From an uncultured Actinomycetota bacterium (GTDB taxonomy: Bacteria; Actinomycetota; Actinomycetes; JAHEKZ01): DNA of 64,000 bases. Numbering within the stretch: the first letter of the stretch is position 1; every line of letters begins with the position of its first letter. Below the pieces are notes generated by a model, which worked only from the letters and a program-made list of their open reading frames with translations, did no database searches and was not told where the DNA came from. This document shows, in pieces, positions 1 through 64,000 of the stretch. The stretch lies in assembly GCA_963829525.1 (NCBI GenBank), contig CAWHIJ010000003.1:2464001-2528000 (forward strand). The letters are read 5' to 3'. The translations under genes and the position numbers were made by a program.

Positions 1-663
1 TCGCCCCTCGCCGATCTGGACGACCCGTCCACCGAGGTCGTTGACGGCGAAACCTACGGAGGTCTCAAGGTGCTCTGCGAGGGGGCGGTTGCCGAACACT
101 ACACAGACGCCATTGTCATTCGCCCCACGTATGTCGTGGGGCCGTACGACTACACCCACCGGTTCACCTATTGGGTCAACCGCATCGCCGATGGTGGCCG
201 AGTGCTTGCTCCGGACATTCCCAACTACGGCATCCAGGTCATCGACGGGCGCGACCAAGCACGCTGGATCCTAGAGCTCCTTGAGCGCGGCGAGTCGGGC
301 ACCTTCCACACCGTCAGCCCGCCACCGCCCTTCACCTTCGCCGACATGCTGCGAACGATCGTGGACGCCGTCGGGCCCGCAGGAACCGAGATCGTCGCGG
401 TCGATCCTGCTTTCTTGATCCAGCACGGAGTCGGCAACTCCGACCTTCCGCTCTGGTATCCGTCGGCTGAGCCTGACCCCGGCATGAACTGCAGCCCGGC
501 GCGGGCGGTGGCCCACGGGTTCGCTACACGTTCGCTCACCGACACCGTCCGCGAGACACTCGCGCACGAACGCAGCACGCCAACGCCAAACCCGGACGGA
601 ACCGGCTGGAGTCGGGAGCGAGAGGCCGAGGTACTCGCCGCATGGGACGCGCTTAGCGTTTGA
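1..663 (+). CDS. NAD-dependent epimerase/dehydratase family (extended SDR), 5'-truncated by window edge
   Basis: Frame is open from base 1 (SPLADLDDPSTEVVDGETYGGLKVLCE), with the YxxxK catalytic motif, then IRPTYVVGPYD and QVIDGRD segments typical of extended SDRs. Confidence 0.8.
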   Translation, partial: SPLADLDDPSTEVVDGETYGGLKVLCEGAVAEHYTDAIVIRPTYVVGPYDYTHRFTYWVNRIADGGRVLAPDIPNYGIQVIDGRDQARWILELLERGESGTFHTVSPPPPFTFADMLRTIVDAVGPAGTEIVAVDPAFLIQHGVGNSDLPLWYPSAEPDPGMNCSPARAVAHGFATRSLTDTVRETLAHERSTPTPNPDGTGWSREREAEVLAAWDALSV

Positions 664-688
664 GCGCCTGGCACGCATTCGGCGAGCT

Positions 689-2062
689 CTAGAAGCGGCC
701 GGAGACCTTGTCAGCCACCTTTGCCAGAGGCGAGGTACTGGCCCGGCCACCGTGCTCCTGCTTGTCTGCCGCGCGGTAGGTGGCGTACATCGCCTGCACA
801 CCGAGCCACCGGAAAGGTTCCGGCTCCCATCTGCGCACCTTCCTGCCGACCCACGGTAGAGCAGTCAACTCGGTCTGCTGTCCGAGAACGAGGTCGCGCA
901 GGGTGCGCCCAGCCAAGTTGGTCGTGGCCACACCGTGTCCGACATAGCCACCTGCCCAGCCAAGACCGGTGTCGCGGTCAAGGCCCACTGTCGAGCACCA
1001 GTCGCGCGGGACGCCTAGGACCCCTGACCAAGCATGTGCAACTGGTACGTCGGCAGTCGCCGGGAAGAGCCGAACCAAGATCTCACGTAGCGCGTCGATC
1101 GTCTGCGGTTGCGTCGTTCCATCGTTGTCGGTCTGCGACCCGTAGCGATACGGGACGCCGCGTCCGCCGATCGCAATGCGTCCGTCGGCAGTCCGCTGTA
1201 CGTAGCAATAGGCGTGCGCGAGGTCGCCAAGCGTCTCCATGCCCGCCCATCCGATCTGCTCCCATGCCGCCTCGGGCAGCGGATCGGTGACGATCATCGA
1301 CGAGTTCATCGGCAACCAGGAGCGTCTGAGTCCCTTGATCCCAGCCGTGAAGCCCTCGGTCGCGCGGAGGACGAAGTCAGCAGCCACATCACCGTGATCG
1401 GTGATGACGCGGTGCGGCTCGATCGCGGTGACGGTGGTCTGCTCGGCGATGGTTACACCCATCCGCTCCACGACGTCGGAGAGGCCGCGCACGAGCTTCG
1501 CGGGTTGGATCCGCGCGCCGTGCGGGCTGAATGCACCGCCCAGGGTGTTGGCGACGTTGACGCGCCCAGTCGATTCCTCAGCGCTGATCAGCACGTGGTC
1601 GGTCTCGCCCCACGCGTGCTCCTCGTCGACGAAGGCCTGAAGACGTTGAAGCTGCGCTGGGGTGTACGCGACCTCCAGGGTGCCCCCCTTGACGATGTCG
1701 GCCTCGATTCCCTCCCGCTGGGTCACCGCGATGACCTCATCGACCGTGGCGTTCATCGCATGCTGCAGCTCGATGACTGCCTGCCGCCCATGCGTGGACG
1801 CATATCGACGTCGCGATCCGGCTATCCCACCGAAGAGCCAGCCACCGTTACGGCCGCTCGCCCCGTAGCCGGCAAACCTCTGCTCGACCACCAGCACGCG
1901 AAGCGAGGGGTCAGCCTGCTTCAAGTAGAAGGCAGCCCAGAGGCCGGTGAATCCGCCTCCCACGATGCACACATCGACCGATGTGGGCCCTTCGAGGGGC
2001 GGTCTCGCCGTCGGGAGGCCGATTTCGTCATACCAAAAGGACACACTTCCATTCAGAGTCAC
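689..2062 (-). CDS. FAD-dependent oxidoreductase, DAO family (PuuB/OrdL-like amine oxidase)
   Basis: DVCIVGGGFTGLWAA FAD motif, GASGRNGG, C-terminal GYVGHGV; GTG start at 2062 chosen (VTLNGSVSFW). Confidence 0.85.
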   Translation of the reverse strand: MTLNGSVSFWYDEIGLPTARPPLEGPTSVDVCIVGGGFTGLWAAFYLKQADPSLRVLVVEQRFAGYGASGRNGGWLFGGIAGSRRRYASTHGRQAVIELQHAMNATVDEVIAVTQREGIEADIVKGGTLEVAYTPAQLQRLQAFVDEEHAWGETDHVLISAEESTGRVNVANTLGGAFSPHGARIQPAKLVRGLSDVVERMGVTIAEQTTVTAIEPHRVITDHGDVAADFVLRATEGFTAGIKGLRRSWLPMNSSMIVTDPLPEAAWEQIGWAGMETLGDLAHAYCYVQRTADGRIAIGGRGVPYRYGSQTDNDGTTQPQTIDALREILVRLFPATADVPVAHAWSGVLGVPRDWCSTVGLDRDTGLGWAGGYVGHGVATTNLAGRTLRDLVLGQQTELTALPWVGRKVRRWEPEPFRWLGVQAMYATYRAADKQEHGGRASTSPLAKVADKVSGRF

Positions 2063-2120
2063 GCACTGATTGTCCCTGTTCAGGCATGATCGGCTCACAC
2101 CGGCCCGCCCGAGGAGTCAC

Positions 2121-3284
2121 ATGCCCAGCCCCGACCTCACGCCTGCCACTCACGAGTCAGACCTTGTCCAGGAAACGCCATGGTCGATCCCCCGCGGACT
2201 GATCTTGCTGCTCGGCGGGGCGGGCGGATTTGTCGTGATGTTCGGGCTCCAGGCCTTCAAAGGGATTGTCGGGCCGACGTTCCTGGCCTTGATGCTGGTC
2301 GTCACCGTGATCCCCATACAGCAGTGGATGTTGCGCAAAGGTTGGCCGAAGTGGTTGGCGATCACCACTGTCGTCATGGGGGCGTACGGCATCCTGCTCG
2401 TTCTCGGGCTCATCCTGCTCTACGCGGCGGCGAGGTTTGCGACTCTCGTGGGCAGCTACGCCCCAAGCACGTCCCAGGTCAACAAGGACGTGGCCAACCT
2501 GCTTGACAGTCTGGGAATTGGGCAGAAACAGATCGACGCGGCAACCTCCTCGATCTCACCTGACAACGTGGCTTCAGTGGTGACTGACGTCCTGTCGAGC
2601 CTCAGCAATGTCGCCGGTTCCCTCTTCTTCGTCTTGGCCGTGATCATCTTCCTCGGCCTCGACAGTGTCGGTTTCATCGATCGCCTGCGCTACACCCAGA
2701 AGACACGGCCGGATATCGCTGGCGCGCTGAGCAGCTTCACCAGCGGCACCCGCACCTACCTCACGGTCGCGACGGTCTTCGGCGGGATCGTTGCAGTTGT
2801 CGACACGATCGCGTTGTGGATCATGGGTATTCCAGCCCCGGTCCTTTGGGGCTTCGTCGCCTTCGTAACGAACTACATCCCCAATATCGGCTTTGTGATC
2901 GGAGTGATCCCGCCGGCGATTCTCGGATTGCTGGTGGGCGGTTGGCAACTGATGGTGCTGGTGATCGTCGTCTACAGCGTCATCAACTTCGTCATCCAGT
3001 CGATCATCCAGCCCAAGTTCGTCGGTGACTCGGTCAACTTGGCGACCACGGTCACCTTCCTCTCGATGGCGATCTGGACGTGGACGATCGGGCCACTCGG
3101 AGCCTTGCTGGCGGTGCCGTTGACCCTGCTGACCAAAGCCATCTTGATCGACCTCGATCCCAGCACCCGATGGATCGGGACCCTGCTCGGGTCGACCACG
3201 CCGACAGACAAACGGGAACCCCGCGACGCGGTCGCAGCCGGAGACCGCGACGGCGAGCCGTTGGCTGCTGAGCCGGACGGCTAG
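2121..3284 (+). CDS. AI-2E (PerM) family transporter
   Basis: Multi-TM protein with NYIPNIG, IIQPKFVGDSVNL and GPLGALLAVPLT motifs; GAGGAG RBS before ATG 2121. Confidence 0.88.
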   Translation: MPSPDLTPATHESDLVQETPWSIPRGLILLLGGAGGFVVMFGLQAFKGIVGPTFLALMLVVTVIPIQQWMLRKGWPKWLAITTVVMGAYGILLVLGLILLYAAARFATLVGSYAPSTSQVNKDVANLLDSLGIGQKQIDAATSSISPDNVASVVTDVLSSLSNVAGSLFFVLAVIIFLGLDSVGFIDRLRYTQKTRPDIAGALSSFTSGTRTYLTVATVFGGIVAVVDTIALWIMGIPAPVLWGFVAFVTNYIPNIGFVIGVIPPAILGLLVGGWQLMVLVIVVYSVINFVIQSIIQPKFVGDSVNLATTVTFLSMAIWTWTIGPLGALLAVPLTLLTKAILIDLDPSTRWIGTLLGSTTPTDKREPRDAVAAGDRDGEPLAAEPDG

Positions 3285-3299
3285 CGGCCGACCCTGCAG

Positions 3300-5531
3300 C
3301 TAGGAAGGTGCCGCCAACCCGTCCGGCAACTCGCCGAAGTGCGCCAGCACGAGGCGCTGGGTCGGACGGGTCAGTGCAACGAAGAGAGCGCGGTGCCCGT
3401 GGTGGCCCTCGGCAGCCATGGCCCTTGGGTCAACGACCACGACCACGTCGAACTCCAGGCCTTTTGCCTGCTCCCCTGAGAGCAGGACCACACGCGCGCG
3501 CAATTCATCCTCAGACGACGAGAGCCATGGGGCCAGCACAGCACCGAGCTCGGACAGTTCCGACCTTGGCGCGATCACCGCCATGCGCCCGCCACCAAGT
3601 CGGTCCTCCTGTTCGCTGACAATGGCGGCGACCGACGCCAACGCATCGATCCGAACAACCACTGGTGCTGCGCCCTCGCGGACAGAGGTCGGCGCTGTTG
3701 TGGGGAACCCGGCAGCCGAGAGCATCGCACCGGCACGCTCCATCACCAGCGCAGGGGTCCGGTAGTTGATCGTCAGGTCGTAGCGCGTCCAGGCGCTCCC
3801 CACGTGGGGGTCCAACGCCTCCTTCCATGATGCCGAAACCGCTGGCCCCGTTGCCTGCGCCATGTCGCCGACGATGGTGAACGACTTTGTCGGGCAGCGA
3901 CGAAGGAGAAGTCGCCACATCATCGGGCTCAGCTCCTGAGCCTCGTCGACGATGATGTGGCCGTAGGTCCACGTTCGGTCGACGAATGCTCGCTCGGCGA
4001 CCGTGAAGAGCTGCTCTGACTCGGTGAACCTCGACGCCAGCGACTCGGCAGAAACCATCTGCCCAGCCTCCCCACCGAATGACTCGAGCACCTCTCGCGC
4101 GTGGCGCAGATCATCGACAGCCACCCGCCGCTCGCGGTGCGTCTCGGCGATGGCGTCCTCGTCGTCGGCGCCAATCAGTTCGGCCACCTCGTCAAGGAGC
4201 GCCACATCTGCGGTCGACCATCCCTCGCTCCGGCTGCGCAGCAAGAGCGCCCTGTCGTCGTTGCTCCATCCGGGAGTTGCGGCGAACAGCCGCTCTGGGC
4301 TGGCAAACAGATCTGACAGCACCTGCTCGGCAGCGAGCGGCGGCCAGGCGAGGTTGAGCTCGCGGCGCACGTCGCGTGAGTCCCGGAGCAGTGACTCGAT
4401 GTCTGCGCGGTCGACGGCGTCTGGCGCGTGGCCTGTGGCGGTGGCGTGGAGGTCAACGAGGTGTTGAAGCATGGTGCGAACGAAGACAGCCCTCGCTGCG
4501 TTATGCGGCCGCCCGTTGCGCCGCGCCGACTCAGCAGCCGATCGCATCACCCTGGGGCGAAGTGCGATCGTCACACTCTCGACGCACATCTGGCGCTCCT
4601 GGGCAGGGATGCGCACCCGCTGCCGAACGGCCGCGACGAGGACATCCACCATGCGCTGCGATCCCTTGAGGGCCGCGGCATCCTCGGTGTCCTCGCTGGT
4701 GACGGTGACACCGGGAAAGAGCTCAGCGGTGGTTGCGGTCACTACACCCGTCTCGCCGAGGGACGGCAGCACCTGCGAGATGTAGCGCAGGAAGACAGGG
4801 CTTGGCCCGACCAGCAGAACCCCGCGGGACTCGAGGCGGTCGCGGTGGGTGTAGAGCAGGTAGGCGGCGCGGTGTAGCGCGACCGCCGTCTTGCCGGTGC
4901 CTGGCCCGCCCTGCACGACCAGCATTCCCGACAACGGCGCGCGAACGATCTCGTCCTGCTCACTCTGGATCGTGGCGACAATGTCGCCCATACGTCCGGT
5001 GCGGTTCGCGTTGAGCGCTGCCAGCAAAGCGCCGTCAGTGGTGAGGCTGGTGGTCTCGGAGGTGTGCGTCACAAGGTCAGGGCGCGCCTCGAAGGTGTCG
5101 AGATCGAGGACGTCGTCATAGATCGCAGCCACCGACCTGCTCTGGGTCTCCAGGTGGCGTCGGCGCACGACCTCCCCCGGCCGCAGCGATGTGGCTTGGT
5201 AGAAGTCGCGAGACGCCGGTGCCCGCCAGTCGACCAGAAGCTGCGACTGGTCGTCATCGAAGAGTCCTAGCCGGCCGATGTATCTGACGCCACCATCGGA
5301 CATGTCCAGCCGGCCGAAACAGAGCCGCTCCTCAACACCTGACAGCTGGACCAACCGATCCTCGTACAAGGTGGCGAACGCGTCGCGCTCCGACCTGGCC
5401 TGGGGCGTCCCGCTGGCGCCGGCCCGGCGAACAGCCCGCAGCTCTGCGTCGGTACGTTCCCGCAGCCAGTCCAGCCTGCCGTAGAGGATGTCGACGTACG
5501 CCTGCTCGGCGTCGACCTCGCTGCTGGTCAC
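3300..5531 (-). CDS. helD: HelD-family RNA polymerase recycling helicase-like ATPase
   Basis: RLCFGRLD, YIGRLG, LLVDWRAP, RRRH, MGDIVATIQSEQDEIVR, QGGPGTGKTAVALHRAAYLLY, VDEAQE, NYRTP, KGLEFD motifs. Confidence 0.9.
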   Translation of the reverse strand: MTSSEVDAEQAYVDILYGRLDWLRERTDAELRAVRRAGASGTPQARSERDAFATLYEDRLVQLSGVEERLCFGRLDMSDGGVRYIGRLGLFDDDQSQLLVDWRAPASRDFYQATSLRPGEVVRRRHLETQSRSVAAIYDDVLDLDTFEARPDLVTHTSETTSLTTDGALLAALNANRTGRMGDIVATIQSEQDEIVRAPLSGMLVVQGGPGTGKTAVALHRAAYLLYTHRDRLESRGVLLVGPSPVFLRYISQVLPSLGETGVVTATTAELFPGVTVTSEDTEDAAALKGSQRMVDVLVAAVRQRVRIPAQERQMCVESVTIALRPRVMRSAAESARRNGRPHNAARAVFVRTMLQHLVDLHATATGHAPDAVDRADIESLLRDSRDVRRELNLAWPPLAAEQVLSDLFASPERLFAATPGWSNDDRALLLRSRSEGWSTADVALLDEVAELIGADDEDAIAETHRERRVAVDDLRHAREVLESFGGEAGQMVSAESLASRFTESEQLFTVAERAFVDRTWTYGHIIVDEAQELSPMMWRLLLRRCPTKSFTIVGDMAQATGPAVSASWKEALDPHVGSAWTRYDLTINYRTPALVMERAGAMLSAAGFPTTAPTSVREGAAPVVVRIDALASVAAIVSEQEDRLGGGRMAVIAPRSELSELGAVLAPWLSSSEDELRARVVLLSGEQAKGLEFDVVVVVDPRAMAAEGHHGHRALFVALTRPTQRLVLAHFGELPDGLAAPS

Positions 5532-5692
5532 AGGCCGTCCTGGGTCTGGTCGTGAAGATATCGGCGCGCGTAAGAGCCGACTCGCGGGCTACCCCGCGAA
5601 AGGGGGTCGCCCAGCCTATCGGGCACCCCCAAAGCCGCTCGAGTGCACATCTGATTGACGCCAGACCCCGCCGAGTGCGGAGCTGGTTGACG

Positions 5693-6613
5693 CTAAAGCC
5701 GGTACCGCACCCCGGTCGCGTCCTCGGAGTAGTCCCACAGCCTGTCCATTGCGGCGTCGAGTCGGAACCGGCGCAGGATCGGCTTCCGTACGGGCGGTCC
5801 GAAGTTCACCCACGCAGGGCAGTAGAAGTCTCCGCCCCTCGCCTGCGGATCGGTAGACGCCCTGAGCTGCGGTAGTGCCCCGTCCGCAGGAGACATACCG
5901 GTTGTGCGTGACATCCACTTCCAGAAGCGCTGCGTGGACGCCCCGCCGGACTCGGTCACGCTGACCACCTGCAGCTCGGTACGAGAGAGCCCAGGGTGTG
6001 CGAGCAGGCTCGAGGCGTAGACCCTGGCCTCGGAGAACCGGCGATGCAGCCCCAGGCCGAAGTGGAAGTTCGCCAGCTTGGACTGTCCGTAGGCACCAAA
6101 GGGGGTGTACTTGCCCTCGAGGTTTGCGTTGAAGGGGTCGATGCGTCGTGCGTAGTGATGTGCCGTGCTGGTCACCGTCACGACCCGCGCGGTTGGCGCG
6201 TGGAGCAATGCGGGCAGCAGGAGTCCAGTCAATGCAAAGTGACCGAGGTGGTTCACGGCCAACTGCGTCTCGAACCCGTCCTCGGTGCGTCCTTCAGGGA
6301 TGCCCATGACGCCTGCGTTGTTCACCAGCAGGTCGATCCGGTCGTGTGCACCGAGGATCTGCTCGGACGCCGCATGCACCGAGGCCTGCGACGCGAGGTC
6401 CAGTGGCACCACCGACAGGGACGCCTCCGGCACCCCGGCACGGATGCGCGACACCGCTGCCTCCGTCTTACCCGGACTGCGCGTGGCGAGGATCACGTGC
6501 GCCCCGGCAGCCGCCAAGGCCTCAGCCGTCTCCAGGCCCAAGCCGCCGTTGGCTCCGGTGACGACAGCCACCCGGCCGACCTGGTCGGGAATGTCGGCAC
6601 AGGTCCAGGTCAC
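5693..6613 (-). CDS. Short-chain dehydrogenase/reductase (retinol-DH/WWOX-like)
   Basis: VAVVTGANGGLG, LVNNAG, NHLGHF, YGQSK; GTG start overlaps upstream stop (GTGA 6610-6613); the 637-aa ORF in the track over-extends the N-terminus. Confidence 0.88.
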   Translation of the reverse strand: MTWTCADIPDQVGRVAVVTGANGGLGLETAEALAAAGAHVILATRSPGKTEAAVSRIRAGVPEASLSVVPLDLASQASVHAASEQILGAHDRIDLLVNNAGVMGIPEGRTEDGFETQLAVNHLGHFALTGLLLPALLHAPTARVVTVTSTAHHYARRIDPFNANLEGKYTPFGAYGQSKLANFHFGLGLHRRFSEARVYASSLLAHPGLSRTELQVVSVTESGGASTQRFWKWMSRTTGMSPADGALPQLRASTDPQARGGDFYCPAWVNFGPPVRKPILRRFRLDAAMDRLWDYSEDATGVRYRL

Positions 6614-7476
6614 AGCGGCTCTTTCGGAAGAGTGGCGTCCTTGTTCGCGAGCGTGACACCAGCGCTCGCTGTCGTCACCATCCCAAGAGCGACGAGTTCT
6701 TGCACTCCGAGCCGCTGATCGAGGATGACCAGGCCCGATATCGATGCAGCCGCCGGTTGCAGGCTCATCAAGACCCCAAAGACCCGCGTCGGGATCCGCC
6801 GCAGGGCCGTCAACTCGAGCCCGTAAGGGATGATCGTCGACATCAATGCCACGACCGTCACCCCGACAAGCAGCGAGGGGCTGTCGACCACGGCAGTGGC
6901 CTGCGCCGCGCCAAACGGTAAGACGAGGACGGCGGCGAACACCAAGGCGACCGCCAGGCCATCGACTCCAGGCAGCACGCGACCGACTCGAGCGCTGGAC
7001 ACGATGTAGCCAGCCCAGAAGAGTCCAGCGGTGAAGGCGAGCAGCAGCCCGACGCCGTTGATGTCGCCACCGGCCGCCTTCGCTCCCAAGATGGCGACCC
7101 CTCCCCCTGCGAGCACCACCCAGGAGAAGTCGATTGGCCTTCGCGTCTGAACTAGTGCAAGCAGCAGCGGACCCAGGAACTCGACGGTCACCGCAACGCC
7201 AAGAGGGACGAGGTCCAGCGATGAGTAGAAGACCAGGTTCATACCGGCGAGGGCGAAACCAAGCAGAGCTGCAGCTCCCCACTGTTGCCGGGTCCACGAC
7301 CGCACCGAGGGTCGGAGGATCGCCAGCAACACGACCGCTGCGATGACCAGCCGCAGCAGGGCCGTCCCCGCCACACCGAGGTCGTCGAAAAGGGTTCGCG
7401 CAATCGCAGCACCGGTCTGCACACAGGCGATCGCCGTGACGACCAACAGTGGCGCGGGTACACGTTCGCGGCTCAC
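6610..7476 (-). CDS. EamA/DMT family transporter (RhtA-like)
   Basis: QTGAAIA, MNLVFY, PLGVAVTVEFLGPL, IPYGLELTALRR, FGVLMSLQPA; about 10 TM segments; start inferred. Confidence 0.88.
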   Translation of the reverse strand: MSRERVPAPLLVVTAIACVQTGAAIARTLFDDLGVAGTALLRLVIAAVVLLAILRPSVRSWTRQQWGAAALLGFALAGMNLVFYSSLDLVPLGVAVTVEFLGPLLLALVQTRRPIDFSWVVLAGGGVAILGAKAAGGDINGVGLLLAFTAGLFWAGYIVSSARVGRVLPGVDGLAVALVFAAVLVLPFGAAQATAVVDSPSLLVGVTVVALMSTIIPYGLELTALRRIPTRVFGVLMSLQPAAASISGLVILDQRLGVQELVALGMVTTASAGVTLANKDATLPKEPL

Positions 7477-7596
7477 CTTGCGCAGCCTGACACATGCCCG
7501 TGGGACATGGTGTTTCAGATGCGGTCCTGAGCGCCGGGCCAGGCCCGCCATCTGGTGGGATACGGGGGTCACACCCCGACGTTCCTGGAGCCATCC

Positions 7597-8899
7597 GTGA
7601 GCACAACCCCCACCTCAGCCGTTGTGGTCGGCGCCGGAATCATCGGTTGCTCGATCGCGCTCGAGCTGTCCCGTCGCGGCTGGGAGGTCACCGTCGTCGA
7701 CAAGGGCTCGACGCCAGGTTGCGGCTCGACCAGCGCGTCCTCGGCGATGGTCCGGTTCAACTACGACAACCTGCAGGAGGCCGTGCTCGCCTGGGAGTCG
7801 TACGCCCGTTGGGTCGAGTGGGGCAAGCACCTCGGTGTCGAAGACCCAGCCGGCTTGGCCACGTACGTGCGCACCGGGCTGCTGGTGCTCGACGGCGAAC
7901 TGCTCGATCGATCGCTCGAGCTTGGACACATGGACACCCTCGGGATTCCGTATGAGTCGGTGACCGCAGACCAAGATTCGCGAGCGGCACCCCGCCCTCG
8001 ACCCTGCCCGCATCGGCCCCGCATGTCGCGTGGAGGACGAGCACTTCTGGGACGACCCCACTGGTGAGATCGGCGGCTTCGTCCAGCACGACTCCGGCTT
8101 CGTCAACGACGCGACGCTTGCCGCCCACAACCTTGCTTACGCTGCCGAGCAGTCCGGGTCCACCTTCCGTTGGCGCTCACAGGTCGTCGAGGTGCTCCGT
8201 GACAGCGACCGCGTCACAGGCGTCCGGCTCGCCGATGGCACCGACGTCACCGCATCGGTCGTCGTGAACGCTGCTGGCCCGTGGTCGGTGGCCCTCAACA
8301 CCATGGCCGGAGTGCTGGGCGACTTCAGCACGTCGACCCGGGCGACCGAGCAGGAGGTCATCTCGGTCCCTGCGCCTGCCGGCTTCACCCTCGACGCCGG
8401 GGGCACCGGGGTCCACGACCCCGACTTCGGCACCTACTTCAGGCCGCACCCCGGTGGCACGATCATCGTCGGCAGCTTCGAGGCGCCGTGTGACCCGCTG
8501 ATTCTGGTCGACGATGCCGATGACGTCCGCGCGTCGCCGTCCCCGGAGAACTGGGAGGTGCAGAGCCTGCGACTGGCGCGTCGGCTGCCAGACCTGCAGG
8601 TGCCGGGCCAGAAGTCAGGCGTTGTAAGCGCCTACGACATCACCGACGACTGGATCCCGATCTACGACCAGACCTCGCTCGGCGGGTACTACGTCGCCAT
8701 CGGCACCAGTGGCCACCAGTTCAAGGCGGCCCCTTTCGTGGGTGTTGCCATGGCCGAACTGATCGGCGCCGTCGAGGGGGGACACGACCACGACAGCGAC
8801 CCGCTCGTCGTCAAGGGCGAGTACACAGGCGTGGACCTCGAGCTCGGCTTCTTCTCTCGCAAGCGCGCGGTGCACATTCACCGCCAGCTGGCCCAGTAA
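7597..8899 (+). CDS. FAD-dependent oxidoreductase (sarcosine oxidase beta/DAO family), frameshift near 7970-8030
   Basis: VVVGAGIIG and GSTSASSA in ORF 7555-8067; VVNAAGPWS, YDITDDWIPI and GTSGHQFK in ORF 8030-8899. Confidence 0.82.
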
Positions 8900-8903
8900 G
8901 GGT

Positions 8904-11351
8904 GTGACAACGATGCAGGATCAGTACCGCGTCGTCGTCATCGGCGGCGGCATCGTCGGCTGCAGCATCCTCTACCACCTGACGCTACGCGGGATTACCG
9001 ACGTCGCGCTGATCGAACGCGGCGAGCTCACCGCCGGTTCCAGCTGGCATGCAGCCGGTGGCTTCCACGCCATCAACTCCGACCCGGTCATCGCTCGGCT
9101 GCAGGCCTACACGATCGGCATGTACCGCACCGTCGAGGAGGAGAGCGGTCAGAGCGCCGGGCTGCACCTCACCGGCGGGATCGAGCTGGCCGGCACGCCT
9201 GAGCGCGCGGAGTGGCTCAAGGCCGAGCTCGCCTGGCACCGCTACATGGGCAACGACGAGGCCTACCTGCTCTCGCCCGACGAGGCAGCCGAGATGGTGC
9301 CGATCATCGATCCCGTCGGCTTGACGGGAGCCCTCTTCGACCCGCACGAGGGCAACCTCGACCCGCACGGCTCGACCCACGCATATGCCAGGCGCTGCCC
9401 GGAGGCGTGGCGCCGAGGTGATCCAGCACAACCGCGTGCTGTCGATCACCCAGCAACCGAGTGGCGAGTGGCTGCTGGAGACCGAGAAAGGCCCCATCCG
9501 CGCTGAGCACGTCGTCAACGCCGGTGGACTGTGGGCGCGACAGGTCGGCCGGATGGTCGGTATCGAGCTACCGCTCATCCCGATGCAGCACCACTTCCTG
9601 GTCACCGAGGACGTGCCCGAGGTGGCCGCGCTCACCGGCGCCGATGCCAGCCGTCACCGACCTCGAGGGCTTCACCTACCTGCAGCGCGAGCAGAACGGG
9701 GTCCTGCTCGGCGTCTACGAGACGAATCCCAAGCACTGGCTCGCCGACGGTCCCGGCTGGGACTACGGCATGGAGCTGATACCCGAAGAGGTCGACCGCA
9801 TCGCACCAGAGCTCTCGATCGGCTTCGAGCGCTTCCCCGCTCTGCAGCGCGTCGGCATCAAGCGCTGGGTCAACGGTGGGATCACCTTCACTCCGGACGG
9901 CAACCCGCTCGTCGGGCCGGTACCCGGACGCCGCAACTTCTGGTCGGCGTGCGGGGTGATGGCCGGCTTCTCGCAGGGCGCCGGTATCGGACTGGCGCTC
10001 GCGAACTGGATCGTCGACGGCGACCCGGGCGACGACGTCTTCGGCATGGACATCACCCGGTTCGGCCCCTTCGCCACCGACGACTCGTACCTGCGAGCGA
10101 CGACGGCGCAGTTCTACGCCCGTCGGTTCCTCATCGCGTATCCGAACGAGGAGCTGCCGGCAGGGCGTCCGCTCAAGACGTCGCCGGTGTATCCCGACCT
10201 GATCGACGCGGGCGCGCGCTGCAGCGTCGTCTACGGTCTCGAGGTGGCGCAGTACTTCGCACCAAGCGCAGACTTCGAGGAGAACCTCACCTGGCACCGC
10301 TCCAACGCCCACGCGATTGTCGGCGAGGAGGTTGCGGCAACGCGCACGGCGGCCGGCCTGTACGAGACCACCGCGTACGCCCGCTACGAGGTAACCGGGT
10401 CGGGCGCTGCGGCTTGGCTTGACCACATCATGGCCTCCGCACTCCCCGCTGTGGGTCGCATCAAGCTCGCACCGATGCTCAACCATCGTGGTCATCTGAT
10501 GGGTGACCTGACGGTCAGCCGGCTCGGCGACGAGCGCTTCTGGGTGATCGGCTCCTACTACCTGCAGGAGTGGCACCAGCGCTGGTTCGCCGAGCACCTT
10601 CCGACCGACGGCAGCGTGCGGATCACCAACCTCTGTGATGACTGGTGCGGTTTTTCGCTCTCCGGCCCTGCATCACGCGAAATCCTGAAACAGCTTGTTG
10701 ACATCGACCTCAGCCATCCCGCTGTTCCGTTCTTGTCGATCCGCGAAGCGAAGGTCGCAGGTACCGACGCAGTGGTCGGACGAATCTCGCTGACCGGAGA
10801 ACTTGGCTACGAGGTCACTGTTCCTGCATCGCAGCAGCGCGCTCTTCTTGCCGCGCTTCGCGAGGTAGGTGAGCCACTCGGCATGCGGCTCATCGGTGAC
10901 CGCGCAATCGACAGCCTGCGTCTGGAGAAGGGCTACGGCATCTGGTCCGCCGAAGTTCACCCAGGCGTACACGCCGGCCATGTCCGGGCTCGACGCGTTC
11001 GTCGCCTTCGACAAGCCCGACTTCATCGGGCGAGACGCCGTTCTGGCCGCTCGCGATGTTGCGCCTGAGCGCCGCCTGGTCCTGCTCTCGATCGACGGCC
11101 AAGACGCTGACGCATCCGGAGACGAAGGTGTGTGGCTCGACGGCACGCTGGTCGGCTTCACAACTTCTGGCGCCTACGGGCACCACGTCGGCCAGAGCCT
11201 GGCGCTGGCCTACGTCGAGAGCGCCCTGGTCGACGCAGCCGCGTCTGGTACCGCATCCGAGGTGGTCGTCGACATCGTCGGTGAGCCCTGTCGGGCTCGC
11301 ATCCTCGTCGAACCGCCGTTCGACCCCACTGCATCGCGCCTGCGCTCCTAG
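8904..11351 (+). CDS. Dimethylglycine/sarcosine dehydrogenase-like (FAD-DAO + GcvT domains), split by about 3 frameshifts
   Basis: VVVIGGGIVG, ELTAGSSWHAAG, VNAGGLWAR, FTPDGNPLVGP, RISLTGELGYE, SLRLEKGY, TSGAYGH, PFDP..RLRS spread over ORFs 8904-9506, 9385-, 9461-11068 and 10869-11351. Confidence 0.85.
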
Positions 11352-11378
11352 GAGTCAGGGGCACGGTAGGAATGACCG

Positions 11379-12653
11379 GTGGACTCCCTGAGCCTGGCTG
11401 TCATCTCGGCGCTCGTCGTTGGTTATGCACTCATCAGCAAACGGCTTGCGACGTCCGTCGTGTCAGCTGCGATGTTCTTCCTGGCCGGCGGTGCTCTCGT
11501 CGGCTCGTCAGGCTTGGGGCTCGTCGACCTGCCAGCCACCAGCCACACCATCGAGAGGCTCGCCGAGGTCACGCTCGCTCTGGTGCTCTTCGCCGACGCA
11601 TCGAGGATTAGGGTCGCCGACTTGCGCCATCAGGCGACCCTGCCTGCCCGGCTCCTGGGAATCGGCCTGCCGTTGACCATCGTGCTGGGATCGATCGCAG
11701 GGACGACGCTCTTCCCTGCACTTGCTTTGGCCGAAGCGGTCGTGCTCGCCATCATCTTGGCCCCTACCGACGCCGCTCTTGGTCAGGCAGTTGTCTCCGA
11801 TGAACGACTCCCCTCTCGCATCCGGCAGGCCCTCAACGTCGAGAGCGGGCTCAACGACGGCATTTGCGTGCCGCTTCTGCTCATCTCGCTGGCGTGGGCC
11901 GACACGGAGAGCGGCGGTGTGACGGCCCGACAAGGTCTGCAACTTGTCACCGAGGCGATCGGGTACGGCGTGCTTGCTGGCGCGGCTGTGGGGGCAGCAG
12001 TCGCGATCCTGCTGACCCGCGCCATTCGATCAGGGTGGACGGGGGGTGCCTGGGAACAGCTGGTCCCTGTTGGCGCCGCGCTTACTTCCTACGCCTTGGC
12101 CGACTGGCTGGGAGGCAGTGGCTTCATCGCCGCGTTCGTAGGCGGCCTGGTCTTCGGCACTCTCGTCAACAAGCACGAACAGGTAGAGCGCTTTCTCGAG
12201 GAGGCAGCGAGCCTGACGAACGCCGCAACGTTCATCGTGCTCGGAACTGTACTGGTCATCCCCGCTCTGGACAGGGTCGATCTGAGCTTCGTGGTGTACA
12301 TCCTGCTCAGCCTCACCGCCATACGCATGATTCCGGTTGCCATCGCGCTCGTGGGCACCCACGCCAGACCACCGACAGTTTCGTTTGTTGGCTGGTTCGG
12401 ACCGCGGGGACTCGCATCTCTTGTCTTTGTCGTCATTGTCCAAGACTCGGGTGCACTTGAGCACAATGAGCTCATTGTCTCGACGGCCGTCGTGACTGTG
12501 CTGGTGTCGGTCTTTGCCCACGGGATGACAGCAATCCCTCTCGTCAATCGCTACGCGACCTGGTACCACGCCCACGACGAGAAGCCCGACATGGAGTCGG
12601 AGCATGTCCACCTGCCACGCTGGCGTGGGCAACCCCCTGAGACGAAGGAGTAG
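11379..12653 (+). CDS. Cation:proton antiporter (CPA1, NhaP-type)
   Basis: LAPTDAALG, LNVESGLNDG, GSGFIAAF, GWFGPRGLAS. Confidence 0.9.
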   Translation: MDSLSLAVISALVVGYALISKRLATSVVSAAMFFLAGGALVGSSGLGLVDLPATSHTIERLAEVTLALVLFADASRIRVADLRHQATLPARLLGIGLPLTIVLGSIAGTTLFPALALAEAVVLAIILAPTDAALGQAVVSDERLPSRIRQALNVESGLNDGICVPLLLISLAWADTESGGVTARQGLQLVTEAIGYGVLAGAAVGAAVAILLTRAIRSGWTGGAWEQLVPVGAALTSYALADWLGGSGFIAAFVGGLVFGTLVNKHEQVERFLEEAASLTNAATFIVLGTVLVIPALDRVDLSFVVYILLSLTAIRMIPVAIALVGTHARPPTVSFVGWFGPRGLASLVFVVIVQDSGALEHNELIVSTAVVTVLVSVFAHGMTAIPLVNRYATWYHAHDEKPDMESEHVHLPRWRGQPPETKE

Positions 12654-12656
12654 CCC

Positions 12657-13592
12657 ATGAGAGCAGCAGTCGTCGATGTCTTTGGCGATTCAGGGCTCAT
12701 CACTGTTCGCGACGTTCCTAGGCCCGATCCTGGTCCCGGTCAGATCCGCATCAAGATCGCGGCCGCCGGAATCAACCCGGTCGACACGTACAACGCCAAG
12801 GACCCATCGTGGGCCAGAATCGAAGCGGGCTGCGTACTCGGTTACGACGTAGCCGGCACGGTGGAGTCCGTCGGCGACAACATCAGTGTGGAGCTCATCG
12901 GCCGGAAACTCATGGCGATGACGGCCTTCCCACGAGGGCAAGGCGGCTACGCCGAGTACGCCGTCGTCGATGAGCCACTTGCCGCCTACCTCTCCGATGA
13001 CGCCGATCTCGTCGCGGCCGCGTCAGTACCGCTGGCGGCTGGAACAGCGTGGGAAGTTCTGCGAAAGCTGGAACCGGCTGGATCTTCGATGCTCGTTATC
13101 GGCGGCAGCGGGGGCGTCGGGCTCTTCCTCATCCAGCTCGCAGCAGCCCGGGGCATCCGCGTCATCGCACTGGGCCAAAAGCGGAGTCACGATGTGATGC
13201 GCACTAACGGCGCGGCGGCCTGCGTCGACTATCGGTCACCGGACGCCATCACAACGGCAGTCGACCTGGCCGGAGGCAGCTTCGACTCGATCGCCGAGCT
13301 GGTCGGAGGACCACTGACTGCTCTGGCCCAGCCACACCTTCGTGATGACGGAGTGATTGCGGCCATCGCCCCGCCCGACCTTGCGATCGACAGCCTCATC
13401 GACGCCAACCAATCACTGCACGGAATCCTCATCCGAGACAACGGCGAACGACTGCGCCAACTGGCCGACCTCTTCAGCGATGGCCGCCTGCGCACACACG
13501 TCACCCGAGTCCTGCCCCTCGGCGAGGTGGTCGAGGCTCACCGTCTGGTTGACTCCGGCGAAGCCGGCGGCAAGGTCGTTCTCACTCCGTAA
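12657..13592 (+). CDS. NADPH:quinone reductase / MDR family oxidoreductase
   Basis: AAGINPVD, GYDVAGTV, GGYAEY, GGSGGVG, GKVVL. Confidence 0.85.
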   Translation: MRAAVVDVFGDSGLITVRDVPRPDPGPGQIRIKIAAAGINPVDTYNAKDPSWARIEAGCVLGYDVAGTVESVGDNISVELIGRKLMAMTAFPRGQGGYAEYAVVDEPLAAYLSDDADLVAAASVPLAAGTAWEVLRKLEPAGSSMLVIGGSGGVGLFLIQLAAARGIRVIALGQKRSHDVMRTNGAAACVDYRSPDAITTAVDLAGGSFDSIAELVGGPLTALAQPHLRDDGVIAAIAPPDLAIDSLIDANQSLHGILIRDNGERLRQLADLFSDGRLRTHVTRVLPLGEVVEAHRLVDSGEAGGKVVLTP

Positions 13593-14929
13593 CCGCGGCC
13601 CGGCCGTGGCAGTCGGCCCAGCTGGCCTCACGTCCGCAGCTACAAGGCGCGTCAGGATCGCGCTTGGCGTCCTGTCTTGCGTACCAATCGCGCAGACCCG
13701 TAGCTTCCTGCCCTCGCCTCAGCAGGCCGGCTGTCACCTTCATCGGTTGGTCGATATGACGGAAGAACGTCTGGTAGCCCGCACACAGATAGTGCAGTCC
13801 CGGCTCGCCGTCCGGAGTCTCGATGAAACGGTCTTTGGGGCATCCACCGTTGCAGGCAAAGCGGACGTCGCACTGTCGGCAGTAGTCCGTCAGAGTGTCG
13901 AGCTTGGCCTGGCCGAATGCGCGCTGCTGCGGCGAGTCGACCAGCTGTAGCAGAGTCTTGCCTTGCGAGATGTTCCCCAGCAGATACTCCGGCTCCACGT
14001 AGTGGTCGCACGAGTACAGGTCTCCGTTGTGCTCAAGCGCTACGGCGTCACCGCAGGTTCGGGCGTGGACGCACATACCGGCCTGTTCCATGCCGAGCCA
14101 GTGCGCCAATGACGGTGTCGAACATCTGGACGAAGACGTCACCGACGTCGTGGCGAGCCCAATCCTCAAAGATGTCGATCAGGAAACGCCCGTACTCTTC
14201 TGCTCCAACAGTGCGGTGGGTGATCTTGTCCCCTGCCTGCCGGTACAGCGGGCGATCACCGCGCCGCGACCCCCAGCCGCTCTCGGCCAGTGGAAGCATC
14301 TCGGGCGTGACTCGCTCGACGATGGGGATCAGCTGAACGAAGGTGGCGCCCAGGTCATCACGGAGGAATCGGTAGACCTCGGCGCCGTGGTCCTGGTTGG
14401 CGGCGTTGATAGTCGTCAGCGCGTTCCACTCAACGTCGTGACGCTTCAACGCGTCCAAACCAGCGAGCACCCGATCGAAGGTCGGCTTGCCACCCTTGTC
14501 AACGCGAAAGGCGTCATGCATCTCGCGGGGCCCATCGATCGAGACTCCGACGAGGAAGTCGTGTTGCTTCAGGAAGGCCGCCCACTCGTCGTCGATCAAT
14601 GTGGCGTTGGTCTGAATGGTGTTGAGGATCTTCTGCCCAGGGGCAGCATGGTGCGCTTCTCGCTCGAGCACGCGCCGGAAGAAGTCCAGACCCATCAGCG
14701 TCGGCTCGCCACCCTGGAAGGCAACCACCACCTCGTCTGCGCCTCGCTGCGCCGACAACAACTGTCCGACGTAGGCGTCAAGAACCGCGTCGTCCATGCG
14801 GAACCCGCTGCCGGGATAGAGCTCCTCCTTCGAGAGGAAGAAGCAGTACTCGCAGTCAAGGTTGCAGATCGCGCCGGTCGGCTTCGACATCACGTGAAAC
14901 ACCCGCGGAGCCACGGCAGCCGGCGTCAC
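13582..14929 (-). CDS. Anaerobic sulfatase maturase (radical SAM/SPASM, AslB/AtsB-like), frameshift near 14100
   Basis: KPTGAICNLDCEYC (CxxxCxxC), FQGGEPTL, IQTNATL, NGDLYSCDHYV, CRQC..RFACNGGCPKDR; SEC-C-like tail PCSCG...CHG. Confidence 0.9.
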
Positions 14930-14939
14930 AACGATCCCC

Positions 14940-17302
14940 TCAGTCGAGAAGGAACCATCCTCGCACCTGCGCCTCGTGGTCGATGTACCGCTCACCAGAC
15001 ACGTCCACCACGACCTTGTCGATCTCGCCCCCAGTGAACGTGAATGGCGCGACGTAGTCGGGGGTGACCGGAGACGCATCATCGCGGCCGACGCAGATCC
15101 CGTCCCCAACTGCACAGAACAAGCCAGGCTGGGTCACGATCCGGCTTGATCCGACGGCCTGCTCGTTCATGTAGAGCGTCAACGTTCCGACCGCCCCCGG
15201 CATCGATGGGTCCTCGCTCCGCCCCTCAGCCGCGAACTCGGCCGTGAACACGTGACCACCCGCGGTGATCTCTCGATCAGAAACGATCTCCTGCAGGTGG
15301 GTACCGACCCAGTTGAACGTGTAGCGGAGGCGGCGGTCTTTGATGTACAGGCTATGCCCGCCCACGACGCCACCGTGGGCGTATAAAACCCCCTGCGCGT
15401 CCGGGCTGTCGACCCTCACACCGGCAGCGATCGTGTAGGACCGTCCGCTTATCAGCACTCCCGACTGCTCCGGCACCGAGGCGCAGTCCGGGTAGTAGAT
15501 GTAGCGGTCCCGCGGCGGGGAGCCGCTGGGACGCTCGGCGAGCGTCTGCTCCAACGCCGTCCGGTCGTCGAGGGGCAACCCGTTGTAGATCGCGGCTTGC
15601 TCGAACCAGAGCTTGACCATCGACTCGAGACGCTCGGGCTCCTGGTCGGCGAGATTGGTCGACTGCGACCGGTCGCTTCTCATGTCGTACAGCTCCCAGA
15701 CATCCTGGTCGAACTTCCCCCATCCACTCAGGGGCGGGTGAACCGTGCAGGCCAGCCAGCCCTCGTGATAGATCGACCGCTGGCCGAGCATGGCGAAGAA
15801 CTGCGTGGTCTTGCTCGGTGCCGACTCGTCGGTCAGCGACCTCGCGAAGCTCTCCCCCTCGAGAGGGCTCTGCTGGTATCCGCCCAGGGTCTCCGGTGGG
15901 GTGATGCCGATCAGGTCGTAGATCGGTCGGGACGACATCAACGGCGTGGATGTACTGCTGCCGAGGCGTTGCCTGCGGGGCGACCTTCGCCGGCCAGGCC
16001 ACCATGCACATGTCGGCGATGCCGCCTTCGTAGCCCGCCCAGCGCTTCCAGTAGGGGAAGGGGGTGTCGAACGCCCAGGCCCAACCGGTGTTGTAGTGGT
16101 TGTAGCTCGTCGGGCTGCCGAGTTCATCGATGTGCTGCAGCGACAGCTCGGTCGGAGTGGGGACACCGTTGAAAAAGCGCCACTCGTTGAAGGTTCCGTT
16201 CGGTCCCCCCTCGCCGCTGGCTCCGTTGTCGGAGACGACGACGATGATCGTGTTGTCGAGCTCCCCCGACGACTCCAGGAAGTCGATCACCCGTCCGACC
16301 TGGTCGTCGGTATACGAGACGTAGCCCGCGAACACCTCGGCCATCCGGACGAAGAGACGTTCTCGTCGTCGCTGAGGGAGTTCCATGGCCGGACGGTGTC
16401 GAGCAGGGGCCACGGCTGTCCGTCCGGTCCGGTGACGGCGGGCTCGCCATGGGGGTTGATGGTCGAGAGCTCGGTGTCGCCCGGAAGCAGTCCCGAGATC
16501 CTTCTGCCGGGCCAGGATCTGGCCGCGGATCTCTTCGTAGCCCTATGTCGAAGCGGCCCTTGTACTTGTCCGCCCATTCCTTGAAGACGTGGTGCGGGGC
16601 GTGTGCCGCATCAAGCGAGAAGTACATGAAGAAGGGCTTGTCCGGCTCGACGACCTTGGCGTCCCGGATGAAGCGGATCGCCTGGTCCGAGAGGTCCTTG
16701 GCGATGTGGTAGCCCTCCTCCGGTGTCGCCGGAGGGTCGACGGGGTGGTTGTCGTGCACCAGGTCGGGGTACCAGCAGCTGGACTCCCCACCGAGGAACC
16801 CGTAGAACCGCTCGAATCCGCGACCCAGCGGCCAGCGCCGTTTCGAGGCGGCCATCCCGGTCTCCTCACCTGGGGTGAGGTGCCACTTGCCGACGCAGTA
16901 GGTGTTGTAGCCATGCTCGAGCAGTACCTCGGAGAGGAAACCGTTCTCGAACGGGATGCGGGTGGAGATGCCCGGGAACCCCGAGCTGAACTCCGCGATG
17001 GTGGCCATACCGTTCGATGTGGCATTGCGGCCGGTCAGTAGTGACGCCCGGGTTGGCGAGCAGAGTGCTGTGGTGTGGAAGTTGGCGTACTTGACGCCCA
17101 TGTCTGCGATTCGCGTCATGGTGGGCGTCTCGACTGGTCCACCGAAGCAGTCCATCGTGCCGAAGCCGACGTCGTCCCAAGCGATGAAGAGCACGTTCGG
17201 TGCCCCATCAGGGGCTTTGGGGGCTAGGTAGGGAGCCCAGTCCGGCTCGGAGTCACGGATGTCGAGCGCGATCTTGCCTTTGAACTCCGCCAATGCGTCC
17301 AC
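14940..17302 (-). CDS. Arylsulfatase (Cys-type formylglycine sulfatase), several frameshifts (about 15930-16550)
   Basis: PNVLFIAWDDVG, CSPTRASLLTGR signature, GKWHL, AAHAPHH, SDNGASGEGG, WELYD, C-terminal laminin-G-like part. Confidence 0.9.
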
Positions 17303-17420
17303 TCCCTCAGGTCCCTGTCGGATCGGGCACCGTCGTCACCCATCGTGGTGGGTCCACCCGATCGCGTCTACCTCCCGTTGGGACGAGTCAACGCGTCTAG
17401 TCAGCCCGTCCGGTTCTTAC

Positions 17421-18915
17421 TCAGCAACCGGAGCCTCGCACCGGGCGACCCGGACGCGCCTCCACCAAGAGCTCACCATCACGAACCACGGCAGTTCCCG
17501 ACACAAAGACGTGCGCAATACCCGCTGACGTGAGAGTGGGTTCGTCGTACGTCGCTCGGTCAGTGATCGTTTCGGGGTCGAACACCACGAGGTCGGCGTC
17601 CGCACCGACTTGGATGCGCCCTTTGCGATGCATTTCCGGTGCGATGTCGCGCAAGATCTCGGCCGGCACCAAAGTGCAACGACGAACAGCCTCTGGCAGG
17701 TCGATCAGGCGGAGCTCACGCACGTACCAGCGCAGTACGCGGCTGAACGTGCCGGCCGTCCGAGGATGCGTGAGTACTCCGGGCGGAACCGGCCATGGGA
17801 TCGGTTCGCTCATGTCGCCGCTCGGCGGGACGAGGGGCATTGCGTCGGACGCAACAGCCGTCTCGGCAGTAAGAAAGGCACGCATGAGGAACCCGAGGTC
17901 GTCCGGGTCGCTCTCACGGAGGAAGTCGATGACTGCGATGCCCCCTGGGTCAAGGGTGCGCAGCTCGTTCAATCGAGCAACCGAAGACGACCCGCTCGCC
18001 GGTGGGCAGGTAGCGGATGTCGGTCGGCTTCAAGCCTTGATAGGTGAGCGCCTCCGGCGCGAGGAACTCAGCGCCGATTCCGGTGCACCCAGCCCCGTAC
18101 GGGTAGGCCTCAGTGGTGATCGCGAGCCCTTGGTCCTGACCGCGCCCGATCATCTCGTTGACCCGGTCGATGTTCCTCGTTGATGTGCTGTTCACATGAC
18201 AGATGTGCATGTGCGCCCCCGTCGCCAACGCAGCCGTTACCGCCTCAGCTGCGCCGAAGATCCCGCTGTCCGGCCGGGTGAGTTCGCGGACGTGGGTGTA
18301 TGTCGAGGTACCCACCTCAGCGGCGAGGCCGGCGACGGCCAGGTACTCGTCGGCCGATGCCTCCTGGCAGTAGCCGAGCAGTACGCCGATCCCCAGTGCG
18401 CCATCTGCCAGCTCGCGCCGCAGTCCGTCGATGAGCTTCGGCGTCTCGTCTCGAGCCAGCGCCCGGTGCCAGTCGGGCGCACCGATGTGATCCATGAAGG
18501 GATCAGCTGAAGCATGGACGTCCAGACCGCAGGTTGCCATCCGCACGACAGCCCACGAGGCCGAGAACCCGTAGTGGTTTGGGCTGCCCTCTGCTGCCGC
18601 TCGGCGGTAGGCGTCGGCAACATCGATCTCGCCGCCCTCGAGCTCGAGCGCGGTGGTCACCCCGTCACACACCTGAAGTGCCCGGGACGCATAGTCACGG
18701 CAGTGGCTGTGCAGGTCGATGAATCCAGGGGTCAGCACAAGACCGGTGAGGTCGCGTTCGACACGACCACGTAGCAACCGGTCGCCGCCCTTCGCGACGA
18801 CCGAGATCGTGTCGACGTCCACCGCGACATCACACACCGCGTCCAGCCCGGTCTCGGGGTCGAGGGTCCGCGCACCCCGCAGAACCAGCTCGTGCTCGCT
18901 CCCGACGGTCATCAC
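17421..18915 (-). CDS. Amidohydrolase (N-acyl-D-amino-acid/D-glutamate deacylase-like), frameshift near 17975
   Basis: PGFIDLHSH, HICHVNST, TTEAYPYGAG, ASDAM, HPRTAGTF, KGRIQVGADADLVVFDP. Confidence 0.85.
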
Positions 18916-19054
18916 CCAAGGCTAGGGTCACCGTCCGGCAACGACTCGCCGCATCCGCCGTGTTCTGCTTGCGGGCCTCTGTGGGCTGCGTCAAGGTGTG
19001 CCGAGGCAGTCCCCCGCCCGTCAAGCCACCTTTCACTGGCACCGGAGGTGCACC

Positions 19055-20420
19055 ATGCCCGAGAAGAGCACGGAGAATCTGGCGACCGAAGTCCGCAGCC
19101 TCCTTCCGCAGCTCACCGCCGACCTCCGCAACCTCGTGGCGATCCGGTCCGTATCGTCGCCGGGGTACCCCGAATCGACACACGCCGCACTTGCCGAGGC
19201 CGAGCAGTTCGTCACCCGACTGCTGCGGGGGGCCGGGTGCGAGCGTGTCGAGACAATCGAGCTGCCGGACACCGCGCCCGTTGTCTTCGCGGGATCCCTG
19301 CCCCAGATGGTGCGCCTACGGTGCTGCTGTACAGCCACTACGACGTCGTCCCAGCCGGTGACGAGGCCCTGTGGGAGACACCCCCGTTCGTACCGACTGA
19401 CCGAGACGATGCCCTCTTTGGCCGCGGCTCCGCAGACACCAAGTCGAACATCATGGCGATCGTCGGTGCGTTACGCGCATGGGGCGGGCGCCCGCCGGTG
19501 GGCGTCAAAGTGGTCATCGAAGGTCAGGAGGAGGTCGGCGGCGGCGCGTTCACCACCTACCCACAGCAGGACCCGGAACGCTTCGCTGCCGACGTGATGC
19601 TGATCGCCGACCTCGGCAACGTCCGCCCAGGTGCTCCGACGCTCACCGTGGCGCTCCGTGGCATGGCCAACATCGTCGTCGAGGTGCGCACACTAGCGTC
19701 AGCAAAGCACAGCGGTCAGTACGGCGGTGCGGCCCCCGACGCGCTGCTGGCGCTGATGCGCGGGCTGGCGTCGCTGCACGACGACAACGGCGACGTCGCG
19801 GTCGCGGGCCTGCGACGCGAGCGAGTGGTCGGGAGGCGGACCTGACGAGGCGGAGTTCCGTGAGCTCGCCGAGGTCGTCGACGGCGCCCCGCTCATGGGC
19901 ACCGGCACCCTCGGCTCCCGCGTGTGGAGCGGGCCCGGCCATCACGGTGATCGGCGTGGACGTCCCATCAGTCGACAACTCGCTCAACGCGGTCGCGCCG
20001 TACGCACGGGCCAAGCTCAATGTCCGGGTGCACCCGGAGCAGGACCCGAAGGAAGCCCAGCAGGCAGTGGTCGAGCACCTGCGCGAGCAGATGCCGTTCG
20101 GTCTCGCACTCGACGGTCGAGCCGCTCGAGACCGGGCACGGGTTCGCTGCCCGCACTGACAGCCCGGCGGTGGAGGCCGCGTCCGCCGCTTGGTCGGCAG
20201 CCTGGGACGCCGAGACGGCCATGGCCGGAGCAGGTGGCTCCATCCCCCTGGTGAGCTCGCTGGCCGAGGCAGTTCCGGGTGCCGAGATCCTGCTCGGTGG
20301 GACCACCGACGGCTACTCCAACATCCACGGTCCAAACGAGCGGGTGCTGCTGGACGAGTTCGAGAGGACGACGGTTGCGATAGCCGATCTGCTTCGCCCG
20401 GCTCGGGAGCCGCCTCGTGA
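19055..20420 (+). CDS. M20/M25/M40 metallo-dipeptidase, several frameshifts
   Basis: PTVLLYSHYDVVP, GRGSADTK, IEGQEEVG, HSGQYGGAAPDA, GGSIP, NIHGPNE across ORF fragments; GGAGG RBS before ATG 19055. Confidence 0.82.
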
Positions 20421-22083
20421 GCACCGACGAGGCGACGCACCGAGGAGCAAGCCGGAGTCTGGTCGCCCGCACGCTCGATCTGATCGAGCGAGTCGGCAAC
20501 AAGGTGCCGCACCCGGCCGATGATGTTCCTCGCGCTCTGCATCGGCGTGATCCTGCTGTCGCAGCTGCTCGCCTGGATCGGCGTATCGGCAACCTACGAG
20601 GTGGTCCAGCCGCCGCCCCAGCAGGTCGAGGCGGAGTACGTCGGTGGTTCGACGCTGCCCGCCGAGACGATGCCGTGCAGAACCACCGGACGCGGGCGAC
20701 TACGAGGTGGTCGAGCGAGACCGTCGAGATCGAAGGACTGCTGACGGTCGACGGGGTCCGGTACATGTTCACGTCGTTCGTGCCAAACTTCATGGGCTTC
20801 ACGGCGATGGGGATCATCCTCATCGTCATGATCGGCGTCGGGGTGGCCGAGCGGTCCGGACTGATCTCGGCCTTGATTCGCAGACTGGTCGATGCGTCGT
20901 CTCCCGCGGCGCTCACCTACATCATCGTGTTCCTCGGGGTTCATCTCCAGCATCGCTTCCGACGCCGGCTACCTGGTGCTGATCCCACTCGGCGCGGTCG
21001 CATTCGCGAGCGTGGGGCGACATCCGCTGGCCGGGATGGCCGCCGCGTTCGCCGGCGTCGCAGGGGGTTTCGGCGTCAACTTGCTGATCACCCCAACTGA
21101 CGCAGTGCTCACCGAGATCACCAACGAGTCGAGCGCGCTCGTCGACCCCAGCCAGTCGATCGACCTGACGGCGAACTTCTGGTTCGGCATCGGGTCGACG
21201 ATCCTGCTGACGATCCTGCTGGGCATCACCACGTCGCGCATCGTCGAGCGGCGGCTCGGCGCCTACGACCCCTCGGTCGCCCCTGACGCCGACAGCCCAC
21301 AGATCCAGGCCGCGGACGAGGCGCCAGAGGTCAGTGCGGATGCTGAGCGCCGGGGCCTGCGCCTGTCGGGCCTCTGGTTCCTCGGCGCAGCGCTGCTCAT
21401 CACGCTTCTGACGGTGCTGCCCGGCGCTCCGCTGCGCGACCCGGAGACCGGCAGCATCATCGGCACGTCGCCGTTCATGGACGGCCTCATCGTGATCATC
21501 TCGGTGCTCTTCCTTGCCGCCGGCGTGGGCTTCGCGCCGAGGCGCCGGAACGCTCTCAGCCAAGGGCGACATCATCGATGCGATCACCAAGTCGTGGGCC
21601 GGGCTGGCCGGGCTGCTTCTGTTGTTCCTGCTGATCGCGCAGTTCATCGCCTACTTCAACTACTCGAACATGCCGCAGGTGGCCGCGGTGAAGCTCGGTG
21701 ATCTCATCGAAGGGCTGGACATCGGCACGGTGTGGCTGCTTCTCATCGCCATCATCATCACCCTGGTTGTTGGGATCTTCATCCCCCAGGCGATAGCGAA
21801 GTGGGCGCTGCTCGCTCCGATCTTCGTCCCGCTCTTCCTACGCCTTGGCGTCGAGCCGGACGTTGTGCTCGCCGCGTACCGAGTGGGTGACTCACCGATC
21901 AACATCGTGACGCCGATCATGGCGTATTTCCCGTTGATCGTCGTCTTCGCTGCCCGCTACGACAAGCGGTCGGGGATCGGCACAGTCATCGCGTTGATGC
22001 TGCCCTACTTCGTGCTGATGTCGGTGGTCTGGACGGCGTTCTTCCTCGTCTGGTACCTCCTCGGCATTCCGTGGGGCTTCTGA
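20417..22083 (+). CDS. AbgT family transporter, several frameshifts
   Basis: LDLIERVGNKVPHP, GVGVAERSGL, SDAGY..LIPL, GRHPLAG, AYRVGDSPINIVTP, GIGTVIALMLPY. Confidence 0.85.
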
Positions 22084-22100
22084 TCAATGGGCAGACAGTG

Positions 22101-23072
22101 ATGCGCCACATCAGCACCGGACAGCTGCCGACCGAGGAAGAGGTGCAGCGGCTGGTCGATGAGACCCACCGTGAGCTGCTCAGCGTTGACGAAGGCGACG
22201 TCAGCGCCGTCTACCCGGCTCTGAGCAACGTCTCCGCGGACCTGTTCGGAATCTGTGTGGTCAGCCAGACCGGTGCTGAGTTCGTCGCCGGAGATGTGGA
22301 TGTCCCCTTCGCGTTGATGAGCGTGGCCAAGCCGTTCGTGCTCGCACTCGTCGTTGACGCGCTCGGCCCCGACGCCGTCCTCCGCGACATCGGCGTCGAC
22401 GCGACCGGACGCCCGTTCGACTCGGTGACCGCTGTAGAGGAGTCCACCGACGGCCGCACGAACCCGATGGTCAACGCCGGCGCCATTGCCACCACAGCAC
22501 TGATTCCCGGCGCCGATGCGGAAGAACGCTGGCGGTACCTCGCCAAGGGACTCTCCCGGTTCGCCGGCGAGTCACTCATCATCGACTCAGAGATCTACGC
22601 CTCGGCCTCCTCCACCAACCTGCGCAACCGGGAGATCACGACAGCGCTAGGTGCCCGCGGCCGGATTACCGGAGAACCGAGCGAGGCGCTCGACCGCTAC
22701 ACCCGGCAGTCCTGTCTGCGAGTCACTGCACGGAACCTAGCCGCGATGGGAGCAACGCTGGCCGACGGCGGGGTGAATCCCGAGACCGGCGATGCGGTTG
22801 TGAGCGGTGAGACAGCACGCTTCGTACTCGCCGTGATGGCCACCGCTGGAATGTATACGGGTTCAGGCGCATGGCTGTGCGAGGTTGGCTTGCCCGCCAA
22901 GAGCGGCATCGGCGGAGGCATCGTCACCGTTGCGCCGGGCAAGGGCGGCATGGGGACTTACTCTCCGCGCCTGGACTTCCACGGGAACAGCGTGAGAGGC
23001 GGGCTGGCCGCTAGATCCCTGTCGGAGGCGCTGGGCCTCGACCTCTTCGCCAGCATGCCGGTCACCCCGTAG
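22101..23072 (+). CDS. glsA: Glutaminase A
   Basis: SVAK (SxxK), NPMVNAGAI, VGLPAKSGIGGGI, SPRLD..GNSVRG. Confidence 0.9.
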   Translation: MRHISTGQLPTEEEVQRLVDETHRELLSVDEGDVSAVYPALSNVSADLFGICVVSQTGAEFVAGDVDVPFALMSVAKPFVLALVVDALGPDAVLRDIGVDATGRPFDSVTAVEESTDGRTNPMVNAGAIATTALIPGADAEERWRYLAKGLSRFAGESLIIDSEIYASASSTNLRNREITTALGARGRITGEPSEALDRYTRQSCLRVTARNLAAMGATLADGGVNPETGDAVVSGETARFVLAVMATAGMYTGSGAWLCEVGLPAKSGIGGGIVTVAPGKGGMGTYSPRLDFHGNSVRGGLAARSLSEALGLDLFASMPVTP

Positions 23073-23123
23073 TCCGCCGCCCCGACCGACGATGCTTCGG
23101 CGCACAGCCTGGGCGAGCACGAA

Positions 23124-23678
23124 TCACTCCCCAATCTGCAACTTGCCGCTCTTGGAAACTGAGGGGTCTGTGCAGGCCGACAGGTCGAAGCAGCATGGTC
23201 GCCGCTTACCACTGTCCAACTTGGAGATGCTCACCTCGATGCGCCGTTGGCGCGTTGCCGAGTTGGCGGTCGCGTTCACCCATCGCACCCACTCCCAGCG
23301 CGCCATCGGCGTGATGTCTCGCCACCGCTCCTGCACCTCCGCAGGCGCGGCTTCGAGGGCGGTCTCCACGTCCAGCGGCACCTCCGGCTCCGGCCACTCG
23401 CGCGTGGGTTCGATGACGACGCTGACACGGTGCCCGGTCTCGAGGCCGGCAGCCTGTCGGAGTTCGGGCTGGATCCTGATCCAGTGGCCTTTGAACCCAT
23501 CGGGTTCAACGACCGTCTGGAACTCGTGGCCGTTCAACGTCCCGTGGACCGCAACCTGCCCCCGGGAAGGCAGACCTCGGCTCGCTGACTCCGGCAGCCG
23601 AACGATGGCCGTTGGACCCGCGACGCTGACCGAGGACTCGAACTGAACCACGCTTACCTTGACACTCATGGTTGTCAT
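23124..23678 (-). CDS. DUF1905 + YdeI/OmpD-associated family protein
   Basis: LPSRGQVAVHGTLNG, EPDG.KGHW, VPLDVETAL, WRDITPMARWEWVRWV, TRQRRI, KRRPCCF. Confidence 0.8.
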   Translation of the reverse strand: MTTMSVKVSVVQFESSVSVAGPTAIVRLPESASRGLPSRGQVAVHGTLNGHEFQTVVEPDGFKGHWIRIQPELRQAAGLETGHRVSVVIEPTREWPEPEVPLDVETALEAAPAEVQERWRDITPMARWEWVRWVNATANSATRQRRIEVSISKLDSGKRRPCCFDLSACTDPSVSKSGKLQIGE

Positions 23679-23728
23679 GCTGCCATGAGCCCATCGCCAC
23701 GTGTCGCTTGCGGAGGATCTCCCGTTTC

Positions 23729-24052
23729 TCAGACGGGCCGGGTCGTGTCTGGTGAGTTCCACGGCCAAAGGCCGGACTGCCGCATGCACGTCTCAGCCGA
23801 GTCGAGTGCGATCACTGCCGAGGGTCCCGCCCGGGCAAGTACGTCGGTGCGCCATTGGTCAGCGGACATGCCGTCCGCAGCAGCGGCTGCCGCGACTTCG
23901 GACAGATGCTTGATATGCGGTCCGCACGATGCGCGGTCAAGGCCCTCGACCTGGCCGGAGGGGCTGGCAAGGACCTCCGCGTACGCCGCAGCGAGCGCTT
24001 CGTGCACGTGCGCCAAGCTTGGATGGCTTCCCTCACCCGTGTGTTCTGACAT
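23729..24052 (-). CDS. Hypothetical protein
   Basis: 107-aa ORF with plausible composition (ETCMRQSGLWPW), co-oriented with neighbour; no recognisable domain. Confidence 0.4.
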   Translation of the reverse strand: MSEHTGEGSHPSLAHVHEALAAAYAEVLASPSGQVEGLDRASCGPHIKHLSEVAAAAAADGMSADQWRTDVLARAGPSAVIALDSAETCMRQSGLWPWNSPDTTRPV

Positions 24053-24305
24053 CAACTAGCCCTTCATGGCGACGGTGAGAAGAACAGCGAAACCTCGAGT
24101 GCCGGGAGGCTGTGGCGTGCTGGGGGGGATCACGATCCGCGCTGCTCGTCGTCTTCGGACGCGTCCTGCTGTACTCCGAGCTAGCCTTGACTCTACTCGC
24201 CCTTACGCAGACCGTCCTTCGAGGACTCCGCGAGGATTGGCCTCAGAGCCCGACGCTTCAGGTCCATCTCAGGACGTACCAGTCGAACCCAGGAGACATG
24301 TGCCA

Positions 24306-24668
24306 ATGGCTGACAAGCATCGAGTGAAGGTTGGCCGTGCCTACGATCCGCGGGCGAGGGGAGACGGCGCCCGTGTACTCGTCGACCGCATCTGGCCCCG
24401 GGGACTGAGCAAAGAGAAGGCCGACCTCGATGAATGGTGCAAGCAGGTCGCTCCGTCGACCGAACTCCGGAAATGGTATGCCCACGATCCGGCGCGCTTC
24501 GACGAGTTCAGTCGCCGATACCGTGCCGAGCTCCAAGAATCGGAGCGAGCCGAGGTCTTACAGCACCTGCGCGCCCTAGCGAAGCGCCGAAACCTCACAC
24601 TGCTCACCGCCACCAAACACTCAGACATCAGCGAGGCCGCAGTGCTCGCCAACCTTCTCAGGAAATGA
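24306..24668 (+). CDS. DUF488 (YeaO-like) protein
   Basis: RAYD...DGARVLVDRIWPRGLSKE, WCKQVAPSTELRKWY.HDP..F.EF..RY..EL. Confidence 0.88.
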   Translation: MADKHRVKVGRAYDPRARGDGARVLVDRIWPRGLSKEKADLDEWCKQVAPSTELRKWYAHDPARFDEFSRRYRAELQESERAEVLQHLRALAKRRNLTLLTATKHSDISEAAVLANLLRK

Positions 24669-24800
24669 TCAGTTCGCCTCGACGTCGTGGTCAGGCAGAA
24701 GAGGTGTCCCGCAGGGTCGGCGAAGACCAGGCAGTGCTCGGCGTTGGGCTGAAACTCGAAGCGGACGGCACCCGCCTGTTTGACTGTCTGCTCAGCAGCG
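24669..24800 (-). pseudogene. Remnant C-terminal half of a VOC/glyoxalase-like gene
   Basis: Manual translation AAEQTVKQAGAVRFEFQPNAEHCLVFADPAGHLFCL matches the DPAGHxFCL end of actinobacterial VOC proteins; no start or N-terminal half. Confidence 0.6.
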
Positions 24801-24846
24801 GGCCTTCGGATGGATCTTTCCCCTCGCCTAGTGGCTCGATGCTCCG

Positions 24847-25566
24847 CTAGGACTCGTCAACCGCGTCGCGGTTCTGCTGGGTGAGGATTCCGATCAGGAG
24901 ACCGACGAAGGTGACCAGGTAGAGCTGGCCGATGACTGCTTCGGCGTTCGCGAACAACCGGCCGGGCTGGGCCACGGCATACAGGTCGCCGTAGCCGACG
25001 GTGGTGATCGTGGTGAGGCTGAAGTACATGAGATCTGAGGTTGGTTCCACCTGAGCGAAGAAGGGCGATGTACCAGCGATGTTGATGGTCAAGAAAGCGT
25101 AGAAGAACGCCACCGCGATGAGTAGGTAGACCGAGACCGCGCCCAACAGGGTCTGACGGCTGACCCGCCGATGGGTCAGAAGCCTCCGGACCACCACGAT
25201 AGGAGCCAAGATGGCCAGGACCAGGGTGAAGGCCGGCGGTGTATTCGCGGCTCCCTGCGCTGTGAGGCCCGGTCCGCCGACGATCAGAACGAACGCCGAG
25301 AGGGCGACGCCCACCACAACGAGGATGTCAGCGACCCGCCGCCAACGCCGTCTGACGCCTGCCGCTCGCAGCGCAACGAGCAGGGCCAAAGCAGTGAGCG
25401 ATGAAGCGACAAGACCCGCAGCTTGCTGTGGCCGGTCGAACTCAAGGTCTGACAAGTCCACGAACGACAGCAGGATGACCGAGGTGACGGTAAGAGCGAG
25501 CAGCAGCCCGAACCGGTCGAGGTAGTGCGACTGGTCGTCGAAGATGACCCGTTGATCCATTCTCAC
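24847..25566 (-). CDS. Potassium channel family protein (Ion_trans_2)
   Basis: YFSLTTITTVGYGD selectivity filter, EAVIGQLY; multi-TM. Confidence 0.85.
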   Translation of the reverse strand: MRMDQRVIFDDQSHYLDRFGLLLALTVTSVILLSFVDLSDLEFDRPQQAAGLVASSLTALALLVALRAAGVRRRWRRVADILVVVGVALSAFVLIVGGPGLTAQGAANTPPAFTLVLAILAPIVVVRRLLTHRRVSRQTLLGAVSVYLLIAVAFFYAFLTINIAGTSPFFAQVEPTSDLMYFSLTTITTVGYGDLYAVAQPGRLFANAEAVIGQLYLVTFVGLLIGILTQQNRDAVDES

Positions 25567-25589
25567 ACCGTTGTCTCTGGACGACCGCG

Positions 25590-26099
25590 TTAGTCGTGCT
25601 CAACCCAGCGATCCACCGCCCACATCACGGCCAGAGCGAGGGCAGGATCGACCCCATCGGCCACATCAATGGTGTAGGAGTCGCGGACGGTCACCCACTT
25701 CTGGGTGATGTTGACGATGGGCTTGCCCTCAGACGTAATCGTGTAGTTCTTCTCGAAGATCTCACCCTGGAGTGCCCACGGCTCGCCCGAGGTGGTCTGC
25801 AGGGTCATCTTGGTCTTGATGGGAGAGAACGTCTTGGCGTGAAGAGAGGCGACCTCGTTCCCCTCTGCGTTGCTAATGGTCATGCGCTTGGGGATGCCCA
25901 GCAGTTTGCCTCTGACCTGATAGACGTCGTTCCCAGCTGTGTCCTTGACCTCGGCCTTCGGTCGGGCGCCGATGTGCCCGTCGATAAAGAACTTGTCTTC
26001 CTCGGTGGCGGGGTCAAACACCCGATAGTCGCCCCCCGCGCCGAACTTGCTCTTCATCTGGTAGCGGGTCCATCCGGCAGGAACAGGCGGCATGGCCAC
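25590..26099 (-). CDS. LURP-one-related (LOR)/scramblase family protein
   Basis: RYQMKSK, QGEIFEKNYTI, ITQKWVTVRDSYTIDV, DPALALAV..AVD. Confidence 0.8.
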   Translation of the reverse strand: MAMPPVPAGWTRYQMKSKFGAGGDYRVFDPATEEDKFFIDGHIGARPKAEVKDTAGNDVYQVRGKLLGIPKRMTISNAEGNEVASLHAKTFSPIKTKMTLQTTSGEPWALQGEIFEKNYTITSEGKPIVNITQKWVTVRDSYTIDVADGVDPALALAVMWAVDRWVEHD

Positions 26100-26181
26100 A
26101 GCTTGATCTCCTCACGCAACGCAGACTCCGGGCAGCGATTCCGGCGAGGCTACCGAACAACCTAACGCGGCGCCCGCGAGA

Positions 26182-26260
26182 AGCGAGCGCGAATGCAGGG
26201 TTACCGCTCGCCCAGACGGCGAAACGGGCTCTTCGGCTCACAAACTCATGGGGCCCGACG
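26182..26260. repeat. Degenerate copy A of an element-end repeat (matches 32944-33024)
   Basis: Shared blocks AGCGAGCGCGAATG, GCTCGCCCAGACGGCG and CACAAACT.ATGGGG.CCGACG in the same order. Confidence 0.75.
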
Positions 26261-26276
26261 TCCTGAGAGCAAGCTC

Positions 26277-26311
26277 TTGACAGTGGTAATCCTGATCAGC
26301 ATGCTGATCAG
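26277..26311 (+). promoter_or_regulatory. Housekeeping-type promoter for a leaderless mRNA with overlapping palindromic operator
   Basis: TTGACA(26277)-N17-CATGCT(26300)-N6-ATG(26312); perfect 20-bp palindrome CTGATCAGCATGCTGATCAG at 26292-26311. Confidence 0.7.
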
Positions 26312-27187
26312 ATGAGTCCGCTACCTGCCAGCAACCGTGGGCACCCCGAGCACTTCGACGTCCGCAGGTTTGGACAGGAGCTCAGAGACCGCCGCGAAGC
26401 GCTCGGTTACTCGACCCGTCAGATGGCTCGAATCGCCGGAGTCTCCCAGGCATATGTCGTTGCGCTGGAGGGCTCGAAGTCGTCACGCGATTCCTCTGGC
26501 CCCTGTCCGACTGTCGAGGTGCTCGTCAGCTTCGCCGCTGCGCTTCGCCTTCCCTCTTCCGAGCTTCTGCAGTCGTCTCTGCGCCGTAGCGGGCCTCACG
26601 TGCTCCTCGTCACTGAGGGTGCGGGCACCGACGAGCTCGAGGCCGCGATCTCCCAAGTCAAGGGTGTCGGCATGTGGATTACGGCTGGAGGACAAGCAGA
26701 TTTCGGCGGGCGATGGCCGCACATCAACCTGCACTCCAGCGATGAGCCGGGGTACGCACTGGACACCATTGCCGTCGAGCTGCGTCGAGGGCTGTCGGAC
26801 TTGTCCTCGCAGGCCAAAGGCCGACGCGTCGGCCTGGCCTTCTCTGAACCGGATTCAGTGCTGCTGGGATCCACCGACGAGGTGCTTGAGGTCGAACACC
26901 ACTGGAAGGCGATGGTGAGCCGATCGCTCTGGGCGGTCGACGCCGAACCAACTGCGACCTTGTGCGTGTACCAGCTCGAAGTCGTCCGACGCATGCCGGA
27001 CCCATTGGAAGCGAGCCTGGACCTCATCCGGAGCCACGACTCCGTGTGGACCCTCAACGGCGAGAGAACGTCGCGCGGGCGCCGGGCCGCGATGCGGCTG
27101 CTTCAAGGCGTACGACCACCAGGAAGACGGGCAGACGAATGGCGCCTTGCCTGTACCCAGCACCTCGACCGCCTCACCGCGGCGTGA
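26312..27187 (+). CDS. XRE-family HTH regulator with C-terminal MEDS-like sensor region
   Basis: FGQELRDRREALGYSTRQMARIAGVSQAYVVALE HTH; TLCVY...DLIRSH tail resembles MEDS domains. Confidence 0.7.
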   Translation: MSPLPASNRGHPEHFDVRRFGQELRDRREALGYSTRQMARIAGVSQAYVVALEGSKSSRDSSGPCPTVEVLVSFAAALRLPSSELLQSSLRRSGPHVLLVTEGAGTDELEAAISQVKGVGMWITAGGQADFGGRWPHINLHSSDEPGYALDTIAVELRRGLSDLSSQAKGRRVGLAFSEPDSVLLGSTDEVLEVEHHWKAMVSRSLWAVDAEPTATLCVYQLEVVRRMPDPLEASLDLIRSHDSVWTLNGERTSRGRRAAMRLLQGVRPPGRRADEWRLACTQHLDRLTAA

Positions 27188-27205
27188 TCAGAAAGGACCG
27201 AACCC

Positions 27206-28393
27206 GTGACCACCTGCATCCACTCTGACACCAGAGACCCGGTGTCCATCAGCTCCCGTCGATTTGAACAGTCCCCGTACCACGGCCTCTACGCCAACGA
27301 TCAGACGGTGCTCGGCGTGTACGCCGGGCGCTTCTATCCCGTGGACAACGGTGAAGACCTGTCGAGTACCTACTGGAAGCTACGACGCGAGGCCGTTCTC
27401 TACGACGTGCCCGAGAAGCCTTGGCAGATCGAGGGCCCCGACGTCCTTCCCTTCCTGGAGCGGGTCTTCTCCCGACGCATCAGCGACCTCAAGGTGGGGC
27501 GTGGTCGTTACGCCATCGCGTGCACAGAATCCGGTGGCACCTTCATGGACGGCGTCCTCTTCCGGCTGGGAGACACCCGGTACTGGTACGTACAGCCAGA
27601 AGGTGAGCTGCAGTCTTGGCTCACCGCACACAGCGCCGGCTTCGATGTAAAGGTCTCGGACCCACAGTCACGAGTCCTGCAGATTCAGGGTCCCCGTTCG
27701 ATGGAGATCATGTCCGATGCCACCGCCGGCGCGATTGATCCCTCGATGAAGTACTTCCACGCAGGACACTTCGATGTGGGAGGTCAGACCGTCTATGTGT
27801 CGCGCACCGGGTGGACCGGCGAAGTGGGTTACGAGATCTACTCCAACCCCGACACCGATCATCCCCGTCTGTGGCGCGATGTCGTGTCCGCGGGCGAGGG
27901 CCACGGAATGGTCTTCGGCAGTACCAAGTCGATGAGTGTACGGCGCATTGAAGCAGGGATTCTCGACAACCTCACCGACTTCGACACCTCCATGACCCCG
28001 TACCAGGCGGGCCTTGGTGGCTTCGTCGACCTGGACAAGGAAGGCTTCATCGGACGTGAGGCCCTGCTCACCGCCGACCGTCGCTCGACTCTCCTCGGAG
28101 TGAGATGCGCGACCGCCGTCCCACAATATCGGGGGGATGTCCTGAACGAGGGAGCCGCAATCGGCAGCATCACTGCCTCCGCGTGGTCACCGACTCTCGA
28201 GTGCGGAATCGGCTACGTCAGGTTTCGCCACGCCAACGACTGGGTCGGCCGCAGGGTGACCGTTGCCACTGAGGACGGCAGTACCGCTCCGGGCGAGGTC
28301 GTCCCCCTGCCCTTCTTCGATCAGGAGAAGCGCATTCCCAGGGGGGCCTCTTCACCGGCTGACGACATGGCGTCGAGGGCGACCCGATCCTGA
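27206..28393 (+). CDS. GcvT-family aminomethyltransferase/demethylase
   Basis: LQIQGPRS, VSRTGWTGEVGYEIY, RRIEAGIL, TPYQAGLG..VDLDK..FIGREAL, LPFFD. Confidence 0.88.
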   Translation: MTTCIHSDTRDPVSISSRRFEQSPYHGLYANDQTVLGVYAGRFYPVDNGEDLSSTYWKLRREAVLYDVPEKPWQIEGPDVLPFLERVFSRRISDLKVGRGRYAIACTESGGTFMDGVLFRLGDTRYWYVQPEGELQSWLTAHSAGFDVKVSDPQSRVLQIQGPRSMEIMSDATAGAIDPSMKYFHAGHFDVGGQTVYVSRTGWTGEVGYEIYSNPDTDHPRLWRDVVSAGEGHGMVFGSTKSMSVRRIEAGILDNLTDFDTSMTPYQAGLGGFVDLDKEGFIGREALLTADRRSTLLGVRCATAVPQYRGDVLNEGAAIGSITASAWSPTLECGIGYVRFRHANDWVGRRVTVATEDGSTAPGEVVPLPFFDQEKRIPRGASSPADDMASRATRS

Positions 28394-28507
28394 CCAGCAA
28401 CGCAGTGGGCTCGGTGTGACGCGCGGCACCGGGCCATGCCCTCACCGGGGCTCAGCTGCAGATCGACACACACAACCAGCGACCCGCGTAGCGATGACGG
28501 TGCCCCA

Positions 28508-28882
28508 CTACTCGTGACCGAGCAGGGCCGTCCCGTCGGGATTGTCGATGATGTATTTCCAGGTGCCGTCAGACTGACGGCGCACGACCTCGGCCGTGGC
28601 TCCTGAAGGGGCCGACCCGTCGGGCATCTGCATGGTCCACGGCGTGTGGATCAGGGCCAAATCAGCGGCAGAGAAGACAAGGGACTCTCCGAAGGAGAGC
28701 TTGGCACCGGAATCGAGGTATGCCTTGAGGGTTGCCCGGATCTCGTCGTGCCCGGTCGAGGTGCCGCGTGGCGTCGGAAAGACAGCATCCTCGGTGTACA
28801 GGGACATCAACCCCTCCAGGTCGCCCTCGTTGAAGTAACGCTCGAAGAGGGTGCTCGCCTCGGCTGGTTCATGTGCCTTCAT
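28508..28882 (-). CDS. NTF2-like/SnoaL (YybH) protein
   Basis: FNEGDLEGLMSLYTEDA, EVVRRQSDGTWKYIIDNP. Confidence 0.85.
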   Translation of the reverse strand: MKAHEPAEASTLFERYFNEGDLEGLMSLYTEDAVFPTPRGTSTGHDEIRATLKAYLDSGAKLSFGESLVFSAADLALIHTPWTMQMPDGSAPSGATAEVVRRQSDGTWKYIIDNPDGTALLGHE

Positions 28883-29032
28883 GGGGTCCCTTCTGCGCCT
28901 GCGGATCGCGGCAGGGTACCAGGCCTTTTCTGGGGCTAGAGGACGTCCACCGGGTCGATCGGTGTACTGAAGAACGACAACGCCACCGGACTCGACCGAG
29001 GCCGGCGCGATCGTTCGTCGATGACGTGGTGG

Positions 29033-31030
29033 CTATCCGCCGCTGCTGTCAGCGAGATCGCGGTAGGCGAACGCATCCGCCGGGACGGCGGCCGCGTCCG
29101 GGGTGCTGCCGGGCATGATCGCGAAGGTCGGCTGGAACTGGGTCAGGACGCCAGCGAGGGTGAGCAGGATCGTCGGGTCGCCCTCGATCACTGCGGTTCC
29201 GCTGGCCACCTGCTGCTGGAGAGGGGCGATCCCGATCATGGCGTTCTCCAGGTCGGTCCGGTCGATCGTCAGCGTGATATCCGGATCGTCGGCGAGGAAT
29301 CCCTGGAGGCTGGTCAGCGTGCCGTTGCTGAGCTCGACGACGAAGTCCTCGCCGTTGTCGGGGGTGCGCATGTTCATCACGAACGCGGCGTCGCCCACCG
29401 CGGCCGAGTCCAGCCGGATGCCGAGGTAGTCGAGGAACTGCAGGGTGCTGAGCGCGCGCACTAGGTCCGGGCCCGTGCTTGAGGGGGCGGTGCCCGACGG
29501 GATCCCGGACCTTAGCTCGAGAGCCGCGGCGAGGAAGCTGTTGCGGACGCTCGGGCTCTCCTGCTGGTAGCCCACCTGCTCGAACGCGTCTGCAAGCATC
29601 CGTCGGCCGGCGACGTTCTCGGGCTCGCCGTAGACGAGCTTGTTGAGCACCTCGATTGCGAGCAGGTAGTCGCCGCCTTCCATCAGCTGCGCGGCGCGCG
29701 CCATGATGGCGTCCGCTCCGCCCATCATCTCGACGTACAGCGGTGCAGACTCCCGGGGTGCCAGCGGGATGAGGGTGGCCGGGTTGCCGTCCCAGTAGCC
29801 CAGGTAGCGGTTCACGACCGCGCGGGAGTTGTGCTCGACAGATCCGTGGTAGCTGCGTGCCGCCCAGCTGTGCTGCAGCGACTCGGGCACCTGGTAGACG
29901 CGGTGGATCTCGTTGATCGTGACACCCTGGTTGGCGAGGTGCATGACTCCGTTGTTGAGGTTCGCGTAGGTGTCACGCTGGGTGCGCATGACCTCCTGGA
30001 TGCGGTCGTTGCCCCAACGGGGCCACGTGTGCGACGCGAACATGACCTCGGCGTCCTTGCCGAACAGGTAGATCGCCTTGTTGATCTGACGTGACCACTC
30101 GAGGGCGTCGCGCACGAGCGCTCCGCGCAGCGTGTAGATGTTGTGGATCGTGGCGACAATGTTCTCCGCCGCCCAGAATGCCTTCCAGTCGGGGAACCAG
30201 GTGTTCATCTCCGCGGGGGCCTCGGTCCCCGGCGTGTTCTGGAACACCATCCGTACGCCGTCGACCGTGAGCTCCTCGATGGCGTCGACGATGTCGATGG
30301 TGGGGGGGATCAGACCGGACGTTCCGGCCGCCACGCCCTTGCCGATGGCCTGGTCGACATGGCCGTACGGACTGCGGTCGAGCAGCGTCCCGTACTGGTA
30401 GAACATGCGCCGGTTCATCGCGTTGCCGGCGTAGACGTTCTCGGCGACCGCGTGCTCGAGGAACCCCACGGGTGCGATCACCGGGACCTTGCCCGACCGG
30501 ACGTCGGCCTCGTCGACCACGCCGTGCGCGCCGCCGAAGTGGTCGCCGTGCGAGTGGGAGTAGACGACCGCCACCACCGGTCGGTGACCGAGATGCTTGT
30601 TCACCAGGGCGAGCGCGGCGGCCGCGGTCTCCTTGGCGGTAAGCGGATCGAACACGATCCAGCCCGTGTCTGAGCGGATGAAGGAGATGTTCGCCAGGTC
30701 GAAGCCGCGCACCTGGTAAATCCGGTCGGGCAGGACCTCGAACAGGCCGTACTCCATGTTGAGGATCGCCTGCCGCTGCAGGGACGGGTGGATCGACTCG
30801 AACTCCTCGCCGGCGAGCAGGAAGTCGTAGGCCCCGATATCCCAGGCGACATGACCTGCCTCCGCCATAATCTGCCGATACGACGGCGCCGCGAGGAAAC
30901 CGCGACGGGCCTCCTCGAAGTCGCGGTCGTCATCGAAGGGCAGCCGAGCCTTCGTCGCTGCGCGCACGGCTGACGTCGCTGACGACGGCGCCTTGCCCAA
31001 CTCGTGGAAGTGCTCGAACTCCATGGCCAT
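29033..31030 (-). CDS. Alkyl/aryl-sulfatase (SdsA1/YjcS-type MBL fold with SCP2-like C-terminus)
   Basis: HPSLQRQA, YQVRGFDLAN, YSHSHGDHFGG, TPGTEAPAEMN, HNIYTLRGA.VRDA, SHTWPRWG, YLGYWDGNP. Confidence 0.92.
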   Translation of the reverse strand: MAMEFEHFHELGKAPSSATSAVRAATKARLPFDDDRDFEEARRGFLAAPSYRQIMAEAGHVAWDIGAYDFLLAGEEFESIHPSLQRQAILNMEYGLFEVLPDRIYQVRGFDLANISFIRSDTGWIVFDPLTAKETAAAALALVNKHLGHRPVVAVVYSHSHGDHFGGAHGVVDEADVRSGKVPVIAPVGFLEHAVAENVYAGNAMNRRMFYQYGTLLDRSPYGHVDQAIGKGVAAGTSGLIPPTIDIVDAIEELTVDGVRMVFQNTPGTEAPAEMNTWFPDWKAFWAAENIVATIHNIYTLRGALVRDALEWSRQINKAIYLFGKDAEVMFASHTWPRWGNDRIQEVMRTQRDTYANLNNGVMHLANQGVTINEIHRVYQVPESLQHSWAARSYHGSVEHNSRAVVNRYLGYWDGNPATLIPLAPRESAPLYVEMMGGADAIMARAAQLMEGGDYLLAIEVLNKLVYGEPENVAGRRMLADAFEQVGYQQESPSVRNSFLAAALELRSGIPSGTAPSSTGPDLVRALSTLQFLDYLGIRLDSAAVGDAAFVMNMRTPDNGEDFVVELSNGTLTSLQGFLADDPDITLTIDRTDLENAMIGIAPLQQQVASGTAVIEGDPTILLTLAGVLTQFQPTFAIMPGSTPDAAAVPADAFAYRDLADSSGG

Positions 31031-31112
31031 CCGCCCGTTCCGGTGCCCTCACGGGACCCGGCTGGCCCCGCGACGACACTAGGGCACGGTCGCGCTGCTT
31101 GCCTTCCGTAGT

Positions 31113-31200
31113 ACAAACTGATGCGGCCCGAATGCGTCGGACCCCATCACTATTTCCCTGAATGGGTCAGCAGTTCTTCGTGTAACCCCCCAAGTGGGGG
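31113..31200. repeat. Degenerate copy B of the element-end repeat (matches 33004-33091)
   Basis: ACAAACTGATG.GG.CCGA..GCGTCGGACCCCATCA.TATTTCC.TGAA.GGGTCA...TAACCCCCCAAGTGG shared with copy C. Confidence 0.8.
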
Positions 31201-31426
31201 GTTAACGGAAATGACCTTTGCCCAGGTGGGGAGCCTGCATGGTGCAGGCCAAACCAGCCGCTGCTCAACGCCGTGACTGCCGGGTTCCCTCGGCACGGGC
31301 CGACCGTCGCATAAAGCTGACCTAGACGGTGCGAGCGATAGTGCCGGTTCCTGCCGCCTAACGGCACTTCGCGGAGTCCGCCGGATCGGTACGCTCTACA
31401 CGCGGGGATGAGATGGAGGCGCGTCG

Positions 31427-32782
31427 ATGCTGGGTGAAGCGGTTCGTGATCTTCGCGGCTGCACGCGGGGTGAGGTCATTGAGCCCGCCGACGTCGGGTA
31501 CGAGGCGGCTCGCGAGGTGTACAACGCGATGGCGATCGGGCGCCCGGCCATAGTCTTCCGGCCGGCGGACCTGCCTGACATCGTCGCCGCGGTGAGATGG
31601 GCAGCGGGGTCGGGTCTCGCGATCGGCGTCCGCGGCGGTGGCCACAGCGTCGCCGGCCACTCCTCCCCGGACGGGGCGCTACTCATCGACTTGTCACGGT
31701 GGCGCGGAGCGACCGTCGACCCGGCCGCGAGAACGGTGGACGCCCTCGCCGGTTGCCGGTTGATGGACCTCGATGCGGCAACCTTCGCCCACGGCCTGGC
31801 TGCGCCGTCCGGGACGTTCATCGACACCGGGATCGGCGGCTTGACCCTGAGCGGCGGGATCAGCTGGCTCCTGTCGTCGGAGGGCTTCGCGTGCGACGCG
31901 CTGATCGGCGCCAAGCTCGTGACGGCGGACGGCGACGTCCTCGAGGTCGACGAGAAGCGCGAGCCTGAGCTGCTCTGGGGCCTTCGAGGCGGTGGCGGCA
32001 ACTTCGGAGTCGTGACTCACCTGCGGTACGCGCTGACGGAGGTTCCCGCGATGTTCGGCGGCCGCATGCGCTTCCGCGGCGGCGCCCTCCGCGACGCCAT
32101 CCTCCGGACGTTCGAGGTCGAGGCTGCCGCGCCCGACGAGCTCGTCCTGGCGATCGTTGCGTGGCGCGACGAGGACGGCTCCCCGGCCATCTCGGTGAAC
32201 GTCGGGTGGCGCGGCCACCCAGAAGGTGGCATGACTGCGGTTCGCGCGCTCACAACGCATCCGGCCTGCTACGAGACCGATCTCAAGCCGATGAACTGGC
32301 TCCAGCAGCAGACCCTGTACCAGCCGATCCCATTCGGGCTCCGGCAGTACTGGAAGGGGCATCTCATCGGGCGGCTGGACGAATCGCTGGCCGACGCCTT
32401 GATCTCGTCCGCATCGGAGGCGACGGATGAGTCGTTCGCGCTCGTCGAGCTCATCCACGGCAAGGCTCATCGCATTCCCGAGGCGCACGCCGCGTTCGGA
32501 GGTCGGAGCGCCGTCGCGAATGCGACGGCCCTCGCAATCTGGGAGGACCCGGCCGGCGACGAGGCCGAGATAGCCTGGGCCCGCCGCTTTGCCGACCGGG
32601 TTTCGCCGCTCTCCATCCGAGGCGGGGGTTACCTCAACTATGCAGAGCTGGACCAGACGGCGGCGCGCGTTGCGGCCGCCTATTCACCGGACTCGTGGGC
32701 TCGACTTCAGCAGCTCAAGCGGCGCCTCGATCCCATGAACCGTTTCCGGTTCAATCCGAACATTCCACCCGAGGCTGCATGA
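31427..32782 (+). CDS. FAD-binding oxidoreductase (berberine-bridge-enzyme-like)
   Basis: VRGGGHSVAGHS, TGIGGLTLSGGI, LLWGLRGGGGNFGVVT, YLNY, LKRRLDP.NRFRFN.NI. Confidence 0.9.
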   Translation: MLGEAVRDLRGCTRGEVIEPADVGYEAAREVYNAMAIGRPAIVFRPADLPDIVAAVRWAAGSGLAIGVRGGGHSVAGHSSPDGALLIDLSRWRGATVDPAARTVDALAGCRLMDLDAATFAHGLAAPSGTFIDTGIGGLTLSGGISWLLSSEGFACDALIGAKLVTADGDVLEVDEKREPELLWGLRGGGGNFGVVTHLRYALTEVPAMFGGRMRFRGGALRDAILRTFEVEAAAPDELVLAIVAWRDEDGSPAISVNVGWRGHPEGGMTAVRALTTHPACYETDLKPMNWLQQQTLYQPIPFGLRQYWKGHLIGRLDESLADALISSASEATDESFALVELIHGKAHRIPEAHAAFGGRSAVANATALAIWEDPAGDEAEIAWARRFADRVSPLSIRGGGYLNYAELDQTAARVAAAYSPDSWARLQQLKRRLDPMNRFRFNPNIPPEAA

Positions 32783-32943
32783 AGACGCGTCCTGCCCAGT
32801 GATGCAACTTCGTTCCCGTGGCCCCCGGAGGTGGCCTGAGCCGACGGTCAACCTTCGTTGGGCCATTTCGCGTCCCACTCCCTTCGAGGTCGGGACTTAG
32901 CCCGATCGCCCAGCAGGTCCGCGCCGCATAGCGCGGCCCAGTG

Positions 32944-33084
32944 AGCGAGCGCGAATGGCACCGATATTGCTCGCCCAGACGGCGTAGTTGGACCCTTCAG
33001 CGCACAAACTGATGGGGTCCGACGGCGTCGGACCCCATCATTATTTCCGTGAACGGGTCACCGGGTACTCCGATAACCCCCCAA
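32944..33084. repeat. Copy C of the element-end repeat with a 14-bp-stem hairpin (probable minus-strand terminator), adjacent to the att-like fragment
   Basis: TGATGGGGTCCGAC-ggc-GTCGGACCCCATCA at 33010-33040; homology to 26182-26260 and 31113-31200. Confidence 0.75.
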
Positions 33085-33105
33085 GTGGAGGTGGCGGGAA
33101 TCGAA
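33085..33105 (-). repeat. att-like duplicate of the tmRNA 3' end (attR candidate)
   Basis: GTGGAGGTGGCGGGAATCGAA is identical to 36424-36444 (ssrA T-loop to acceptor end), same orientation. Confidence 0.88.
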
Positions 33106-33120
33106 GCCTGCCGAACCGTC

Positions 33121-33200
33121 GGGACCCGTCGGATCCCATTGATTGCGAGCACAAGCCTTCGGGTTCCGTCGGGACCCTTCGGGTCCCTTTGGGTCCGGCT
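33121..33200. repeat. 10-bp periodic direct repeats (candidate integrase arm/RDF-binding sites)
   Basis: In 10-bp register: GGGACCCGTC, GGATCCCATT, then GGGTTCCGTC, GGGACCCTTC, GGGTCCCTTT, GGGTCCGGCT. Confidence 0.6.
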
Positions 33201-33321
33201 GTTGACGCGGTCAACACCCCCGTCAGCGCCCAGACAAGCGAGTCAGCAGTTCGCAGCTCGCGTCCAGGAGATCCCCGCCTCGGTACTATCTCCGTATGAC
33301 GAGCTGCCCTACGGGGCGAGG

Positions 33322-34278
33322 GTGAGGGCGTTCGTCTACGACCGTTACGGATCCCCCGACGTGCTCCACGTCGAGGATGTGCCACTACCCATCCCCGGCA
33401 CAAACAGCGTCCGGATGAGGGTCGCTGCGACATCGGTCAACCTCAGCGACTGGGAGTGCCTGACGGGTTCACCCGCCCACGCGCGGATCGGCGGGTTGCG
33501 TACTCCGGCTCACCGGACGCTGGGATCGGACATCGCCGGCGTGGTCGACAAGATCGGGCCTGACGTCACCCGCTTCCATCCCGGAGACGAGGTGTACGGC
33601 GACAACCTCGCGCTGAAGGGCGGGTTCGCCGAGTACGCGCTCGTGCCGGAATCCGCGCTGGCGCAGAAGCCGAGCCAACTCACGTTTGTTGAGGCGTCCG
33701 CCATCCCGCAGGCGGGCGCGATCAGCCTCCAGGGCACCAGATGTGTGGTGACCGGGAACCGTGTACTGATTAACGGCGCTGGCGGAGGTTCTGGATCCTT
33801 CGCGATTCAGCTGGCCAAGCGGCTCGGTGCGCACGTGACGGGAGTCGACAACGCCGCCAAGCAGGACTTCATGCGGTCGATGGGTGCCGACGACGTGATC
33901 GACTACGGCCGGGAAGACTTCACAGAAACGAACCAGCCGTACGACGTGGTCCTGGACCTCGTCGCTCATCGATCGGCGTTCGCTTACCGACGCGCGCTGG
34001 CACCCGGTGGCACGTATCGCTGCGTAGGGGGGTCGGTGGGCACGCTGCTGCGCGTACTCACCGTGGGCTCGGTCGTGGGGCGAGTCACCGGCCGCTCCAT
34101 CGGAGTGCTCGCGGTGAAGGAGGGGCCCGCCCAGTTCGAGCCGATTGCCGATCTGTGCGTTACCGGTGCGATGCGGATTCCCATCGACAGCACCTTCACC
34201 CTGGACGAGCTTCCCCTCGCTCTTGCGCGAGTCGGCGAGGGACTCGCCCTCGGCAAAGTCGTGGTCTGCATGTCGTGA
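33322..34278 (+). CDS. NAD(P)-dependent alcohol dehydrogenase (MDR, RTN4IP1/QOR-like)
   Basis: VRAFVYDRYGSPDVL start, GSDIAGVV, GGFAEY, VLINGAGGGSG, GKVVV; the longer N-terminus in the track is antisense tmRNA-like sequence (VEVAGIE). Confidence 0.88.
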   Translation: MRAFVYDRYGSPDVLHVEDVPLPIPGTNSVRMRVAATSVNLSDWECLTGSPAHARIGGLRTPAHRTLGSDIAGVVDKIGPDVTRFHPGDEVYGDNLALKGGFAEYALVPESALAQKPSQLTFVEASAIPQAGAISLQGTRCVVTGNRVLINGAGGGSGSFAIQLAKRLGAHVTGVDNAAKQDFMRSMGADDVIDYGREDFTETNQPYDVVLDLVAHRSAFAYRRALAPGGTYRCVGGSVGTLLRVLTVGSVVGRVTGRSIGVLAVKEGPAQFEPIADLCVTGAMRIPIDSTFTLDELPLALARVGEGLALGKVVVCMS

Positions 34279-34450
34279 TGCGACGCGAACGCCCTGACCC
34301 GACAGGCCACCAGCGCTCTGACATGCCTGGTTCGGTGATGACCGTCAGCCAAATCGTCACGCTGTTCGTCGCTCGTGCAACCCTGCACTACGGCGGTCGC
34401 CAGACACGGGTGCGGTCCGACGTCGCATTGGGACCGAAGGGCGCGGATCG

Positions 34451-35485
34451 TCAGATCGTGATGACGAGCTTGCCGCGGACCTGGCCGGAGGCGAGCTGCC
34501 GCATGGCCTCCGGAGCCTCGCTGAGCGGGTAGGTGCGCTCCACGGTGGGAACGAGCGCGCCTTCCTCGACCAGGGCGGCGAGGCGCTCGAGGAACGAGTA
34601 GTGCTCCTTGGGCGGCACGAGCGCCATGCGCTGGCCGACGAACGGTGAGACAACCAGGGCTCGTAACTGGCGGTCCATGCCGCCGGTGAGCCGTCCGCCA
34701 TCTTCGCCGCCAACGATGACAGCCGTCCCGTCCGGGGTGAGCGCCCTGCGCAGGCGTGAGACCGACGGGTTGCCGGCGATGTCGATGATGACGTCGTAGG
34801 TCGTGCTCCCATCGGCGAAGTCGTCGCGGGCGTAGTCGAGGACGTGGACGGCGCCGAGGGAGCGCACGAGGTCGGCCTTGGACGCGCTGCACACTCCGGT
34901 GACCTCCGCGCCGAGCGCCGTGGCGATCTGGACGGCGTAGCTCCCGACGCCGCCGGAGGCGCCGAGGACAAGGACCTTCTGCCCCGCTTCCACCCGGCCG
35001 ACGTCGGTGACCGCCCGAAGCGCGGTCGACCCCGAGACACCCAGTGCCGCCGCCTGCTCGAAGGGGAGATTCGAGGGCTTGTGCGCGAGCTTGTCCTCGC
35101 GGACGGCTGCGAACTCGGCGTACGTGCCCTTGCCGATGCCGAACACATCGTCGCCGATCTTGAAACGCGTGACCCCGGTGCCGACCGCCACGACCGTGCC
35201 GGCCAGGTCGATCCCGGGGACCGCAGTCTTCGGCCCACGGAACCCAAGAGCGAGCCGCATGGCGTACGGCGTCCCGGTCATGAGGTGCCACGTGCCGCGG
35301 TCAAGGCCAGCCGCGCTCACCTTGACTAGCACCTGGCCCGCCTCGATCACTGGATGGGGGACCTCGTCGATCGTCCACGTGTCCGCCGTCCCGTACACGC
35401 TCTGGGTGATCGCGCGCATGGTCCGGGCCGGCATCGGCACCGGTGATGCGGCGTGGTTGGTGCTGCGGGGTGCTGAGGTCGTCAT
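34451..35485 (-). CDS. NAD(P)-dependent alcohol dehydrogenase (MDR)
   Basis: AAGLDRGTWHLMTG.PY, GIDLAGTV, VLVLGASGGVGSYAVQIA, RGKLVI. Confidence 0.9.
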   Translation of the reverse strand: MTTSAPRSTNHAASPVPMPARTMRAITQSVYGTADTWTIDEVPHPVIEAGQVLVKVSAAGLDRGTWHLMTGTPYAMRLALGFRGPKTAVPGIDLAGTVVAVGTGVTRFKIGDDVFGIGKGTYAEFAAVREDKLAHKPSNLPFEQAAALGVSGSTALRAVTDVGRVEAGQKVLVLGASGGVGSYAVQIATALGAEVTGVCSASKADLVRSLGAVHVLDYARDDFADGSTTYDVIIDIAGNPSVSRLRRALTPDGTAVIVGGEDGGRLTGGMDRQLRALVVSPFVGQRMALVPPKEHYSFLERLAALVEEGALVPTVERTYPLSEAPEAMRQLASGQVRGKLVITI

Positions 35486-35527
35486 GTCGGGTCCCTTGAG
35501 TCGGTGAGCCCGGTCGGACTCCGCGTG

Positions 35528-35575
35528 CCTTACGGTGTAAGGTATTGCATGACACTGTAGTCGTACGTTGTAAGG
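35528..35575. promoter_or_regulatory. Putative TetR operators in the divergent intergenic region
   Basis: Perfect CCTTAC-GGT-GTAAGG (35528-35542) plus variants TGAC-ACT-GTAG and TCGTAC-GTT-GTAAGG (35561-35575). Confidence 0.7.
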
Positions 35576-35623
35576 TTGTCAACGTCGAGCGGGCACACGG
35601 ACACGAGGCGGCGAGCGAGAGAC

Positions 35624-36322
35624 ATGGCGCGACAAGCGACGGGCAAGGCCCGCAAGACCCGCGAGCCGCTGACCCGGGACCGTGCGTTGAAGGCCGCGGT
35701 GGCCATCGCGGACGCAGAGGGCATCTCCGCGCTGACCATGCGCCGGTTGGCGACCGAGCTGGGGGTCGAGGCCATGTCCCTCTACCACCACGTTGCAAAC
35801 AAGGACGAGATCCTCGACGGCATCACCGACCTGGTGGTCAGCGAGATCGAGGTGCCTGCGAGCGGGACGGACTGGCGAACCGCCATGCGCGATCGCGCGA
35901 TCTCCGCGCACGAGGTCCTGGTGGCCCATCCCTGGTCCGCGATGCTGATCATGTCCCGGTTCAACATCGGTCCCGGCATGACCCGCTATCTGGATGCGAC
36001 CCTCGGGCGCCTGCGCGAAGGCGGGTTCTCGATCCATGGGGCCCTTGACGCCTGGCACACCCTCGACAGCCACATCTTCGGCTTCACCCTGCAGGAGCTC
36101 CAGCTCCCGTTCGACGCCGCGGACAACGCACAGGTGTCAGCCGACGCCATCGAGCTGTTCGACCCCATCCAGTTTCCCTACGTCATCGAGGTCGTCACCG
36201 AGATCAGCCAGACTGGTCGGGTCGAGCACTTCGAGTTCGGGCTCGACCTGATCCTCGACGGCCTGGAGCGAACCCTCGAACGCGAAGTCGTCGCAGGGAG
36301 GCGCCGCAAGCCGCGCAGCTGA
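35624..36322 (+). CDS. TetR/AcrR family regulator (TetR_C domain)
   Basis: LTRDRALKAAVAIADAEGISALTMRRLATELGVEAMSLYHHV.NKDEILD; FEFGLDLILDGL. Confidence 0.92.
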   Translation: MARQATGKARKTREPLTRDRALKAAVAIADAEGISALTMRRLATELGVEAMSLYHHVANKDEILDGITDLVVSEIEVPASGTDWRTAMRDRAISAHEVLVAHPWSAMLIMSRFNIGPGMTRYLDATLGRLREGGFSIHGALDAWHTLDSHIFGFTLQELQLPFDAADNAQVSADAIELFDPIQFPYVIEVVTEISQTGRVEHFEFGLDLILDGLERTLEREVVAGRRRKPRS

Positions 36323-36356
36323 CGCGTCGGGACCCCGAATCGATGCCACGAAGCGA

Positions 36357-36392
36357 GAGGGTGGCCATCCGTTTCAACGGATAGCCACCCTC
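36357..36392. terminator. Hairpin between convergent tetR and ssrA (probable terminator)
   Basis: GAGGGTGGCCATCCGTT-TC-AACGGATAGCCACCCTC, 17-bp stem with one mismatch. Confidence 0.7.
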
Positions 36393-36422
36393 AACATCTC
36401 CTGCGTTTCCGCATGTAACAGG

Positions 36423-36793
36423 GGTGGAGGTGGCGGGAATCGAACCCGCGTCCTTTGTCGTCCATACAGGGCTTCTCCGGGTGCAGCCTGCTGTGATTTT
36501 CTCGGCCCCGGCAGTCCCACAGGCAAGCTGTCGACGGGCTCAGTCACTGTTTGATGTTCCCGCGGGCCCCGTGACCGGGCTCTTGGGTTGAGCTTCCTAG
36601 TCGACGCCAGACACCGGATCGGAAGCACTTCCGGGCTGACGGATCTTCAGCTTCGCTTAGGCAGCGAGAGTGAGATCAGTGCGCGATGTATTGGCACTTA
36701 TTGGTTTCCAAGGAATGGTTAACGAGATCATCCAAGGCATCCTCGACCCGCTTCCCCTGGACAGTACGTCCAAAGTCGAAACCTTTCACCCCC
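36423..36793 (-). ncRNA. ssrA: tmRNA (transfer-messenger RNA)
   Basis: 5' GGGGGTGAAAGGTTTCGAC pairs with 3' CACCTCCA including the G3-U70 alanine determinant; T-arm GCGGGTTCGATTCCCGC; tag reading frame ANTSRTDLTLAA* at 36695-36657. Confidence 0.96.
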
Positions 36794-36864
36794 TGTGCAG
36801 TTGTCCCGCCATTCTACGGGGTCAACGCTCCTAGGTCATCTTCGATTCCGGCGGGTCAGCCGGT

Positions 36865-37305
36865 TCACTGCTCAAGGAGCTCTGCGAGGCTTCCCAGATT
36901 CGCGCGGACGGTCCTGGCGAGCGCGCTGGTGACGAGGGGGTCGGACATCTTTCCGAAGACTCCAGCCAGACCCGACTCAGCTTCGATACGGTAGGTGAAC
37001 CGGGTGCCTTCGGCGGTGGGCTCAAGCTTGCTGGTAGCCGAGAACTTCAGCTTGCCGCCGACCGTCGAGTAGGTCGCTAGAGCATCCGGTTCGAAGGCGG
37101 TCACTTCCGACGTCCAGTCCAGACGCTTCCCCAGCAACTTGCTCACGCCTTTGGTGCGCGTTCCCAGCCCTGGTTCACCGCTTCCGATCTGCTCGGCCTC
37201 AATAGTCATCGAGTCCCAGATCGGCAGGTTCTCGGCATTCACGACGTAGGCGAACACTTCGTGGGGCGAGCGGGCAATCACGACGCTCTCTTCGACAACC
37301 GGCAT
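36865..37305 (-). CDS. SRPBCC (polyketide cyclase/START-like) protein
   Basis: VEESVVIARSPHEVFAYV...ENLPIW, EVTAFEP, LEPTAEGTRFT, ANLGSLAELLE; GGAGG RBS. Confidence 0.85.
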   Translation of the reverse strand: MPVVEESVVIARSPHEVFAYVVNAENLPIWDSMTIEAEQIGSGEPGLGTRTKGVSKLLGKRLDWTSEVTAFEPDALATYSTVGGKLKFSATSKLEPTAEGTRFTYRIEAESGLAGVFGKMSDPLVTSALARTVRANLGSLAELLEQ

Positions 37306-37458
37306 GGGGCACCTCCCTAGGGGGGCGCGGCTCGCCCCGCGACTGCACGATGCCTCAGCCGGCGTCCCTAAATCGTTACGGCGAATCAGGATCTGGCAAG
37401 TGCCTGCGCAACTGCGTTCCGGCCACCCGTCCCGTGCACTCCCCCACCGAACGACAGC

Positions 37459-37902
37459 TCAACGCTCCCCCGTCACATGTGATTCCGCGGGCAGAAACAG
37501 CCCCAGACGGTCCAGTCCGGTCCGTAGGGCAGCGGCGAAGCGTTCAACACTGCCTACAGACCCCTCCACCGCATCCTCGTCGAGCACCAGCACCAGGCGC
37601 GGCAAGGCGACTCCCGGTTCCCGAACTCGGGCCAGCACGATCGGCGACCTGTCTCCTACCGCCGCTACCACGTGGGCGGAGCGCTCGTTGAGGTGGAGCA
37701 ACTCAAAGGGGATACCCAGGTCGAAGACCATGGCATCCCACGCATGCTTGCGGCGGACTCCTGAGTGGGTGACATCGCACAGCCCACAGTGAGCAGTGCC
37801 GCGCATCTTGCCAACCAAGTAGGTCAACTCACCGCGAAGGCCCCCATCGGCCCGGTAGACACCGACGAAGCTCTCGACAAAAGCGCGCCGGTCGGATTCC
37901 AT
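37459..37902 (-). CDS. Conserved hypothetical protein (HCxLCDxTH motif)
   Basis: VGVYRADGGLRGELTY..GK..GTAHCGLCDVTHS; ATG 37902 preceded by GGTGA. Confidence 0.65.
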   Translation of the reverse strand: MESDRRAFVESFVGVYRADGGLRGELTYLVGKMRGTAHCGLCDVTHSGVRRKHAWDAMVFDLGIPFELLHLNERSAHVVAAVGDRSPIVLARVREPGVALPRLVLVLDEDAVEGSVGSVERFAAALRTGLDRLGLFLPAESHVTGER

Positions 37903-37979
37903 GCGTTCACCCTGACGCACATCAGGAACCGAGGCCAGCTGGCGTTCTACCGTGGACGCCATCAGGTCGACGTGGAGTC

Positions 37980-39401
37980 CTACGCCCTGGCGAGGACCTG
38001 CGCGGCCGCGTTCCAACCACCCATACCGTGCACTCCCCCGCCGGGGGGCGTCGACGACGAGCACATGAAGAGGCCGGGAACCGGCGTCGCCCAAGGAGAT
38101 CTAGACAACACCGGTCGCGCGATGAACTGCCGCCAGTCCGATGCCCCACCAGCGATGTCGCCGCCCACCTCGTTGGCGTTATGCGCCTCCAGGGCAGCTG
38201 TGTCCATCGTGTGGCGAGCCAGGATCCGATCCTTGAAGCCGGGTGCGAACCGCTCGATCTGCGCTTCGATCCGGTCTGTCATGTCGACCCGTGAGCCGTT
38301 CGGTACATGGCAGTACGCCCAGCCGGTGTGCTTGCCAGTGGGAGCTCTCGACGAGTCGGCCGTGCTCGCTTGGACGAACAGCACATACGGATGATCGGGA
38401 TGCTCACCTGCCGCCGTGGCCTTCTCGCTGAGAGCTACTTCGTCTGCCGTGCCGCAGACATGAACGGTGCCGGCACCTGCAAGGCGCTCATCGCCCCAGG
38501 GCACGGGACCATCCAACGCCCAGTCGACCTTGAACACCCCCGGTCCATACCGAAAGGCCTCGAGGCGCTTTCGATAACCAGTTGGCAGGACCTCCCGAGC
38601 AACCTCGGTCACCTGCCGTGGTGTGAGATCGAGGACGACGGTGGACTCCTTCAGCAGGTCAGTCACCGAGGTCACCCGCTGGCCGGTCACCACTTCGCCG
38701 CCCAGCGAGCGCAAGCGCGACACTAGGGCGTCGGCAATGCTCTGCGAGCCACCAACAGCCACCGGCCAGCCGACGGTGTGCGCGAGGCCTCCGAGGAGCA
38801 TGCCGAAGCCGGCCGTTGTCAGCGAGTTCAGCGACAACATCGAGTGAGCGGCCAGCCCGGCCAAGAGCGCGCGAGCTGGCTCCTCGCGGAAAGCCGCTCG
38901 CCCAACCCACCGTTCTGGCCAGGCTCCGACGCTGCCGTAGGCCGCCAGCGCCAGCGGCGCCTTGGGAGGGAAGTCCAGTGGTGACAGCAGACCATCGACC
39001 AAGGGCTCCCCACCACGGGCCACACCGCCAACGATCCGTCCCCAGGCAGCGCCGTCGCGGCCAAGCTCTGCAGCGGTACGATCGAGATCTTGGTAGACGA
39101 CTCCAGCGGTGTACTGGTCCACCGGATGTCCGAAGGCCGCTGCGGGTTGAGCAAACTCCAGACCATCACGTGCGAGGTCAATGGCTCGAAACGCCGGCGA
39201 CGCCAGCGCCAATGGGTGGACGCTTGAGCAGACGTCGTGGCGGAATCCGGGAAGGGTCAGCTCCTCGGTCCGCAGCCCTCCTCCCACCTGATCCGCCGCC
39301 TCGAGGACTGCCACCTTCTGACCAGCTTCAGCTAAGCGAATAGCCGCGACGAGACCGTTCGGGCCGGAACCGACCACAACGGTGTCAACGCCCATGCTCA
39401 A
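37980..39401 (-). CDS. Phytoene dehydrogenase-like FAD-dependent oxidoreductase
   Basis: VVVGSGPNGL.AA, GGGLRTEELTLPGF.HDVCS, KVDWALDGPVPW, WAYCHVP, STPPGGGVHGM.G. Confidence 0.88.
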   Translation of the reverse strand: MSMGVDTVVVGSGPNGLVAAIRLAEAGQKVAVLEAADQVGGGLRTEELTLPGFRHDVCSSVHPLALASPAFRAIDLARDGLEFAQPAAAFGHPVDQYTAGVVYQDLDRTAAELGRDGAAWGRIVGGVARGGEPLVDGLLSPLDFPPKAPLALAAYGSVGAWPERWVGRAAFREEPARALLAGLAAHSMLSLNSLTTAGFGMLLGGLAHTVGWPVAVGGSQSIADALVSRLRSLGGEVVTGQRVTSVTDLLKESTVVLDLTPRQVTEVAREVLPTGYRKRLEAFRYGPGVFKVDWALDGPVPWGDERLAGAGTVHVCGTADEVALSEKATAAGEHPDHPYVLFVQASTADSSRAPTGKHTGWAYCHVPNGSRVDMTDRIEAQIERFAPGFKDRILARHTMDTAALEAHNANEVGGDIAGGASDWRQFIARPVLSRSPWATPVPGLFMCSSSTPPGGGVHGMGGWNAAAQVLARA

Positions 39402-39444
39402 TGGTCATCCTCACGTTGTCTCAGGCATCGGCCTGACACGCGAA

Positions 39445-40656
39445 TCATCTCTCTCGCAACCAAAGGCCGGCCACTGAGGGTTGCATGGTGCGGCTCAGCA
39501 ACGCCAGTAGGTCTTGGGAGACGATATCCGGCTCGACCCGGTCGCGCAGTCGACGGGCGAACGACTGCACTGTCTGCTCTGCGTCATAGCGCGACCGGTT
39601 GAAGCGTCGATCAACGATGGCCCGCGTACGGACGAGCACCGGTCGGAAGGCGGCCGCCGCAGTGAGCGTGGCAACCGCGACGGACATCTGGTTGGGCAGT
39701 TGAAAGAGCGATGTTGCCACAGACACGATTCCGACGTAGACGGCGACAACGACTCCCGTCACTACGGCGTATGACGTTGTACGACTGACGACCTTGTCTA
39801 TGTCGTACAGGCGATGCCGCAGAACCGCGACGGCAATTCCCGCGGGAAGCGCAACTCCGGCCATCGACCACAACAGGCTGCCGTGCAGCACTCCGTCTGC
39901 GCTATTGATCGCGGCCAGTGCCCACTCAGGCAACTGAGCGGCGACCAGGATCAGCAGTGGCCCTGCGAGCCCGCCGGCCGCGACCCACATCACCTGCTGA
40001 CGCTCGAGGCCTTTGGCTCGGTACCAGCGGAGACCAAGGCAAAGTGGGGCGGCGACTAGCCCGAGCGTCACTAATGATCCCAGGCCCGTAAGGAACCCGT
40101 TGACCACCGACGCCACACCTGTCGGCTCGATGCCGGCGTCCTGCTCCTCTCGGAAGATCATCGCGTCGAGGGCCGCACTGACCACGCTGATCGCGGTCAG
40201 CCAGATCACCCACCGCCACCGTCGGGAAAGCGGACGACCCGTTGGCGCCAGCAGCAGGAGCACCACGACTCCCCCCACGAAGAGCACCTGGCAGGCGGAG
40301 GTGCCGGCGTACAACCAGTGCCCCGCTGATTCCGACAAGCTCAACTGGGCACTCGATGCGTCGACGGAACCGAACAGCCCTTGGAGTGCTCCGATCACGC
40401 CCACGACCAGCATCAGTGTGCCTAGCCGATTCCCTCTGTCGCGCGAGACGATCAGGTATCCCATCGCCCCGTAGCTGATTGCGCCGACACCAGTTTCGAG
40501 CCAGGTCTGGAAGGGTTCTGGCACTCCGCTGCGGTATTGCCAACCGGTCAGCAAGCTGGTGACGGTGACGCAACCTACGATCACGATCAAGGCGGTCAAT
40601 GCCGCAGGCGAAGGAACTCCCTCCGACTTCTTCTCCGGACGCGTCGGCGCGTTCAC
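39445..40656 (-). CDS. Multi-TM sensor-like membrane protein, array copy 7 (ends at the start of a GAF-like domain)
   Basis: NRLG, LLAPTGRPLSRRWR, GLERQQ..W, VLRHRLYDIDK..SRT..Y, DRRFNR.RYDAE, TMQPSVAGLWL; GTG start overlaps upstream stop (GTGA 40653-40656). Confidence 0.85.
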   Translation of the reverse strand: MNAPTRPEKKSEGVPSPAALTALIVIVGCVTVTSLLTGWQYRSGVPEPFQTWLETGVGAISYGAMGYLIVSRDRGNRLGTLMLVVGVIGALQGLFGSVDASSAQLSLSESAGHWLYAGTSACQVLFVGGVVVLLLLAPTGRPLSRRWRWVIWLTAISVVSAALDAMIFREEQDAGIEPTGVASVVNGFLTGLGSLVTLGLVAAPLCLGLRWYRAKGLERQQVMWVAAGGLAGPLLILVAAQLPEWALAAINSADGVLHGSLLWSMAGVALPAGIAVAVLRHRLYDIDKVVSRTTSYAVVTGVVVAVYVGIVSVATSLFQLPNQMSVAVATLTAAAAFRPVLVRTRAIVDRRFNRSRYDAEQTVQSFARRLRDRVEPDIVSQDLLALLSRTMQPSVAGLWLRER

Positions 40657-41837
40657 GCCCGTCCTCCGGCAACCCACAGTCCCACACGTGATGGCTGCAG
40701 AGTCTTGTCCAGGATTCCCAGCACCTCTTCGGTGACCACGTCTGTGTCGACCTCGCGGGCAAGACGTTCGCTGAAGGCATGGACCGTGTTCTCTGCGTCA
40801 TATCGCGTCCGGTCAAAGCGACGATCCACCCTGGTCTGAGTCCACCGTAGAGCTGGTCGAAACACCGCGGCTGCCACCAGCGTTGCCAATGCGACCGGAA
40901 GCGTGTCCGAGACAGGCATGACGGCGCTAGCGGCAGCGACGACGACGAGATAGACCACAACCACGAGCGCTGTTACCAAAGCGTAGGACGTCGACCGGCT
41001 GATGATGCGGTCAATGTCATAAAGGTGGTAGCGAAGTATCGCTACCCCCACCGACAACGGGAGCAGCGACAGCACCACTGCCAACAGAACCGTGTCGCTT
41101 GCCGACCAGTTGGTGGACAGGGCCTGCACCATGAAGAGCGCCATCACAACACCTGCAAGAACAAGCCACTTGATCTGAGACTGCTCCCGGACATTCCCGC
41201 GACGGAAACGCACAGCCAGGGACCAGACCGAGAGCGCCATCGCGGCTATGAAACCAAGGGCCAGGAACTCAAGAGACTGGATGAATCCTGCGAGCCAGTC
41301 GGGTGCGTACGGATTTGGCTTCGATAGGCCAGCTGCATCGGTGTACTCCGCGTTTGAGAAGGCCACCACCAAGCTCCACGTCACTGCAACGACACCCGAG
41401 CCCCAGGCCACGGGCCGCCACCGCCGGCTCAGCAGGTGACCATCCGGGAAGAGCAGGAAGGGAAAGGTCAGCATCACACACAAGAACGGCGCCCAGGTCC
41501 AGTTGCCGAACCACTCCGCCGCGATCCCACCGAAGCCGCCAGGCCTCACGACCGTGGCCCAGGCGACGTAGCCATTTACGGCAACGCCAAGAGCAAGCCA
41601 GAGTCCGCATCCAAGGAAGATCCATCCGATGGGGTTGTCTCGACGCTTGGTGGAAATAAGTAGTCCGACGGATCCGATGGCCAGAGCCGGAAGCCCAAGT
41701 GGAAGCGAACTGAGCGTTTCGCTCCACCCCATCGTGCGAGCGTTGATGACTGTCATTGAAGCGCCCACGAGGAGGAGCACCACCGTCAGCATCCAAAGCA
41801 CCCGCGCCAGGACAGTCACCCATCGGGCCCGATTCAT
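40653..41837 (-). CDS. Multi-TM sensor-like membrane protein, array copy 6
   Basis: RRDNPIGW, LLFPDGHLLSRRWRP, ILRYHLYDIDRII, DRRFDR.RYDAE, TLQPSRVGLWV; ATGA coupling. Confidence 0.85.
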   Translation of the reverse strand: MNRARWVTVLARVLWMLTVVLLLVGASMTVINARTMGWSETLSSLPLGLPALAIGSVGLLISTKRRDNPIGWIFLGCGLWLALGVAVNGYVAWATVVRPGGFGGIAAEWFGNWTWAPFLCVMLTFPFLLFPDGHLLSRRWRPVAWGSGVVAVTWSLVVAFSNAEYTDAAGLSKPNPYAPDWLAGFIQSLEFLALGFIAAMALSVWSLAVRFRRGNVREQSQIKWLVLAGVVMALFMVQALSTNWSASDTVLLAVVLSLLPLSVGVAILRYHLYDIDRIISRSTSYALVTALVVVVYLVVVAAASAVMPVSDTLPVALATLVAAAVFRPALRWTQTRVDRRFDRTRYDAENTVHAFSERLAREVDTDVVTEEVLGILDKTLQPSRVGLWVAGGRA

Positions 41838-43087
41838 ACGTGGCTCATTTCTGTCGACGCGCTCGGCGGCACGCTGGCGCGGTCCTCGGCAGAGGGCACT
41901 AACCCGGCGCGCAGCCAGACACCGACGCCAGCAGGTTGGAATACCAACTGCACGACTGACTCCAGATCGGCCTGGACCACTCCCTCCTCGCTGCTCACCC
42001 GGAGGCGGTCAGCAAACTCTCCTATCGCCAACTCTGCGTCGTAGTGCTCGCGATCGAATCTGCGGTCCACTACTCGACGAACGCGTCTCAGCAGAGGCCG
42101 AAACGCCGCCGCTACGAGCAGCGTTGCCGCCGCGACGACGAGCGGCTGCCTACCGCTCACGAGTTCACTTGCAGTCGCAACCGTCACTGCATAGATGGCG
42201 ATCAACGAGCCGGTGACAAGGACATAGGAAGTGGTGCGGCTAATGATTCGATCGATGTCGTAGAGCCGATAGCGCAAGATCGCCACGCCGCAGGACACAA
42301 CGAAGAATGAGAGGACGAGCACCTCGGCGATTGAAGTGAGCGCTGGGGGGACAAAGCGGCCGAAGGTGGCTTCGAACGCGACGAGAAGGACGATCAGCGC
42401 GACCGCGAAGCCGAACCACCGCATCTGCTCGCGTTCGATCCCTCGCGAACGCCTTACCCGAAGGACCGAGGAGACGATGGACGCCGCCATCCCCGCCAGG
42501 AAAAGCAGGCCAAAGAACCCAGCGAATGCGGAGTCCTCGACGCTAGACACACTGGCCATGAAGGGTGGTGAGAATGGGTTTGGCGCTGACCGGGTGACCT
42601 CACCCGCCGATGAGTACTCCACTCCAACGGTTGGAACCATTGCCGCAACGAGGGTGATTCCCAGGGCGGAGAGCGTCGAGAGCCAGAGGACCGGGCGCCA
42701 TCGTGGGGACAGCAAACCAGATGGGAACAGAAGCAGCGTCACCGTGGTCAACAGGAAGAGCAAGGGGTACCAGGCCCATGCGGAGACCCACGCAGCCAGG
42801 AAACCCCACCAAGGCACTTCACCCGGTACCCGCGTCGCTAATGAAGTGGTCACGACCGCAAGGGACAGCGTTCCCGCCAGGGTGCCAATGCCGAGGAAGA
42901 CCCAACCCATCGGATTGCTTGGTCGCTGACGTGCCACCGAGGCGCCAACCACCGTCTCCGCGGCAACCGGGAAGAGCAGCAGGGGATTCTGCATCTCGCC
43001 AAATGTGAACGCGGCTGAAACGATCCCGATCGCCGCTGTCACCACCATCACCCACCACACGACGCGCAGCCCGACGTGCGCGTTCAT
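41834..43087 (-). CDS. Multi-TM sensor-like membrane protein, array copy 5
   Basis: RPSNPMGW, LLFPSGLLSPRWRP, ILRYRLYDIDRII, DRRFDREHYDAE, VFQPAGVGVWL; ATGA coupling. Confidence 0.85.
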   Translation of the reverse strand: MNAHVGLRVVWWVMVVTAAIGIVSAAFTFGEMQNPLLLFPVAAETVVGASVARQRPSNPMGWVFLGIGTLAGTLSLAVVTTSLATRVPGEVPWWGFLAAWVSAWAWYPLLFLLTTVTLLLFPSGLLSPRWRPVLWLSTLSALGITLVAAMVPTVGVEYSSAGEVTRSAPNPFSPPFMASVSSVEDSAFAGFFGLLFLAGMAASIVSSVLRVRRSRGIEREQMRWFGFAVALIVLLVAFEATFGRFVPPALTSIAEVLVLSFFVVSCGVAILRYRLYDIDRIISRTTSYVLVTGSLIAIYAVTVATASELVSGRQPLVVAAATLLVAAAFRPLLRRVRRVVDRRFDREHYDAELAIGEFADRLRVSSEEGVVQADLESVVQLVFQPAGVGVWLRAGLVPSAEDRASVPPSASTEMSHV

Positions 43088-44301
43088 GGCGTCTGCTCCG
43101 GTATCCAGACCGCCATGCTCGCGGGTTGTACGGTGGCACCGAGCACGGCGAGAAGATCCGAACGCACCTCTTCGCCCTCGACCTCGTCACGAAGCCTGAC
43201 CGCGAAGGCCTCTACTGCGCGCTCGGCATCGAACTGCTCACGGTTGAACCTCCGGTCCACCACCTGACGGGCCCATCGCAACACCGGCCGGAACAACCCG
43301 GCCGCAACCAAAGTCGCAACCGCAACCGCCCACGAGTCTGGCGCTCCCGTCGAACCAGACTCCGGAACCAACTGCGTTAACGACGTGACCACCACCGCAT
43401 AAACCGCCAGCAATACCCCAGTGACCAACGCATACGCCGTCGTCCGACCAATAATCCGATCAATGTCGTACAAGTGGTAGCGAAGAATCGCCACCCCACA
43501 AGTCAACGGAACCAGCATCATGATGAGCGTGAAAGTGACGTCTCCGAGCGCAGAGTCACGGAACCCCGGCGATACACCTCCGATCACCATGTGCAACGGA
43601 ATGAGCAGAATGGCGAACGCGAAGAGTCGCATCTGCAGCCGCTCGACGCCCCGAGACTGCCAGGTGCGCAGCACAACCGACCAGATCGATGCCAGCCCAC
43701 AAGCAACTGCCAGAAGGATCAGCCCCTGAACACCTGGAGAATCCAGCGAAGGGTCCGCTTCAACGATGAATGATGGAGCTAGCGAGTTGCTGACCACAAC
43801 AGCGTTGGCCTCGACACCTACCTCACCGATATCGATCGTCGGTGCCGTCGCAAATGCCAAGGTCAGCAATCCAGTGACCCAGGCAGATAGCCACAGCACC
43901 GGGCGCCATCGCGTCGACTTCAGCCCAGAAGGGTAAAGCAGCAGGCCGAACGTACAAATCAGCATCAATAGGGGCAGCCAGGCCCAGCTGTAGAACCAGC
44001 CGGCCAGCACCACCATGCCTTCGATGGGTGTTCCGGAATCCACGGCCGCCTGGACGACGGCCCCAGAGTCGATGCTGAGAATCAGGAGAAGGCCCACGCA
44101 CATCAAGAGCCAACCAAAGGGGTTCTTCGGCCGACGAAGCGCAATCAGGGCTCCGACACCGACGTAGCTGATAACGGTGAAGAGTAGGAAGAAGTTGTCG
44201 ATGTCGAACGATGGTGGCACCAGAATCTCGACGACGCAGGAGACCCCAGTCGCAGCAAGGATCAGCCACCAGACTCCTCGCTGAACGATTCGCGAACTCA
44301 T
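43084..44301 (-). CDS. Multi-TM sensor-like membrane protein, array copy 4
   Basis: RRPKNPFGW, LLYPSGLKSTRWRP, ILRYHLYDIDRII, DRRFNREQFDAE, TVQPASMAVWI; ATGA coupling. Confidence 0.85.
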   Translation of the reverse strand: MSSRIVQRGVWWLILAATGVSCVVEILVPPSFDIDNFFLLFTVISYVGVGALIALRRPKNPFGWLLMCVGLLLILSIDSGAVVQAAVDSGTPIEGMVVLAGWFYSWAWLPLLMLICTFGLLLYPSGLKSTRWRPVLWLSAWVTGLLTLAFATAPTIDIGEVGVEANAVVVSNSLAPSFIVEADPSLDSPGVQGLILLAVACGLASIWSVVLRTWQSRGVERLQMRLFAFAILLIPLHMVIGGVSPGFRDSALGDVTFTLIMMLVPLTCGVAILRYHLYDIDRIIGRTTAYALVTGVLLAVYAVVVTSLTQLVPESGSTGAPDSWAVAVATLVAAGLFRPVLRWARQVVDRRFNREQFDAERAVEAFAVRLRDEVEGEEVRSDLLAVLGATVQPASMAVWIPEQTP

Positions 44302-45491
44302 GACGTCGGCTCCCGAAGCCAGACTGTGGTGCTGGCCGGCTGGACCGTTGCGCGGAGCACGGCCAGGAGGTCAGCACGAACCTGCCCGCTGTCGACCTCA
44401 TCGCGCAACCTCACCGCGAAGGCTTCCACCGCGCGCTCGGCGTCGAACTGCTCACGGTTGAACCTCCGGTCCACCACCCGTCGCGCCCATCGCAACACCG
44501 GCCGGAACAACCCCGCAGCAACCAAGGTGGCCACCGCAACCGCCCACGAGTCAGCCTGCCCCGTCGACCCTGACTCCGGGACCAGACTCGTCAACGACGT
44601 CACGACCGCCGCGTACACAGCCAACAGGACAGCCGTGACCAACGCATACGCCGTCGTCCGACCAATAATCCGATCAATGTCGTACAGGTGGTAGCGAAGA
44701 ATCGCCACCCCACATGCCAGGGGAAGCAACGACAACACCACTGCTAGAAGAACTGTGTCGCTCGATGTCCACTCCGTAAGCAAGGACTGCACCATGAAGA
44801 GAGCCGAGACGAGGCCCGCGAGGATCAGCCACTTGATCTGGGAACGCTCGCGGTATCCACCACCACGGAAACGCAGCACCAACGACCACACCGACAGTCC
44901 CAGGGTAAGGAGAAAGCCAAGAGCGACGAACTCGAGTGCGTCAACGAAATCGCGAAGGGCCTCCGGAGTGTAGGGATTCTGCTTCGGCCGGCCGGCCGCA
45001 TCGGTGTACTGCGTGCTTGAGAACGCAACACTCAGCGTCCAGATGACAGTGACCACCCCTGCGCCCCATGCGACAGGACGCCACCGTGCGTTCAGCAAGT
45101 GACCATCGGGGAAGAGTAAGAAGGGGAAGGTGAGGAACACCGCCAGAAGCGGTGCCCACGGCCAGTTGCCGAACCACTCGGAGGCCGTTCCGCCGAAGCC
45201 ACCAGGCCTCACCACGGTGGCCCAGCCGGTGTATCCGGTATTGGCAATCGCCACTGAGATCCATAGGCCGCAGCCGAGGTAGATCCAACCAATCGCGTTG
45301 TCCGTGCGCCTGGTGGCGATCAGCAAGCCAACAGTTCCCAGGGCAAGAGCAGGCAGACCCAGGGCAATCACGCTCAGCGTGTAACTCGAACCAATCGTGC
45401 CGAAATTGACTATGACGAGAACGCACCCGACGAGAAGCAGAGCGACCAGCAGCGACCACAGACCTCGAGCCAAGTAGGTTGCTCGCCTCAT
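44298..45491 (-). CDS. Multi-TM sensor-like membrane protein, array copy 3 (mosaic)
   Basis: N-terminal part close to copy 6, C-terminal part close to copies 2 and 4; TVQPASTTVWL; ATGA coupling. Confidence 0.85.
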   Translation of the reverse strand: MRRATYLARGLWSLLVALLLVGCVLVIVNFGTIGSSYTLSVIALGLPALALGTVGLLIATRRTDNAIGWIYLGCGLWISVAIANTGYTGWATVVRPGGFGGTASEWFGNWPWAPLLAVFLTFPFLLFPDGHLLNARWRPVAWGAGVVTVIWTLSVAFSSTQYTDAAGRPKQNPYTPEALRDFVDALEFVALGFLLTLGLSVWSLVLRFRGGGYRERSQIKWLILAGLVSALFMVQSLLTEWTSSDTVLLAVVLSLLPLACGVAILRYHLYDIDRIIGRTTAYALVTAVLLAVYAAVVTSLTSLVPESGSTGQADSWAVAVATLVAAGLFRPVLRWARRVVDRRFNREQFDAERAVEAFAVRLRDEVDSGQVRADLLAVLRATVQPASTTVWLREPTS

Positions 45492-46726
45492 GGCGTGGGC
45501 TCCTTCAACCAGAGGCCAGTAGAGGCCGGTTGCACAGTCGACCCCAGCACCTTCAGCAGGTCCGACCGCACTTCCTCGCCCTCGACCTCGTCGCGAAGCC
45601 TGACTGCAAAGGCTTCCACCGCGCGCTCGGCATCGAACTGCTCACGGTTAAACCTCCGGTCCACCACCCGGCGCGCCCACCGCAATACCGGCCGGAACAA
45701 TCCAGCCGCGACCAACGTGGCCACAGCAACAGCCCACGAGTCCGCTTGTCCTGTCGAACCCGACGCCGGCACCAGACTGGTCAACGACGTCACCACGGCT
45801 ACGTAAACGCCGAGAAGCACGCCCGTAACAAGGACATAGGCAGTGGTCCGTCCAATGATCCGGTCAATGTCGTACAGCCGGTAACGCAGGATCGCCACAC
45901 CACACGAAAGGGGAATGAGCGCGAAGGCAACGGCCAGGAGGACGTAGCGCCCCGTGGAGTGTCCGTGCTCGGCCAAGTACTGAGCGGGCCAAAGAACCAG
46001 GATCAGCAAGGCGATGGCGGCTGCGAAGAGTCGCATCTGTAGGCGTTCAACGCCAGTCGAACGCCAGGTGCGACGTACGGCTGCCCCAACGGCCGCCACG
46101 ACGCACACTGCCATGAGCGAGATGAATACCGGAAAGATGAAGTCAAGGGGTCGGGCGTCCGGACCATCTGGGTGCGCCGACATGACCTGGCCAACGAAGT
46201 TCGGTGACATCGGATTCTCAAGCTCGACCTGAGCAGAACCAGTGCCAGGCAAGTCGACCCATACCGTTGGGGCGGTGACCCCGAGAACGAAGCTGGAAGC
46301 GATCAAGGCCCATGCCAGCCATAGGACGGGCCTCCACCTATGTGAAGGGAGGCCGGAGGGATACAGCAGAAAGGTGACCGCCGTCGAGAGGAGAATCAGA
46401 GGGAACACCAGCGCGATCCCCAACTGCGCCGGGATAGCCACATCGGGACCGTACGGGAGCCCGCCGGCCTGGGCACGCTCCGTCAGGGACAGCAATAGCG
46501 CGGTCAGCGACCCCAGGAGACCTACGAAGAGAAAGACCCAGCCGATCGCGTTGTCTGGGCGCCGATAGGCAATGACGGCACCCACCGGCGCGAAGACCAG
46601 ATAGGCGAGAAAGAGAAGGTCTTCTTCCCCGTAGCCGGGCTGCACAACGGTCTTGACGACCAGAACCACCATGATCGCGGCAAGTACTCCCCACCACACG
46701 GCCCGCTGCAGCCCCAGTCGGTTCAT
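45488..46726 (-). CDS. Multi-TM sensor-like membrane protein, array copy 2
   Basis: RRPDNAIGW, LLYPSGLPSHRWRP, ILRYRLYDIDRII, TVQPASTGLWL; ATGA coupling. Confidence 0.85.
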   Translation of the reverse strand: MNRLGLQRAVWWGVLAAIMVVLVVKTVVQPGYGEEDLLFLAYLVFAPVGAVIAYRRPDNAIGWVFLFVGLLGSLTALLLSLTERAQAGGLPYGPDVAIPAQLGIALVFPLILLSTAVTFLLYPSGLPSHRWRPVLWLAWALIASSFVLGVTAPTVWVDLPGTGSAQVELENPMSPNFVGQVMSAHPDGPDARPLDFIFPVFISLMAVCVVAAVGAAVRRTWRSTGVERLQMRLFAAAIALLILVLWPAQYLAEHGHSTGRYVLLAVAFALIPLSCGVAILRYRLYDIDRIIGRTTAYVLVTGVLLGVYVAVVTSLTSLVPASGSTGQADSWAVAVATLVAAGLFRPVLRWARRVVDRRFNREQFDAERAVEAFAVRLRDEVEGEEVRSDLLKVLGSTVQPASTGLWLKEPTP

Positions 46727-47919
46727 GTGATCGGCTCGCGGGTCCAGAGGGCAAAGGCGCCGGGCTGAACTGTCATCTCGAGAGTCGCAACGAGTTCTTC
46801 TGAGACGACCGCGGGTTGCACCTGGTGTCGCATCCGATCAGCGAACTGTTCCACCGCCATCTGACCGTCATACCTTTGTCGGTTGAAGCGCCGGTCGACG
46901 AAGCCCTGGACGCGCGTGAGAACTGGTCTGAAGAGTGCCGCCGCGGTCAAGGTGGCAACAGCCACAACCGGTCCGTCAGCCGTGTTGGGCAGGAGGCCAG
47001 ATGCGAGTGTGATCACACCCACGTACACCGCGATCAAGGTAAGGCTGACCAGTGCGTACGAGACCGTCCGACTAACGAGGCGATCTAGCTCATAGAGCCG
47101 ATAGCGGCTCACAGCAATACCAATCGCTACGGCAATCGCGTTCATCGGCAGTGCCCACAGGAGGTTCACCAGTCCGAACTGCAGGATCTCGTCAGCGCCG
47201 GTCGGCAGCAGTTCAAGCGTCGCGATGGTGGCCAGTGCCACCGCCACGCCGGCGATGAACCACCGGTACTGCAGCCGAACGATCCCAGTGCTACCCCTCC
47301 AACGAAGGGTCTGGCTGATCAGCGTGGCGAGAACGAGAGTGGGAACAACGAGGAAGCCGGGCCCTTCGATGAACCAGGTGCTAATCCCTTCCAGCATGCT
47401 CACCCGAAGTGGGTTGGGTCGCTCACTGTCGATCAGCCGTGGACCCACCAGGTTGAGGAACGTGATCCACACCGCCAGGGCACACAGGACACGAGACAGC
47501 ACCTTCGCTCCTCGCGTGGCTCCGAACCCCGAGGGGAATGCGATAACCACCCCGATGAGCCCGATCCAGCCGAGCGCCCCGGCGAGCATGCCGGGCATCT
47601 CCAGCAGCACCGGTCCACGCGGCGACGGGCGGAGAAGCAGATCGTGCGTTGCGGTCGTGATCGCCATGCAGGAACCGGTGAAGAGCAGCAGCCGTCCGAC
47701 TGTGTTAGCACGCCGGTGGAGCAGGATCATCATTCCGACGATCGGAAACCCGACCCAGGCGATTCCCCACCACGAGTCGGCCTGAGATGTCGATTCTGAA
47801 GCGTCCGCGAGGCCCAACTCGATGGCGACATTCCAAAGGAAGCCAGAGAGCAGCACTGCCGTGACGACCATCGCGGTCCCGACGAGTGCCGCCCTGCGAT
47901 AGCTCTCCCTCTCGCCCAA
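46723..47919 (-). CDS. Multi-TM sensor-like membrane protein, array copy 1 (start uncertain: TTG 47919 or ATG 47871)
   Basis: RRANTVG, FPSG, VSRYRLYELDRLVSRTVSY, DRRFNRQRYDG, TVQPGAFALW. Confidence 0.8.
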   Translation of the reverse strand: MGERESYRRAALVGTAMVVTAVLLSGFLWNVAIELGLADASESTSQADSWWGIAWVGFPIVGMMILLHRRANTVGRLLLFTGSCMAITTATHDLLLRPSPRGPVLLEMPGMLAGALGWIGLIGVVIAFPSGFGATRGAKVLSRVLCALAVWITFLNLVGPRLIDSERPNPLRVSMLEGISTWFIEGPGFLVVPTLVLATLISQTLRWRGSTGIVRLQYRWFIAGVAVALATIATLELLPTGADEILQFGLVNLLWALPMNAIAVAIGIAVSRYRLYELDRLVSRTVSYALVSLTLIAVYVGVITLASGLLPNTADGPVVAVATLTAAALFRPVLTRVQGFVDRRFNRQRYDGQMAVEQFADRMRHQVQPAVVSEELVATLEMTVQPGAFALWTREPIT

Positions 47920-47929
47920 GGCGGGCCGC

Positions 47930-48676
47930 CTATCCGCTGGACCGCTGCGGACGGAGCATCCTGATCGGGGTCGTGACAATGTGGATCCCGGAACGGATTC
48001 CGGAGTTGTGCCACACGTTCCGCCAGTTCGACCACAACCGCTTGCGGTCGACGCAGATGGTCTCCTCGGACACCTTGGCGTCCACGACGCCGTAGTGCGC
48101 GGCCAAGTTCGTCAGCGTTCCCATCCAGAACTCGTCTTCTTTACGACGAGCCACGGGCCAGGCAAGCTCCCAGATCGGGTCGTTGGGCCTGATCAGAATC
48201 TTGATCTCCACTCGAGTCTCACCGGCGTCCTCCTCCGCGGAGAACGTGATCATGCCCGCGAACATGTGCCCCTCGGGCGTCATGAAGGTGAAAGATTCCT
48301 CGTCGGCGTAGATGACCAAGATCCCCGTGGCCAACTTCGGCCCGTGACTGGCGATACCCACCTCTATCGGCGTCACCGCACCGGGCTCGATCCCCGTCAA
48401 GCTGTTGTGGAACACGCTGCCAGGGGGCCAGTAGTCGCCGAAGTTCACCTTCCAGTCGCCGATGAGCGACTTGGCACCGACCACCGATCCGAGATTCGTC
48501 GAGTACGTGCGTTGCCAAAGCCGGCCGAAGCCCTGCTGTGGACCGGTGACCTTCTTACCGGTGATGTTGTACCCGACCTTTGACTTCTCATCGGGTGCCG
48601 CCAGCCTGTCGACCTTGGTCGCCCAGTTGCCCGCATCGCGCGGACCGACTGGGTCGTTCGTGCCTGGGGTGGTCAT
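47930..48676 (-). CDS. DUF1990-like / SRPBCC-superfamily conserved protein
   Basis: GPQQGFGRLWQRTY, TGILVIYADEESFTFMTPEGHMFAGMITFSA, RPNDP..E, EDEFW..TL..LA; GAGGAG RBS. Confidence 0.65.
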   Translation of the reverse strand: MTTPGTNDPVGPRDAGNWATKVDRLAAPDEKSKVGYNITGKKVTGPQQGFGRLWQRTYSTNLGSVVGAKSLIGDWKVNFGDYWPPGSVFHNSLTGIEPGAVTPIEVGIASHGPKLATGILVIYADEESFTFMTPEGHMFAGMITFSAEEDAGETRVEIKILIRPNDPIWELAWPVARRKEDEFWMGTLTNLAAHYGVVDAKVSEETICVDRKRLWSNWRNVWHNSGIRSGIHIVTTPIRMLRPQRSSG

Positions 48677-48688
48677 CGCTTCTCCTCG

Positions 48689-49039
48689 TTACGCACTTGC
48701 GAGCGCGGTAGCAGCATCTGCGTGCAGTGCGATCGCCTCGTCGAGGCGGGTCAGCTCAAAGATCTGCCGGTAGTGATCGGTGAGGCCAACGGCAGCCAGC
48801 TTCTGCTGCTGACGGTTGGCGCGTACGAGCAAAGTGACGAGCATGCCGATTCCGCCACTGTTCATGTATGTGAGCCCAGTGAAGTCGAGGACGAGGAAGC
48901 GCGTTCCCGGGGCACAGGCCTCGTCGTACGCCGACATCAAAACCGGCTCGCACGCCGCGGTCACATCACCTGCGATCTCGATGACTGCTGTTCCGGCCTC
49001 GGGGAAGTGCACCGTCATGCTGACCTGTGGTTCTGACAT
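48689..49039 (-). CDS. STAS-domain anti-anti-sigma factor (SpoIIAA/RsbV-like) 2
   Basis: LDFTGLTYMNSGGIGMLV with phosphoacceptor-position Ser; HYRQIFELTRLD; AAGGA RBS. Confidence 0.9.
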   Translation of the reverse strand: MSEPQVSMTVHFPEAGTAVIEIAGDVTAACEPVLMSAYDEACAPGTRFLVLDFTGLTYMNSGGIGMLVTLLVRANRQQQKLAAVGLTDHYRQIFELTRLDEAIALHADAATALASA

Positions 49040-49058
49040 GAGTTTCGTCCTTTCGCCG

Positions 49059-49409
49059 TTATGCGGTGGTGGCGCCGACCGCGGCGTCAACGTCGGAGAA
49101 GACCTGGATGAAGTCGGACAAGCGAGTGATGTCGAAGATGTGGCGGTAGTGCTCTGTGAGTCCAGACGCGTGGACCGCCCGCTTCTCGGCTCGCGCTCGC
49201 CCCAGCAGACTCACGATCAGCGCGATGCCCGTGGAGTTGATGTAGTCGACCGCATCGAAGTCCAGGACGACGGTCGCCGGGCTCGACAAAGCTGCCGTGT
49301 CGTAAGCCGCGGCGAGCAGCCCCGATGCGTCACGGTCGATCTGTCCGGTGAGGACAATCACCGCAGTCTCCGGGTCATGGCGGACGACGACTTCATATTC
49401 TGTTGTCAT
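49059..49409 (-). CDS. STAS-domain anti-anti-sigma factor 1
   Basis: LDFDAVDYINSTGIALIV; HYRHIFDITRL; ATGA overlap with phosphatase stop. Confidence 0.9.
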   Translation of the reverse strand: MTTEYEVVVRHDPETAVIVLTGQIDRDASGLLAAAYDTAALSSPATVVLDFDAVDYINSTGIALIVSLLGRARAEKRAVHASGLTEHYRHIFDITRLSDFIQVFSDVDAAVGATTA

Positions 49410-51167
49410 GACGTGGCTCCGTCCTTCTCGGCTGGGTCAGCCGCTGATGGATCGACGTTGAGGACCAGCCGAACGGTGTGCCGCTCTTCCCTGGTGTGCT
49501 CTTCGCACTCGTCGACCATGTTCTCGATGAGGAACAGTCCCCATCCACGCGTTGTCTGCAGGCCCGCCAACTTCAGCTCGAGGTCGGGGGTGTCGGCGAC
49601 GGCGTCCTCGCCCCGTCCGCCGAGGTCGCTGATCTCGACAGCGATCCCCCGCGCGGTACGCAAGACCACCACGTCAACCGGAAGCTCGGCGCGATTGTGG
49701 TTGCCGTGCTCGATGGCATTCATCGCCGCCTCCGCGGAGGCCGTCTTGATGCGCTCGAGCTGGTCGGTGCTGAGCCCACTGTCTGCGACGATCTCGGCCA
49801 CTCGCGCTAGTACGAGCCGCTCATTCCCCGGTTCGCTGGGAACCGAGAACCTGGAGAGCACCTCCTCAGCCTCTGGTTGGGCCGGTCGAGCGGCTGCGCT
49901 CCGTTCCAGCGTCACCAGCGTGACGTCGTCCTCCTGCTCCAGGCCGCCGGAGAAGCGCTCCAACGTCGACACACATGCGTCAACGAGGGCGGGGCCGGAC
50001 TCCGCTTGCCCTACAAGGTCTTGGGTTCGGTCGAAGCCAAACATCTCGCCGTCATCGTTGTGTTGCTCCGTGATGCCATCGCTATAGAGCAGCAGGACCT
50101 CTCCTGGGTTGATGACCGCCTGCACCTCGTCGTAGGAACTCTCCGGCATCAGGCCAAGGGGCATTCCAGTCGCTCGCAGCTCGCGGACTCCGTCTCGACC
50201 CCGCACGAACGGCAAGTTGTGGCCGGCATTGGCCAACTGCACCTCGCCCGTGTCACGGTCGAAGACCAGCACCAGACAGGTCACAAACATGTGCGCTGGG
50301 ATGTCGGTGCAGAGCAGCTCGTTGACCCGTCCCAGAACCGCCGCAGGAGAGATGAGCCGCGGGCCGGCCTCGCGCAACAAGGCGTGGGTGCTGGCCATCA
50401 CCAGGGCCGCTGGCACACCTTTGTCCGTCACATCACCGGTGACCACCATGATGCGTCCGTCAGGAAGTTCCATGACGTCGTAGAAGTCCCCACCAACGGT
50501 GCGCGCCGGCAGATAGAAGGCTGACAGGTCCCAACCGGCCAAGTTCGGCAACGACTGCGGAAGGAACTGCTGCTGGATCAGCTGTGCGACGCGAAGCTCT
50601 TGCTCGATGCGCTCACGAACTCTCGCTTCGCCTTGCTGCTGACGTACCATCTGCCCAAGCCGCAGGGCCGGAGCGGCATACCGAGCGAGGGTGTCGAGAA
50701 GTCGTCGGTCGTCATGGGAGTACCCGCGCTCCGACAGGCGTTGGCCTAGCGCCAGCAGCCCCACCATTTCTCCCGAGGCAACGAGCGGTACGACCAGCTC
50801 GACGCCCGACTCGCGCATGTCGATGACGGCGGGTGAGTCTTGCGGCAGCGTCGTCACGTCCACCGGCCCTGACGCTCCCTGGAGGAAGGCCAGGACTGGG
50901 TCGTTGGGTGCGATGTCCAGGGTGAGGGTCTCGGTCTTCGAGGTGGCCAGCTCAACGGTCGGAGCCACCTCATCTGTGGCGCGGGGCCGGCGCCACCAGC
51001 GCCTGGTTCCGGCCGTCCCCTGTGCGGCCGGAGCCGGCGACGTGGAACCCTCGGGCCGATCCTCAGCCAGAGTCCGGGGCCGCGACGTCGAGCTCAAGTG
51101 GCTGAACCACTTCGCCTCCTGGTGCTGTGCCCCCTTGCGGGGTCGGACCTTCGTACGGCTCGAGCAT
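49406..51167 (-). CDS. Partial-GAF + SpoIIE/RsbU PP2C phosphatase + RsbW-type HATPase (anti-sigma kinase) fusion
   Basis: IAPNDP...LVVPLVASGEMVGLLALG..LSERGYS.DDRRLL.TLA (GAF C-half); VGGDFYD, GDVTDKGVPAALVM, NAGHN, YSDGITE, EDDVT; EAAMNAIEHGN, ISDLG, RGWGLFLI. ATG 51167 has GGGAGG RBS but needs one frameshift before about 51070 to join the main frame. Confidence 0.88.
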
Positions 51168-51185
51168 CGCGCACCTCCCGTTCCG

Positions 51186-51249
51186 AAAGCGTTACGGCAA
51201 CGGCCCACTTTGAAGAGTTTGGACGCTAGCGCAGTTAAAAGCGTTACGG
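51186..51249. promoter_or_regulatory. 12-bp direct repeat pair in the divergent promoter region
   Basis: AAAGCGTTACGG at 51186-51197 and 51238-51249 (52 bp apart) between phosphatase operon and SARP/BTAD regulator. Confidence 0.6.
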
Positions 51250-51256
51250 TTCCGGC

Positions 51257-53971
51257 GTGAACGAACTCAGGCTGCGGCTGTTCGGCGCCCCCGAGCTCTC
51301 GGTGGCAGGATCCCCGATCACCTTCGACACCCGCAAGGCTGTTGCGCTCATTGCCTACCTGGCGGTCACCGGCCGCCCACAGCGCCGCGAGAGCCTGGCC
51401 GCCCTCCTGTGGCCCGAGTCCGAACAGGGACGCGCCAGGGCGTCGCTGCGCCGAACTCTCTCAGCAGCTGCTGGGGCTGGTCCGGCTCTGATGATCCGTC
51501 GCGGAGAGATCGAGCTCGACACGAAGCAGATCTGGTGCGACGTGGCAGAGTTCGAGGCCCTTGCCTCCAGCGACAGGGCGTCTGCGCTCAGGCAGGCAGC
51601 AGCGTTGGCACCCGAATCCTTTCTCGCCGGGTTCACGTTGCGTGACAGCGCCGAGTTCGACGACTGGACGGCCACCACCGGCGATCGGCTGCGCGAACGC
51701 TTGGTCACGGTGTTGTCACGCGTTGCAGACATCGAAGCCTCCGCTGGCCAGCTCGACGATGCCATCGAAGCTGCCCGTCGGTGGGTCGACCTCGACCCGC
51801 TGAGTGAGGGAGCTCATCGTGCACTCATGCGGCTGTACACCTGGGCTGGTGAGCGTCCGACGGCGCTCAAGCAGTACCGCCAATGTGTTCGCAACCTTGA
51901 CCGAGAACTCGGTGTTGCGCCGCTGCCGGAGACGACTGAGCTCTACGACGACATTCGGGCCAACCGCCTCGATCCCCCGCTTCGGTCGACGACCACGACG
52001 GAGCGTCTCGACCCGCCACCTGCGGGAAGGGTCGCGCTGCCTTCCGCCCAAGTTGTTGCGGGCAGGGATGAAGACTCCGATGCGCTCGAAGCAGCGTGGC
52101 GGTCGGCTTCCCAAGAGGGGGCGAGCGCACTTCTCGTTGGCGCACCGGGGCTCGGACGTACCACGCTTTCGGCTCAACTTCGCAGAAACGTTGAGGACGC
52201 TGGCGGTGCAGCCATCTCACTGCGTGGCCATGCGGCCGAACTGGGACTCGCCTACGCAACGGTCATCGATCTCACGAGGGCACTTTCCGAACGCGACTCA
52301 GAAGTTGCCGATTCCCTGGGCGCCGTCGGCCAGGCTGTCGAGTCACCGGGTGAGCGCGCCCGGCTGTTTGACCTCGTGCGCGATGCCGCCAGCCGGGCAT
52401 TGCGCGGCCCAGTTGCCGGCCTCTTGGTCGTCGACGATGCCCATTGGCTCGACCCCACCTCGTCCGACCTCCTGGGTTACCTACTGCGAAGGCCGCCGGC
52501 TGGGGTGCTGGTGCTTGCGACCCTGCAGAGCGAGGCCTTCGAAGGCTCTACCCTCGATGAGATCGCGACCGTGGTGACTCTGAAGGAGTGGGATACCGAA
52601 CAGACGCGGGAGGCGCTCGTCGCACTCGACGCAGAATCCATCGACCCAACCGAGGCCCATCGGCGCACAGGTGGCAACCCTCGCCTCCTGACCGAGTACG
52701 TCCTGGCCTCTCGCGAAGTCGGTGGCTCTCCCTCAGGTCCGTTCCACGAGCTGGTTGGCGCGCGCTTGAACGCCGCACCAGCCGCCACCCGCCAGACCCT
52801 GGGGTCCACTGCCGTCCTTGGGACCGTGGCTGATCCAGACCTCATTCGGCAGGTAAGTGGGCGCGATGAGGTCGAGACCGTCCAGGCCCTTGAGGACGCC
52901 GTGGCCCGCGGTCTGCTCGTCGAGGATCCCGAACAACATGGATACGACTTCCCGCACGACGCCCTGCGCAACATGGTCATCGAGCGTGTCGGTCTCGCTC
53001 GCCTCCGCCTGCTCCACGGTCGCGCAGCGGACGCGCTCGTGCGGCAGCCTGCCGTCGATGGCGGGGGTGCCCCTGCTGGTCGTGTTGCCCGGCATCTTGC
53101 CCTCGCAGGCCGAGAGCCGGAGGCACGGGACTGGTACTGGATCGCCGCGCAGCAGTCCATCACCCTCTACGCACATCGCGAGGCCCTCGAGCACCTTCGG
53201 TCGGCACTCGCACTCGGTCACGACCCGGCCGTCAACCACGCGGCGACCGGTGACGCGCTTACCTCGCTGGGCCGGTACGACGATGCCCTCACCGCATACG
53301 AGGCGGCGGCAGCTGCAATCGGAGTCGATGACCCGAACCAGCTGGCCGTGGTCGAACACAAGCTGGCCGAGGTGCACGACCGCCTCGGTGACTGGGACGT
53401 GGCCCGCGCGCACCTGGAAAGCGCCGCCGAGCTGCTCGAGCCCAAGGGTGGTCTGGCCATGCGGGCGCAGGTCGCCGCCGACCTAGCCCTGGTGAGTTAC
53501 CGGCAGGGTGACCCAGGCGCAGAGAGGATCGGCGGGCAGGCACTGCACCTCGCGGTGGAGAGTGGCGATGCAGTCTCGATGTCACAGGCCAAGAACGTCC
53601 TAGGGGTACTGGCTTGCGCCAGAGGCGACTGCGACACAGCCGTCGGCTACCTCCAGGAGAGCAGGGACCAAGCGCACGTTGCCGGCAGCACCGAGCTCGA
53701 GGTGGCAGCACTGAACAACCTTGCGCGGTTACACGCGCAGGAAGGCGACCTCGACAAGGCCCTCGAATCAGCTCAAGCGGCCCTGCAGCTCGGACTTGCT
53801 CAAGGAGATCTGCACAGGGCGGCAGCTCTGCACGATCACGTCGCCGACCTCTATCACCGAGCAGGCAGAAATACAGATGCCATGGAGCACCTCAAAGCGG
53901 CCGCCTCGGCCTTCGGGGCGGTCGACGAGGCGCGGGTACGCCCCGAGGTGTGGAAGTTGGTGTCCTGGTAG
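51257..53971 (+). CDS. SARP-family regulator: wHTH-BTAD-AAA ATPase-TPR
   Basis: LRLFGAPEL, RKAVALIAYLA, RESLAALLWPE, DPLSEGAHRALMRLY, ELGVAPLPET; GAPGLGRTT; LVVDDAHW; TGGNP; YDFPHDALR; C-terminal TPRs. Confidence 0.9.
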   Translation: MNELRLRLFGAPELSVAGSPITFDTRKAVALIAYLAVTGRPQRRESLAALLWPESEQGRARASLRRTLSAAAGAGPALMIRRGEIELDTKQIWCDVAEFEALASSDRASALRQAAALAPESFLAGFTLRDSAEFDDWTATTGDRLRERLVTVLSRVADIEASAGQLDDAIEAARRWVDLDPLSEGAHRALMRLYTWAGERPTALKQYRQCVRNLDRELGVAPLPETTELYDDIRANRLDPPLRSTTTTERLDPPPAGRVALPSAQVVAGRDEDSDALEAAWRSASQEGASALLVGAPGLGRTTLSAQLRRNVEDAGGAAISLRGHAAELGLAYATVIDLTRALSERDSEVADSLGAVGQAVESPGERARLFDLVRDAASRALRGPVAGLLVVDDAHWLDPTSSDLLGYLLRRPPAGVLVLATLQSEAFEGSTLDEIATVVTLKEWDTEQTREALVALDAESIDPTEAHRRTGGNPRLLTEYVLASREVGGSPSGPFHELVGARLNAAPAATRQTLGSTAVLGTVADPDLIRQVSGRDEVETVQALEDAVARGLLVEDPEQHGYDFPHDALRNMVIERVGLARLRLLHGRAADALVRQPAVDGGGAPAGRVARHLALAGREPEARDWYWIAAQQSITLYAHREALEHLRSALALGHDPAVNHAATGDALTSLGRYDDALTAYEAAAAAIGVDDPNQLAVVEHKLAEVHDRLGDWDVARAHLESAAELLEPKGGLAMRAQVAADLALVSYRQGDPGAERIGGQALHLAVESGDAVSMSQAKNVLGVLACARGDCDTAVGYLQESRDQAHVAGSTELEVAALNNLARLHAQEGDLDKALESAQAALQLGLAQGDLHRAAALHDHVADLYHRAGRNTDAMEHLKAAASAFGAVDEARVRPEVWKLVSW

Positions 53972-54131
53972 GTCTTGATGGCGACGAGTCAGCCTGGTGG
54001 CCAGCAAGGAAGGAGTCGTGCCGAACGGAGTGCCCATCGGCACATCTGCGCACCGCGGAGCGGCAAGCTATCGGCGCTTCGCGCGCGGTTGCCCGAACCG
54101 GAGCCACGGACTCGCGGAGTGAGCGCAGGGG

Positions 54132-54890
54132 TCACACGTGAGCGAGCGCAGTCCAAGCCGTGGCATTGGTGCGGAACGGCGCGGTAGGCAGAATCTGCCG
54201 ACACCGGTCGCGCAAGGCGTCACAACCGGCATCGTCCAGTCCTGCGACGTAGGCACCGGCAGGCCCGACTCCGAGGGTGAACGGATCCCACCAGTCCTCG
54301 AAGCTTGGGTGCTCGACAGTTACCGTCAACGACGAACTGGCGACGTCGGTGAGACCAGCCGTTGCGAACAGTTCCGCCAGGTGGCCTTCGGCCACTCCTG
54401 GAAGGTCGGACTCGTCGGGGGCGGAGGGGTCCAGTGAGCGCGCCGCCGACCAGAACGCCGAGAGCGGACCCTTGTCTCCGGCGTGGTCCCACACGCTTGC
54501 TGCCACGAACCCGCCAGGAGCGGTCGTGCGAGCCATCTGCGTGATACCGCGCACCGGATCGGCCATGAAGTGAACGACCAGCTGCGCTAGGACCACGTCG
54601 AACGATCTGTCCGGAAAGGGTAAGGACTCGGCATCCGAGCGTTGAACGTCCATCGACGGGTACGCGGTTCGCACCACCTCGACGAACGACTCTGAGGGGT
54701 CGACCGCGGATACCCCCTCGACACCGACACGGCTCACAAGAACCTCCGTCAAGGCCCCGGACCCGCAGCCGACATCCAGAACACGCTGGCCAGGCTCGAC
54801 GCCTACCAGGTCGACGAACTGCTCGGCCAACGGCCGGGAGAACCGGCCCATGAACCGACCGTATGCATCAGCACTCACCTCGAACGACAT
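54132..54890 (-). CDS. Class I SAM-dependent methyltransferase
   Basis: AYGRFMGRFS, RVLDVGCGSGALT, AESLPFPDRSFD, LVVHFM.DP. Confidence 0.9.
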   Translation of the reverse strand: MSFEVSADAYGRFMGRFSRPLAEQFVDLVGVEPGQRVLDVGCGSGALTEVLVSRVGVEGVSAVDPSESFVEVVRTAYPSMDVQRSDAESLPFPDRSFDVVLAQLVVHFMADPVRGITQMARTTAPGGFVAASVWDHAGDKGPLSAFWSAARSLDPSAPDESDLPGVAEGHLAELFATAGLTDVASSSLTVTVEHPSFEDWWDPFTLGVGPAGAYVAGLDDAGCDALRDRCRQILPTAPFRTNATAWTALAHV

Positions 54891-55236
54891 GTCGCCCATG
54901 TTGCCGTATGCGCTGTCATGCAACAGGTACTCCGGGCATATCGCTAGGACCCTCAGCGGCGCACGCTATCGGCAGGGATGTTGAATCGGCGTACTCCCGC
55001 AAACGTCGGTGAACGAATCCACCAGCTTCGCCGGACCTCACCGGCCGAGCTAGGTCGTCCAGCATCGAGGTCGACCGGCAAAGGCTGTGGACGTCGTCGG
55101 CCATGAACTCCAGCGCCGAGCGCCGGATCAGCCCCTCGACTTTCCCTCTGCCCTCGTCGACCTGGAGCGATGACCGCTCCCTCCGCGTCAACCAGCGTCT
55201 CCTGCGCGCGGAACGAAGACCGGACCTTCCCGGTCG

Positions 55237-56479
55237 TCATCCTCGTACTTCAGCGAGGCGATCCTGAAGAAAGGCCCGCTCAACATCGTTGTCGACAAGC
55301 TCGATCGCCTGCTCGTAGGACCTCGCCGCCTCGCTACGACGGTTCAGCCGCCGCAGAAGATCGGCGCGCGTCGCCGGTAGATAGGCATAGCGGTCCAGCT
55401 GGCCGTCAACCTCAATCCCATCGACGATTGCCAGCCCCTCCTCCGGCCCGCGCATTTCAGCAACGACGACAGCCCTGTTGAGCTCAACCACCGGAGACGG
55501 CCACACTCTCAGCAACACGTCGTACAGGCCCAAGAGTTCAGCCCAGTCGGTCTCCCCATACGACGGCGCCCCCGCATGTACAGCGGCGATAGCCGCCTGC
55601 AGCGCGAACCGACCAGGGGGTCTGCTCATCAGAGCCAGGGCCACGAGAGACCTCCCCTCGTCGATCTGCGCCGCATCCCACCGAGATCGATCCTGGTCCC
55701 TGAGCAATACCAGGCTCCCGCCCGGATCAACCCTCGTCTGCCTTCTGACATCGGTCAGCAGCAGCAGAGCCAGCAAGCCCTGCACCTCTGACTGATACGG
55801 AAGAAGCTGATACAGCATCCGCGCAAGGTCGATCGACCGTTCGACAACTTGGGCATCGACGAGCTCATCTCCGCTGCTCGCCGTGTGACCAGCGGTGAAG
55901 AACAGGTGGATGACGGTGAGAACCGTGTCAAGTCGCTCGGGTAGTTCCGACTCCGCCGGGATGGCAAACGGGATCCGGGCGACCTCGATCTTCTTCTTGC
56001 CTCTGGTGATCCGAGCGGCCATCGTCGACTCAGAAACCAAGAAGGCGCGTGCAATGCGCGGGGTCGAGAGCCCACACACCAGTCGCAGCGTCAGCGCAGC
56101 CTGTGTCTCTGCAGAGAGCGCGGGGTGGCAGCAGGTGAAGACCAGCCGGAGCCGGTCGTCGGTCACCACGCTGTCCTCCAGGACGGTCCGCGGGATCGGG
56201 TTCGTTGACCTCGGGCTCAATCAGCAGGGGGAGTTTGCCGCGAAGAGCCTTATCCCGTCTCAACTGATCCAGGGCTCGGCGGCGGGCCGCCGTGGTCAGC
56301 CACGCGCCGGGGTTATCGGGGACGCCTCGCTCGCCCCATGCCGTGATAGCGGCGACGAAAGCGTCCTGAACACACTCCTCCGCTACGTCAAGACTGCCGG
56401 CGACGCGTACCGTCGCGGCAAGCACGAAGGCCCACTCGCGCCGGTACGCGTCGTCAAGTGCAACAGCGAGCTGGTTCAC
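55237..56479 (-). CDS. ECF42-type RNA polymerase sigma factor with C-terminal extension/TPR, frameshift near 56200
   Basis: AEECVQDAF, W...GVPDNPGAWL.TAARRRALD (region 2); DDRLRLVFTCCHPAL, LTLRLVCGL, IARAFLVSE.TMAARITRGK (region 4); QDRSRWD, LQAAIAAVH, PSPVVELNRAV. Confidence 0.88.
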
Positions 56480-56835
56480 CCGCCGGATGTGTCGATCACG
56501 GGGCGAACCTCGACGCCACCGCTCGTCGGCAATATCTTGGCGAAAGCGATGGCCTGGTCGAGGTCCTTGGCGTCAATGACGTAGAACCCTCCGAGCGCCT
56601 CCTTGGTCTCGGCAAACGGTCCGTCTGTGACGGACGGCGATCCTGTCGACTGGCCGCGGACCGTTGTCGCCGTCGGCGTCGGCGCCAGTGCCTCCCCGTG
56701 TGAGATCGTCCCGCCAAGCTTGGTGACCTGCTCCGCGAACTCGTTGTGGGCCTTCATCATCAGCGCCCAGTCCTCCTGGGTGGCGTTGGCCATCTCGGAC
56801 TCGTCGCCGAAGATCAGATACATGTACTGCGCCAT
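56476..56835 (-). CDS. YciI/DGPF family protein
   Basis: GEALAPT.TATTVR, VTDGPFAETKEALGGFYVI, VEVRPV; AAGGAG RBS; GTGA coupling to sigma gene. Confidence 0.92.
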   Translation of the reverse strand: MAQYMYLIFGDESEMANATQEDWALMMKAHNEFAEQVTKLGGTISHGEALAPTPTATTVRGQSTGSPSVTDGPFAETKEALGGFYVIDAKDLDQAIAFAKILPTSGGVEVRPVIDTSGG

Positions 56836-56874
56836 GGGGTGCTCCTTGGGTATGTGGTGACCTTTCACCACTAC

Positions 56875-56901
56875 GACGAACGAGTCTGCCTTGAATCGAC
56901 A
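56875..56901 (-). promoter_or_regulatory. ECF42-type promoter
   Basis: TGTCGA-N17-CGTC on the minus strand 40 nt upstream of the DGPF gene, matching the described ECF42 consensus. Confidence 0.7.
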
Positions 56902-57011
56902 GCTTCCAGAAGTCCCCTGACGTTCGCCTCTTCTGCCGGCGGCTGGAACGAGAGATGCTGATGGTGGTGGTGGATGCCCGTTCCATCACCCGGGGCGGGG
57001 AGGTGAGTTCG

Positions 57012-57434
57012 ATGACAACCACCCTGAAACCACAGACCCAAATCACGCCCGAGCCCGCGACGACTTTGGAGCACGTGGATATTCACCGGGCCCTCGATAT
57101 CCCGACAAGCCCGCCGGTAGCGGCTGAGCCGCCTCGGCGTCGCTGGGCGGGCAAGACGCTTGCGGTCGGGCTGACTGCGGCCCTGCTGGGGCTGGCAGCC
57201 GGGTACGGCGCAGCAGCCTGGAACTACAGCGACCAGATCGATCGCCTGGAGAACCAGACCCAGTTGATGACCCAGGTGCCGTTCGGTGGGTTCGGTTCCG
57301 AGTACGGCGCTGCGCGCGAACATGTCGCGCAGGCTGCGATAGTTGCCGCCCGCACGCCTCAGAGCTTTACCAACGAGTACAGCGCTCCTCGTGAGCACCT
57401 CGTGCTCGCTGAGATCATGGAGGCGAGGGCGTAA
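57012..57434 (+). CDS. Hypothetical single-pass membrane protein
   Basis: GGAGGT RBS, Pro-rich N-terminus, one TM (TLAVGLTAALLGLAAGYGAAAW), internal repeat EY.A.REH. Confidence 0.6.
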   Translation: MTTTLKPQTQITPEPATTLEHVDIHRALDIPTSPPVAAEPPRRRWAGKTLAVGLTAALLGLAAGYGAAAWNYSDQIDRLENQTQLMTQVPFGGFGSEYGAAREHVAQAAIVAARTPQSFTNEYSAPREHLVLAEIMEARA

Positions 57435-57449
57435 GCGCCTATCGACGTC

Positions 57450-57475
57450 GTGGCCGGGAGTTGACTCCCGGCCAC
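57450..57475. terminator. Hairpin between convergent genes
   Basis: GTGGCCGGGAGT-TG-ACTCCCGGCCAC perfect 12-bp stem. Confidence 0.7.
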
Positions 57476-57487
57476 CGTCGGTCCCAC

Positions 57488-58699
57488 CTACTGGCGGAAC
57501 GGTCCGGTGATCTCGAAGGTCATCCCGTGGACGCCGTCCAGCCCCCGTTGGGAAGTCATGTAGAGCCGGCCGCCATCGGGGCTGAACGCCAGGCCGGTGA
57601 TCTCCGACTCGGGCTTCCAGCTGGACGCCGTGACGACGTCGCCGTCCTGGCCGGGAGAACCGGTTTCGCCGTTGCCGTGACCGACCAGCTGCATAAATGG
57701 CGCAGCCACCCGGTTGCGCTCCCCGTCGGCCAGCAGCACCAACTGCAGGTCATCAGCGTCCTCGCCGACATAGATGTCGCCCGAGGTGTGGTGCACGGTG
57801 ATGCAGTCGGGGTCTCGTAGCGGGGCCGCGTCGCCAAGCTCAGCGGCATCGTAGATGACCTCGATGGCGTCCGTTGTGGCATTGAGCGCCCAGACCTTGT
57901 CGTCACCTGTCGTCGTGAAGTACACGTAGCCGTCCGAGAAGTAGGCACCCTCTCCCCGGTTGAACTCCGTGGTGGCCGACGAGCGCTCCGGCTGCTTGGT
58001 GCTGACCTCGACCCACGAGACCTTGTCGCCGGCACGGTTCACCTTCGCCGCCTCAAGCACACCGGACGACAGGTCGCCGTACTCGTCAGGACGGAAGCGG
58101 TAGAGCCGACCCTTACCGGCGTCCTCGGTGAGGTAGACCCATCCGGTCGCCGGGTCGACGACGGCGGCCTCGTGGGCGTAGCGCCCCAACAGCTTGCGCG
58201 CCACACCCTGGCCCGGCTTCGTTGGGTCGCACTCCCACACGTACCCCTGGCGGAATTCCTCGCCCGAGAGCCAGGTGCCCCAAGGAGTAGCACCTCCCGA
58301 GCAGTTCCACTTCGTACCACCAAGGATCCGGTAGGCGTCCTCGATCTCACCGGCTGCGGAGAACCGGATCGCCGCCACTCCGCCTCCGGTGCCGTTGACC
58401 TCGGAGTTGGCCGTGTAGATCCAGCCGCCGTTGCGCAGCGAGAAGCAGGCAGCCCCGTCCGGCTCGCGGACCCATGGGAACGTGGTCCCGGGGACGAGCT
58501 CATCGGAGTAGCCGATCAGTTTGGCCTTGAAGCCCTTCGGCAGGCGGACGCCATACTGGTCCGCCGCGCCGAGCGGTCCGTAGGGACCGTCCCCGACGAC
58601 CGCCGGCTTGGCGAACGCCTGGCGCCAGAAGCCGAGGCTGAAGGTGAGGGCGGTTGCTCCACCCACGGTCAGTGCTGTGCGACGCGTCATCTCAGTCAT
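57488..58699 (-). CDS. phoX: Tat-exported PhoX-like alkaline phosphatase (DUF839)
   Basis: TRRTAL twin-arginine signal, EPDGAACF, NSE, NCSGGATPWGTWLSGEE, LGRYAHEAAVVD, YLTED, RGEG, SEITGLAFSPDG. Confidence 0.8.
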   Translation of the reverse strand: MTEMTRRTALTVGGATALTFSLGFWRQAFAKPAVVGDGPYGPLGAADQYGVRLPKGFKAKLIGYSDELVPGTTFPWVREPDGAACFSLRNGGWIYTANSEVNGTGGGVAAIRFSAAGEIEDAYRILGGTKWNCSGGATPWGTWLSGEEFRQGYVWECDPTKPGQGVARKLLGRYAHEAAVVDPATGWVYLTEDAGKGRLYRFRPDEYGDLSSGVLEAAKVNRAGDKVSWVEVSTKQPERSSATTEFNRGEGAYFSDGYVYFTTTGDDKVWALNATTDAIEVIYDAAELGDAAPLRDPDCITVHHTSGDIYVGEDADDLQLVLLADGERNRVAAPFMQLVGHGNGETGSPGQDGDVVTASSWKPESEITGLAFSPDGGRLYMTSQRGLDGVHGMTFEITGPFRQ

Positions 58700-58839
58700 G
58701 GGCGAACACTATTTCGTCTACCTGAACGTGGTCTGACATCTCGCCAATATCGCCCCAACGCATCAGGAACGAGTGAGCCTGAATGACTAGTCAGGTACCT
58801 GTGGCGACATCCTGTGGCTACCCGGCCGTCGATCTGAGG

Positions 58840-60709
58840 TCACCAACCGCCACCGCCACCGCCTCCGAATCCACCACCGGAGAACCCGCCACCCCCGGAG
58901 AACCCGCTATGAGAGCTCGCCGCAGCTGCCGAGATCGAGCCTGACGTGTTGACCGAGAATGCCGTGACCGACGAACCGAAGTCGCCGTAGCTGAACGGAT
59001 GTACGCCGACATACCAGCCGACCGCCGGCATCGTGGCCGCCGCGCCACCAGCAGCCGCTAAGGATGCGAACACCTTGGCCCAGCGCTCAGCTTCGCCGAA
59101 CACGATGGCGTAGGGCAGGTAGCGCGAGAAGACGTCGGTGCCCTCCTCGAAACGGATCTGCCCAGCCTCGGCGGTCCCGAGGTAGCGGCGGAACCCGAGG
59201 GTGCGCGCCAAGACAGCGCTCCCCTGCCCGGTTCGCGCCGGCATGGCCCGCGCCGCGAAGAAGACCGCAACGGCGCCAACGATGAGAGCTAATCCGGCAA
59301 TCCCGAAACTGGTGTACCGAGCAAGCAGGTACGTCACACCAATCGCCGCCGCGATCACCGTCAACCCGACAACGCCCCATGCGGTTCTCGTCGAGTCGGG
59401 ACGACGCCGGTACCACTTGCGGTAGACCAGTTCGTCGTAGAGCGAGTCCTCAACTCTGGAAAGGTCATCAGCGAAGGTCCTCTTCAGTTCGGAGAGAAGC
59501 ACCTCGTTGCGCCCCGCGAAGAGCGCGGCGAACAGTTTCTGCTCATAGTCCAACAGCTCGGTGTCGCCACCCTTCAGCTGGACGAGTTGCCAGTCGCGGC
59601 TACTGAAGAGCCCCTCATCCGGTATCTCATCGAATCCGCAAGTACCCGCGAACAGCCAGGTCGACGATCGTGGCGGTGACGTCGAGAACATTCGCCTGCT
59701 CGTCGATCAGAGTTCCGAGGAGCCCAGGTCGCAAGTCGTCGGGCGGTGACCACTCCACAGGGCCTTCTCCGGAGTCACCGAAGGGGCGAACCTCTTCGGC
59801 CATATCTCCGCCGGCGACCGGCGCCAGCCCGGGGATCTGCCCGACATACCGTCGGTCTCGTCCACGTCTGACGAACCAGAAGACGACAGCAGCCCCCGCG
59901 ATGAGCAGCCCCACTGCCGCTCCAATCGTGGCCGGAGTCACAGCAAAGGCCCGCTGCAGCGACCACCGCTGTTCGTACACCGGCGGCGGGACGTCGACCG
60001 CGCCAGAGGGGAGCGCGACGACTACCGAGACGCCAGCGCCGTCGCCGACGCCGTTTTGCCCTGCCTCGACGGAAGTCGACCGGACCAGCAGATCGTCGCA
60101 CTTCTGTGTGCTCCCCAGGTAGCCGGTGAAGCACCGAGCATCCTGCACCGCAGGCGCGTCCACCCGAACCGTCGCCTGCTGGATTGGCACCTTCCACTCA
60201 GTACCGATTGCGTCCCAGTAGAGCTCGTCGTAATTGTCGTACGCGGTGAGAGCCCCTTCGACGCGGTACGTGAGCAGATAAGTCTGGGGTCCCCGGACGG
60301 TCACATCGGGGTCGCCGACGCGAATAGATAAGACGCTGCCTTCCTGTGACACCTCCAGATTGGACGGGGCACCCGAGGGACTCGTCACGTTGATGTCTTC
60401 GATCGCCACGATCCGGTCGTAGCTTTGGTCGATCTCCGTATCAGAGCTGGCGGGCGTGAAGGGCTCTGTCACCGGAAATCGGTTCGGAATGATCCGGTAG
60501 ATGCCGTGGCTGTCATCGGTGAACGTGTAGTCGATCCGTTCGGCGACGTCGAGCGAACCGTCCTGGTTAATCTCGATCGACACCTCGTACTGGTCGATGT
60601 AACCGTCGCCTGCTGCGGCGAACGCCGCAGGGGTGAGCGTCAGAGAGGTGAGAGCGGACCCCACAAACAGGAGCGCCAGTGCAGCAGGCCCAAGTGCTCG
60701 ACGCCGCAT
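58840..60709 (-). CDS. DUF2207 membrane protein, frameshift near 59630
   Basis: Signal peptide, DGSLDVAERIDY.F...HGIYR, DELYWDAIG..W, ATIVDLAVRGYL, YLPYAIVFG...W, Gly/Ser tail GGGFGGGGGGGW. Confidence 0.88.
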
Positions 60710-60723
60710 GACACTCCTCTCGC

Positions 60724-61197
60724 TCAGTCGCCGCGACCCCGGCGGGCCATGGCGCGGTCGGCGTCTCGCTTGGCCTCCCGCTCCGCCAACGAGTGTCGCT
60801 TGTCGTATGACTTCTTCCCGCGCGCAACGCCGATCTCGACCTTGGCGTGTCCGTCCTTGAAGTAGAGCGCCAACGGCACGATGGTCAGGCCGCTCTCCTG
60901 CGTCTTGGCGTTCAGTTTCCGGATCTGGTCGCGATGCAACAGCAACTTGCGGACGCGTCGAGGCTCGTGGTTGGTCCACGTTCCCTGCGTGTACTCGGGA
61001 ATGTGGACGTTATGGAGCCAGACCTCGCCCTCCTTGACGGCCGCGAAGCCGTCTACAAGGGACGCCCTACCCTCGCGCAACGACTTCACCTCGGTACCGG
61101 TGAGTACGAGACCGGCTTCGTAGGTGTCATCGATGTGGTAGTCGTGGCGGGCTTTGCGGTTCTGGGCGACGAGAACCCGCCCCTTTTCGCGGGACAT
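60724..61197 (-). CDS. smpB: SsrA-binding protein SmpB
   Basis: [42 protein letters not shown]. Confidence 0.97.
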
Positions 61198-61199
61198 GA

Positions 61200-62357
61200 C
61201 TAACCCTCGTCAGCGAGCGGAAGTGCCGCGGTCAGCCCGCGCAGCACCTCAAGAGCTCGCTGCTCGGCAACCTCAGGAGTTGAGGTCGGGTCAACCAGAA
61301 CGTCCGGCTCAATGCCACGGCCGTCGATAATGCGGCCGGCTGGAGTCAGGTAACGCCCGATGGTGAACTCGATGGCAGAGCCGTCCGGAAGAACGATCGG
61401 CTCTTGAACCGAACCCTTCCCGTAGGTCCGTGACCCGACCACCACAGCTCGGTTACGGTCCTGCAGGGCGGCAGCAACGACTTCGGCTGCGCTGGCCGTT
61501 CCCCCATCTACAAGCACAACCACGGGGACGGTGGTATTCCCGTTACTCAAGGCTTGGAGTACTCGATCGGGGGCGTCGCGCTGCTCGTACGACACCACGG
61601 GGCCACCATCGAGGAACGCCGAAGCCACCTCGACCGACTCATCGAGCAGGCCCCCGGGGTTGCCGCGGAGATCCAGCACGACGCCACCCGCATAGGTGCT
61701 GGGGTCGGCGGTCATAGCCTCGCGGACGCTGCGGCCCACCCCACGGGTGAAGGTCCTGATGTCAATGCGCGTCACACCGTCAGCGAGCTGCTCGATCGAG
61801 ACGTCGGAGGTGGTGAGAACCGAGCGGGTCAGTACCAAGTTCGACATCACCCCGCCGCGCAGCGCCCCGATCGAGACAGTGCTGCCACTTGGGCCCCGTA
61901 GCCGCTGAACGACCTCGCCCACCGAGCCACCCGAGGTGGGCCAACCGTCGACCGAAACGATCACATCGCCGGGAACGAGGCCAGCATCGGCAGCCGGTGA
62001 CTCGGATTGGACGCTGGACACCACCACACCTGTCCGACCGGCTCGCACCCAGAGCCCGACGCCTGAGTAGCGGCCTTCGAGAGCGTCTTCAAACGACGCG
62101 TACTCACTCGGGTCGTAGTACGAAGACCATCGGTCACCTAAGGACTTGAGCATCCCTTCAACCGCCGCGCGCTCAAGCTCTGAGCGGTTGACCGGCTCAG
62201 CCGCCGACTCTTCGATCCGGTCGGCGGCGGCATCGATCACACCATCGCTCGATGACGAGCTGCCAACCACACCGGTGACGACGCCGGCACCGTACGAGGC
62301 GCCGACGGCCAGCACGGCCGCAGACGCGACGACGATGCGGCGGGACAAGGGGGACAT
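61200..62357 (-). CDS. S41 family carboxyl-terminal protease (CtpA-like, PDZ)
   Basis: [58 protein letters not shown]. Confidence 0.92.
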
Positions 62358-62452
62358 GCGGGCAAGTCTACGGTCGGGGTCGATCGGTTATCGACCACGC
62401 ACAGGGTGAGGCCCGTTTCTGGTCATTCCTCACCATCAAGTGAAGGGTGAGC

Positions 62453-63724
62453 CTACGGGCAGAACTCGGACTGAGGGGTCTTTGCGCCGCCGAACCAGCC
62501 CATCGGGTCGTGCGGCACTCCGTTGATGTGGACCTCAAAGTGCAGGTGGGGGCCGGTGGCGTACCCGGTCTCGCCCACGTAGCCGATGACATCGCCCTTC
62601 TGGACCCGCTGCCCGGGAGAGACGTTGAACGAAGACTGGTGGGCGTAGAAGGTGGAGAGGCCGTCACCGTGGTCGATCAAGGTGTTGTTGCCGTAAGGAC
62701 CTGAGAGCTCAGCCTTGGTCCAGATGACCACGCCTCCGCGAGCCGCCAAGATCGCAGTTCCCGAGCCGGCCGAAAGGTCGATGCCCGTGTGACAACTGCG
62801 GTACCCGTAGACCGGGTGAGTTCGCCAGCCCACGCCCTGGACCATTGGGGCGCCCGGTACCGGCCAGATCAATGCGCCAGATGGCAGACCCGCTCCACTG
62901 GATGCGGCATTGGCGATCTGTGCGGCCAGCGCATCTTGTGCTGCCTGAAGGTCCGCGAGCCGGTTCTCCTCCGCCTGCTTCTCCTCCTGGGCGACGGCCA
63001 AAGCACTGGAGCGCTGAGCAATCAAGGACTTGACCTCGCGCTGAGCGTCACGCGCCTCGCCGACGAGCCCTTTCAGGTCTTCAACCTGCTTCTCGGCCTC
63101 TGCCTCGGTCGCAGCGATGGCCTCCTCTGTCACCTGCATCTGCTGCTCACGGGCTGCGAGGACGGACTTATCGGCGTTCAGCCGATCGATGATCTCCGAC
63201 TGCGAGTCCGTAACCGACTGGGTGGCCATCACGCGCTGGACGAAATCAGTGGGTGATTCGGCATCGAGCACGACTTGCAGTTCGGCGTAACCACCCGTCT
63301 GGTACTGGTAGCGCACGATCCGTGCGATGAGGGTCTCGGAGCGAGTGATCCGCTTCTGAGCCTCGGCAATCTCCCTCTGGACCTTTTCTTGCTGCGCTTG
63401 AAGCTCGCGGAGGCGTTGGCGGATCAATGCGAGCCTGTCTCGGGCACTCGACAGGCGTCCGACAGCTGCGGCATAGACCGCTCGGGCGGAAGGCAACTTT
63501 GCTTGGGCTTCTTCGAGATCGGCCGCGGCCTGCCGCAGTCGCTTGGATGCACCCGCAAGCGCTGACTCGGTTTGGTTGATCTGCTGATCGAGCTGATCTG
63601 CCTTATCGATGAGGTCATCGGCCGAAGCGGGCACCAGGACCCCAGCCAGGAGGGCAGCCATCACCATGCCAGCGGCAACCAAAGCACGCGCTCGCACGAT
63701 CGACACCCTCCTTCCCCTTGTCAT
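62453..63724 (-). CDS. Coiled-coil M23 peptidase (EnvC-like FtsEX partner)
   Basis: Signal peptide, long coiled coil, HTGID, YGN..LIDH, TFYAHQS, TGPHLHFEV. Confidence 0.9.
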   Translation of the reverse strand: MTRGRRVSIVRARALVAAGMVMAALLAGVLVPASADDLIDKADQLDQQINQTESALAGASKRLRQAAADLEEAQAKLPSARAVYAAAVGRLSSARDRLALIRQRLRELQAQQEKVQREIAEAQKRITRSETLIARIVRYQYQTGGYAELQVVLDAESPTDFVQRVMATQSVTDSQSEIIDRLNADKSVLAAREQQMQVTEEAIAATEAEAEKQVEDLKGLVGEARDAQREVKSLIAQRSSALAVAQEEKQAEENRLADLQAAQDALAAQIANAASSGAGLPSGALIWPVPGAPMVQGVGWRTHPVYGYRSCHTGIDLSAGSGTAILAARGGVVIWTKAELSGPYGNNTLIDHGDGLSTFYAHQSSFNVSPGQRVQKGDVIGYVGETGYATGPHLHFEVHINGVPHDPMGWFGGAKTPQSEFCP

Positions 63725-63750
63725 CGGATCAATCCCCGAGGGACTTCACA

Positions 63751-64000
63751 TCACACTCGAAGGTACTTCAACAAGGTGAGATACGAGACGACAATGGAAA
63801 CGAGCAACCCGATTGACATGACAATCCCGCAAGTCACGAAGACGTGACTCCACTGGATCCAACTCGCCTCGTTGAAGGCAAAGGACTCCCGGAAGAGCCG
63901 GTCAATGAGCAGGTACTTGCCAAACATCAGGGCCACACAGGCAAGCAAGCCGCCGACAAATCCGGCAAAGGCCCCTTCGATGAGGAACGGCAGCTGGATA
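63751..64000 (-). CDS. ftsX: Cell division permease FtsX, C-terminal part (truncated by window edge)
   Basis: IQLPFLIEGAFAGFVGG ... LTLLKYLRV; position upstream of M23-S41-smpB. Confidence 0.88.
   Translation of the reverse strand, partial: IQLPFLIEGAFAGFVGGLLACVALMFGKYLLIDRLFRESFAFNEASWIQWSHVFVTCGIVMSIGLLVSIVVSYLTLLKYLRV

What the first reader, a model, noticed from the sequence alone, without database searches (positions are those of the whole stretch)
39445..51167. Candidate split-GAF signalling system: seven interchangeable membrane sensors feeding one soluble PP2C/kinase partner-switching module
Seen: seven tandem paralogous ~400-aa multi-TM genes, joined by 4-nt ATGA/GTGA overlaps. All end shortly after the same motif, DRRFxRxxYDAE..F..RL...V......LL.....TxQP....LW, and none has a catalytic domain. 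The first gene of the same operon has no TM region. After a low-complexity leader it begins with IAPNDP...VVPLVASGEMVGLLALG..LS..YS.DDRRLL.TLA, then a coiled coil, PP2C and HATPase. Family knowledge, from memory and needing a search: in fused actinobacterial/Chloroflexota sensor phosphatases and kinases the LRYRLYDID...DRRF...QP..xxWL segment runs into a GAF domain as its first helices and strand, and the VPL..G..G.L.LG segment is the rest of that GAF. Inference: the GAF is split between genes, so any sensor could dock on the shared phosphatase/kinase by strand complementation and control the two STAS proteins. This would be a many-receptor, one-transducer array. I do not know of it being described.
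Basis: partly seen in the sequence, partly recalled or inferred. Interest (0 to 1): 0.92.

Follow-up and report, generated by a model that had tools for sequence, protein, structure and literature searches.

The report
GAF domain split between sensors and phosphatase
Seven neighbouring membrane sensor genes each end with the first small piece of a GAF signalling domain, and one soluble phosphatase/kinase gene in the same operon starts with the rest of that domain, a conserved arrangement suggesting that many sensors plug into one enzyme by completing its fold.

Summary
On the minus strand lie a PP2C/HATPase gene, two STAS genes, a DUF1990-like gene and seven paralogous ~400-aa multi-pass membrane genes, mostly joined by ATGA overlaps. 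Each sensor stops just after the segment that is helix 1 plus strand 1 of a whole GAF domain in fused relatives. The phosphatase's conserved sequence starts at the next GAF element. Fused sensor-GAF-PP2C proteins are common: 92 of 151 proteins examined. The split form is conserved. 63 of 80 related loci from Actinomycetota and Chloroflexota carry truncated sensors beside the half-GAF enzyme, and none of the 80 is fused. Among 301 sampled genomes the two parts occur together in 31, with two exceptions, both in incomplete or fragmented assemblies. Within a locus the sensing parts are diverged but the C-terminal modules are homogenised. Five literature searches found no description. The genome holds 11 such sensors, not seven.

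The parts
49406..51208 (-). Soluble half-GAF / coiled-coil / PP2C (SpoIIE-type) / HATPase_c_2 protein. This is the longest ORF in the assembly's frame; relatives start at the ATG at 51167.
   Evidence: Pfam. 54% identical to residues 402-897 of the fused protein P0010. 119 homologues aligned in A2.
50639..50926 (-). Half-GAF, residues ~95-190: LTLDIAPNDP...VVPLVASGEMVGLLALG...DDRRLLDTLARYAAPALRL. It corresponds to GAF strand 2 through the last helix; helix 1 and strand 1 are missing.
   Evidence: Pfam GAF profiles match only their C-terminal part. The conserved sequence of all printed homologues starts here, after a non-conserved leader. It aligns with the second part of the whole GAF of fused relatives.
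49901..50464 (-). PP2C/SpoIIE phosphatase domain, residues 249-436.
   Evidence: Pfam PF07228, E 2e-49. The aspartates of GGDFYD, GDVTDKG, SDG and EDD are invariant in 120 sequences.
49463..49840 (-). HATPase_c_2 domain (anti-sigma-factor-type serine kinase), residues 457-582.
   Evidence: Pfam PF13581, E 1.7e-20.
51063..51167 (-). Conserved N-terminus MLEPYEG...VVQPLELDVAAP. In this assembly it is in another frame and stops at the TGA at 51063-51065.
   Evidence: Contigs of 4 of 4 runs laid lack one base at 51076, which restores the frame.
49059..49409 (-). STAS protein 1 (116 aa).
   Evidence: Pfam STAS, E 7e-13. Found in 80 of 80 related loci.
48689..49090 (-). STAS protein 2. It more likely starts at the ATG at 49039, which has an AAGGA-like site upstream.
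   Evidence: Pfam STAS, E 8e-13. Candidate start codons. Found in related loci.
47930..48676 (-). 248-aa soluble DUF1990-like protein, a conserved member of the cluster.
   Evidence: Pfam DUF1990, E 2.2e-4, 21.8 bits, under the cut-off of 23. A homologue is present in 75 of 80 related loci.
46723..47979 (-). Sensor S1. Its cytoplasmic tail is 46723-46932 and its GAF helix 1 + strand 1 piece is 46735-46815.
45488..46726 (-). Sensor S2. Its tail is 45488-45697 and its GAF helix 1 + strand 1 piece is 45500-45580 (residues 383-409).
   Evidence: Residues 43-412 align with residues 51-393 of the fused protein P0010. Also.
44298..45491 (-). Sensor S3. Its GAF piece is 44310-44390.
43084..44301 (-). 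Sensor S4. Its GAF piece is 43096-43176.
41834..43087 (-). Sensor S5. Its GAF piece is 41906-41986, followed by a 23-aa extension.
40653..41837 (-). Sensor S6. Its GAF piece is 40665-40745.
39445..40677 (-). Sensor S7. Its GAF piece is 39451-39531. The start is probably the GTG at 40656, which gives a GTGA overlap.
51257..53971 (+). Divergent 904-aa SARP/AfsR-like regulator (BTAD, ATPase and TPR regions). It is a conserved neighbour and a possible output of the system.
   Evidence: NCBIfam weak AfsR/TPR matches. A homologue lies on the opposite strand upstream in 50 of 80 related loci.
37980..39401 (-). 473-aa FAD oxidoreductase of the phytoene-desaturase family, the conserved last gene of the cluster.
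   Evidence: NCBIfam matches. A homologue lies on the same strand in 51 of 80 related loci.

Best explanation
This is a split form of a known protein type, the membrane sensor - GAF - coiled coil - PP2C phosphatase (- HATPase_c_2 kinase). The break lies inside the GAF domain, in the loop after its first helix and first strand.

SHOWN:
- The N-terminal piece (a ~10-pass membrane domain, a juxtamembrane helix, then GAF helix 1 + strand 1) has been multiplied. There are seven tandem genes here and four more elsewhere in the genome.
- The C-terminal piece (the rest of the GAF, the coiled coil, PP2C and the kinase) is a single soluble protein.
- That protein is encoded with two STAS proteins in a gene cluster conserved across Actinomycetota and Chloroflexota.

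INFERRED:
- Each sensor's cytoplasmic tail inserts its helix and strand into the incomplete GAF of the phosphatase/kinase. This completes the fold, holds the enzyme at the membrane and couples the sensor's conformation, through the GAF and the coiled-coil linker, to the PP2C domain. Whole N-terminal sensor domains couple to PPM phosphatases in this way.
- The enzyme then sets the phosphorylation state of the two STAS proteins: the kinase adds phosphate and the phosphatase removes it.
- The STAS proteins pass the signal on to an unidentified target. Candidates are the conserved DUF1990-like protein, the FAD oxidoreductase and the divergent SARP/AfsR-like regulator.
- Sensors with different sensing parts but one locus-specific docking module would compete for, or share, one transducer.
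For: (1) The boundaries are complementary.
- Fused P0010 residues 51-393 align with S2 residues 43-412, to S2's last residue.
- P0010 residues 402-897 align with phosphatase residues 99-590 at 54% identity, E 1e-170. Only 8 residues are unaccounted for.

(2) The break is inside a GAF.
- The Pfam GAF profile aligns almost end to end in fused kinases. P0015: positions 2-132 = residues 390-516. P0017: 3-132. P0014: 4-132.
- It does the same in 4 of 8 fused phosphatases scanned, plus 1 weak case. In each case it spans the junction located.
- In alignment A5 the window's sensors follow the fused proteins column by column and stop after strand 1.

(3) Both halves are conserved as halves.
- 190 of 194 full-length sensor matches in related loci have a stop within 25 aa of the profile end.
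- 75 of the 78 near-length homologues carrying the literal DRRF motif end 54-64 residues after it.
- In the 23 loci examined, 20 have a phosphatase open frame that allows only ~35-55 residues before the half-GAF. These are a basic N-terminal segment and a variable linker.

(4) Fused forms are abundant (a Rosetta-stone argument). 92 of 151 proteins examined carry the sensor and PP2C in one chain: the 150 best hits to P0010 plus P0010 itself.

(5) Gene neighbourhood. 63 of 80 loci have at least one complete truncated sensor within 10 kb on the same strand as the half-GAF enzyme. 72 of 80 have any sensor match. None of the 80 is fused.

(6) Phyletic pattern in 301 genomes of the class.
- The enzyme was found in 32 genomes.
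- 31 of these are exactly the genomes with strong sensor matches, best E 1.6e-85 or lower.
- In four enzyme-negative genomes, 12 of 12 sensor-like matches are whole-GAF HisKA_3 kinases.

(7) Modular evolution.
- Within a locus the sensing part is no more alike than between loci (identity 0.29 vs 0.26).
- The C-terminal module is homogenised within a locus: GAF piece 0.65 vs 0.46, helix 0.76 vs 0.59.
- In the window, S2/S3/S4 share 87% in the C-terminal part but 31-37% in the N-terminal part. S3/S6 show the reverse, 52% vs 67%.

(8) A coiled-coil linker that carries signals from N-terminal sensor domains, GAF included, to PPM phosphatase dimers is described in PMC12143880 (passages read).
Against: - No structural or binding test could be run, so contact between tail and half-GAF is not shown.
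- The GAF helix 1 + strand 1 piece is only moderately conserved: 35% mean identity among the 11 paralogues of this genome and 45% in the family. The juxtamembrane helix and the LRYRLYDID region score 54-66%. The main docking surface could therefore be the helix rather than the GAF piece.
- The phosphatase family keeps a conserved basic N-terminal segment (M..LT..FRRR..RR) of unknown role. It might bind the sensors or the membrane instead.
- 8 of 80 loci show no sensor match. At least four of these have full 10-kb flanks: L010, L021, L024 and L025.
- Four of this genome's 11 sensors lie far from the enzyme.
- No sigma factor or other defined output is encoded in the operon.
Confidence: 0.6

Rival explanations
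1. The sensors do bind the phosphatase/kinase, but not by completing its GAF. Docking would go through the highly conserved juxtamembrane helix (DRRFNR..YDAE..V..F..RLR) and the basic N-terminal segment of the enzyme. The short GAF would either be stable alone or be completed by strand exchange within the enzyme's own dimer.
For: The juxtamembrane helix is more conserved than the GAF piece. The enzyme family keeps a basic N-terminal segment before the half-GAF. Synteny, co-occurrence and fused forms fit any mode of binding.
Against: This does not explain why all sensors keep the 27-residue GAF piece and stop exactly after it (190 of 194). Nor does it explain why the enzyme starts exactly at the next element. 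By recalled GAF topology, strand 1 is a central strand of the sheet, and a domain without it is unlikely to be stable.
Confidence: 0.22
2. The truncated sensors work on their own, for example as membrane proteins with another role or as decoys. On this view the shared neighbourhood reflects co-regulation only, and the GAF piece is an evolutionary remnant.
For: No binding data exist. Four of the 11 sensors in this genome are unlinked. 8 of 80 enzyme loci have no sensor match nearby.
Against: A remnant would not be kept with the same end point across two phyla. The phyletic pattern is almost one to one: 31 genomes with both, 1 with only the enzyme, 1 with only sensors, the latter two incomplete or fragmented assemblies. 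The C-terminal modules evolve in concert within a locus. Fused forms are common.
Confidence: 0.08
3. The split is not real. On this view the genes are pseudogene fragments or assembly errors, or a fused protein is made by recoding (frameshifting or read-through) at the sensor/phosphatase junction.
For: This assembly does contain one frame error in the phosphatase leader. In 49 of 80 loci the last sensor lies directly upstream of the enzyme on the same strand.
Against: In the window the enzyme is the first gene and the sensors lie four genes downstream, so no read-through can join them. The sensors have intact ORFs with coupled ATGA overlaps. The same ends recur in 190 of 194 sensors from 63 loci of independent assemblies. 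In the upstream-sensor loci, 49-5700 nt lie between the end of the last sensor match and the conserved part of the enzyme, under 800 nt in 38 of the 49 loci. That stretch includes the enzyme's own start codon and leader.
Confidence: 0.03

Closest known systems
Fused membrane sensor - GAF - PP2C (SpoIIE family) phosphatases, with or without a C-terminal HATPase_c_2
   Same: The membrane domain, juxtamembrane helix, GAF, coiled coil, PP2C and, in some, kinase are the same. P0010 is 33% identical to S2 and 54% identical to the window's enzyme. The GAF profile spans the junction.
   Different: These are one polypeptide with a whole GAF. The window has the GAF cut after strand 1, the sensor part multiplied (7 + 4 genes) and the enzyme part single. 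I know of no experimental study of the fused family either (recalled; not searched by name).
RsbU/RsbV/RsbW partner switching of Bacillus subtilis, and related actinobacterial multidomain proteins (M. tuberculosis Rv1364c, S. coelicolor OsaC), as discussed in PMC12143880 (passages read)
   Same: A PP2C phosphatase and an anti-sigma-type serine kinase act on STAS proteins. An N-terminal regulatory domain is joined to the PPM domain by a coiled-coil linker.
   Different: Phosphatase and kinase are on one chain and there are two STAS genes. No sigma factor lies in the operon. The regulatory domain is an incomplete GAF. In B. subtilis the activator RsbT is a separate whole protein that binds a whole N-terminal domain, not a missing piece of a fold.
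The stressosome (several RsbR paralogues feeding one RsbT/RsbU output), recalled
   Same: Many paralogous sensors with diverged sensing parts and a conserved docking part feed one phosphatase.
   Different: Stressosome sensors are soluble STAS-domain proteins in a large complex. Here the sensors are integral membrane proteins, and the proposed coupling is completion of a domain.
Sensor histidine kinases with the same membrane domain and a whole GAF (HisKA_3 type; P0015, P0017 and others), and PrsK (TIGR02916)
   Same: They share a homologous membrane domain, the LRYRLYDID motif, the juxtamembrane helix and the start of the GAF. S1 has a weak PrsK match to positions 4-346 and the enzyme to positions 409-461.
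   Different: The window's sensors have no kinase domains at all and end inside the GAF.
Folds completed in trans: donor-strand complementation in chaperone-usher pili, split inteins, and the intermolecular PH domain of PLC-gamma1/TRPC3 (all recalled)
   Same: One polypeptide supplies a strand, or a strand and helix, that another polypeptide's incomplete fold lacks.
   Different: None of these is a bacterial sensory input domain, and none involves an array of alternative donors for one acceptor.

Membership tests
GAF domain (Pfam PF01590 / PF13185 / PF13492) | One chain carries the whole ~130-residue profile, from helix 1 and strand 1 to the last helix | tested here: not met
   The enzyme matches only profile positions 82-133 of 133 (also 84-127 of 129 and 91-135 of 136). 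Its conserved sequence starts after the position of strand 1. The sensors carry only the part that aligns with profile positions ~2-28 of fused relatives. Neither chain alone is a whole GAF by sequence.
GAF domain (Pfam PF01590 / PF13185 / PF13492) | The two pieces together are homologous to one whole GAF | tested here: met
   In fused relatives the GAF profile runs end to end across the junction. P0277: 3-133 = 371-491, junction 395/401. P0304: 3-133 = 366-489, junction 392/396. P0289: 1-133 = 510-634, junction 535/546. P0315: 2-130 = 358-493, junction 383/405.
GAF domain (Pfam PF01590 / PF13185 / PF13492) | The two pieces fold together into the GAF sheet | not testable with these tools
PPM/PP2C phosphatase, SpoIIE family (PF07228) | Full-length profile match and conserved metal-binding aspartates | tested here: met
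   Profile positions 1-191 of 192, E 2e-49. D241, D244, D259, D262, D377, D427 and D428 are invariant in 120 sequences. That these aspartates bind metal is recalled.
Anti-sigma-factor-type serine kinase (HATPase_c_2, PF13581) | Full-length profile match with the N-box and G-box residues | tested here: met
   Profile positions 2-126 of 127, E 1.7e-20. N497, E500, H501, N503 and G555-W556-G557 are invariant. The box names are recalled.
STAS anti-sigma-factor antagonists (PF01740) | STAS profile match and a serine at the phosphorylation position | tested here: met
   Both proteins match over the cut-off, E about 1e-12. The sequences read ...INSTG... and ...MNSGG... at the place of the DSSG-type motif. 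The identity of the phosphorylated serine is recalled, not tested.
Partner-switching system of the RsbU/V/W type | A sigma factor or other defined partner that the kinase or the STAS protein sequesters | tested here: not met
   There is no sigma factor gene in the operon or beside it. The conserved neighbours are a DUF1990-like protein, an FAD oxidoreductase and a SARP/AfsR-like regulator. The output is unknown.
Sensor histidine kinase | HisKA and HATPase_c domains in the sensor protein | tested here: not met
   None was found in S1-S6 by Pfam, nor in S1, S2 and S7 by NCBIfam. Homologous membrane domains do occur in HisKA_3 kinases.
HisKA_7TM membrane sensor region (PF16927) | Profile match over the cut-off | tested here: inconclusive
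   Only S2 matched, at E 0.0044 and 17.3 bits against a cut-off of 28.6. Some homologues carry a precomputed PF16927 hit.

The most novel reading that the evidence does not exclude
This would be a natural 'plug and socket' signalling bus. In Actinomycetota and Chloroflexota, arrays of membrane receptors (11 in this genome) each carry the first helix and strand of a GAF domain as a detachable plug. One soluble phosphatase/kinase carries the rest of the fold as the socket. Signal integration would then happen by competition among receptors to complete, and so switch, a single enzyme's regulatory domain. This would be a coupling principle different from phosphotransfer, from partner switching between whole proteins and from covalent domain fusion. 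The plug modules would be kept matched to their socket by concerted evolution within each genome.
Probability: 0.55. Interest if true: 0.9.

Novelty: new variant of a known kind. Interest (0 to 1): 0.82.

Why it matters
Bacterial signalling proteins are thought to be built from whole domains that are either fused or meet as whole proteins. Here the boundary between receptor and transducer runs through the middle of a domain. That boundary is conserved in two phyla, and many alternative receptors accompany one transducer.

If the halves do reassemble, several things follow:
- It would be a new way to wire many inputs to one output.
- It would explain a large family of 'hypothetical' ~400-aa membrane proteins and of 'GAF-containing' SpoIIE phosphatases with a puzzlingly short GAF.
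- It would give a natural, evolution-tuned split-domain pair for protein engineering.
- The allosteric path from membrane sensor to PPM phosphatase could be dissected genetically, because the two sides are separate genes.

It also warns annotators that 'partial GAF' hits at the N-terminus of these enzymes are real biology, not truncation artefacts.

Tried and rejected
Folding. Complex prediction on the sensor tail (S2 residues 345-412, A3) with the half-GAF (residues 85-200, A2) was not available. Structure prediction on A5 and A2 was switched off. No fold, no fold search and no complex verdict exist for this report.

PDB profile search with the sensor family (A3) gave only chance-level matches (best E 0.088, photosystem II D2). 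The 27-residue GAF piece is too short to be found this way.

Alignment A4 (P0010 + sensors + phosphatases) was rejected. MAFFT aligned the sensor tails with the C-terminus of the phosphatases. A5 replaced it.

Tree of the half-GAF-to-PP2C part (117 rows, FastTree). Rows were dropped if their profile match did not reach from the half-GAF to the end of PP2C: 34 of 151, and the window's own enzyme was added as one further row. Fused and unfused labels interleave, with 19 changes. Many metagenome proteins are cut at contig ends, so 'unfused' and 'no HATPase' labels are unreliable. I draw no direction or number of fission events from it.

Promoter/terminator scan of 37800-51600: 0 promoter-like sites and 2 terminator-like sites inside genes, fewer than in shuffles. 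Uninformative.

Other half-GAF acceptors in this genome. The enzyme's N-terminal part found no second copy by tblastn at E 1e-5 or lower. The GAF_3 search gave 10 matches. Two lie in short open frames (C3:893601-893999 and C3:1522712-1523329). They do not resemble the DIAPNDP family and were not pursued.

Residue covariation between tails and half-GAFs was considered and not run. There are about 190 non-independent pairs, several paralogues share one partner, and the phylogenetic signal is strong. No trustworthy result was expected.

DUF1990: the literature search (listing only) gave only a plant Oep23 channel and proteomics papers. The protein atlas did not hold the sequence.

Sequencing runs.

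Literature. Searches found nothing on a split, partial or intermolecular GAF. 'split GAF' matched only psychiatric rating-scale papers. Subscription journals are not in the library and supplements were closed, so an existing description cannot be excluded.

This report adds them and is otherwise unchanged.

Full report
WHAT IS THERE. The minus strand of 37980-51208 holds one co-directional gene string:
- a 600-aa ORF with SpoIIE-type PP2C and HATPase_c_2 domains (49406-51208);
- two STAS genes (49059-49409 and 48689-49090);
- a 248-aa soluble gene with a sub-threshold DUF1990 match (47930-48676);
- seven paralogous membrane genes, S1-S7 (46723-47979 down to 39445-40677);
- an FAD oxidoreductase gene (37980-39401).
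A 904-aa SARP/AfsR-like regulator gene (51257-53971) is transcribed divergently.

Six junctions are ATGA overlaps: PP2C/STAS1 and S1/S2 through S5/S6. S6/S7 is GTGA if the second in-frame GTG is used. The seven sensors are 29-33% identical to S1. Their invariant columns are concentrated in the C-terminal third. A Kyte-Doolittle scan gives about 9-11 hydrophobic segments in each. For S2 the basic loops fall on alternate sides, which places the tail in the cytoplasm. This is my reading by the positive-inside rule, and it agrees with homology to kinases whose catalytic part must be cytoplasmic. No Pfam family reaches its cut-off in S1-S6. S7 was scanned against NCBIfam only.

THE SPLIT. Pfam finds only the last ~40% of the GAF profiles in the enzyme: residues 131-182 match positions 82-133 of 133. 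A search for longer relatives of S2 returned 36 proteins:
- histidine kinases with the same membrane domain followed by GAF, HisKA_3 and HATPase_c;
- six proteins made of two sensor modules in tandem and nothing else (four sequences were read; the other two are inferred from length and query coverage in the table);
- P0010, a 910-aa sensor-GAF-PP2C-HATPase_c_2 protein.

P0010 residues 51-393 align with S2 residues 43-412, to S2's last residue. P0010 residues 402-897 align with enzyme residues 99-590 at 54% identity, E 1e-170. The two window proteins therefore add up to P0010, with eight residues left over.

In fused kinases the Pfam GAF model aligns nearly end to end. P0015: positions 2-132 = residues 390-516. 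P0017: 3-132. P0014: 4-132. In alignment A5 the start of that match (P390 of P0015) is the column of S2 residue ~383. All sensors of this genome follow the fused proteins column by column through '...DLL.VL..T.QP....LWL' and then stop, while the fused proteins continue into the rest of the GAF.

The same holds in fused phosphatases. In P0277 the GAF model (3-133) covers residues 371-491. The sensor-family profile ends at 395 and the enzyme-family profile begins at 401. P0304, P0289 and P0315 behave alike: 4 of 8 scanned are clear, one more is weak, and three give partial matches. By sequence homology, then, the GAF is cut after its first helix and first strand.

BOTH HALVES ARE FAMILIES.
- The enzyme's 120 best near-length relatives are 335-598 aa. 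Sources name them 'SpoIIE family protein phosphatase' or 'RsbU/anti-sigma regulatory factor', from Microbacterium, Naasia, Nanopelagicales, Frankiaceae and Acidimicrobiales.
- In the N-termini printed, conservation begins at the (V/I)DIAPNDP motif. Before it lies a non-conserved leader rich in proline, alanine and basic residues.
- In 20 of the 23 loci examined, the open frame allows only ~35-55 residues before that motif: a basic M..LT..FRRR..RR segment and a variable linker.
- The sensor's 120 best near-length relatives are mostly 385-420 aa 'hypothetical proteins'.
- Of the 78 that carry the literal DRRF motif, 75 end 54-64 residues after it. The three exceptions are at 23, 77 and 114 residues. 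The 42 with variant motifs were inspected by eye, and most end at the same place.

FUSED FORMS ARE COMMON. P0010 was scored against 1.84 billion representative proteins. Of the 150 best hits plus P0010 itself, 92 of 151 carry the sensor membrane domain and PP2C on one chain. In 90 of them the sensor profile reaches the tail, and 16 also carry the HATPase part. Many of these proteins come from short contigs and may be cut.

GENE NEIGHBOURHOOD. A scan of one genome per species returned 80 loci encoding relatives of the enzyme at 51-88% identity. They come from Actinomycetes, Thermoleophilia, Acidimicrobiia and several Chloroflexota lineages. A few titles name other groups. I searched their stop-to-stop frames with HMMs built from A3 and A2:
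- 63 of 80 loci hold at least one full-length truncated sensor. 72 of 80 hold any sensor match.
- 194 full-length sensor matches were found, up to 8 per locus. 190 of them have a stop within 25 residues of the profile end.
- In 49 loci the array lies upstream of the enzyme on the same strand. In 14 loci, the window's closer relatives, it lies downstream.
- In none of the 80 are sensor and enzyme in one frame.
- Several of the 17 loci without a full sensor are short contigs. L010, L021, L024 and L025 have full flanks and no sensor.
- STAS genes were found in 80 of 80 loci, the DUF1990-like gene in 75, the FAD oxidoreductase in 51 and the SARP/AfsR-like regulator in 50.
- The commonest order is regulator(-), [sensors], enzyme, STAS, STAS, DUF1990-like, oxidoreductase.

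PHYLETIC PATTERN. The sample was 301 genomes drawn from the window's class.
- The enzyme, with its half-GAF, was found in 32 genomes from 8 family codes.
- The sensor profile matched 118 genomes at E 1e-10 or lower. The 31 genomes with best E of 1.6e-85 or lower are all among those 32.
- The two exceptions are G138, which has the enzyme only (350 contigs), and G155, which has truncated sensors at the very start of a contig and no enzyme (83% complete).
- In four enzyme-negative genomes with weaker sensor matches, 12 of 12 matches are HisKA_3 kinases with a continuing GAF.
- Related genomes are not independent, so I give no statistic.
- The unpublished genomes G031, G262 and G035 are inside these tallies.

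THIS GENOME. Besides the seven in the operon, four more truncated sensors lie at C3:190949-192094, 2873247-2874416, 2874593-2875786 and 1455171-1456553. All end at the same place. No fused form and no second copy of the half-GAF enzyme were found at E 1e-5 or lower.

MODULAR EVOLUTION.
- Across 190 sensors from 63 loci, identity in the N-terminal membrane part is 0.29 within a locus and 0.26 between loci. The nearest relative lies in the same locus for 26 of 170 sensors.
- For the C-terminal parts the within/between figures are 0.70/0.51 (LRYRLYDID and the last two membrane segments), 0.76/0.59 (juxtamembrane helix) and 0.65/0.46 (GAF piece). The nearest relative is in the same locus for 62-86 of 170 sensors.
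- In the window, S2/S3/S4 share 87% in the C-terminal part and 31-37% in the N-terminal part. S3/S6 share 67% in the N-terminal part and 52% in the C-terminal part.
- Old, diverse sensing parts are thus joined to a docking part that is kept alike within each genome. This fits a shared partner, but gene conversion alone would give the same pattern.
- Against a simple reading, the GAF piece is less conserved than the helix before it: 35% vs 57% among this genome's 11 paralogues.

MECHANISM.
Shown: the architecture, its conservation, and the intact catalytic signatures. The aspartates of the PP2C motifs and the N- and G-box residues of the kinase are invariant in 120 sequences. Both STAS proteins have a serine at the usual position. 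The roles of these residues are recalled.
Inferred: the sensor tail completes the enzyme's GAF in trans. The completed GAF controls the PP2C through the coiled-coil linker, as PMC12143880 proposes for PPM phosphatases with whole N-terminal domains, GAF among them (passages read). The enzyme sets the phosphorylation of the STAS pair.
Unknown: the signals sensed, the stoichiometry, whether binding activates or sequesters the enzyme, and the output. No sigma factor is encoded nearby.

COMPARISON AND NOVELTY. The parts are ordinary: GAF, PP2C, anti-sigma-type kinase and STAS. The closest known kind is the fused sensor-GAF-PP2C protein. New here are a domain divided between genes at a fixed internal point, the multiplication of one half, and the conservation of this state across two phyla. 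Five literature searches found no description of a split or intermolecular GAF, or of this cluster. The library lacks most subscription journals, and supplements were closed.

A DETAIL OF THE ASSEMBLY. The conserved start of the enzyme (ATG at 51167, MLEPYEG...VVQPLELD) is in a different frame from the rest of the gene and runs into a TGA at 51063-51065. Contigs from four public metagenome runs of one study are ~98-99% identical to the window over the ~340-385 bases where their variant contigs overlap it. All lack one base at 51076 (4 of 4 runs, one contig each, depth 3-7). By my arithmetic this joins the two frames into a 586-aa protein, the length of the closest relative P0037. The extra base is therefore an assembly error or a strain-specific frameshift in the non-conserved leader. 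It does not touch the half-GAF or the catalytic domains.

VERDICT. The physical step, complementation, remains to be shown.

Noticed in passing
window 51063-51167 (minus strand), base 51076: The conserved N-terminus of the phosphatase/kinase is out of frame with the rest of the gene in this assembly. Contigs of four public runs (one study) lack one base at 51076, which restores a 586-aa reading frame.
   Followed up: yes
G000:C3:190949-192094, 2873247-2874416, 2874593-2875786, 1455171-1456553 (L001-L004): Four further truncated sensors of the same family lie far from the operon. Two of them are a tandem pair next to a cysteinyl-tRNA synthetase-like gene. All end after the same GAF piece.
   Followed up: partly
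window 51257-53971 (+), 47930-48676 (-), 37980-39401 (-): A SARP/AfsR-like regulator, a DUF1990-like protein and a phytoene-desaturase-family FAD oxidoreductase are conserved neighbours of the enzyme, in 50, 75 and 51 of 80 related loci. They may be the system's output.
   Followed up: partly
P0001-P0005, P0007; L064:6840-9284, L075:6955-9294: Some relatives have two complete sensor modules fused head to tail in one ~780-820-aa protein, each module ending with the GAF piece, and no enzymatic domain.
   Followed up: no
N-termini of enzyme homologues: The otherwise variable leader keeps a basic cluster (RRWWRR, FRRR..RR). In the window's closer relatives it also keeps a short N-terminal (V/L)E(V/L)D-type motif. 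Their role is unknown: membrane or sensor contact, or a stand-in strand.
   Followed up: no
G000:C3:893601-893999 and C3:1522712-1523329: Two short open frames (133 and 206 codons) match only the C-terminal part of the GAF_3 profile. They are unrelated in sequence to the DIAPNDP family and were not examined further.
   Followed up: no
window S2/S3/S4 versus S3/S6: Mosaic paralogues. S2, S3 and S4 share 87% identity in the C-terminal module but 31-37% in the sensing part. S3 and S6 share 67% in the sensing part but 52% in the C-terminal module. This indicates recombination or gene conversion between modules.
   Followed up: partly
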